DNA of 32,000 nucleotides. Origin: Candidatus Saccharimonadota bacterium (lineage in GTDB: Bacteria > Patescibacteriota > Gracilibacteria > UBA1369 > 2-02-FULL-48-14). Numbering within the stretch: the stretch's first letter is position 1; each line of letters starts with the position of its first letter. The notes beneath the pieces are model-generated. The model worked only from the letters and a program-made list of their open reading frames with translations, did no database searches and was not told the origin of the DNA. Location of the stretch: NCBI GenBank assembly GCA_041661045.1, contig JBAZVE010000001.1, positions 270,001 through 302,000 of the forward strand, given 5' to 3'. This document shows, in pieces, positions 1 through 32,000 of this stretch. The position numbers and the translations under genes are program-made.

Positions 1-327
1 TTTCTTGGGTAAAAGCTCTTTCAAATGAGTTTGAAGCAAGCGCGTGGCACTATGAACTTCTTCAAACTGCTCACGAGCACGACCTTCCAAGACTTTAGCC
101 ACCATTTCTGGAGGTAAACAGTTGAAGTAACTGGTGGACCCACGCTTTTTGCGAGTTACGATCCCAAAATGAACCAAGGCGTCCAAAGCAGCGTACACGG
201 TAGTCCTTTTGACTTGCAGTTGTTTGGCCACTACGCTGGCGATGCCCTCCCCTCGTTCAAACAAGTGAAGAAACACTTTTTGCTCCATGGAGTTGAGACC
301 GCAGGTTTGAAGTAGATTGTGGAGCAT
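1..327 (-). CDS. TrmB-family HTH transcriptional regulator (first 109 codons; C-terminus lies beyond the window start)
   Basis: Absent from the ORF track because it runs off the edge. Reverse-complement from the ATG at 327-325 reads open to pos 1: MLHNLLQTCGLNSMEQKVFLHLFERGEGIASVVAKQLQVKRTTVYAALDALVHFGIVTRKKRGSTSYFNCLPPEMVAKVLEGRAREQ... The GL..E.kv...L......s.va..l.v.r..vY..L..L...G.v......y pattern is typical of the TrmB N-terminal winged helix. Confidence 0.7.
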   Translation of the reverse strand, partial: MLHNLLQTCGLNSMEQKVFLHLFERGEGIASVVAKQLQVKRTTVYAALDALVHFGIVTRKKRGSTSYFNCLPPEMVAKVLEGRAREQFEEVHSATRLLQTHLKELLPKK

Positions 328-350
328 GGTTGATGTGGCTATCCGCCTTG

Positions 351-371
351 TTGTCAAAATTATTTTGACAA
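351..371. promoter_or_regulatory. Perfect 10-1-10 palindrome TTGTCAAAAT-T-ATTTTGACAA, candidate operator in a divergent intergenic region
   Basis: Left arm 351-360 is the exact reverse complement of right arm 362-371. It sits between the divergent regulator (start 327) and the Cys-rich gene (start 432/471). Each strand reads TTGACA (plus 365-370, minus 357-352). Confidence 0.45.
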
Positions 372-375
372 TATT

Positions 376-399
376 AGCTTAACATTAACGGGTTAAGCT
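376..399. promoter_or_regulatory. Second inverted repeat AGCTTAAC-(8 nt)-GTTAAGCT
   Basis: 8-bp arms at 376-383 and 392-399 are exact reverse complements. It lies immediately next to the first palindrome in the same intergenic region. Confidence 0.3.
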
Positions 400-431
400 T
401 GCAAGTCATGTTGCTGGACTATTGTTAATTT

Positions 432-2081
432 ATGACAAAAGGCTTAGTATTCGTTCTTGTAACAACCCTTATGGAAACTCTCCAAAAAACCTGTACGCAC
501 TGCCAAAAGAACTTCGATCTGGATGAAAAGGATCAGGCCTTCTACAGAGAAATGGGTGTGCCCCACCCCACGCAGTGTCCGAACTGCCGTGAACAACGCC
601 GCTTGGCCTGGCGCAATGAACGCACTCTATATTTGAGGAAATGTGACCTCACGGGTGAGCCCACTTTGTCGGTTTTTTCTGAAGATAAGCCTTACAAGGT
701 CTACAAAAACGAGCACTGGTATTCGGACAAATGGAACGCCATGAACTACGGGCAGGATTTTGACTTCACTCGGCCTTTCTTTGAACAATTTAATGAACTG
801 CTACGGAAAGTTCCGCAACTGGCGCTTTCATCCACCGGAAACCAGAACTCCGACTACATCAACCAAGCGGGCTGGTGCAAAGATTGCTATTTGATTTTTG
901 AGGCTGATTACAATGATAAATGCATGTATTCCACGCATATTGGAGACTCGCGGGACTGCATGGATACCTTGCAAGTGATGAAGTCCGAACTTTGTTATGA
1001 ATGCATCGATTGCCAGAATTGTTATGGTTTGCGTTTTGGGCAAGACTGTATGAACTGCTCCGATTCTTGGTTCCTTAAAAATTGTATTGGCTGCAGCGAT
1101 TGTTTTGGCTGCGTGAATTTGAGAAATAAAAAATATTGCATCTACAATCAACAATATTCACGCGAGGAATACTTGCAGAAATTGGCCGGATTTGACCTGC
1201 AAAACTTGGCTAGCTTACAAAAAATAGGGGAGGACTTCTCAAAATATGCCGTCCAGTTCCCTTGCAAAAATTACCATGGCACCCAGAATGAAGGGTCGGA
1301 GGGTGACTACCTCTATAATACTCAAAATTGCCGCGATTGTTTCGATGTCTACAATGCGCAAGATTGTCGTTTTGTGACGGAGTCGCGCAATGTGAAAAAG
1401 GTCTATGATATGACCGTTTTCGGTTCGCAAAAGGGTGTTGAGTTTTGTTATGAATGTCATGAAATTGGCGAGAGTGTTCGTAACATTTATTTTTCTGACC
1501 AGGTTTGGGAAGGCTGTTACGACATTTATTACAGCAAACTCTGCATGCAAAATTCTCATAATTTGTTTGGCTGCGTGGGGCTGCGTAAGGCCACCTACTG
1601 CATTTTGAATAAACAGTATTCGAAAGAAGAGTATGAAGCGCTGATGCCACGCATCGTTGAACACATGAAAAAGACTGGCGAGTGGGGCGAGTTTTTTCCG
1701 GCGAGTATGAGTCCATTTGCTTACAATGAAACCTTGGCGCAACAGTACTACCCCCTCAGTAAAGAAGAGGCCGAGAACTCTGGCTATGACTGGAAAGAAG
1801 AGGTCAAAAACCCTGTGGTGGAGGGGATCCCAATCTGTAAAGACTGTGGAAAAAACTTCAAAATCGTGACCCAAGAACAAGAGTTTTACAAAAAAATGAA
1901 GTTGCCTGAGCCCACGACTTGTTCCGAGTGCCGCCATAAAAACCGCTTCTCAAAGCGGAACCCACGAAAACTGTGGGAACGGAACTGTGAAGAGTGTCAG
2001 CTTACCGTTCAAAGTTCCTACGCCCCCGAACGCCCGGAAAAGGTGTATTGCGAAGCGTGTTATTTAAAACTCGTCTATTAA
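432..2081 (+). CDS. Cysteine-rich (38 Cys) putative metal-binding protein with duplicated terminal zinc-ribbon modules; function unknown
   Basis: Long ORF with no signal peptide. A 51-aa module C-x2-C-x-KNF-x8-FY-x2-M-x2-P-x-PT-x-C-x2-CR...RN-x-R-x-L-x2-R-x-C occurs at 492-644 and again, gap-free, at 1836-1988. The central part is packed with CxxCxxCxxC clusters. The start could be ATG 432 or ATG 471 (METLQKTC...). Confidence 0.8.
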   Translation: MTKGLVFVLVTTLMETLQKTCTHCQKNFDLDEKDQAFYREMGVPHPTQCPNCREQRRLAWRNERTLYLRKCDLTGEPTLSVFSEDKPYKVYKNEHWYSDKWNAMNYGQDFDFTRPFFEQFNELLRKVPQLALSSTGNQNSDYINQAGWCKDCYLIFEADYNDKCMYSTHIGDSRDCMDTLQVMKSELCYECIDCQNCYGLRFGQDCMNCSDSWFLKNCIGCSDCFGCVNLRNKKYCIYNQQYSREEYLQKLAGFDLQNLASLQKIGEDFSKYAVQFPCKNYHGTQNEGSEGDYLYNTQNCRDCFDVYNAQDCRFVTESRNVKKVYDMTVFGSQKGVEFCYECHEIGESVRNIYFSDQVWEGCYDIYYSKLCMQNSHNLFGCVGLRKATYCILNKQYSKEEYEALMPRIVEHMKKTGEWGEFFPASMSPFAYNETLAQQYYPLSKEEAENSGYDWKEEVKNPVVEGIPICKDCGKNFKIVTQEQEFYKKMKLPEPTTCSECRHKNRFSKRNPRKLWERNCEECQLTVQSSYAPERPEKVYCEACYLKLVY

Positions 2082-2094
2082 CCTGTCCTCCAGG

Positions 2095-2123
2095 TTGCTC
2101 TTTCTGGCATTTTTTGCTATAAT
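2095..2123 (+). promoter_or_regulatory. Sigma70-like promoter: -35 TTGCTC (2095-2100), 17-nt spacer, extended -10 TGcTATAAT (2115-2123)
   Basis: A consensus TATAAT with upstream TG and 17-nt spacing lies 20 nt upstream of the ATG at 2144, in the 62-nt gap after the Cys-rich gene. Confidence 0.5.
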
Positions 2124-2143
2124 GGGGTATTGGTAAAACAAAT

Positions 2144-4387
2144 ATGGACTTTCTTCAGGTCGTTCTCGAGCAAGGTACACCAGACAATCCAAAAAAAGAG
2201 CATGTGTTTCTCCAGTTTTTGGAGAACTTGCACAACAGTATCCATCATAATCATTTGTCGCTGGAGCTTTTTGGGTACAACCAGTACACCTACTTTTTCA
2301 TCAGTTGTGATCCGGCCATCACCAAGCTCATTGAGGGCTTGATTTATTCGACCTTCCCCAACTGTGAGATTAAGCCGGTGAAGGACTATACGACCTTTTA
2401 TGATCCCAAAAAGCAGTTTTTGGTGGGGACGCGAGCGGGTTTTGAGCTCAGCGATATTTACCCCATCAAGACCTACGATGAATTTGAAGGAGATTCGCTC
2501 AGCGGACTCTTTTCCGTGGTTTCAAAAATCGGACGAGAAGATCAAGCCTGGGTTCAAATTTTGATGAATCCGCGACATGAGGACTGGAAATACCATTTTG
2601 GACGACGATGGAAAATGCGTCTGAATAATATTGCACGAAAATTCCGTCTTAAAAACTATGTGCGCCTCAAGGATAAGCAGGCTTTTTATCATGAGGAAAA
2701 TGAGGCCTTCATCCACAAAAGTGAACACCATCCCTTTGAAGTGGAAGTGCGATTTGGGTCAGTGGCGGGAAGCGCGGATGAAGCAAAGAATAATCTGCTC
2801 GCATTGGTGAAGTCGTTCTTCCAATTCAATAAAACCGACTACAACGGATTTAAACTGGAAAAACTTAAAACCGGGGATGCCTTTTTGCGAGATTATCGAC
2901 ATCGACACATCAAGGCTCCCATGATGGTGAGCGCCCATGAGCTGGCTACGCTGTACCACTTCCCCAACTCCGACCATGTGCCGCATGTGGTGCATATTTT
3001 GGCTAAGAAACACGAGCCCCCAAAAAATCTACCAACGGACCGCGCTCAAGATATTTCTTTCTTCGGGACCACCAATTATCACAATACTTATCAAGAATTT
3101 GGGATCAAACGGGAAGACCGCCGTCGACATTTGTACGCGGTTGGGAAGAGTGGTACCGGTAAATCAAAGATGCTGGAGCTTTTGATTAAAAGTGACATTT
3201 TGGCCGGGAAAGGAGTGGGCGTGCTCGATCCACACGGAGACCTTGTGGACAATATTTTGCGCTTTGTGCCGGAACACCGCATGAAGGATGTGATCTACTT
3301 CGATCCCGGTGACACGGAGTTCCCCATCGCCTTCAATCCGCTCGAAAAAGTGGATGAAAAATTTAAGATGCAAATCACGATTGGATTTATTGATATTTTT
3401 AAGAAACTCTTCGGTTCCAACTGGTCCAACCGTTTGGAGCATGTGCTGCGCTACACCACACTGGCTCTGCTGGACTCGCCGAACACCACGGTGCTTTCGA
3501 TCATGAAGATGCTTTCCGATAAAAACTACCGTCAGAAAATTATTGCGCGCATTGAAGACTCGGTGGTGAAGAATTTTTGGGTGAATGAATTTGCCGGATG
3601 GAGTGAAAAATTCGATGCGGAGGCCATCACGCCGTTGCTCAATAAAGTGGGTCAGCTGGTGTCCACCAATATGATTCGAAACATCATCGGACAGCCCAAA
3701 AACACCTTCCAAATTCGGGATGTGATGGACAATGAAAAAATCCTGCTCATGAAGGTTTCCAAGGGGCTTTTGGGACAAGAAAACTCCGCTCTGCTTGGGT
3801 CCATGATCATCACTAAGATTTATCAAGCGGCCATGGCCCGCGCCGATATGCGGGAGGAAGATCGAAAAGATTTCTACTTCTATGTGGATGAGTTCCAAAA
3901 CTTTGCCACCGATACTTTTGCGGAAATTCTATCAGAAGCCCGTAAGTACCGCCTCTGTTTGACCATCGCCCATCAGTATGTGGGTCAGCTGGATGAGGTG
4001 GTACGAAAAACGGTGTTTGGTAATGTGGGGTCCATGATCAGTTTCCGTGTGGGTGCTGAAGATGCTTCCATTTTGGCGGAAGAATACACGCCTATTTTCG
4101 GAGTGCGAGACATCATCAACTTGGGGGTTCGTGAATTCTATTTGAAGATGTCGATTGACGGAGAGCTTACGGAAGCTTTTTCCGGAAAAACGCTTGGAAT
4201 CGACTACAGCAAAATAGATTACAGCCGAGATATCATCAATCTTTCCCGTGCCGCCTACTGCCAGCCGAGAGAGGCTGTAGAAACCATGCTACAAAAATGG
4301 GACGAAGGCACCACTGATGAACCGCTCGCCGTGAGCGCCAGCACCGTCATTCAAGAAACAGAGGATTTTGAAATGCCTTTGATCTAG
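2144..4387 (+). CDS. TraD/VirD4/TraG-like (type IV coupling protein-like, DUF87/HerA-related) P-loop ATPase with a ~320-aa uncharacterised soluble N-terminal domain
   Basis: Walker A GKSGTGKS at 3143-3166, followed by the VLDPHGDL motif. Walker B FYFYVDEF has its DE at 3887-3892. ARKYRLCLTIAHQYVGQL (about 3945-3990) is typical of the TraD/TraG C-terminal region. I see no hydrophobic TM helices in the first 320 aa. Confidence 0.8.
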   Translation: MDFLQVVLEQGTPDNPKKEHVFLQFLENLHNSIHHNHLSLELFGYNQYTYFFISCDPAITKLIEGLIYSTFPNCEIKPVKDYTTFYDPKKQFLVGTRAGFELSDIYPIKTYDEFEGDSLSGLFSVVSKIGREDQAWVQILMNPRHEDWKYHFGRRWKMRLNNIARKFRLKNYVRLKDKQAFYHEENEAFIHKSEHHPFEVEVRFGSVAGSADEAKNNLLALVKSFFQFNKTDYNGFKLEKLKTGDAFLRDYRHRHIKAPMMVSAHELATLYHFPNSDHVPHVVHILAKKHEPPKNLPTDRAQDISFFGTTNYHNTYQEFGIKREDRRRHLYAVGKSGTGKSKMLELLIKSDILAGKGVGVLDPHGDLVDNILRFVPEHRMKDVIYFDPGDTEFPIAFNPLEKVDEKFKMQITIGFIDIFKKLFGSNWSNRLEHVLRYTTLALLDSPNTTVLSIMKMLSDKNYRQKIIARIEDSVVKNFWVNEFAGWSEKFDAEAITPLLNKVGQLVSTNMIRNIIGQPKNTFQIRDVMDNEKILLMKVSKGLLGQENSALLGSMIITKIYQAAMARADMREEDRKDFYFYVDEFQNFATDTFAEILSEARKYRLCLTIAHQYVGQLDEVVRKTVFGNVGSMISFRVGAEDASILAEEYTPIFGVRDIINLGVREFYLKMSIDGELTEAFSGKTLGIDYSKIDYSRDIINLSRAAYCQPREAVETMLQKWDEGTTDEPLAVSASTVIQETEDFEMPLI

Positions 4388-4398
4388 TTTGAACTTCC

Positions 4399-5577
4399 TC
4401 AGGTCAGAATTTTGTCCAGTTCTCCAGCCGCGAGGGCTTCTTTGATTTCCATCGCGATGCGTTCTCCGTAGCTCATGGGGCGACCCCACAAGTAGCTTGT
4501 GTAGGGAGTGAAACGCGTGCCTGGGGAACCGGGAATGCGCATAGAAACATCAAAAATCACAAATTCTTCCCGCCCATTTTCCGCTGCGACTGCTCCTTGC
4601 AGTGCGAAGGGTCCGATGATGCCGGGTTTGGCATGTTCCTGTGTGGCTTTAACGAATTTTTCACCAATATCGAAAGCTTTTTCGAGCAGAGATTCCTTCA
4701 TCGTCACGGAAACATGTCCGGTTTCCACCATGCTGGGTTGGTAGTGCGAGCTGAGCAGTTGATTTTGGACATCGGCATTGAGGCGCAGGAATCCATCCAG
4801 ACTGGTCTGGCGACGCATATCCGTTCCCATGAGTTCAAGTTCGCCTGTGCGTGGGGAATAGAAGAAATTAAGGTTCACTTGCGCCCCAATAATGAACTCT
4901 TCGATCACCGCTTTATCGAGTCCTTCTTGAGTGATTTTGCCACTCACGATCATCTCCTTAGATTTATTGTGAAAGTCACCAGCACTCACGGCCACGAAGA
5001 AAGCTCTTTCATAACTACGAATGGCTTCGTTCACTTTCACGATGACTGGACCTCCTTTATTTATGACGAAATGGTCATCTAAAACTTTATCCAGTGCTTC
5101 CCCGGTTACGGTTGAATCCCCCGTACGAATGATCTTCGGAATTCTTATCCCCGCTTTCTCGAGCAAGAAATATTGATTGTTGGGTTGGTCTCTTTCCTCG
5201 AGTCGTACGAGGTGGCGAGTCCCATAAATCGGTACGATGAAGTCGTTTTCTATAGCGTTCCAGTCGCAGTAGACCCAAAAGTATCGATTGTGGATGAAAA
5301 TGGTATTGAGGGAGCGCAGTTCTTCTTGCACCTCGGGCTTCACGATGTCGGCGAATTTGTCGAGTGTGATGAGGTGATCCACGCAGCCTTTGCCCCCCTC
5401 GCGCGTGCGATAATATTTTTCGTAGGTCTTCTCACGGCCTTTTTGGGCGACTACGAGGGTTTGGAACCCTAGTTTTTTCGCTCCTTCACAAACTTCTAGC
5501 GCGCTATGGCCACCGAGCACACCGATGGTGATTTGATTGAGATTGTAGCCTTTGAGGATTTTAGCGAGGTTCTTCAT
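4399..5577 (-). CDS. purP: PurP-like ATP-grasp enzyme (FAICAR synthetase family, archaeal type), paralog 1
   Basis: The N-terminus ITIGVLGGHSALEVCEGAKKLGFQTLVV and the C-terminus GPFALQGAV...FDVSMRIPGSPGT...PMSYGERIAMEIKEA match the PurP (DUF1246/DUF1297) pattern. It is clearly paralogous to 6100-7128. Confidence 0.75.
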   Translation of the reverse strand: MKNLAKILKGYNLNQITIGVLGGHSALEVCEGAKKLGFQTLVVAQKGREKTYEKYYRTREGGKGCVDHLITLDKFADIVKPEVQEELRSLNTIFIHNRYFWVYCDWNAIENDFIVPIYGTRHLVRLEERDQPNNQYFLLEKAGIRIPKIIRTGDSTVTGEALDKVLDDHFVINKGGPVIVKVNEAIRSYERAFFVAVSAGDFHNKSKEMIVSGKITQEGLDKAVIEEFIIGAQVNLNFFYSPRTGELELMGTDMRRQTSLDGFLRLNADVQNQLLSSHYQPSMVETGHVSVTMKESLLEKAFDIGEKFVKATQEHAKPGIIGPFALQGAVAAENGREEFVIFDVSMRIPGSPGTRFTPYTSYLWGRPMSYGERIAMEIKEALAAGELDKILT

Positions 5578-5599
5578 ACACCTATCATACAGAGATCAT

Positions 5600-6079
5600 C
5601 TAGAATTCCAAGCTTTCCAGGATTAACTCCAACTGTGTTGAAGTTCCTATCCATGACTTATAGATCAGGTAGATATTGTCTTTGTCTTCGATTAAATAGT
5701 TTTCGGCCGTATAGTGTCCAAACTCAGAATAATATGTGATTTTAGTGTAGTTTTTTCCTCCTCTTTCAAATTCCCCTTGCTCAAATTGTTCCTGATCGGA
5801 AAATTTTGTAACTGCTTCTTCCATCGTTGTATCGCTGTAGGCATGAATCCTAAAGTAGCCAGGGTTATCGCCAGCTCCATCTTTTGTAATATCATAAGTG
5901 TCTAAGATTAAGGATTGCCCCTGATCGATCACCACCAACCCTTCAGGCACAGCAAAAGAAAGGTCGTATTCCTCCCAAGTGTATTTTTGTATTTCTGGAA
6001 CGGATTCTGGTTCAGGCTGGGCTGCACAAGCATTGAGTATAAGAGTTGAGCTGAGGAGTAAAATGAAAATATTTTTCAT
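5600..6079 (-). CDS. Small lipoprotein or secreted protein, function unknown
   Basis: N-terminus MKNIFILLLSSTLILNAC: a signal peptide ending in a lipobox-like L-N-A-C. It sits between the two purP-like genes with 20-22 nt gaps. Confidence 0.7.
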   Translation of the reverse strand: MKNIFILLLSSTLILNACAAQPEPESVPEIQKYTWEEYDLSFAVPEGLVVIDQGQSLILDTYDITKDGAGDNPGYFRIHAYSDTTMEEAVTKFSDQEQFEQGEFERGGKNYTKITYYSEFGHYTAENYLIEDKDNIYLIYKSWIGTSTQLELILESLEF

Positions 6080-6099
6080 AGGTCTATTTCTTACAGTAA

Positions 6100-7128
6100 T
6101 TATCCCAAAATCTCGTCCACGCGTCCACTTTCGATGGCTTGTTTGATTTCACGAGCCAGGCGGCGGCCGGTGGACATGGGTTCTTTGTAGCGGAGTGCGG
6201 TGTAGGGGGAACCTTCAATATAAGGATTGGTTCCGGCCACGATTCGGGCGGAAATTTCGAAAACACGGAAGTTCAAATTGGGGTCGATGATGCCTTCCAA
6301 ACAGAAGGGGCCGTAAAGTCCTTTGGGCACATTTTCGAGGCCACGAGAAGCCTTTACCACGCTTTCCCCCAATTCAAAAAACATGGGAAGCATGGATTCA
6401 CGAACCACAATGGGAATATTCCCCGTGATGGTGTAACTGGTGCGAATATTGGCGATGAGCTGATCTTTGGCTGCGATGCGTCCGATGGAGTCGGCGTTGG
6501 ACTCGTAGCGTTTATCGAAACTCATGATTTCTAGTTCGTTGTTCAGTGCGGAATAAAAATAATGCACATACATGGGAACTCCCACCACATATTCTTGAAT
6601 GGCGTAGTCGTGCTCGCCGGGAAATTCTTTGATGCGTTCGTAAAACTCAGCAGCAGAGTTGGCGATGAAATATCCAAATCCTCCTTTGGCTCCGTGAAAC
6701 TTGATAATGACGGGGCGGTCTATCTCCTCTGGAGTTTTGAAGACCTTGGGGACATTCACCCCTGCCTTTTTAAGCCAGTCCCGTTCCATGCTGCGGTCGG
6801 ATTCCCACTGAAGAATTCCTTTAGAGCCGTAGTACAAGGCTTTCATGTTTTGAATAATTTTTTCGGGACCCACATAACTCACAAAAGAGCCGTGTGGAAT
6901 CACAATGGCGTTTTTTTGTATGAGTTGATCTTCGATAGTGAAGTACTGATCAAAACTTGGGATCTCAATGAGCTCATCCGCCACCGGAAAACTTTCAAAA
7001 ACTCGCCGAGTTTGCGGCGTGACAATGGCGATGGTCTTGAACCCTTCATCTTTCGCACCCTTGAGTATCTGAAGAGCGGTGTGGCTCCCCAGGGTGGCGA
7101 TTGCGTAATCTGAAATAGAGGCTGTCAT
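6100..7128 (-). CDS. purP: PurP, 5-formaminoimidazole-4-carboxamide ribonucleotide (FAICAR) synthetase-like ATP-grasp enzyme, paralog 2
   Basis: YAIATLGSHTALQILKGAKDEGFKTIAIV... and GPFCLEGIID...FEISARIVAGTNPY...PMSTGRRLAREIKQAIE are canonical PurP-type N-terminal and ATP-grasp segments. Confidence 0.8.
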   Translation of the reverse strand: MTASISDYAIATLGSHTALQILKGAKDEGFKTIAIVTPQTRRVFESFPVADELIEIPSFDQYFTIEDQLIQKNAIVIPHGSFVSYVGPEKIIQNMKALYYGSKGILQWESDRSMERDWLKKAGVNVPKVFKTPEEIDRPVIIKFHGAKGGFGYFIANSAAEFYERIKEFPGEHDYAIQEYVVGVPMYVHYFYSALNNELEIMSFDKRYESNADSIGRIAAKDQLIANIRTSYTITGNIPIVVRESMLPMFFELGESVVKASRGLENVPKGLYGPFCLEGIIDPNLNFRVFEISARIVAGTNPYIEGSPYTALRYKEPMSTGRRLAREIKQAIESGRVDEILG

Positions 7129-7137
7129 ATTTTAGCC

Positions 7138-7166
7138 ATCCTAGCAAAGGAGATGAAATTTGTCGA
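7138..7166 (-). promoter_or_regulatory. Candidate promoter for purP paralog 2: -35 TCGACA, 17 nt, extended -10 TGcTAGGAT, 9 nt to the ATG
   Basis: Minus-strand reading of 7180-7129 is gcccacaaaaaagtTCGACAaatttcatctcctTTGCTAGGATggctaaaatATG. There is no SD sequence. Confidence 0.3.
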
Positions 7167-7180
7167 ACTTTTTTGTGGGC

Positions 7181-7918
7181 TTAGCCTAAAATCCAGATGG
7201 AGCTGAGGATGAGGATGCCGAGGACTATGCGGTAGGCGCCGAAGATGCGGAAGGAGTGTTTTTTGAGGAAAGCCATGAGGAAGGAGGCGGCGAAAAAACT
7301 TGAGGCGAAGGCGGCGATGAAACCTGCGGCAAGGATGGGGAGAGGGAGGGAAATGCTTTCGGTGTCCAGAGTTTTGAGAAGACCCGCACCCGCGATGGCG
7401 ATGGAGCCGAGTAAAAAGGAGAATCGAGCGGCTTCTTCGCGGCTGAGACCCAATTGCATTCCCGTGAAAATGGTCGCGCCGCTGCGGGACACGCCGGGGA
7501 TAATGGCCACCGCCTGACCCAGACCCATGAGCAAGGCCCGCCACCAGGTGAGTTTTTGACTCTTTTTGGGCTCCGGAATGAAAAATAAGGCCCCCACCAG
7601 TATCATCATGATGGCCACGGAAGTGGCGCTGCGGAATACTTGATCGATGACATCTTCCAGGAAAAAGCCCACGAGAGCGGCGGGAACGGAGGCTAAAATG
7701 AGCCAAGGCCACCACTTTGTGTTGAGCAGATCACGGCGGAAATAAATCAAAATGGCGAGTAAGGTGGCGCCGTGCAGCGCAATATCAAAATCCTTAAGAC
7801 TGTCCACATGAAGCCCCAATAGAGTTTCGGTAATGATCAAATGCCCGGACGAAGAAATGGGCAGAAATTCGGTGATTCCTTGAATGAGGCCGAGGAGGAT
7901 GGCTTGGAAAATATTCAC
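7181..7918 (-). CDS. uppP: Undecaprenyl-diphosphate phosphatase UppP (BacA)
   Basis: ILLGLIQGITEFLPISSSGHLII plus PGVSRSGATI motifs. The ORF track begins at a TTG at 7978, which overlaps the upstream gene by 50 nt. GTG at 7918 gives (M)NIFQAILLGLIQGITEFLPISSSGH, the usual UppP N-terminus, and lies 10 nt after the upstream stop, so I prefer 7918. Confidence 0.85.
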   Translation of the reverse strand: MNIFQAILLGLIQGITEFLPISSSGHLIITETLLGLHVDSLKDFDIALHGATLLAILIYFRRDLLNTKWWPWLILASVPAALVGFFLEDVIDQVFRSATSVAIMMILVGALFFIPEPKKSQKLTWWRALLMGLGQAVAIIPGVSRSGATIFTGMQLGLSREEAARFSFLLGSIAIAGAGLLKTLDTESISLPLPILAAGFIAAFASSFFAASFLMAFLKKHSFRIFGAYRIVLGILILSSIWILG

Positions 7919-7928
7919 GAGTGGTATG

Positions 7929-8441
7929 CTAGCGCTTTCTAAGTGCTTTGAGAAGGTAAAAGGCGGAGAAAAGTCCAAAGACCGCGTTGAGCCAGAAGAA
8001 AATCCAATCCTCTTTTATGAAGCTGAAGGTTGAGATTAAAATACACCCGAGCAAGAATACAGCATTCCTTTTAACGGTGTCTTTAGAAATAAAACCCAGA
8101 GCCAGTGCTATGAGGCCCAAAATGAAAAATACCGTCGTGGCATCTTCGAATAGAAAGAGAGACCAAATGAGTAGAGCGAGCCCGGAAACCACAATCAGGT
8201 GTGTAGAGATTTTTTCTTTTACATCCAGGAGGGTGAGCACGCTGGAAGCCGCACAGAGAAGCTCCAAAAGAACAAAGAAAAAGGGATTTGCCTCCAGGAA
8301 AAATGCCAAGCTTGCGTAGGCCAACATTCCAAAATTACCGATGCCAAAAATCCAGTTCTTGAGAGGCCGTTCGGGCCATGCGGAACCGATCACTAAAATG
8401 ATGGAACTAATAAGGCCGGTTAGGAAAACGGCGTTGATCAT
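7929..8441 (-). CDS. Polytopic membrane protein (about 6 TM), function unknown
   Basis: 170 aa, almost entirely hydrophobic helices. The two halves look related (AFFLEANPFFFVLLELL vs FSFIKEDWIFFWLNAVF). The start overlaps the upstream stop as ATGA. Confidence 0.65.
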   Translation of the reverse strand: MINAVFLTGLISSIILVIGSAWPERPLKNWIFGIGNFGMLAYASLAFFLEANPFFFVLLELLCAASSVLTLLDVKEKISTHLIVVSGLALLIWSLFLFEDATTVFFILGLIALALGFISKDTVKRNAVFLLGCILISTFSFIKEDWIFFWLNAVFGLFSAFYLLKALRKR

Positions 8442-8956
8442 TTCTTATGCTTAACTTGTTTGTTGGATTTGATCGCGTACGCAACGGCGGCCAGCACAAT
8501 CACAAGAGCTCCAACTCCATAAATGATTCTAAAATCTTGTTCGGAGGTGTCTTCGGGAGTTACCACTCCTGCCCCTAAACTTTCCGTGTCCGATTCCGCC
8601 AGAAGGCCGGTGAGGCTGCATATGTAAACTTCAAGCGTACCTTCGAATGAACTGGCGTAGACCATGTATTCTTTGCCTTCTTCAAAGTTAAATCCGCAGT
8701 CACCCCCACCCATGCCCGTATGAACTTGTATGGTGCTACCGTCCACCCCCTTCCATGATTCTATAACCTGGAGGGCAACGGCATACCCATCCTTCACTTC
8801 TTCAATCTCCAAAACTTTCCCGCTGAATACGGCCTCGGCATTTACCATTTCTTCTTGAGGCGTTCCGGGCATGATGCAACTACACGCATAAGCGGGCTGA
8901 ACCTGAGCAGTGAAGAGTGCTGAGAAAACGACAGTGGCGAGGAGAAGTTTTTTCAT
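8438..8956 (-). CDS. Secreted, C-terminally membrane-anchored protein with a TIMP/NTR-like N-domain signature
   Basis: Signal peptide MKKLLLATVVFSALFTAQVQPAYA with an AxA cleavage site. The predicted mature N-terminus is CSCIMPGTPQEE...AVFSGKV. It has only four Cys (C25, C27, C87 in GGGDCGFNF, C113 in YICS). A C-terminal TM helix (IIYGVGALVIVLAAVAYAI) is followed by KSNKQVKHKK. Confidence 0.75.
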   Translation of the reverse strand: MKKLLLATVVFSALFTAQVQPAYACSCIMPGTPQEEMVNAEAVFSGKVLEIEEVKDGYAVALQVIESWKGVDGSTIQVHTGMGGGDCGFNFEEGKEYMVYASSFEGTLEVYICSLTGLLAESDTESLGAGVVTPEDTSEQDFRIIYGVGALVIVLAAVAYAIKSNKQVKHKK

Positions 8957-8978
8957 AAGGGGAATTAGGAATACCTGT

Positions 8979-9347
8979 TTATAATAATTTAGCTAAATCT
9001 TTATCGAAAGTCAGAACTTTATGGCTCTGTGAAAAATAGTGAAGACTTTGATCTTGGAACGAAAGCTTCTTATGGGAATTCGCGAGGAAATATCGAATCA
9101 TCTCTTTTGTGAAATTTTCAGAGCTGAACCATATTTCCACATCACCGGAATTCAAGGCCATTTGAAGAAATTGGTCTGCTATTTTCTTCCCCACATGCAA
9201 AGTCAGCACATTCACCACTTCTATTAGAATGTGTTCGGGGATAACAATGGTTTCATGGATTTGATCAAAAATTTGTGAGGCCTTGGAGTGCTGTGAGTCA
9301 TCGATATTCAAGGCGGCGATCCAAATATTTGCATCCAGAATCAACAT
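8979..9347 (-). CDS. vapC: PIN-domain ribonuclease toxin (VapC-like)
   Basis: MLILDANIWIAAL... carries the conserved N-terminal Asp, with further acidic positions (IPEHILIEV, SFQDQ, TFDKD). The 122-aa size fits. It lies 3 nt downstream of a small antitoxin-like ORF. Confidence 0.8.
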   Translation of the reverse strand: MLILDANIWIAALNIDDSQHSKASQIFDQIHETIVIPEHILIEVVNVLTLHVGKKIADQFLQMALNSGDVEIWFSSENFTKEMIRYFLANSHKKLSFQDQSLHYFSQSHKVLTFDKDLAKLL

Positions 9348-9350
9348 TTA

Positions 9351-9602
9351 TTACGAGTAAAGGATTTTATCAATATTTTTACTTAAATTCTTATCTCCAG
9401 TATGAGTCTGTAGTTTTAGAAAATCTTTTAAAGTATATTTCCCTTTTTCCTTCTTTGTTCTATAGGGAATGATTCTAAAAATAGGTTTGGAGCTTTTGAA
9501 TACAATGAATTCAACCCCCTGTAAGGCACGATCAGAAATGGTCTTCATGTTTTGATGGAGTTCCTTGATCCCTACGATTTCAGCACCATCAAAGTCATTC
9601 AT
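9351..9602 (-). CDS. Type II antitoxin (Phd/YefM-like) partner of VapC
   Basis: 83 aa. The GIKELHQNMKTISDRALQGVEFIVFKSSKPIFRIIPY pattern resembles Phd/YefM-type antitoxin N-domains. It sits immediately upstream of the PIN gene. Confidence 0.65.
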   Translation of the reverse strand: MNDFDGAEIVGIKELHQNMKTISDRALQGVEFIVFKSSKPIFRIIPYRTKKEKGKYTLKDFLKLQTHTGDKNLSKNIDKILYS

Positions 9603-9608
9603 AAGGTT

Positions 9609-9636
9609 AGCTTATTGTTCACCTAAAGTTTAACAA
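9609..9636 (-). promoter_or_regulatory. Candidate TA promoter: -35 TTGTTA, 16 nt, -10 TAAGCT, 6 nt to the ATG
   Basis: Minus-strand reading is ...acttTTGTTAaactttaggtgaacaaTAAGCTaaccttATG. No SD sequence is present at a proper distance. Confidence 0.3.
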
Positions 9637-9660
9637 AAGTTGACCGATAAGGCAAGTTGA

Positions 9661-10431
9661 CTATTCAGCCTGGCAACCGGGATCAGCACTACCGGCCGTC
9701 TTTTCAAATTCTCCGTTTGAATCATCTTCGTAGAAGGCACCCGGTTTGAAGAATGTTTCATAAGCACGGTTAACAATCACTGCGGCTTCGGCACGAGTCA
9801 AAGTATTTTCTGGTTTAAAAGGGTATCCATATTCTTCAAAACCTCGGATGATGTTGTAGAAAGAAGCCGTATTAATGGAAATCCATTTCTCACGCAAATC
9901 CTCATCTTCCGCCCAATCCATAATATCTTGCAAACTGCCACCGTCCGACTCGGTAATACATTCGTAAGGATTTACCGCATTCATCAGAATGATTGCCGCG
10001 TTCACCCTGGAGATGGGTGTATTCGAGTAACGAACAAGTGAATTGGAGCCGTCGTAAGACGAATTGTAGTCAATATCCGGCTCCGTCTTGTCGAAAAGAT
10101 CTATGATCCAGGCTGTATTCACATATTCGTAGAACCAATCGTCCTCACTCACCCATTGCACGCTACTGGCGTCGTATTTATCCAGGTCGATGCCTGCTGT
10201 TTCAGTGACCATTTTTATAAATTCAGCGGTTGTCACCGTACTATCGGGATCGTAACTGTTTGCGCTTTTACCGGACACGATCCCCAACTCATAAATGTCT
10301 TTGATGTCTTCGTAAGCCCAATGGTCCGTACTCACATCGGAAAATGGCAAGTCGGAAGCGGCTACTGAGTGAATTTGAAAAAGAAAAAATACAAAAGAAA
10401 AAGCTAAAAGGGAGCTTATTTTTCCGAACAT
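9661..10431 (-). CDS. Secreted S-layer-homology (SLH) domain protein
   Basis: Signal peptide MFGKISSLLAFSFVFFLFQIHSVAA. SLH motifs include FSDVSTDHWAYEDIKDIYELGIVSGKSANSYDPDSTVTTAEFIKMV and, near the C-terminus, FKPENTLTRAEAAVIVNRAYE. Confidence 0.8.
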   Translation of the reverse strand: MFGKISSLLAFSFVFFLFQIHSVAASDLPFSDVSTDHWAYEDIKDIYELGIVSGKSANSYDPDSTVTTAEFIKMVTETAGIDLDKYDASSVQWVSEDDWFYEYVNTAWIIDLFDKTEPDIDYNSSYDGSNSLVRYSNTPISRVNAAIILMNAVNPYECITESDGGSLQDIMDWAEDEDLREKWISINTASFYNIIRGFEEYGYPFKPENTLTRAEAAVIVNRAYETFFKPGAFYEDDSNGEFEKTAGSADPGCQAE

Positions 10432-10455
10432 GAGAAATTGGTTAAATTGGCTTAA

Positions 10456-10484
10456 AGCCTAGCCCCCCCCATATAAAACTTCAA
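10456..10484 (-). promoter_or_regulatory. Candidate promoter of the SLH gene: -35 TTGAAG, 17-nt spacer containing G8, -10 TAGGCT
   Basis: Minus-strand reading is aaagccTTGAAGttttatatggggggggcTAGGCTttaagccaatttaaccaatttctcATG. Confidence 0.3.
10463..10470. repeat. Homopolymeric C8 (G8 on the coding strand of the flanking genes)
   Basis: agCCCCCCCCat read directly. It lies in the 59-nt gap between the purH stop and the SLH gene start. Confidence 0.95.
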
Positions 10485-10490
10485 GGCTTT

Positions 10491-12056
10491 TTAGTGCTTA
10501 AAACTCCTAATTCCGGTGCAAACCATGGTCATGCCGAGTTCATCGGCTTTTTTGATGACTTCTTCGTCACGAATGGACCCGCCCGGTTGGATGATGGAGT
10601 GAATACCGGCGGCGTGAGCCTCTTCCACAGCATCCGGGAAAGGGAAAAAGGCATCGGAGGCCATAACGGACCCGGGAACACGGTCGCCGCCTTTGCGTTT
10701 TGCAATGATGACGCTATCTACGCGAGACATTTGTCCGGCTCCGATTCCCGTTGCGCTGCAGCCCCCCTTGCTGTTCTTTTTGGCGAAAACCACGGCGTTG
10801 GATTTTACATGTTTCACAAGGATTCGTGCGAAAAGCATTTCTTCAATTTCATCCGGGGTGGGCTCTTGCTGGGTGACGACTTTGAGATCTTTTTCCGTCA
10901 CAACAAATTGATCGGCGTTCTGTACCAAAATCCCACCGGAAACTGTTTTGATGCTGCGTTGATTGGGGTTGCGGCGGAGCTCCCCGGTCTCCAGTAAACG
11001 AAGATTTTGCTTTTGGCTCAGGAGCTCGAGCGCGCCTTTTTCAAAATTTGGACAAATTATAATTTCCACGAAGAGTTTTTTGTCCACAATGTACTGGGCA
11101 ATTTCTTGGGTGCAGGGGCGATTGAGAGCAATCACGCAACCAAAAGCCGCCATGGGGTCCACCGAGTGGGCCTCAACAAAAGCGTCCGTAATGTTGTCAG
11201 CTGTGGCGGCCCCACAAGGGTTTGTGTGCTTTATTACTGCGGCTGCCGGCTTGTCAAAATCTTTGACAAGTTCCAGTGCCCCGTCGGCATCAATGATGTT
11301 ATTGAATGACAATTCTTTCCCCTGCAAAACCTTGGCATTGGTGACATTTGGGAAGTGATCGGTGGGGTCACGGAAAAAGACCGCCTTTTGGTGAGAATTT
11401 TCTCCGTAACGAAGTTTCATTACCTTTTCGTAATGCAAATCGAGCAGCTCCACCGGCTCTCCTTTGGTCCGTAAATATTCCGCAATGGCGTGATCGTAAT
11501 GGTTGGTTTTTTCAAAAACTTTGATGGCGAGATTGCGGCGAGTCTCTGCGCTTATCCCGCCTTGCTTCAACTCTTCAATGATCAAGGCATAGTCTTTTAT
11601 GGCGGTAACTGCGGTCACAAATTTGAAGTTCTTGGCGGCGGAGCGAAGCATGGCCGGGCCCCCGATGTCGATTTGCTCAATGGCTTCTTCCTCTGTAATT
11701 CCTTCTTTTTCCACGGTCTCGCTGAAGGGGTAGAGGTTGATGATGACCATATCGATGGGCTTGATTCCATTTTTTTCCGCCACTTCGTCATCCTCGCCGC
11801 GGCGCATCAAAATGCCGCCGTGCACCAGGGGATGCAGAGTTTTGACGCGGCCACCCATCATTTCCGGGAAGCCGGTATAGTCGGAAACATCGGTTACTTT
11901 AATGCCCGCCTCTTTGAGTGCTTTTGCGCTTCCTCCCGTCGATAAAATCTCCGCCCCGTGTTCGATGAGTGCTTCTGCCAGAGGGATCAGGTCCGTTTTG
12001 TCGGACACACTGATCAGGGCGCGAGCAATTTTGCGAACTCCAGTGAGAGGATTCAT
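10491..12056 (-). CDS. purH: Bifunctional AICAR formyltransferase / IMP cyclohydrolase PurH
   Basis: [65 protein letters not shown] (MGS-like IMPCH domain). The C-terminal AICARFT domain ends ...[28 protein letters not shown]. Full length at 521 aa. Confidence 0.95.
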
Positions 12057-12082
12057 AATGCTGCGTGAGCTTAGCTACTTTG

Positions 12083-12313
12083 TCATGGCAGGTCAAGCCC
12101 CCCTTTGCTCCACGGGTTGCAGCGGAGGATGCGCCAGAGACCTTTGAGGCTGCCACGAATGGCTCCATATTTGCCAATGGCCTCGTGAGTGTAGGCACTG
12201 CATGAGGGAGTGAATCGACAAAAACCCCCGGGGAAAATGTGCCGTAGCCAAGAGTGATCCGGGGAGAGGGTCACCTGATAGAGTCGGATGAGGAGTTGAA
12301 GGAGGGTCACCAT
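12083..12313 (-). CDS. yidD: Membrane protein insertion efficiency factor YidD
   Basis: 76 aa with [11 protein letters not shown]....[19 protein letters not shown]...[17 protein letters not shown], the YidD signature. Confidence 0.9.
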
Positions 12314-13497
12314 ACGCCCATTACGCTTGGAGATATTTTGGTTCCGTTGTATTCAAGCTCGAAGTGCAAGTGGATTCCGGTGGCTCCGTAGACACGGCCG
12401 GTGTTCCCCATTTTTCCAATGGCCTGGCCCTGAGAAACCGTGTCTCCAACAGTTACGAAAATAGCCTCCATGTGGGCGTAGTGACTCTTGTAGCCATCGC
12501 CGTGGTCGATCCAAATATTGGTTCCATATCCTCCATCCCATCCTCCGGCAGATGCGTAAACCACGGTTCCGGACCCTGCTGCCAAAATGGGGGGCTGACT
12601 GCGGTCGGCCACATCATACGCGTAATGCCCGGCACGGTATCCTTGAGTGATTTTTCCTTGTGTGGGGCGAATCCAACCCTCGGCGCTGGGAGTGATGTCG
12701 TACTGAATAGTGGTGGGAAGATAGGACCCTCCGACATATCCGTAATCTTTGCTCTTGGAGTTGGTGTTTGCGATGTAAACCGGTGCTTCCGGTCGACCGT
12801 CCACAATAAAAATCTCTTCCCCTTCCGTGAGTTGACTATCGTCTTCAATGCCGTTGAATTCCTTGGTCTTATCCAGGCTTCCCTTGTATTTGTCCATGAG
12901 TGAAACCAGCGAGCTGCCTGCCGGGATTTTTACATAAATTCCATCTTTTGGAGGAATGGTGAGGACCTGGCCCACTTTTAAATAATCGCTGTTCCCCAAA
13001 CTTGTGTTGAGGTAGCGGAGGGAGCTCACTGAAACTCCCCAGCGGTAGGCGATCATCGAAAGGGTTTCTCCGGCTTGAACCTCATGCTCCATGCGTTCAC
13101 TGCGGTTTTGATCGTAGGTTCCCTCTCCCTCCAAGGGCATGTTTTTAATAATGTACCCCTCTTCATCCGTGATGTACGAGCCGGTGGTCTCCAGAGAAAG
13201 GTACTCTTTTCCCACATTTTCCCCTCCTGAGGAGGCGGCGGTGGTGTTTACAGAGGTGAGCAGCAGCAAAAAGATGCTGAAGGATGCCATTTGTGTGTAA
13301 AGACGACGGGGGGCGGGCATGCGATCCAAGGGATGCATGAATTGAGAAAGTCGCCTACCCGAAGGTAAGAGAAGGAAAAAGAGCTTTTGGGCTCCCCTCT
13401 TGAGGTGAAACCAAACTTGTCCCGGAAGAGTCTGATAATGGCCTTCGAAAAGTTTACGGTGTCGTTCTTTTCGGGCTTCTGTATTGACCTTACTCAT
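12307..13497 (-). CDS. LysM-domain M23 family peptidoglycan endopeptidase
   Basis: LysM: [27 protein letters not shown]...VGQVLTIP. M23: GHYAYDVA...GTVVYA...[21 protein letters not shown]...[17 protein letters not shown]. The ORF stays open to 14100, but that part is antisense to mutL. ATG 13497 (MSKVN...) is preceded by an extended -10 and is my preferred start. Alternatives are ATG 13338, 13320 and 13290, just before the hydrophobic anchor [13 protein letters not shown]. Confidence 0.8.
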
Positions 13498-13504
13498 CTT
13501 GTGA

Positions 13505-13513
13505 ATTCTTGCA
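13505..13513 (-). promoter_or_regulatory. Extended -10-like element TGcAAGAAT, 7 nt upstream of ATG 13497
   Basis: Minus-strand reading is atttttgTGCAAGAATtcacaagATG. Confidence 0.35.
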
Positions 13514-13539
13514 CAAAAATGGACGGGTGGCAAGGGGGG

Positions 13540-13548
13540 TGCTAGATT
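13540..13548 (+). promoter_or_regulatory. Extended -10 TGcTAGATT, 6 nt upstream of the mutL ATG (13555)
   Basis: ggggggTGCTAGATTctggatATG. A weak -35 TGGACG at 13520-13525 has 17-nt spacing. No SD sequence. Confidence 0.45.
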
Positions 13549-13554
13549 CTGGAT

Positions 13555-15258
13555 ATGCAGACCATCCATTTGCTTCCGCAGGAACTCATTAGTCAAATCG
13601 CCGCGGGGGAAGTGATTGAACGACCGGCCAGTGCGGTGAAAGAGCTGGTGGAGAACGCAATTGACAGTGGCGCCACGCAGATTGGCATTGAAATCGAGGC
13701 GGGTGGACTCCGGAAAATTCGAGTGGTGGACAATGGCTGTGGAATGACGGTGGAGGATGCACGACTGGCGTTTACGCGGCACGCCACCAGTAAAATTGTG
13801 GCCTTGGAGGATTTGCTCCGCCTGAGGAGTTTGGGTTTCCGTGGAGAAGCTTTGGCGAGCATCGCCAGTATTGCGCGGGTGAATTTGAAGACGAGGCGGA
13901 GTGAAGATGTGGTGGGGACGCAAGTGGAAATGGATGGCGGGCGAGAGGAGCTTTTTGAACCGGTGGCGTGCAGCAGTGGAAGCGATTTCACCATTTATGG
14001 GCTTTTTGAACACACCCCGGCGCGAAGAAAATACATGAAGTCCGAATCCACGGAGTATGGACATATTTTTGACCTCCTGTGTGCCATTGCCCTGGCCCAT
14101 TCAAGTGTGGGCTTTCGACTCAAAAAAGACGGGGTGGAGGTTTTTGATTTGCCCGCGGCGCAGAGTATAAAAGACCGCGTACGGGTTTTGTTTGGAGGAG
14201 GCACGGCCAACGCTCTTTTGCCTTTGCGTTACGACCAGTCCAATTTCACGGTGAGCGGATACATAGGGAAGCCCGAGCTTGCGAGGGCGACCAAGAAATA
14301 TCAGTATTTATTTGTGAATGGGCGATGCATCGAAAATCGTTTGGTGAGTCACGCGGTAAAAGAAGCGTTTCATTCGCTGCTCATGCATGAAAAAAATCCG
14401 TGGTTTATTGTTGATATTCAAATGGATCCGGCTTTGGTGGACTGCAATGTGCATCCACGAAAACTGGAGGTGCGATTCGTCAATTCACAAGAAGTGCATC
14501 ACATTATTTTTGGCGCGGTGAAGCATGCTTTGGAAAATAATTTGTTGACTCCTTTGATTCAATCGGCGAACATTCGCACGGAGTCTTTGCTCGATAAAGT
14601 GCAGAATTTTGAACCTCTTTTGGTGGGTGGACCGGCGCCGTTGGGGGAACAGGTGCTGGATTTCTCGGTGCAGGGACTTGCCTTGCGGCCCCTTGTACAA
14701 ATCGCGCGATCCTACATTGTGGCGGAGAGTGAGGAGGGTCTGGTGCTGATCGATCAACACGCGGCCCACGAACGAGTACGATACGAGCGGCTGATGCATG
14801 CCCTTGAAAACAAGCGCGATTTGAAACAAGTGCTGTTGACTCCTTTGGAGCTGGACTTGGGCGTGGACAGCCAAAGACTGATTCGAGAAAATCGTGAAGA
14901 TTTTGCGGCATTGGGTTTTGAGTTTGAGGAATTCGGCGGCTCTAGTTTTGTGGTTCGCAGCATTCCGGCCGGACTCGAAAAAAGAGACCCTGAACGGGTG
15001 ATTCAAGAAATTTTGGCTGATTTTACCGCAGAGTGGAAGCAAAACCGTGTGCACCGCAATTTGGAGAGCCTCGCCACCATGACGGCGTGCCGTGGTGCCA
15101 TCAAGTTTGGGGATACGCTCACCCTGGGAGAGATGCAGGCTTTGGTGAAAGACATGCAGGAAACCAAAAATGCCACCCACTGCCCTCATGGCCGACCCTC
15201 CATGATTTCTTTCAGCTACGACAAATTGGAGACCTTGTTTAAACGGAGGAATTTTTAG
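13555..15258 (+). CDS. mutL: DNA mismatch repair endonuclease MutL
   Basis: The N-terminal GHKL ATPase region reads IHLLPQELISQIAAGEVIERPASAVKELVENAIDSGAT. The C-terminal endonuclease motifs are DQHAAHERVRYE, ACRGAIKFGD and CPHGRP. Confidence 0.95.
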   Translation: MQTIHLLPQELISQIAAGEVIERPASAVKELVENAIDSGATQIGIEIEAGGLRKIRVVDNGCGMTVEDARLAFTRHATSKIVALEDLLRLRSLGFRGEALASIASIARVNLKTRRSEDVVGTQVEMDGGREELFEPVACSSGSDFTIYGLFEHTPARRKYMKSESTEYGHIFDLLCAIALAHSSVGFRLKKDGVEVFDLPAAQSIKDRVRVLFGGGTANALLPLRYDQSNFTVSGYIGKPELARATKKYQYLFVNGRCIENRLVSHAVKEAFHSLLMHEKNPWFIVDIQMDPALVDCNVHPRKLEVRFVNSQEVHHIIFGAVKHALENNLLTPLIQSANIRTESLLDKVQNFEPLLVGGPAPLGEQVLDFSVQGLALRPLVQIARSYIVAESEEGLVLIDQHAAHERVRYERLMHALENKRDLKQVLLTPLELDLGVDSQRLIRENREDFAALGFEFEEFGGSSFVVRSIPAGLEKRDPERVIQEILADFTAEWKQNRVHRNLESLATMTACRGAIKFGDTLTLGEMQALVKDMQETKNATHCPHGRPSMISFSYDKLETLFKRRNF

Positions 15259-15264
15259 AAGGAT

Positions 15265-17328
15265 TTAGCGGTAGAGCAGCTGAATACGAAGATCATTTTG
15301 AAGTGGGCCGGAAAGCGCATAGTCCATCCCATCCACAAAGTCCGTGGCGATGGGGTATGAGGACAGCAGAGTTTCGGATAAGGCGGTGACTGTTTTTTCA
15401 AATGAGATGCTTTTAAGTCCCGGCTGTTTGAACAATTCAAAATTGTATTCCTCAAAATTGCCTTTGAAATTCCATGGGTTTGTGAAAACGATGGTGAAGC
15501 TTTTTGTTTCACCGGGGTTCACCGTTTGTTCCACAAAATAATAGGAGAGATCCTGCTCCGGATCGTAGAAAAACTGCACTTCATCTCTCAAAATGCCTTC
15601 CGTTGAAAGAATGCTGGCGCCCTCGGGGACATAAAGACGGATTCCGGAGTGATTTGCCGCGTTTCCAAGAACCTGTTCAAGCCCCGGATTCCAGGCCGTG
15701 AAACCATAAGAAGCCAGGGTGTTTTTGAGCCAAGCTTGCGTGCCTGCGGTAAAAGAATGTGTGCGCTCCACCGTGATGGCGTTAACCGTGCTCCCATCTT
15801 CATTGATTTGAGTGTCGTGTTGAAGATGCGTCTCCATGTATCGATCGGTCTTATTCCCACCGATATTGGTGAACACCGGCATAAAAAAGTCGTGATCCAA
15901 TTCGGCGAGAGGTGGGAGGTCTCCCGTCATTCCCATGGAGCTGAAAAGTTCCTGAACCAACGGGTCTCGGTGGTAAAAAAGAATCTGTTTTTTATGGGCT
16001 TCTTCCAGTGCCGTTTGCGCAACCGCGGTTTTCACAGTGACGGGTTCCAGTTTTTCCATGAACGCCTCCAAGAGTTCACCCAAAATAGCCTTTGGACTCT
16101 CCTTGTCCACTTTGGCTTCTACTATCGTGCTGATCACCACGGGCAGTGTTTCCGCCGTGAGTTCCTTGCTTAAAGAGTTGAGTTTGAGCGGACCCGTGTC
16201 TTCCAAAAAGGCTTGTGCAGCGGACAAATTGAGGCCAATCACCCCATCCACCCCCTGGCCTCCTTCCTCTTGCAAAAACCACATGGCCTTTTCAGCAGAA
16301 ACGGGAAAGTCGGGTGAAATATTGCTGTCTCTCAAACGCCACTGTGCGGTGAGAGGGCGAAGCTCGTGCACGGGAACTTCTTGTGGAGTGAAGTAGACCC
16401 CATCAAAATCATAGACATCGTGAAAATCCATTTTGGTGAGATGTCCGTCGTTGACTTCCACAATAGCCAAACTTCCTATAAATCCACCACCCATGCGCAG
16501 TTCATCATTGTTTTGTAAAAGCACCAGATAATGCTGAGGGGTGTGGTCTCCCAGTGCGGTGAGAACAGGTTCTTTTGAGGACACCCAAAGATCAAAAAAG
16601 GAGGTGAGTGCGGTGAGTTTTTCTTGAAAGCCCGCGAACTTTTCCTGGTATTCGGTCCCCGAAAGGTCCACGGCGGACAAAAGTGCGTCGATTTGATGGA
16701 GTTTTTGTGCAGTGGGCTCAAGTTCTTCTTCAGATATTTTTCGGAGCTGATCGGTGAGTGAGGCGGCGGGGTCAAGAGCGGTGAATGCGGTGCGAGCGCG
16801 ACCGATGCTTTGCCCCACTTCGGTCATTAAAGATCCGGCATTCAGCAAGTTTTCCAAGCTCTGCACCTGTTTGGGCTGGGAGAGCCACGCGGAATCTCCT
16901 TGGAGTAAAAATGCTCCTTTTTCTTTTGCTTCTTCAAAAAGTTGCCCCGCTTGAGCAAAAAGAACCGCATCGGCTCCCTCTTCTCCATTGAGTATGGATT
17001 TACCGGCTCCCTGCAGGCTCACAAAGGCTTCCCCGGCAAGTGCCAGCGCTTCCGTGCCCTCTTGATTTCCAAGAAAAAAGACTTGTCCCAAATTGAGCGC
17101 AAAAATCATAACCAAGGCTGCGGCCACCATGGGCATTCGTCCAAGGCCTCTACGGTGCGGAGGCAGTTCACCCACAATGCAAATGCGCTTCAAATCCAGG
17201 CTCACTTCTTTGTGTGCTTCTTGTTTTTTTGCGCCATCCGTGTCCTTCAAATTGATGACATGTTTGGAAGGCTCCGGAAGTTCCGGCGGCAGAGGATTCT
17301 CGGGACCAATATTCAGTTGAGTGCTCAT
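15265..17328 (-). CDS. Membrane-anchored DUF4012-like envelope protein
   Basis: One N-terminal TM helix (MPMVAAALVMIFALNLGQVFFL). The core LVLLQNNDELRMGGGFIGSLAIVEVNDGHLTKMDFHDVYDFDG resembles the DUF4012 signature (QNNAE-R--GG). The ATG overlaps the upstream stop as ATGA. Confidence 0.7.
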   Translation of the reverse strand: MSTQLNIGPENPLPPELPEPSKHVINLKDTDGAKKQEAHKEVSLDLKRICIVGELPPHRRGLGRMPMVAAALVMIFALNLGQVFFLGNQEGTEALALAGEAFVSLQGAGKSILNGEEGADAVLFAQAGQLFEEAKEKGAFLLQGDSAWLSQPKQVQSLENLLNAGSLMTEVGQSIGRARTAFTALDPAASLTDQLRKISEEELEPTAQKLHQIDALLSAVDLSGTEYQEKFAGFQEKLTALTSFFDLWVSSKEPVLTALGDHTPQHYLVLLQNNDELRMGGGFIGSLAIVEVNDGHLTKMDFHDVYDFDGVYFTPQEVPVHELRPLTAQWRLRDSNISPDFPVSAEKAMWFLQEEGGQGVDGVIGLNLSAAQAFLEDTGPLKLNSLSKELTAETLPVVISTIVEAKVDKESPKAILGELLEAFMEKLEPVTVKTAVAQTALEEAHKKQILFYHRDPLVQELFSSMGMTGDLPPLAELDHDFFMPVFTNIGGNKTDRYMETHLQHDTQINEDGSTVNAITVERTHSFTAGTQAWLKNTLASYGFTAWNPGLEQVLGNAANHSGIRLYVPEGASILSTEGILRDEVQFFYDPEQDLSYYFVEQTVNPGETKSFTIVFTNPWNFKGNFEEYNFELFKQPGLKSISFEKTVTALSETLLSSYPIATDFVDGMDYALSGPLQNDLRIQLLYR

Positions 17329-18680
17329 GGAAGCAGAGAAGTGCGAGTGAAGATTCCGTCGTCAAACGCCTTTCGCGTGGACAAAATGGACTTGAGGGTG
17401 GACAGGCGCTGCATCAGTATATGCTCTTCTGGGAAAAATGCACCATTTAAAATCCAAAATTCGTCAGATCCGGGGAGGAGAACGGAAATATCGGCCAAAT
17501 CTCTGTCTTCTTTTAAGCCGTTTTTTTTGTCTAGAGTCGCTGTCAAAAGGTCTTCTCTGGCCGCGATGATGAGTGCGTCCTCCGTAAAGCTGTGTGGCCA
17601 ACCCGTATTGGCGAGCAGTGCTTCCGCCTGCGCCCGTTCTCCCTCTTCCAGTTCCAAAATGAAGAGAAAGTCCTCCCAAGAGGTGAATCCAAAGTAAGTT
17701 TCTTTGTCCAGTAAGGTGAGAACCTGAGTCAGGTCTGCTCCCCCAAGATGTGTTCTGAGCTGCCGATCCAGACTGGATCCAAAAATGACTTGTTGCGCTG
17801 TGCCCAATTCCGTGAAAATTTCTTCCATGCGCACGATTTGAGCAGCCAAGTCGGTTGTGCCCCATTCCCAAGCGAAGTTTTGCGTCCATGGGAGGAATTT
17901 CTGCTCGTACTTTTTGTTGGGATGGAAATAAGCTCCGCGGATTTTCTTTTTGTCCACGGCAAGGAAACTTTCTGCAAACCAGGCTCCCGGCTCCATGGTG
18001 ATGCTGGCTCCCCATGCCGGGAAAATTTCCAGCAAGGATTGCAGTAAAAGAGGCTCGTTGATGCCGAGCGCTCGGAGCTGCACGCCCATTTCCGGAATGT
18101 TTGCCGTGAGATCAATGTAAACAAAGGCGCTGGCGGCTTGTTTTAACCGTGAGCGGACATTTTGATATTTTGCGGTGCTTTCCAAACTTGGACCGGCGGC
18201 CGCCACGGCCGCCAGCGCCTCTTCGGAACTTGAGAAAATAAACCACCGGCCTTGGCTCTGCATGCAGAGCGCCTCGAGTTTAAAGCACTGAATGTCTTTG
18301 TCCAAAATGCTGGGGGTCAGCTCTCCGCCTTCCACCAAGCCCGCAAAAAAATCCTCGGCCTCGCCCTGCACGGTGGTCTCCAAAAACTCCACCACGGAGC
18401 CATCCACCCAAGCCACGCCCAAATCTCGCCCCAACCAAGTCAGCTCGTCCAAAGGGGTTCCTAAAAATTCACTCATAAACTCCGATCGAATCGGCTCTCC
18501 CGATGCCTTGTAGTCCTCTCGGTTCACTATAAAAAATGCATCCGTTTCCGCCGGCAGAAGCTCCGCGATATTTCCAAGCGACCCATAACGAAACGCCAAA
18601 GAATACAAAAGCAGCCCGAGCAATAGAACCGTCGGCACCAGAATAAGTCCCTCCCCCAGCCATGCTTTAAATCGCTCCAT
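17325..18680 (-). CDS. Membrane-anchored hypothetical protein (possibly DUF3352-like), translationally coupled to the DUF4012-like gene
   Basis: 451 aa with an N-terminal TM helix (GLILVPTVLLLGLLLYSLAF). I recognise no catalytic motif. Confidence 0.7.
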   Translation of the reverse strand: MERFKAWLGEGLILVPTVLLLGLLLYSLAFRYGSLGNIAELLPAETDAFFIVNREDYKASGEPIRSEFMSEFLGTPLDELTWLGRDLGVAWVDGSVVEFLETTVQGEAEDFFAGLVEGGELTPSILDKDIQCFKLEALCMQSQGRWFIFSSSEEALAAVAAAGPSLESTAKYQNVRSRLKQAASAFVYIDLTANIPEMGVQLRALGINEPLLLQSLLEIFPAWGASITMEPGAWFAESFLAVDKKKIRGAYFHPNKKYEQKFLPWTQNFAWEWGTTDLAAQIVRMEEIFTELGTAQQVIFGSSLDRQLRTHLGGADLTQVLTLLDKETYFGFTSWEDFLFILELEEGERAQAEALLANTGWPHSFTEDALIIAAREDLLTATLDKKNGLKEDRDLADISVLLPGSDEFWILNGAFFPEEHILMQRLSTLKSILSTRKAFDDGIFTRTSLLP

Positions 18681-18687
18681 ATTTTGC

Positions 18688-18696
18688 AGAATACCA
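18688..18696 (-). promoter_or_regulatory. Extended -10 TGgTATTCT, 7 nt upstream of ATG 18680
   Basis: Minus-strand reading is gaaaTGGTATTCTgcaaaatATG. Confidence 0.4.
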
Positions 18697-18700
18697 TTTC

Positions 18701-18731
18701 TTGACCCGCTGAGCCACTTTCATGTTAAAAT
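18701..18731 (+). promoter_or_regulatory. -35 TTGACC (18701-18706) plus extended -10 TGtTAAAAT (18723-18731), 6 nt upstream of ATG 18738
   Basis: TTGACCcgctgagccactttcaTGTTAAAATccccgcATG. The spacer is long at 19 nt, but the extended -10 is good. Confidence 0.45.
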
Positions 18732-18737
18732 CCCCGC

Positions 18738-20366
18738 ATGATCAGCACTTGCAGCATTTCCGGTGAATCCTTCACGGTCGGCCCCATTGAACTCCAGCTG
18801 CGAGAAAAATTTGGGCTTTCGGACTCGCTGCCCACGGTGCTTCCCAAATATCGGTTTCAAGAATTGGGTGCTTTTTGGCCACACTGGAACCTGCACAAAC
18901 GGCGCTGCGATAAAACCGGCCGCCCCCTTGTTTCTATTTTTAGAGAAGACTGCGCCTATCCCGTTTGGCATCGAGATGAATGGGTGGCGCACGCCAATCC
19001 GCCTTCCCAAGATCCGGACTTTTCACGCCCCTTTTTTGACCAGGCCTGGGAACTTTTTCAAACCTGCCCCCTGCCCCACGCTTTTCAAAGCAACAATCAA
19101 AACTGCGAATACACGGATGACTGGTACTACAGTCGAAATTGCTACCTTTGCCACTCCGGCCAAGGCAACGAAGATTGTCGTTATTGCTACGGCTGTGACA
19201 GCATCAAAGACAATCATGGAACTGTGTTCTCCTTCGATTCCCAGCTGTGCCTCGACCTCATCAACTCCAGCGCTTGCTACAACAGTGTCTTTTTGCTCAA
19301 CTCAAAAGCCGTGCAGGACTCCGCCTTTTTGTACGACTGCCGGGACTGCAGCGACTGTTTGTTTTGTTTCAATTTGCGCAATAAAAAATATTGCTTTGCC
19401 AATGAGCAGCTCACAAAAGAGGAGTACGAAAAGAAGCGAGCGGAATGGAATCTTTCGTCTCACAAAAATTATGAAGCCGCCAAAGCTTTTTTTGCGAAGA
19501 TGATGAAAGAGCTGGCTTGGCATCGCGCCCTGCAGATCGACAAATGTGAGAATTCCACAGGGAACTTTATACGGTATTCCAAGGATTGTGAGAATTGCTA
19601 CTTGCTTTCGGAGCATGAGACCTGCGCGAATGTGGCCTTTTGCGGGCCCAAGGCTCGAACTATTTTGGATTCTTTGGGGACCGTGGGAAGTGAGCTCGTT
19701 TATATGTCCAGCCTGCCCTCTTATTCTTATGAAGCACGCTTTTGTTTCAGTACCCTGCACTCCCGATTCACTGAGTACTCCGCTTATCTGCAAAACTGCC
19801 AATATTGCTTTGGCTGCTGTGGCTTGGTGAACGCCAAATATTGCATTTTCAACAAACAGTATTCCAAAGAAGACTATGAACGGATCCGAGCTGAATTGGT
19901 GGAGCACATGAGAAAAACCGGTGAATGGGGGCGATTTTTCCCGGCTCATTTTGCCCCAAATCCTTACGAGGAGAGTTTTTCTGGATTTTATTTTCCGGTG
20001 GAACGGCCGTTGGAAAAACAGACCGTGGTGAAGACCGCTGAGCTTGAGGATATTCCCGATTCTGTTTTCTCACTTAGTGCTGCGGAGGAGACGGCCTTGC
20101 TTGCCCAGGTTTTTTGGGATGAGAGCTATCAAAGACCTTTTCAAATCCAGGCGGCGGACATTGAGTTTTCCAAAAAAATGAAGGTTCCTTTGCCCCATCG
20201 CTATTATGTCCAACGGATGCAAGAAAACCTCAAGTGGATGCCTTTTAATGGAGAGCTCCGAGAAACTGTTTGTGGAAAATCCGGGCGCCCCATCTTTACC
20301 AACTGGCCCGCGGACTACGATGGGCGAATTTTAAGTGAGGAGGAATATCTTAAGGTTGTGAAGTAG
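18738..20366 (+). CDS. Cysteine-rich protein, paralog of 432-2081 with degenerate terminal zinc-ribbon modules
   Basis: Colinear with 432-2081. Examples: DCRDCSDCLFCFNLRNKKYCFANEQLTKEEY vs NCIGCSDCFGCVNLRNKKYCIYNQQYSREEY, and CIFNKQYSKEDYERIRAELVEHMRKTGEWGRFFPA vs CILNKQYSKEEYEALMPRIVEHMKKTGEWGEFFPA. About 29 Cys. Confidence 0.8.
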   Translation: MISTCSISGESFTVGPIELQLREKFGLSDSLPTVLPKYRFQELGAFWPHWNLHKRRCDKTGRPLVSIFREDCAYPVWHRDEWVAHANPPSQDPDFSRPFFDQAWELFQTCPLPHAFQSNNQNCEYTDDWYYSRNCYLCHSGQGNEDCRYCYGCDSIKDNHGTVFSFDSQLCLDLINSSACYNSVFLLNSKAVQDSAFLYDCRDCSDCLFCFNLRNKKYCFANEQLTKEEYEKKRAEWNLSSHKNYEAAKAFFAKMMKELAWHRALQIDKCENSTGNFIRYSKDCENCYLLSEHETCANVAFCGPKARTILDSLGTVGSELVYMSSLPSYSYEARFCFSTLHSRFTEYSAYLQNCQYCFGCCGLVNAKYCIFNKQYSKEDYERIRAELVEHMRKTGEWGRFFPAHFAPNPYEESFSGFYFPVERPLEKQTVVKTAELEDIPDSVFSLSAAEETALLAQVFWDESYQRPFQIQAADIEFSKKMKVPLPHRYYVQRMQENLKWMPFNGELRETVCGKSGRPIFTNWPADYDGRILSEEEYLKVVK

Positions 20367-20382
20367 GGCTGCACAAAACAAA

Positions 20383-20411
20383 TTGACCTCTCTTGAGACA
20401 AATTGTACCCT
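20383..20411 (+). promoter_or_regulatory. Candidate alaS promoter: -35 TTGACC, 17 nt, -10 TACCCT, 6 nt to ATG 20418
   Basis: aaTTGACCtctcttgagacaaattgTACCCTacgagcATG. Confidence 0.3.
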
Positions 20412-20417
20412 ACGAGC

Positions 20418-22445
20418 ATGCTTACTGCTGCTCAAATTCGACGCCGTTATCTGGATTTCTTTGTCCACAAGCATGGACATGCGGAAATTTTGGGGGCGAG
20501 CTTGATTCCGGAGAATGATCCTACGGTGCTCTTTACCACGGCGGGAATGCATCCGCTGGTGCCGTATTTGATGGGAGAAAAACACCCGGCGGGAACGCGG
20601 CTCACCGATGTGCAGCGCTGTGTGCGAACGGGGGATATTGATGAAGTGGGCGACCCCACTCATCTGACTTTTTTTGAAATGCTGGGAAACTGGTCTTTGG
20701 GGGATTATTTTAAGGAGGGTGCCATAAAAATGTCTTTTGAATTTTTGACGAGTCCGCAAGAAGAAGGCGGGCTGGGAATTGATGTGAAAAATCTGGCGGT
20801 GACTTGTTTTGAAGGAGATGAAAATGCTCCACGAGATGAGGAGGCCGCCGGGATTTGGCGTGGGCTTGGCATACCGGATACCCGCATTGCGTTTTTGCCC
20901 AAAGAGGACAACTGGTGGGGGCCTGCGGGTCTCACCGGGCCCTGTGGACCGGACACCGAAATGTTTTACTGGACCGGAGAGGGCGAAGCGCCTGAAGTGT
21001 ATGATCCCAAAGATAAAAAATGGGTGGAAATTTGGAATGATGTGTTTATGCAATACAATAAAAATGAAGACGGTTCTTACACTCCGCTCGAACAGAAAAA
21101 TGTGGATACAGGAATGGGACTTGAGCGCACCACGGCCATTTTGCAGGGTAAAAAGAGCCCTTATGAGACTGAGCTTTTTGAGGCGGTGATGCAACGGATC
21201 CGAAACCTTTCCGTGGACGACAATAGTCCAACCAGCGAACGAATTGTGGCCGACCACATTCGTACCGCCACCTTTATTTTGGGGGATGAGCGAGGGGTTA
21301 CCCCCTCCAATGTGGACCAAGGCTATGTGCTTCGACGGCTCATTCGCAGGGCCATTCGACATGGACGCAAACTGGGAATTCAGGGCGAGTTCACTACGGA
21401 ATTGGCTCGACTTTATATCGGTCTTTATGGGGAAACCTACAAAGAGTTGGTGAAAAATGAAAAGCGCATTTTGGAGAGTTTGAAAAAAGAAGAAGAACAG
21501 TTCCAGGAAGCTTTGAATAGAGGCGAGCAGGAAATTCAAAAAGACACTGAACGGGTGAATGAGGCTTTGGCCATTTTAGCCAAAGAAAGTAAGGTCGCGT
21601 GGCTTGAAATGGCACTGAGCGCGCTGAGCCAAACGATTTCGGCGGGAGATTCTTTAAAAATTATGAATGAATCGTTACGGCCGGTTTTGGGAAAACTGCG
21701 GGCTGAGTTTAAAGCGGAGGCGGCTGAAAAAACCGTGGATGAGGCCGTGCTTAAACCTGTTCGTGAAAAAGCCAATGAACTGATTCAAAACAGTTGGGCT
21801 TTGCGAGGAGAGCGTGCTTTCTTCTACTTTGAAAGTTATGGTTTCCCCTTGGAAATGACCATGGAAATGATGCAAGAGCGAGGAGTCTTTGTGGACAAAG
21901 AAGGTTTTGAAAAGGCCTTTAAACAACACCAAGAAAAATCCCGTGTGGGAGCGGAACAAAAGTTTGCGGGAGGGCTTGCGGACCACAGTTTTGAGACCAC
22001 CAAACTGCACACCGCCACTCATTTGATGCTGGAGGCGCTGCGCCGTGTGCTCGGGAAAACCGTGGAACAAAAAGGCTCCAATATCACGCAAGAACGACTG
22101 CGCTTCGACTTCAATTATCCCGAAAAACTTACGCCGGAGCAGATTGCGGAAGTGGAACGGATTGTGAATGCGGCCATTGCGGCGGACCACCCTGTACACT
22201 TTGAAGAGATGACTGTGGAGCAGGCGCGCACCCTCAACGCCACCGGCGTGTTCATTGATAAATACGAAGGCGAACTGGAGGGCAAAGTGAAGGTTTACAT
22301 GATGGGCGACTATTCCAAAGAAATCTGTGGCGGACCTCATGTGGAACACACCGGCCTCCTCGCCGGACACTTTAAAATTGTGAAAGAGGAATCCAGCTCA
22401 TCGGGAATTCGACGAATTAAGGCGGTGTTGGAGCCGAAAGCTTAA
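20418..22445 (+). CDS. alaS: Alanine--tRNA ligase (compact form, about 675 aa)
   Basis: MLTAAQIRRRYLDFFVHKHGH...LIPENDPTVLFTTAGMHPLVPYLMG...RCVRTGDIDEVGD.THLTFFEMLGNWSLGDYFK. Editing-core motifs are HTATHLMLEALRRVLG and CGGPHV. It ends ...SGIRRIKAVLEPKA. The ORF track starts at a TTG at 20403, but ATG 20418 gives the canonical N-terminus. Confidence 0.93.
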   Translation: MLTAAQIRRRYLDFFVHKHGHAEILGASLIPENDPTVLFTTAGMHPLVPYLMGEKHPAGTRLTDVQRCVRTGDIDEVGDPTHLTFFEMLGNWSLGDYFKEGAIKMSFEFLTSPQEEGGLGIDVKNLAVTCFEGDENAPRDEEAAGIWRGLGIPDTRIAFLPKEDNWWGPAGLTGPCGPDTEMFYWTGEGEAPEVYDPKDKKWVEIWNDVFMQYNKNEDGSYTPLEQKNVDTGMGLERTTAILQGKKSPYETELFEAVMQRIRNLSVDDNSPTSERIVADHIRTATFILGDERGVTPSNVDQGYVLRRLIRRAIRHGRKLGIQGEFTTELARLYIGLYGETYKELVKNEKRILESLKKEEEQFQEALNRGEQEIQKDTERVNEALAILAKESKVAWLEMALSALSQTISAGDSLKIMNESLRPVLGKLRAEFKAEAAEKTVDEAVLKPVREKANELIQNSWALRGERAFFYFESYGFPLEMTMEMMQERGVFVDKEGFEKAFKQHQEKSRVGAEQKFAGGLADHSFETTKLHTATHLMLEALRRVLGKTVEQKGSNITQERLRFDFNYPEKLTPEQIAEVERIVNAAIAADHPVHFEEMTVEQARTLNATGVFIDKYEGELEGKVKVYMMGDYSKEICGGPHVEHTGLLAGHFKIVKEESSSSGIRRIKAVLEPKA

Positions 22446-23788
22446 ATCAAGCCCCCTTTCAAATAAAAAGTGTCGGCTTCGGTGACGCGGACGGTGGCGA
22501 GTTTGCCTAGGAGAGGGCGGTTGCTGCGGAACTCTATTTCTTTGAATTCGCGCGTGCGGCCACGGCAGCTTTGGCCGATTTGTTCGGTGACTAACACTTC
22601 CACCGTGCGGCCTATAAAAGCCTGGTGTTTTTTGTTTGAAATTGTTTTGAGCAGATTGTTGAGGCGATGCCAACGGGCTTCTTTGAGTTCGTGAGAAATG
22701 TCGTCGGGGAGGCTTTTTTGGGAATAGGTGCCTTTGCGGGGCGAGTAGCGGGAAATGAAGCAGGTGTCCCATTCCATTTCCTCATACATTTTGAATGTGT
22801 TTTCAAATTCTTCGTCTGTTTCGCCGGGGAAGCCCACAATGATGTCTGTGCTGATGGCACAGCCCGGAATGGCGGCCTGGATTTTGCGCATGATGGTTTG
22901 ATATTCCGGTGCGGTGTAGTTGCGATTCATGCGGCGAAGAATGCGGTTGTCGCCGGACTGGACCGGCATGTGAATGTAGGGACAAATGGTTTCGAGGCTG
23001 GCGAGCGTTTGGATGAGTTCATCGGTGAAATCGCGGGGGTGGGGCGAAGTGAAACGGAGACGGCTCAGGCCGGAGCTCTTTAGTTTGTCGATTTCGATGA
23101 GAAGGGCTGAGAAAGGGCTCTTGCCGTAGGCGGTGAATTTTCCGGATTTTTTGTCGTTGAAACTGAGCCCGTACGAATTCACGGTTTGTCCAACGAGGGT
23201 GATTTCGAGTGCGCCTTCTTCAACATGTTTCTTGCATTCGGCCACAATGTCTTCGAAGTCGCGACTCATTTCGCGGCCACGGGTGAAGGGCACGATGCAG
23301 TAGGTGCAGAACTTGTCGCAGCCGGTCATGATGGGCACAAAAACGCTGGCACCTGTGGATTTTTTGGGTGCGATTTTAAAGTAATTTTCTAGGGTGCCTT
23401 CGTCGATTTGATCGGAGAAATCGAGGCTTGAATCCACTTGTTTGAGCAGCTCCGGAAGGCGGGCCACTTCTTCAATTCTAAAAACAAAATCCACTTCCGG
23501 CATCCTCTTTAAAAGTTGGTCTTCTTGGGTTCCGGTGCTACGAATCATGCAGCCGGTCACGGCGATTTTTAGAGCAGGATTTTCTTCGTGGAGCTTGGCT
23601 AAAATTTTACGGAGCCCGTAGACCCTGTCTTCCGCTTTTTGCTTCACGCTGCAGGTGTTGAGCACCAAAAGGTCGGCGTGGTTTTGGCTTTCGGCTGTTT
23701 CGTAGCCCAGTCGCTCAAGGACGCTCGCGACCCTTTCGGAATCGGAGCTGTTCATGGCGCAACCGTAAGTCTGAATAAAGTACTTCAC
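22442..23788 (-). CDS. miaB: tRNA-i6A37 methylthiotransferase MiaB (radical SAM MTTase)
   Basis: FIQTYGCAMNSSDSERVASVLERLGY (MTTase N-domain), CDKFCTYCIVPFTRGRE (radical SAM CxxxCxxC) and a C-terminal TRAM-like segment. The GTG start overlaps the upstream stop as GTGA. Confidence 0.88.
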   Translation of the reverse strand: MKYFIQTYGCAMNSSDSERVASVLERLGYETAESQNHADLLVLNTCSVKQKAEDRVYGLRKILAKLHEENPALKIAVTGCMIRSTGTQEDQLLKRMPEVDFVFRIEEVARLPELLKQVDSSLDFSDQIDEGTLENYFKIAPKKSTGASVFVPIMTGCDKFCTYCIVPFTRGREMSRDFEDIVAECKKHVEEGALEITLVGQTVNSYGLSFNDKKSGKFTAYGKSPFSALLIEIDKLKSSGLSRLRFTSPHPRDFTDELIQTLASLETICPYIHMPVQSGDNRILRRMNRNYTAPEYQTIMRKIQAAIPGCAISTDIIVGFPGETDEEFENTFKMYEEMEWDTCFISRYSPRKGTYSQKSLPDDISHELKEARWHRLNNLLKTISNKKHQAFIGRTVEVLVTEQIGQSCRGRTREFKEIEFRSNRPLLGKLATVRVTEADTFYLKGGLI

Positions 23789-24252
23789 AGGCCGAAGATA
23801 GCAGACGCAAGCGAATAAGGGAACTGTTTTCGGCGCTCACTATAGCGGGAAATGGCTTCCAGACGGTCTGCTTTTTGCTTTTCGATGAGTGTCGAAATAT
23901 CCTCGATGTCTTTTTTTGCGTCTAAAAAGTGGAGCGACCGGCAAGGAGTTTGCTGAACGAAAGCCAGTAAAGTTCCTTCGAATTCCAATTCTTTTTCTTG
24001 AGGCTGTGGTGATAAAAAGAGCGCGCGGATTTCGGCCAGTTTGGTCCATGCATCCGTAACGCCGACTTCCTTCCGTGCGCTTTCCAGCAAGTACGGCACA
24101 ATGTCACGACGGTGTTCAAAATCGTGCTTCAGCAGGGCTTCGCGAGTTTTTACTTCACGGAGCTCATGGGCCACGCTTTGCCTCAGCCAAATGAGGACGA
24201 TGAATCCCAGTATGGCGGCGGCAATAAGGATAAGAATGAGATTTTCAATCAT
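23785..24252 (-). CDS. lemA: LemA family membrane protein (short form)
   Basis: N-terminal TM helix. DFEHRRDIVPYLLESARKE and the C-terminal RLEAISRYSERRKQFPYSLASAIFGL resemble LemA signatures (RR-DLIPNLV ... YN..v..yN..i..FP...iA..fGf). Confidence 0.6.
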   Translation of the reverse strand: MIENLILILIAAAILGFIVLIWLRQSVAHELREVKTREALLKHDFEHRRDIVPYLLESARKEVGVTDAWTKLAEIRALFLSPQPQEKELEFEGTLLAFVQQTPCRSLHFLDAKKDIEDISTLIEKQKADRLEAISRYSERRKQFPYSLASAIFGL

Positions 24253-24796
24253 GGTGTGGGGTGGTTTTATCGCGCAAATCTAAAAGTGCCCGTGCATTTT
24301 CGTAAGGCCTGCTGACAAAATCGATGACGAAAAAAATGTCGGAAGCAGAAGTTTGAATTTCAATCTTTCCGTAATGAAAAATGCTTTGCCAAAATCCTTT
24401 TTGGATCCCGGTAACATCTTGAATCTGGCCTAAATTGGCCTCTGAAACTTGACGATGGAAAAGGTCGATTTGCTCGTGAGAAATGATGCGATTTTCGGTG
24501 GCTACAATAATGTCCAACTCTTCATTGAGCCACTTGATAAAGGTGATCAAAAGAATAACGAGCAAGTACGCGGTAAAGCCCATGGCCACACTCAAAAAAG
24601 TATCGTTCCACCCTTGATCCAAAATGAGCACTTCCGCCACCACGGCTATTAAAAGGGGTAGGAAGCCAATCACAAAAAGTGTGATGCCAATCCTCACATC
24701 GATGATCCAGTGCTTTCGAATCACCAGTTTGATGTGCTCTCCTTCTTTTTGACCGGGGAAACGGTGATTGCCGTAGTCGTTGGTCTTATTCTTCAT
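24245..24796 (-). CDS. Membrane protein with a bacterial PH-like (YdbS/YdbT, bPH_2-type) domain
   Basis: FPGQKEGEHIKLVIRKHW, then two TM helices, then IVATENRIISHEQIDLFHRQVSEANLGQIQDV...GKIEIQTSA. This layout is typical of bPH_2 proteins. Confidence 0.5.
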   Translation of the reverse strand: MKNKTNDYGNHRFPGQKEGEHIKLVIRKHWIIDVRIGITLFVIGFLPLLIAVVAEVLILDQGWNDTFLSVAMGFTAYLLVILLITFIKWLNEELDIIVATENRIISHEQIDLFHRQVSEANLGQIQDVTGIQKGFWQSIFHYGKIEIQTSASDIFFVIDFVSRPYENARALLDLRDKTTPHHD

Positions 24797-25865
24797 GAGA
24801 CTTCAGTTGGCTTAAAAAAATGTTGAGTGATTTTTTCCATGAGAAGCGCGCAGCCGCTTTTTTTTGCGCAGCCACGACGGACTTTCTGCGCGCGGGATCT
24901 TCCAATAACATGAGTGTATCAGAGAGACCTTCTTTAAGCGAGTCGAGGGACTCGGATTTGGGAAGGAAGAGGGCGGAATCGTTGGAAATTTCACGGTTCA
25001 CGGGTGTGTCCCTTACAATGGCAGGAATTCCGATGCTCATGGCTTGCAGGAGCGGAATATTGAAGCCTTCCGAGTCTGAAAAATGCAAGAAAGCTTTAGC
25101 GGATTTGAGTGCGGAATACACTTCTTCATCTGGTAAAGCACCCAAGAAATAGGTATAGGGATACTCCGGAACTTCCGGGTACAGTTTGGACCTGTGCAGG
25201 GCGGTGCCGATGAGCATCAGACGGGGCGGATGCTTGAGTCCCGCAACGGTTTCCACCATTTGAGGAACATTTTTGCGAATGTCGTAACCTCCCAAATAAA
25301 CCAGGGCCTCTTTTGAGTCCCTATTGGCGGGAATATTTTTTGGCATTTCCGGAATCGCATTCGGCAGGACCTTTGCGGCAGGTATGCCGAGTTCTTTATG
25401 AATGGCGGCGGATACGGTGAAAAGGAGATCCATGAACACCAAACTGCGACGCGCCTGACGGTGGTAGTAGCGTTTCAAGCGGTTTCCTTTATAGCGAGGA
25501 TCCTTCCACAAAATGAGATCGTGCACGGTCATGGCACGACGATGAGGCGATTTTTCGGGGAGCGGACAAGGGTAAGGATAGTATTCCCAATCCAGTTTTT
25601 CTTGTGCAAAAAACTGGGGCACTTGCACGCGCTCCCAATACCACTTTTTAAGCGCTCCGTGCAGTAGAAACTTTTTGGGTTTTATTGTGTGAAGCCATTT
25701 TTTTGGGATTCCCTTGGGTAGGTTTTTTGGCGAGAGTCTTTCCGGGATCACCACGATGCATTCCAAGCCCTTTTCTTTTGCCAACTCTCTGAGCAAGCCC
25801 AAGCAATGCTGGCCGATGCCGGTGTAGGGTTTTGTGACGAACCAAGCTTGAAAGCCGATCTTCAT
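24786..25865 (-). CDS. Family 4 (GT-B, GT1-type) glycosyltransferase
   Basis: The N-terminus TGIGQHCLGLLRELAK and the C-terminal FLHFSDSEGFNIPLLQAMSIGIPAIV (EX7E-type motif) fit the family. Confidence 0.85.
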   Translation of the reverse strand: MKIGFQAWFVTKPYTGIGQHCLGLLRELAKEKGLECIVVIPERLSPKNLPKGIPKKWLHTIKPKKFLLHGALKKWYWERVQVPQFFAQEKLDWEYYPYPCPLPEKSPHRRAMTVHDLILWKDPRYKGNRLKRYYHRQARRSLVFMDLLFTVSAAIHKELGIPAAKVLPNAIPEMPKNIPANRDSKEALVYLGGYDIRKNVPQMVETVAGLKHPPRLMLIGTALHRSKLYPEVPEYPYTYFLGALPDEEVYSALKSAKAFLHFSDSEGFNIPLLQAMSIGIPAIVRDTPVNREISNDSALFLPKSESLDSLKEGLSDTLMLLEDPARRKSVVAAQKKAAARFSWKKSLNIFLSQLKSHEE

Positions 25866-26908
25866 GTAAGGGTGTGGGCAATAATTTGAGTTGCATTTTG
25901 AGTGGCGCGCGGAGGACGAGGCGGCCGTTTGGGCAAGGCCGCGAGTTGCTCGCGGAGCGGGAGACTTGTGTCACCGATTCGATAATATTTGCTTTTTTTG
26001 CAGAGGGCCTTCGCGTTGGCCACTTGATCTCCCCTGCTCGCATTCATGCCCAAGGGGAAAAGCAGCGCGGGAATCTGCAGGGCTTCCAGTTCTGCCAAAG
26101 CGCCGGCCCCGGCGCGAGTGAGCGCGAGCGAAGCGAGCGCGTAGAGATCCTTTATTTCTTCCCCCACAAAAGGCACCGCAATAAAGTCTTTTTTGCGTAC
26201 TGCGGCCGATCCGGCTCCACCATTTTTTCCTTCCCCCGTGATGTGCACCACGGCATACTCCTCCATAATCGCCTTCTTCTCTTTTTCAATTTTTTTGTTG
26301 ATTTCCAAAGACCCGCTGCTCCCGCCCATCACCAAAAGCACCGGTTTCTTTCCCACAAAACCCGCCCACTTCCTGGCTGCCGCGGCACTGCCTTCAAACA
26401 AATCTTCTCGCACAGGGTTCCCCACCGTTTGGAGCTTTTTCTTGTACCGTTGCAACCCCTTTTCCGCCTCCGCATATCCCAAAAAAATCTTCCGTGCAAA
26501 CGGCGCGCACAATTTTGTGGCCAGCCCGGGAATGGCATCGGACTCATGGATATAAACCGGAATCCCAATCATCCCCGCGGCCAAAACCACCGGCACCCCC
26601 ACAAATCCTCCTTTGCTAAAAACCACACTTGGCCGCAGCTTCAACAATTTCAAAAAAGCCTGGGCCGTTCCCAGCGGAATCTTTAATAGATCCACCCCGT
26701 TTTGCACGGCAAAATATCTTCTCCATTTTCCGGTGAGTATGCCTTCAAAAGGAAGTCCCGCCGCTTCCGCCAGTTTTCGCTCCATTCCCCCGTAAGACCC
26801 CATATAGGTGACTTTGGTCTTGGGGCTAGCTTCTTTGATAGCGCGAGCGATAGCGAGATTGGGGATGATGTGTCCGGCCGTTCCCCCTCCGGTCAAGAGT
26901 ATATGCAT
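25862..26908 (-). CDS. murG: UDP-GlcNAc:undecaprenyl-PP-MurNAc-pentapeptide GlcNAc transferase MurG
   Basis: MHILLTGGGTAGHIIPNLAIARAI..., VVFSKGGFVGVPVVLAA, LVMGGSSGS and RAGAGALAELEALQIPALLFP are MurG signatures. Confidence 0.93.
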   Translation of the reverse strand: MHILLTGGGTAGHIIPNLAIARAIKEASPKTKVTYMGSYGGMERKLAEAAGLPFEGILTGKWRRYFAVQNGVDLLKIPLGTAQAFLKLLKLRPSVVFSKGGFVGVPVVLAAGMIGIPVYIHESDAIPGLATKLCAPFARKIFLGYAEAEKGLQRYKKKLQTVGNPVREDLFEGSAAAARKWAGFVGKKPVLLVMGGSSGSLEINKKIEKEKKAIMEEYAVVHITGEGKNGGAGSAAVRKKDFIAVPFVGEEIKDLYALASLALTRAGAGALAELEALQIPALLFPLGMNASRGDQVANAKALCKKSKYYRIGDTSLPLREQLAALPKRPPRPPRATQNATQIIAHTLT

Positions 26909-28079
26909 AATTCGTGGTGTACTTAGAAATGTTGAGCAGCACTCCCACCCCCACCAATGTCATCACCATCGAAGATCCTCCGTAACTCATGAATGGCAGC
27001 GTGATCCCCGTGATGGGAAACAAGGCGGTGTTGACCATGATATTAACGAAGGCTTGAGCTGAAATCCAGGTGGTAATGCCGGCAGCCATCAGCATGGAAA
27101 ACTTGTTTGGGGCATGATTGGCAATCTGGAAGCCACGATACGCGATCACGGCGTAGAGCAAAACCAGTCCTGCCGTTCGCAAAAATCCCAGTTCATTGGC
27201 GCTTGCGGCAAAAATAAAGTCGTCCACCGCCTGCGGAAGCCAGTAATATTTTTGAGTTCCTTGCGTGAGCCCCTTCCCCCAAAAACCTCCGCTTCCAATG
27301 GCAATATTCGCCTGCCGAGTTTGCCAACAATAACTTTCCCCTCCACTCTCATAGCTGCAGGCTTCTTCCGGGTTCAAAATAGCATTCACGCGATTGTTGA
27401 TGTGAGTTGTGGTGGCGTAAGCCAAGATCGAAAGCATCATGCCCAGCACCATCAAGGCCGCCAAATGTCGCCAATTCGCCCCCGCCAAATAGTAAATAAC
27501 CACGGCAATAATGGAGAGCACCATGGCGGAGCCAATGTCCGGCTGCAAGACAATCAAACCGATAATTGTTCCGGCAATCAGCCCAAACTTTAAGAATCCC
27601 TCTTTTAAATCTTGCGTTTTTTCCACCGATATTTTTTCTGCGAAAAAATAGCTCAAATAAAAGATCAGTCCCAATTTTGCGATTTCCGAGGGCTGGACCG
27701 AATCCACAAAAGGCAGCGCCCCTCCCACATTGATCCAACTGGTGGCAAAGGTGTTGTTGTCACTTCCCGCAAAGAGCACAAAGACCAAAAGTCCCGCCGC
27801 CGCAATGTACAAAACGGGCCCCAACACTTTCCAATATCGATAATTCATCTTCCACGCCACCAGCATCCCCACCAAGCCAATCCCCGCGCGCGCCACATGA
27901 TTTTTCAAAATCAAATAACAATCCACCGCCGCATCCGCGCAATCCGGATATTTCATGTCCGGCGCCGAAATCTTAATCGACTTGGGCACTCCCACACTGG
28001 TGATCATGATCACTCCAATCGCCACCACCGCCAAAACCGCTATGAGTAAAACCGTATCGTATTTGCTTCGTTTGAACAT
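26826..28079 (-). CDS. ftsW: SEDS-family peptidoglycan glycosyltransferase FtsW (FtsW/RodA)
   Basis: About 10 TM helices. QPSEIAKL, ASNELGFL and ITGITLPFMSYGGSSMV motifs are present. It is adjacent to murG. The 3' end overlaps the murG start by 83 nt. Confidence 0.9.
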   Translation of the reverse strand: MFKRSKYDTVLLIAVLAVVAIGVIMITSVGVPKSIKISAPDMKYPDCADAAVDCYLILKNHVARAGIGLVGMLVAWKMNYRYWKVLGPVLYIAAAGLLVFVLFAGSDNNTFATSWINVGGALPFVDSVQPSEIAKLGLIFYLSYFFAEKISVEKTQDLKEGFLKFGLIAGTIIGLIVLQPDIGSAMVLSIIAVVIYYLAGANWRHLAALMVLGMMLSILAYATTTHINNRVNAILNPEEACSYESGGESYCWQTRQANIAIGSGGFWGKGLTQGTQKYYWLPQAVDDFIFAASANELGFLRTAGLVLLYAVIAYRGFQIANHAPNKFSMLMAAGITTWISAQAFVNIMVNTALFPITGITLPFMSYGGSSMVMTLVGVGVLLNISKYTTNYAYTLDRRGNGRTHHPQSRYRSRYQRS

Positions 28080-28101
28080 AGTCTGCTAAAAGCGCCCAGC
28101 C

Positions 28102-28130
28102 AGTGTAGCGAAGACTTGAATGTTTGGGAA
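28102..28130 (-). promoter_or_regulatory. Weak candidate internal promoter upstream of ftsW: -35 TTCCCA, 17 nt, -10 TACACT
   Basis: Minus-strand reading is cTTCCCAaacattcaagtcttcgcTACACTggctgggcgcttttagcagactATG. Confidence 0.25.
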
Positions 28131-28158
28131 GACAGAGCTGTTGTGAATATCCTCTTTT

Positions 28159-30786
28159 TTAAGCAGCCATTTTTTTGACGACGCTCGCACTCATGGCCAG
28201 CAAGAGATTTTTATAAAGCTCACGAAGTCTTCTGTTCCCTTCGATGGCTTCTTTATTTTTTGCTGCCACCAAATGATTCTCAATTTGATCTAATCTTGTA
28301 ATGATGTCCAGCGCAAGGTTTTGTATCATGGAGAAAGTTAAAGTATCGGTGGGCTTTGCTCCCAAAAGGCCTGCAACGATATTCTTCAGTTCTTGCGCTT
28401 CAGTAATTGTGATCCTTCGGAATGCAAGAGTGGGATCCTTTAATTTCACTTGGGCTTCTACCCACCTCGTATCGGTGCTGCTTTGAACTTTTTCAAAGAA
28501 GCTTACCCACTCCGTTTCCGGCAAACTTAGAATTTGTGGCCCCATGCTACTAAAATCGGGATCCTTGGCTACTTTCTTCGTAACTGTGAAGAGCTTCTCC
28601 GCGCGGTCGTCTTTCAAAAGTGCTTCTGCTATAAGGCTTAAATCATTCCATAATTCTGTGAATTTAGGCTCAAGACTTGGGCGTATCCCTTTTACCTTGT
28701 CAAAGGCTTCTCCAAAGTCTTTGAACACCTCTACAATGCTTCTACTGCTAACGGACCCAATGTTTTGGGCTACGAATATGCGGACTTCCTGCTTGGCATC
28801 GTCCTTTTCTTCGGGCGTTCCTGATGTCAGCACCTTTTCCATTTCACTTGCGCTCATCAAATATTTAAAGTGTCTCCCCATCTTTGAGGACCGGTACCCT
28901 CTAATATGAGCGGCGATCTCTTGGGGCTCTTCCAGTTCTGGGAAGTGTTCCAGGAATACTTCGGGAGCTAAAACGATGGTCTGCGCAAAAAGTTTTTCAA
29001 TGATGGCCGGAGTCAAAGCGGTGTCGACTGCTCCCAGTATGATCACTATGGCGTTTGCCTTTGTCTCTTCTTCGGAGCCTGCCGGCCAAGTCCCCACTTT
29101 CATCTGCTTTTTAAGGGCCTGAATTCCTCGTTTAATGTCCCTGGCTTCAAAAGGTTGCTCTATGTCGTAGAGCGCGCATACTTGCGCTTTGAGCTTCATT
29201 TTTCCTCCTTCCGTATCCATAAGATCCGGCTTGAGTGTTGGGATGACGCCGTTGAATGTTCCTTCGAGTACATCAGCATCCCACCCCTTAAGACAGGCCG
29301 ATATATTTTTGTCGTTTGCTTCTGTAAAGAGCGTGCGGCCAAAGGCTCTGTATCGATCCTTGTTCCATTCGAACTTGGTTTTTTCCAGCTCTGGATCAGG
29401 GTAGAGTGTTTTGAGGGTATCTTCTGTGAGCAATGTTTCCGCCTTTGTGATCAAGGCAATGATTGCGTCCCGGGTTGCGGTGTAATCATTCAATTTTGCG
29501 TTAGTGCTCCAATCCACCCCTTCTCTCAGTCTTGCCCTCATTTGTGCAGCCCGAGCGATGAGTTTTTGTTTCGTGATTCTTCCGCTTAGGTTGAAGAGAT
29601 TTTGCACCTCATTCCTAAGATCCTGTGGGTTGTTGTCCAACTCCGAAGCCACTGATGCAGCGTCCAAAATGTCTCCCACTCTTACCTCAATATCGTCTAC
29701 GCCATTCTTTTTATTGGTGTGGAAGAAGGGGCGAATATTTTTGTCATTTATTTTCAAAATGCAGTCTCCGATGTTTGCGTAATCCATGGGGAAGTCTTCA
29801 ATGGTTTCTCCCGTCCCGTAGAGGGTTTCCAGGTTTTTTTCGGTGAGCCAAGCTCGAGCGTGTCCAATAATATGAATCAGCGCATGGTGTTGCGCGTGCA
29901 CTCTGGAGTTCACATGACCGCCCAAGAGCTCCAACAAAAGGGTGGTTTGTTGTTCCACTTCCTTTCTATCTATTTCTCCCGAGAGATCTAAAAGATTTGC
30001 CATTTCTTTCTTGATTTCTTCTTGGCCAGCGGGACGAGTGAGGGCTCGGGAAAAACGATCTTGGTCTACAAACATTTTGAAGGTCCGTTCGAGATTTTCT
30101 ATATTCAAGCCCTTGCAGAAGCCATCCAAAGCGTGATGATCGAGGGCGCGATTTCCTTTCTTTTCAGCTTTTTTGTCTCTGGGCAGTTGATGCATGATTT
30201 GGTCTCCGATGTGTTGTTCATCGGTTTTGGTTTCATGAATGGGAGCGAGACCTAGTTTGTCCCGGGCAAGCTTGAGTGCTTTTGCGATCCAAGGGCCTGC
30301 AACGCCAAGAAGTGAAGCGTGACCCATGGCATGGATGAAGGCGTCTGAAAGATCCACCTCGTGTTCGCCCTCTTTCTTCCCATGCTCGTCGTCGCCCAGC
30401 CCCAGTTTTGCGAGGGCGGCAGCGCCCACTGTTTGGAGGAATCCTCCTTTGGGGCCGTGATCCACTGCCTCTCCGGCTGCGGCTTCTCCGGTTGCTTCTC
30501 CCACAGCGGCTTGCGCTTTGGGATGTGCACCAGGTTTGGGATGTGCGCCGGGTTTGGGATGTGCGCCGGGTTTGGGGTAACTTCCCTCGTTATTCGCGGC
30601 GGGTTCTTCTGGCGGGAAAGTTTCTTTAAATGCGCCTACCGTTGCCCCTTCTACGAGGTCTTTAAATGATTCTGCAATCCCAAGAATCCCTCCGTGTTTA
30701 AAATGTCGAGTATTATTCGCCGCCTCCACTGGAGCTGCCTCCGGTGCGGCATGGGGTGTTCCGACATGTTTTGCTTTTTCAGACAT
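28159..30786 (-). CDS. Large (875 aa) repeat-module protein of unknown function
   Basis: Uninterrupted ORF with an ATG start and no signal peptide. The N-terminal 210 aa are low-complexity (A/P/E/G/K-rich, PKPGAH x3). The rest is helical-looking with a recurring ~132-aa module. I recognise no catalytic motif. Confidence 0.8.
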   Translation of the reverse strand: MSEKAKHVGTPHAAPEAAPVEAANNTRHFKHGGILGIAESFKDLVEGATVGAFKETFPPEEPAANNEGSYPKPGAHPKPGAHPKPGAHPKAQAAVGEATGEAAAGEAVDHGPKGGFLQTVGAAALAKLGLGDDEHGKKEGEHEVDLSDAFIHAMGHASLLGVAGPWIAKALKLARDKLGLAPIHETKTDEQHIGDQIMHQLPRDKKAEKKGNRALDHHALDGFCKGLNIENLERTFKMFVDQDRFSRALTRPAGQEEIKKEMANLLDLSGEIDRKEVEQQTTLLLELLGGHVNSRVHAQHHALIHIIGHARAWLTEKNLETLYGTGETIEDFPMDYANIGDCILKINDKNIRPFFHTNKKNGVDDIEVRVGDILDAASVASELDNNPQDLRNEVQNLFNLSGRITKQKLIARAAQMRARLREGVDWSTNAKLNDYTATRDAIIALITKAETLLTEDTLKTLYPDPELEKTKFEWNKDRYRAFGRTLFTEANDKNISACLKGWDADVLEGTFNGVIPTLKPDLMDTEGGKMKLKAQVCALYDIEQPFEARDIKRGIQALKKQMKVGTWPAGSEEETKANAIVIILGAVDTALTPAIIEKLFAQTIVLAPEVFLEHFPELEEPQEIAAHIRGYRSSKMGRHFKYLMSASEMEKVLTSGTPEEKDDAKQEVRIFVAQNIGSVSSRSIVEVFKDFGEAFDKVKGIRPSLEPKFTELWNDLSLIAEALLKDDRAEKLFTVTKKVAKDPDFSSMGPQILSLPETEWVSFFEKVQSSTDTRWVEAQVKLKDPTLAFRRITITEAQELKNIVAGLLGAKPTDTLTFSMIQNLALDIITRLDQIENHLVAAKNKEAIEGNRRLRELYKNLLLAMSASVVKKMAA
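30517..30577. repeat. 18-bp tandem repeat, 3.4 copies (TTTGGGATGTGCRCCRGG)
   Basis: Units are at 30517-30534, 30535-52 and 30553-70, with a partial unit at 30571-77. Units 2 and 3 are identical. On the minus strand it encodes YPKPGAH-PKPGAH-PKPGAH-PK. Confidence 0.95.
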
Positions 30787-30797
30787 AGTGGTTTTAT

Positions 30798-31973
30798 TTA
30801 GTGCTTAGCGGCGGGTGCGGCAGGAGTTTTTTTCGGGGCGGCGGATTCTTCTTTGGCCTCCGGTTTTGCATCAGGTTTTTCAAAAAGTGATAGTTCGGGG
30901 ACAGTCCAGTCGGCGCCAACGAGGTCATGAGAGATTGTGTTGGTGACCCCTTCCCCCACTCCAAAGAGACCAAGAGCAAGGGCGGTGGGAATGGCAAAGG
31001 CGGTTTGTTTGGTTCGATACCAAGCGGCGGCAAGCCTGTTCCCTGCCCATTTGAAGGGCTTTGTGTACCATTTTTTACCGGGCTTATTGGCGGGTTTGTC
31101 TGGTTTACTGGCGGCCCATCTTGCGGCCTGGTACGCTCTCACAAATGGGGTGCTCACCATGCGGCCAGTGGCACGGATTGGATTTACAATCAAACTCTCG
31201 GCGACGGTTTTTGTGAAATCGACCCCTCCGGAGACGAAGTTTACTGCGGCATTTCCACCCAAGCGAAGGCCATTCCAGGCAAAGCGCGCCACTGGAGGTA
31301 CCACTGCACGGAGACCTAAGAATCCGAGCGTTCCACCACCAATCACTGTGGCAGCTCCCAATGCTCCTGCAGCCAGGGCTCCGAATGCGCCATACTTGAG
31401 GCCGGTTACAACGCCGGATCCAATGCTTGCACGACGATTCCAAAGCCAACCGATTCCTTTGCCGGGAGCGGTTAAGACTTGCTTCAAACCGGATCCGGTG
31501 ACAGCCAAAGCTTTTCCCCCTGTTTCTTTTGTCTTTCTGCCTCTTTCTCCCCAGTTTTCTTCATTCTTGGCTTTACGAATGGCGGCACGAGTGAGGTCAT
31601 CCAGCTCAGCATTGGAAATATCCACTCCCACCATTTGAGTAACGATGTCTGCACGAACAGCGGCTTCCAAGGCAGCGCCTGTTAAGCTGGCCGCAATGTG
31701 CGTTTTTGCAAATCGGTCTAAGCTCTTCATAAACACCACTTTTTCCGCTATTTTTTTATTGAAAGCGGAGTATCTGGACTGCTCGGCAGCGTAGATCGAC
31801 ATTTCTTCCGCTTTTGCCTCTCCGGCAAATAACCTTGCGAGCTCTTCGCGAATTTCATTCTCTAGAATGGTTTTGTCTTTCCCCACGCCTTGTTCTCGTC
31901 TCAACCGTGCCAGACGGAAGGCCCCCATCTCCATCATTTTTGTATCCCAAGCGTTTTCTTCTTTTAATGGCAC
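30798..31973 (-). CDS. Gly/Ala-rich membrane protein of unknown function (the start may lie beyond the window end)
   Basis: The ORF-track start is a GTG at 31973, and the frame stays open to pos 32000, so the gene may be 5'-truncated. Hydrophobic Gly-rich segments include YGAFGALAAGALGAATVIGGGTLGFLGL and TAFAIPTALALGLFGVGEGV. The tail is lysine/proline-rich (PDAKPEAKEESAAPKKTPAAPAAKH). It lies 11 nt upstream of the 875-aa gene. Confidence 0.7.
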   Translation of the reverse strand: MPLKEENAWDTKMMEMGAFRLARLRREQGVGKDKTILENEIREELARLFAGEAKAEEMSIYAAEQSRYSAFNKKIAEKVVFMKSLDRFAKTHIAASLTGAALEAAVRADIVTQMVGVDISNAELDDLTRAAIRKAKNEENWGERGRKTKETGGKALAVTGSGLKQVLTAPGKGIGWLWNRRASIGSGVVTGLKYGAFGALAAGALGAATVIGGGTLGFLGLRAVVPPVARFAWNGLRLGGNAAVNFVSGGVDFTKTVAESLIVNPIRATGRMVSTPFVRAYQAARWAASKPDKPANKPGKKWYTKPFKWAGNRLAAAWYRTKQTAFAIPTALALGLFGVGEGVTNTISHDLVGADWTVPELSLFEKPDAKPEAKEESAAPKKTPAAPAAKH

Positions 31974-32000
31974 GAGCGCATTGAGTCTGCTTTTTCTATT

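Follow-up and report, generated by a model that had tools for sequence, protein, structure and literature searches.

In canonical dcw clusters the gene order is mraZ...murD-ftsW-murG...ftsZ, so that murD usually stands directly before ftsW. In Firmicutes, the membrane-anchored protein EzrA, which has spectrin-like helical repeats, is a regulator of FtsZ ring assembly. How Candidate Phyla Radiation bacteria divide and enlarge their envelope is little understood. Here we analyzed a window of 32,000 nucleotides of DNA from Candidatus Saccharimonadota bacterium (GTDB class Gracilibacteria) in which the gene just before ftsW-murG is a concrete candidate, open to testing, for a factor specific to one clade. 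The original prediction, made from the sequence of this window, described an 875-aa protein of about five tandem modules and took it for a lineage-specific scaffold or cytoskeletal-type factor linked to division or the envelope.

Results

The 875-aa modular protein is encoded at 28159-30786 of the window (stop codon 28159-28161); this gene, its partner gene, ftsW and murG all lie on the reverse strand. The open reading frame, the protein length and all motif positions quoted in the original prediction were exact: the recurring motif at residues 259, 391, 533, 665 and 797, LTEKNLETLY at 314 and LTEDTLKTLY at 453, INDKNI at 346 and ANDKNI at 490, three PKPGAH units at 71, 77 and 83, the His-rich stretch at 296, and both hydrophobic patches. 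The five tandem modules are real, and residues 184-329, 330-472, 473-601, 602-738 and 739-875 are mutually homologous. Self-BLASTP of the protein gave the identity match only and showed no internal repeats; detection of the periodicity required shuffle-calibrated Smith-Waterman alignments and profile HMMs, by which it is significant (z = 12–14 against shuffles for module 1 versus module 2). With residues 314-452 as the single seed, an iterated HMM converged on a conserved core of 90 positions, with five copies at residues 184-288, 330-420, 473-562, 608-693 and 741-832. The tandem periodicity thus stood, while the proposed module length of ~132 aa did not: the modules measure 129–146 aa here, with a family median of about 139, and the phase differs. 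The recurring motif is the C-terminal end of the conserved core (core positions about 59–78), which puts the start of a module about 75 residues before the motif.

Module 1 (class A, 29800-30237) scored an i-E of 1.6e-22 and module 2 (class D, 29371-29799) 5.7e-23, followed by module 3 (class C, 28984-29370; 5e-16), module 4 (class B, 28573-28983; 2.4e-15) and the divergent terminal module 5 (28162-28572), which reached 7e-11 with the full family HMM. An HMM built with the distant relatives P0016 and P0017 only still recovered modules 1–4 (1e-12, 8e-13, 8e-6 and 4e-5), and gave only 0.039 for module 5; over the leave-out HMMs the values were 1e-6 and 8e-6 for module 3, 1.5e-3 and 4e-5 for module 4, and only 0.011–0.23 for module 5. 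Module 1, which carries a Lys-rich loop and a His-rich linker (residues 296-310, 29857-29901), shares 51–62% identity with orthologous modules, the highest of the five. Module 5 shares 16–29% with its orthologs; its spacing is correct and its helix pattern is similar in the AF2 model. By sequence, therefore, modules 1–4 are statistically solid and module 5 is divergent and marginal. At the DNA level no repetition is visible beyond the 18-nt unit that encodes PKPGAH and a 15-nt echo of NDKNI at a distance of 432 nt, so the modules are ancient in this genome. The module HMM found no match among the other open reading frames of the window and of the related loci, the partner included.

AF2 modeling of module 2 with a 62-module alignment gave an all-alpha fold at high confidence (pLDDT 96.8, pTM 0.89), and each module is predicted to contain 8–11 short helices. 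In the full-length model residues 180-875 are mostly at pLDDT 85–95. Because confidence dips at the module borders and the pTM is 0.32, the model suggests that the modules fold independently and are arranged as beads on a string. Foldseek with a single module found no match in the PDB or in BFVD (best E 0.41 in BFVD), and the full-length model matched alpha-solenoid/HEAT proteins alone (SF3B1, karyopherins), and these weakly (best E 3e-3). Pfam gave no family at E ≤ 0.1 for the protein or for five homologs, and NCBIfam and PHROGs gave no match, in agreement with the original view that no family could be assigned. A profile search of PDB sequences yielded only marginal matches to calmodulin and designed helical proteins, which were rejected after a check of the ligand positions. 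Homologs in public records are labeled ‘hypothetical protein’, and we found no description of the modular protein in the literature. A phage or mobile-element protein, such as a tape measure protein, was also considered and rejected: PHROGs, BFVD and a tblastn search of 50,697 phage records were without match, and the chromosomal locus is stable. A confident all-alpha module with neither a sequence nor a Foldseek relative makes a candidate new Pfam domain family.

HMMER, run over all of 1.84 billion representative proteins, returned only 17 relatives, and the named MAG loci among them are labeled Peribacteria or Gracilibacteria, which bears out the proposed lineage specificity; single-sequence searches had found two relatives of the modular protein and two of its partner. 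Full-length relatives have 4–9 modules, and modules 3 and 4 of P0003, at 73% identity, represent a recent duplication. From N- to C-terminal modules, identity declines through 55, 47, 36 and 34 to 22%, and FtsW from the same loci is 72–85% identical. Such fast evolution of the distal modules would not be expected of a binding surface for FtsW or MurG, which are highly conserved.

Downstream of the modular gene, a spacer of 79 nt (28080-28158) leads to ftsW (26826-28079), encoding a SEDS glycosyltransferase (Pfam FTSW_RODA_SPOVE, E 2.7e-79); the spacer has no terminator-like site, as originally described, and no promoter-like site. The 3′ end of ftsW overlaps by 83 nt with murG (25862-26908), which has the N- and C-terminal Glyco_transf_28 domains of Pfam. 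In all relatives with usable context the locus is a common Peribacteria arrangement, in which lspA on the opposite strand is followed by the partner gene, the modular gene, ftsW, murG, GT1 and further genes. In each of the 10 loci examined the modular gene has the same orientation as ftsW-murG, and in eight it is directly adjacent, with a gap to ftsW of 42–150 nt. The remaining two (L002 and L004) have two opposite-strand genes inserted between the modular gene and ftsW, so that co-transcription with ftsW is dispensable. Furthermore, gene order is conserved over about 25 kb that include the unrelated housekeeping genes miaB, alaS, lspA and that for shikimate dehydrogenase, and what this conservation reflects is thus the narrowness of the clade, not a functional coupling. 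The adjacency to ftsW may be historical only. A scan of metagenome contigs with FtsW for loci devoid of the pair returned two loci, and the pair was present in both. The idea that the gene fills a slot of mur genes is loosely true of its position directly upstream of ftsW-murG, and fails for its product, in which Pfam and NCBIfam detected no Mur ligase catalytic, middle or C-terminal domain.

The partner gene (30798-32000) has a reading frame that is open to base 32000, where it is cut off by the end of the window. In 10 of 10 loci it immediately precedes the modular gene, at gaps of 9–19 nt, and this pairing is the strongest functional association seen at the locus. The original prediction did not mention this tightly coupled gene. 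The partner protein contains variable helical repeats of ~55 aa, the motif GEGxxNxxSxDLxGxDWxxPE, and a Gly/Ala-rich hydrophobic region with a 27-aa uncharged Gly/Ala segment (about 31311-31400). A second hydrophobic segment lies at about 30951-31004, and the stretch of ~100 aa between the two is strongly basic. Both segments have Lys/Arg at their flanks; they are modestly hydrophobic (KD19 peaks at about 1.5), and the topology was reasoned by hand. The N-terminus has no hydrophobic stretch, and the C-terminal tail is Pro/Ala/Lys-rich here and His-rich in most homologs. In P0017 a single gene for 1354 aa lies between lspA and ftsW, and its residues 344-486 are collinear with the partner C-terminus in a profile comparison (E 0.0015, a score reached by 2 of 500 shuffles); BLASTP gave no significant alignment between the partner and P0017. 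By this profile-only and statistically weak evidence, P0017 is probably a fusion of the partner and modular genes.

The N-terminal 210 residues of the modular protein had been described as disordered, which applies to residues 1-146 (pLDDT below 50); residues 147-183 are modeled as low-confidence helices and module 1 begins at 184. Within the first part, alignment A3 reveals a conserved motif at residues 26-56 (TRHFKHGGILGIAESFKDLVEGATVGAFKETF; 30619-30711), in which F29, G32, G33, G36, G47 and T49 are invariant. The full-length AF2 model places a helix at residues 34-56 at low pLDDT, and we infer a docking or membrane helix at residues 26-56. The following disordered linker (residues about 57-144, pLDDT below 50) is His/Pro/Ala/Gly-rich and includes the PKPGAH units, encoded by 3.3 copies of an 18-nt DNA repeat (30517-30576); homologs have His-rich low-complexity sequence at this position. 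Residues 145-183 (DLSDAFIHAMGHASLLGVAGPWIAKALKLARDKLGLAPIHE; 30238-30354) form conserved hydrophobic/amphipathic helices in alignments A1 and A3. This region resembles the linker half of a module, with a KLFPEIHE-like junction at its end; its helices at 146-156 and 163-177 have a pLDDT of about 50–58, and its KD19 peak is 1.15. KD19 exceeds 1.6 in one segment of the protein only, within module 3. As had been stated, no signal peptide is evident: the N-terminus is polar (MSEKAKHVGTPHAAPE...), with no hydrophobic stretch before residue 146. No lipobox and, among cell-wall anchors, no sortase motif/LPXTG and no SLH match was found, and the C-terminus reads ...VVKKMAA.

Discussion

Our tentative reading, to which we give a little less than an even chance, is that the two genes encode a Peribacteria-specific two-protein unit, a membrane-tethered, probably cytoplasmic and length-variable scaffold expressed with FtsW and MurG. 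The partner would sit in the membrane or on its cytoplasmic face, and the modular protein would dock on it through its conserved N-terminal part. Its helical domains would then extend away from the membrane in a chain, a spacer or scaffold of variable length. The most likely job of the unit would be to arrange or place the machinery of peptidoglycan synthesis and division close to the membrane, with the peripheral enzyme MurG, together with FtsW, as a candidate target. Cytoplasmic placement is proposed because both N-termini are without a hydrophobic stretch and the modular protein is acidic, with only 0.5% Cys. The proposed role in wall synthesis or division is based on co-directionality with ftsW-murG and the absence of a terminator-like site between them; a role in cell division is suggested, weakly, by gene position alone. 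The link to division or the envelope asserted in the original prediction is thus not established, given the housekeeping genes within the conserved order and the insertion before ftsW in L002 and L004. Neither is the cytoskeletal role, as no filament-forming feature was found. The full claim, in which a new fold in 4–9 repeats, with the partner, makes up a Peribacteria-specific, length-adjustable, membrane-tethered scaffold for the FtsW-MurG wall-synthesis/division machinery, we regard as unlikely.

A possible, if doubtful, alternative is that the two repeat proteins form a cytoplasmic unit, soluble or associated with the membrane, that is unrelated to division or the wall and neighbors ftsW by inherited order only. 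The orientation shared with ftsW in all loci, the short gaps in eight of 10 and the absence of a terminator-like site in the window argue against such a unit, while the presence of miaB, alaS, lspA and shikimate dehydrogenase genes in the conserved order, the insertion that parts the gene from ftsW in two of 10 loci, and an evolution of the modular protein much faster than that of its neighbors are in its favor. It might act in metal binding or buffering through its His-rich segments, which recur across homologs at three sites (the modular N-terminus, the module-1 linker and the partner tail), or in scaffolding another process; no metal-binding domain signature was found, which counts against the alternative. 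This explanation comes near to a null hypothesis and makes no specific prediction confirmable from sequence data.

An improbable reading is non-classical export of the modular protein, for example through a type IV-like system or with the partner as the exporter, for action at the cell surface or on another cell. Here the variable module number and the C-terminal modules, which diverge fastest, would reflect interaction with a host or the environment, and Peribacteria are reported to vary large surface proteins (PMC4736985). Predicted extracellular proteins of this clade are, however, reported to be Cys-rich and to have signal peptides (PMC4736985), and the modular protein is acidic, Cys-poor and devoid of signal peptide, lipobox, sortase motif and SLH domain. 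Several members (P0003, P0013 and P0016) have Lys/Arg-rich C-terminal tails, and the partner C-terminus would face outward if the second hydrophobic segment spans the membrane. A VirD4-like coupling protein is encoded at 2144-4387 of the window, but 24 kb away and in a linkage known from this window alone, and neither viral proteins nor the searched PDB structures yielded a match to the module family. Finally, that the modules are degenerate EF-hand/calmodulin-like calcium-binding units is largely refuted and very improbable: the module profile matches calmodulin EF-hand 3 marginally (E 0.002–0.08) and the recurring motif aligns to a local helix-loop-helix pattern with Gly at loop position 6, a hydrophobic residue at 8 and an acidic one at 12, but the canonical 12-residue loop has Asp at 1, Asp/Asn/Ser at 3 and 5, Gly at 6 and Glu/Asp at 12, and these calcium-ligand positions are not conserved in the modules (position 1 hydrophobic in 72 of 81, with L in 50 and F in 22; Gly at 6 in 41 of 81; E or D at 12 in only 40 of 81), with no Pfam EF-hand match, no structural match and no calmodulin among the top Foldseek matches.

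Whatever its function, the module is well suited for determination of its structure. The differing repeat numbers of the modular protein and its partner would be a natural experiment should the modular protein serve as a spacer or ruler, and the scaffold reading, if true, would mean a lineage-specific solution to divisome organization in the Candidate Phyla Radiation. If the link to ftsW is positional only, the family is one more lineage-specific hypothetical repeat protein.

Compared with known systems, the modular protein has the long all-alpha repeat architecture of alpha-solenoid/HEAT proteins such as SF3B1 and the karyopherins, but HEAT units are helical hairpins of 40 aa and the modules are globular domains of 140 aa. 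TM-scores of 0.07–0.15 and rmsd values above 20 Å (22.6 Å at TM 0.15 for the best E, 3.4e-3) indicate no real superposition on HEAT/ARM solenoids. Like murD in canonical dcw clusters, the modular gene lies directly upstream of ftsW-murG in the same orientation; its product, however, has no Mur-ligase or other enzymatic domain, and two orphan repeat proteins occupy the place, with lspA divergently upstream. EzrA differs in that its repeat is a three-helix bundle, whereas each module has 8–11 short helices, and in having its own N-terminal transmembrane helix, whereas any anchor here would be on the separate partner protein. Moreover, the number of modules in the 875-aa protein family varies between genomes, and neither Pfam EzrA (PF06160) nor spectrin was matched or appeared among the Foldseek matches. 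With its tandem all-helical units of about 100–140 aa, a membrane tether and a proposed action with the divisome at the cytoplasmic face, EzrA nevertheless offers the best analogy for how the modular protein might work.

Results

The modular protein was recovered by ORF calling as the 875-aa product of the minus-strand ORF 28159-30786, and a sequence check found every string quoted in the original prediction at its residues. Comparison of the protein with itself by BLASTP revealed no internal repeat, so the predicted tandem modules called for other tests. In shuffle-calibrated Smith-Waterman alignments, modules 1 and 2 matched at z = 12-14, and none of the remaining module pairs within the window protein was significant alone. 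A module profile was iterated from one seed (residues 314-452) over sequences from an HMMER scan and converged on a 90-position core, with five copies in the window protein (184-288, 330-420, 473-562, 608-693 and 741-832) and 4-9 copies in each full-length relative. Because such iteration is circular, leave-out profiles were built. A profile restricted to modules 1-2 from other proteins matched modules 3, 4 and 5 at 1e-6, 1.5e-3 and 0.011, and one restricted to P0016 and P0017, the two most distant relatives, matched modules 1-5 at 1e-12, 8e-13, 8e-6, 4e-5 and 0.039. Taken together, the Smith-Waterman, iterated and leave-out profile comparisons leave no reasonable doubt that modules 1-4 are homologous. 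Module 5, at the end of the array, is divergent and backed mainly by spacing and helix pattern. The tandem modules are thus real, with a period of 129-146 aa in the window protein (median ~139 over 81 modules). The five occurrences of the motif x-[EQ]-[VLM]-x-[NIA]-[LIF]-[FLVY]-x-[LNIQG]-x-G (residues 259, 391, 533, 665 and 797) do reflect the repeat; the phase they implied did not hold, since the motif ends the conserved core and the true module boundaries lie ~75 residues upstream. The only repeats visible in the DNA of the gene are the 18-nt PKPGAH repeat and a 15-nt NDKNI echo, and the duplications are therefore ancient in the window genome.

An AlphaFold2 model of module 2, built from a 62-module alignment, is all-alpha with 11 short helices (pLDDT 96.8, pTM 0.89). 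In the full-length model, residues 1-146 are disordered, residues 147-183 form low-confidence helices and residues 180-875 are folded, mostly at pLDDT 85-95, with dips at ~330, 470, 600 and 737 that coincide with the module borders; the pTM of 0.32 fits a chain of independently folded domains. Conserved module positions are mainly hydrophobic core residues, the exceptions being a Y-x-x-F-G start, a basic-x-Gln pair and a loop Gly, and no catalytic signature is apparent among them. The N-terminus carries a conserved HF-x-x-GG-x-x-G...G-x-T motif, followed by His/Pro/Ala/Gly-rich low-complexity sequence and a conserved hydrophobic helix pair similar to the linker half of a module.

In agreement with the prediction that no family could be assigned, no match was found in Pfam for the modular protein and five homologs, or in NCBIfam and PHROGs for the modular protein; tblastn against 50,697 phage records also gave none. 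Foldseek with the module returned nothing at E <= 1e-3 from the PDB (best E 0.68, TM about 0.3) or from BFVD, and the full-length model yielded no PDB match at E <= 1e-3, just non-superposable HEAT-solenoid matches with TM at most 0.15. By sequence the modules form a new domain family, and so far as Foldseek can tell their predicted fold is new as well.

Scanning 1.84 billion representative proteins with HMMER, without an index, yielded seventeen relatives. The named genomes are Candidatus Peribacteria MAGs and one MAG labelled Gracilibacteria; the clade falls in class Peribacteria, phylum Peregrinibacteriota, and the window's neighbouring genes are 72-86% identical to their counterparts in these genomes, which places the window itself in this clade. 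By module class the window protein reads A-D-C-B-x, and relatives read A-D-D-C-B-E, A-D-C-C-B-G-H (its two C copies 73% identical) and A-D-C-B-B-..., differences that reflect lineage-specific tandem duplications of single modules. Identity to orthologous modules drops along the protein from 55% (module 1) through 47, 36 and 34 to 22% (module 5), with the best-conserved end being the one by the partner-proximal N-terminus; FtsW across the same loci is 72-85% identical. The nine-module relative P0004 (locus L003, 9590-14284) has an additional ~160-aa C-terminal domain (residues about 1407-1564), absent from the window protein, which gives just a sub-threshold DUF4256 match (E 5e-4) and terminates in ...NVGFRRVVRVASI.

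Gene order was the same in all ten distinct loci with context (the window, L001-L006, L008, L012 and the P0017 contig): lspA(-) / partner, modular protein, ftsW, murG, GT1, bPH-like, LemA-like, miaB. The modular gene lies 42-150 nt from ftsW in eight of the ten. In L002 (4274-9094) and L004 (12768-17548), two opposite-strand genes with products of ~700 and ~900 aa stand between them; in L002 the former product is a beta-helix and the latter has a faint TPR match, and the inserted genes may make up a cassette, mobile or variable, that encodes large surface-type proteins. A scan of the 79-nt spacer before ftsW in the window found neither a terminator-like nor a promoter-like site, bearing out the predicted lack of a hairpin terminator. 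The module profile matched no other ORF of the window or of any locus. Further along, murG shares 83 nt with ftsW in another reading frame (window 26826-26908), and in L001, L003, L004 and L005 the murG match begins about 77-83 nt before the end of the ftsW match; since the basic tail at the FtsW C-terminus is conserved, the overlap appears to be real and conserved too. In every locus examined, murG-GT1 is followed in the same co-directional string by genes for a 183-aa bPH-like membrane protein and a 155-aa LemA-like protein (window 23785-24796).

The partner, encoded directly upstream of the modular gene across gaps of 9-19 nt, runs on the minus strand from 30798 to the window end. Its frame has no in-frame stop before base 32000, and partners of 800 aa from other loci align with it through their C-terminal half, so the window copy is cut by the window end; partners elsewhere measure 488-1206 aa. 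They comprise a ~55-aa helical repeat in 2-6 copies, a conserved 27-aa uncharged Gly/Ala segment flanked by Lys/Arg, a ~100-aa strongly basic stretch, a second, short hydrophobic segment, a GEGxxNxxSxDLxGTDWxxPE motif and, in most homologs, a His-rich tail. The partner family equals the modular one in rarity and has no match in Pfam, NCBIfam or PHROGs. On the P0017 contig, one 1354-aa gene occupies both slots, and its residues 344-486 are collinear with the partner C-terminus, a weak match that nonetheless exceeds what composition alone would give (E 0.0015, its score reached by 2 of 500 shuffles). The two genes have probably fused in P0017, in support of a physical association between their products. 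His-rich low-complexity segments recur at three places across homologs, namely the modular N-terminus (window 30238-30786), the module-1 linker (29857-29901) and the partner C-terminal tail (L001, L003, L004 and L006), a hint of possible metal binding; the window partner's own tail is Pro/Ala/Lys-rich, unlike those of most homologs.

Elsewhere in the window, the longest ORFs of a LysM/M23 peptidase (12307-14100, minus strand) and MutL (13555-15258, plus strand) overlap by ~545 nt, and the true peptidase start is probably further downstream. Two paralogous DUF1246/DUF1297 genes (4399-5577 and 6100-7128), which we take to encode the archaeal-type PurP enzyme, lie near each other and near an AICARFT/IMPCHase bienzyme gene (10491-12056), presumably PurH-type. 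These genes agree with the nucleotide-synthesis capacity reported for Peribacteria (PMC4736985). A small protein with a weak TIMP-like match (8438-8956), a PIN-domain protein (8979-9347) and an SLH-domain protein (9661-10431) are also encoded.

Discussion

The analysis establishes the modular protein as genuine, folded and built of tandem domains of no known family, and pairs it with another orphan repeat protein that bears hydrophobic segments. Repeat number varies in each of the two, and within one clade their genes keep a single chromosomal position. This architecture and structure are solid and unusual, and the scaffold function is a proposal. In the partner a signal peptide is absent, the N-terminal region is large and soluble, and the basic sequence separating the hydrophobic segments points to the inside under the positive-inside rule; on these grounds the partner would associate with the cytoplasmic face of the membrane. 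The conserved N-terminal part of the modular protein would dock on the partner, and the domain chain may serve as a length-variable spacer or scaffold.

The predicted link to division or the envelope is weak: a connection with FtsW/MurG is suggested by gene orientation, short gaps and a spacer lacking any terminator-like site, and it loses force because unrelated genes keep their order across the clade too and two loci carry insertions. We tentatively favour a division or wall scaffold. A cytoplasmic function apart from division, for which those same two observations speak, is somewhat less likely. Non-classical export to the surface is improbable; a gene for a treble-clef zinc-finger protein (432-2081) precedes one for a VirD4/TraG-like type IV coupling protein (2144-4387), an observation relevant solely to this reading. 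Very little speaks for an EF-hand-like role of the modules: a PDB-sequence profile search gave marginal matches to calmodulin EF-hand-3, and this identity was rejected because 72 of the 81 modules have a hydrophobic residue at calcium-ligand position 1.

Orphan repeat proteins are frequent in these genomes, and the organisms are uncultivated. Every membership test run on the modular protein failed, those for EzrA-type scaffolds included, so that it is a member of no known family; in its proposed design, a membrane-tethered series of helical domains encoded beside division genes, it nevertheless comes closest to these EzrA-type scaffolds.
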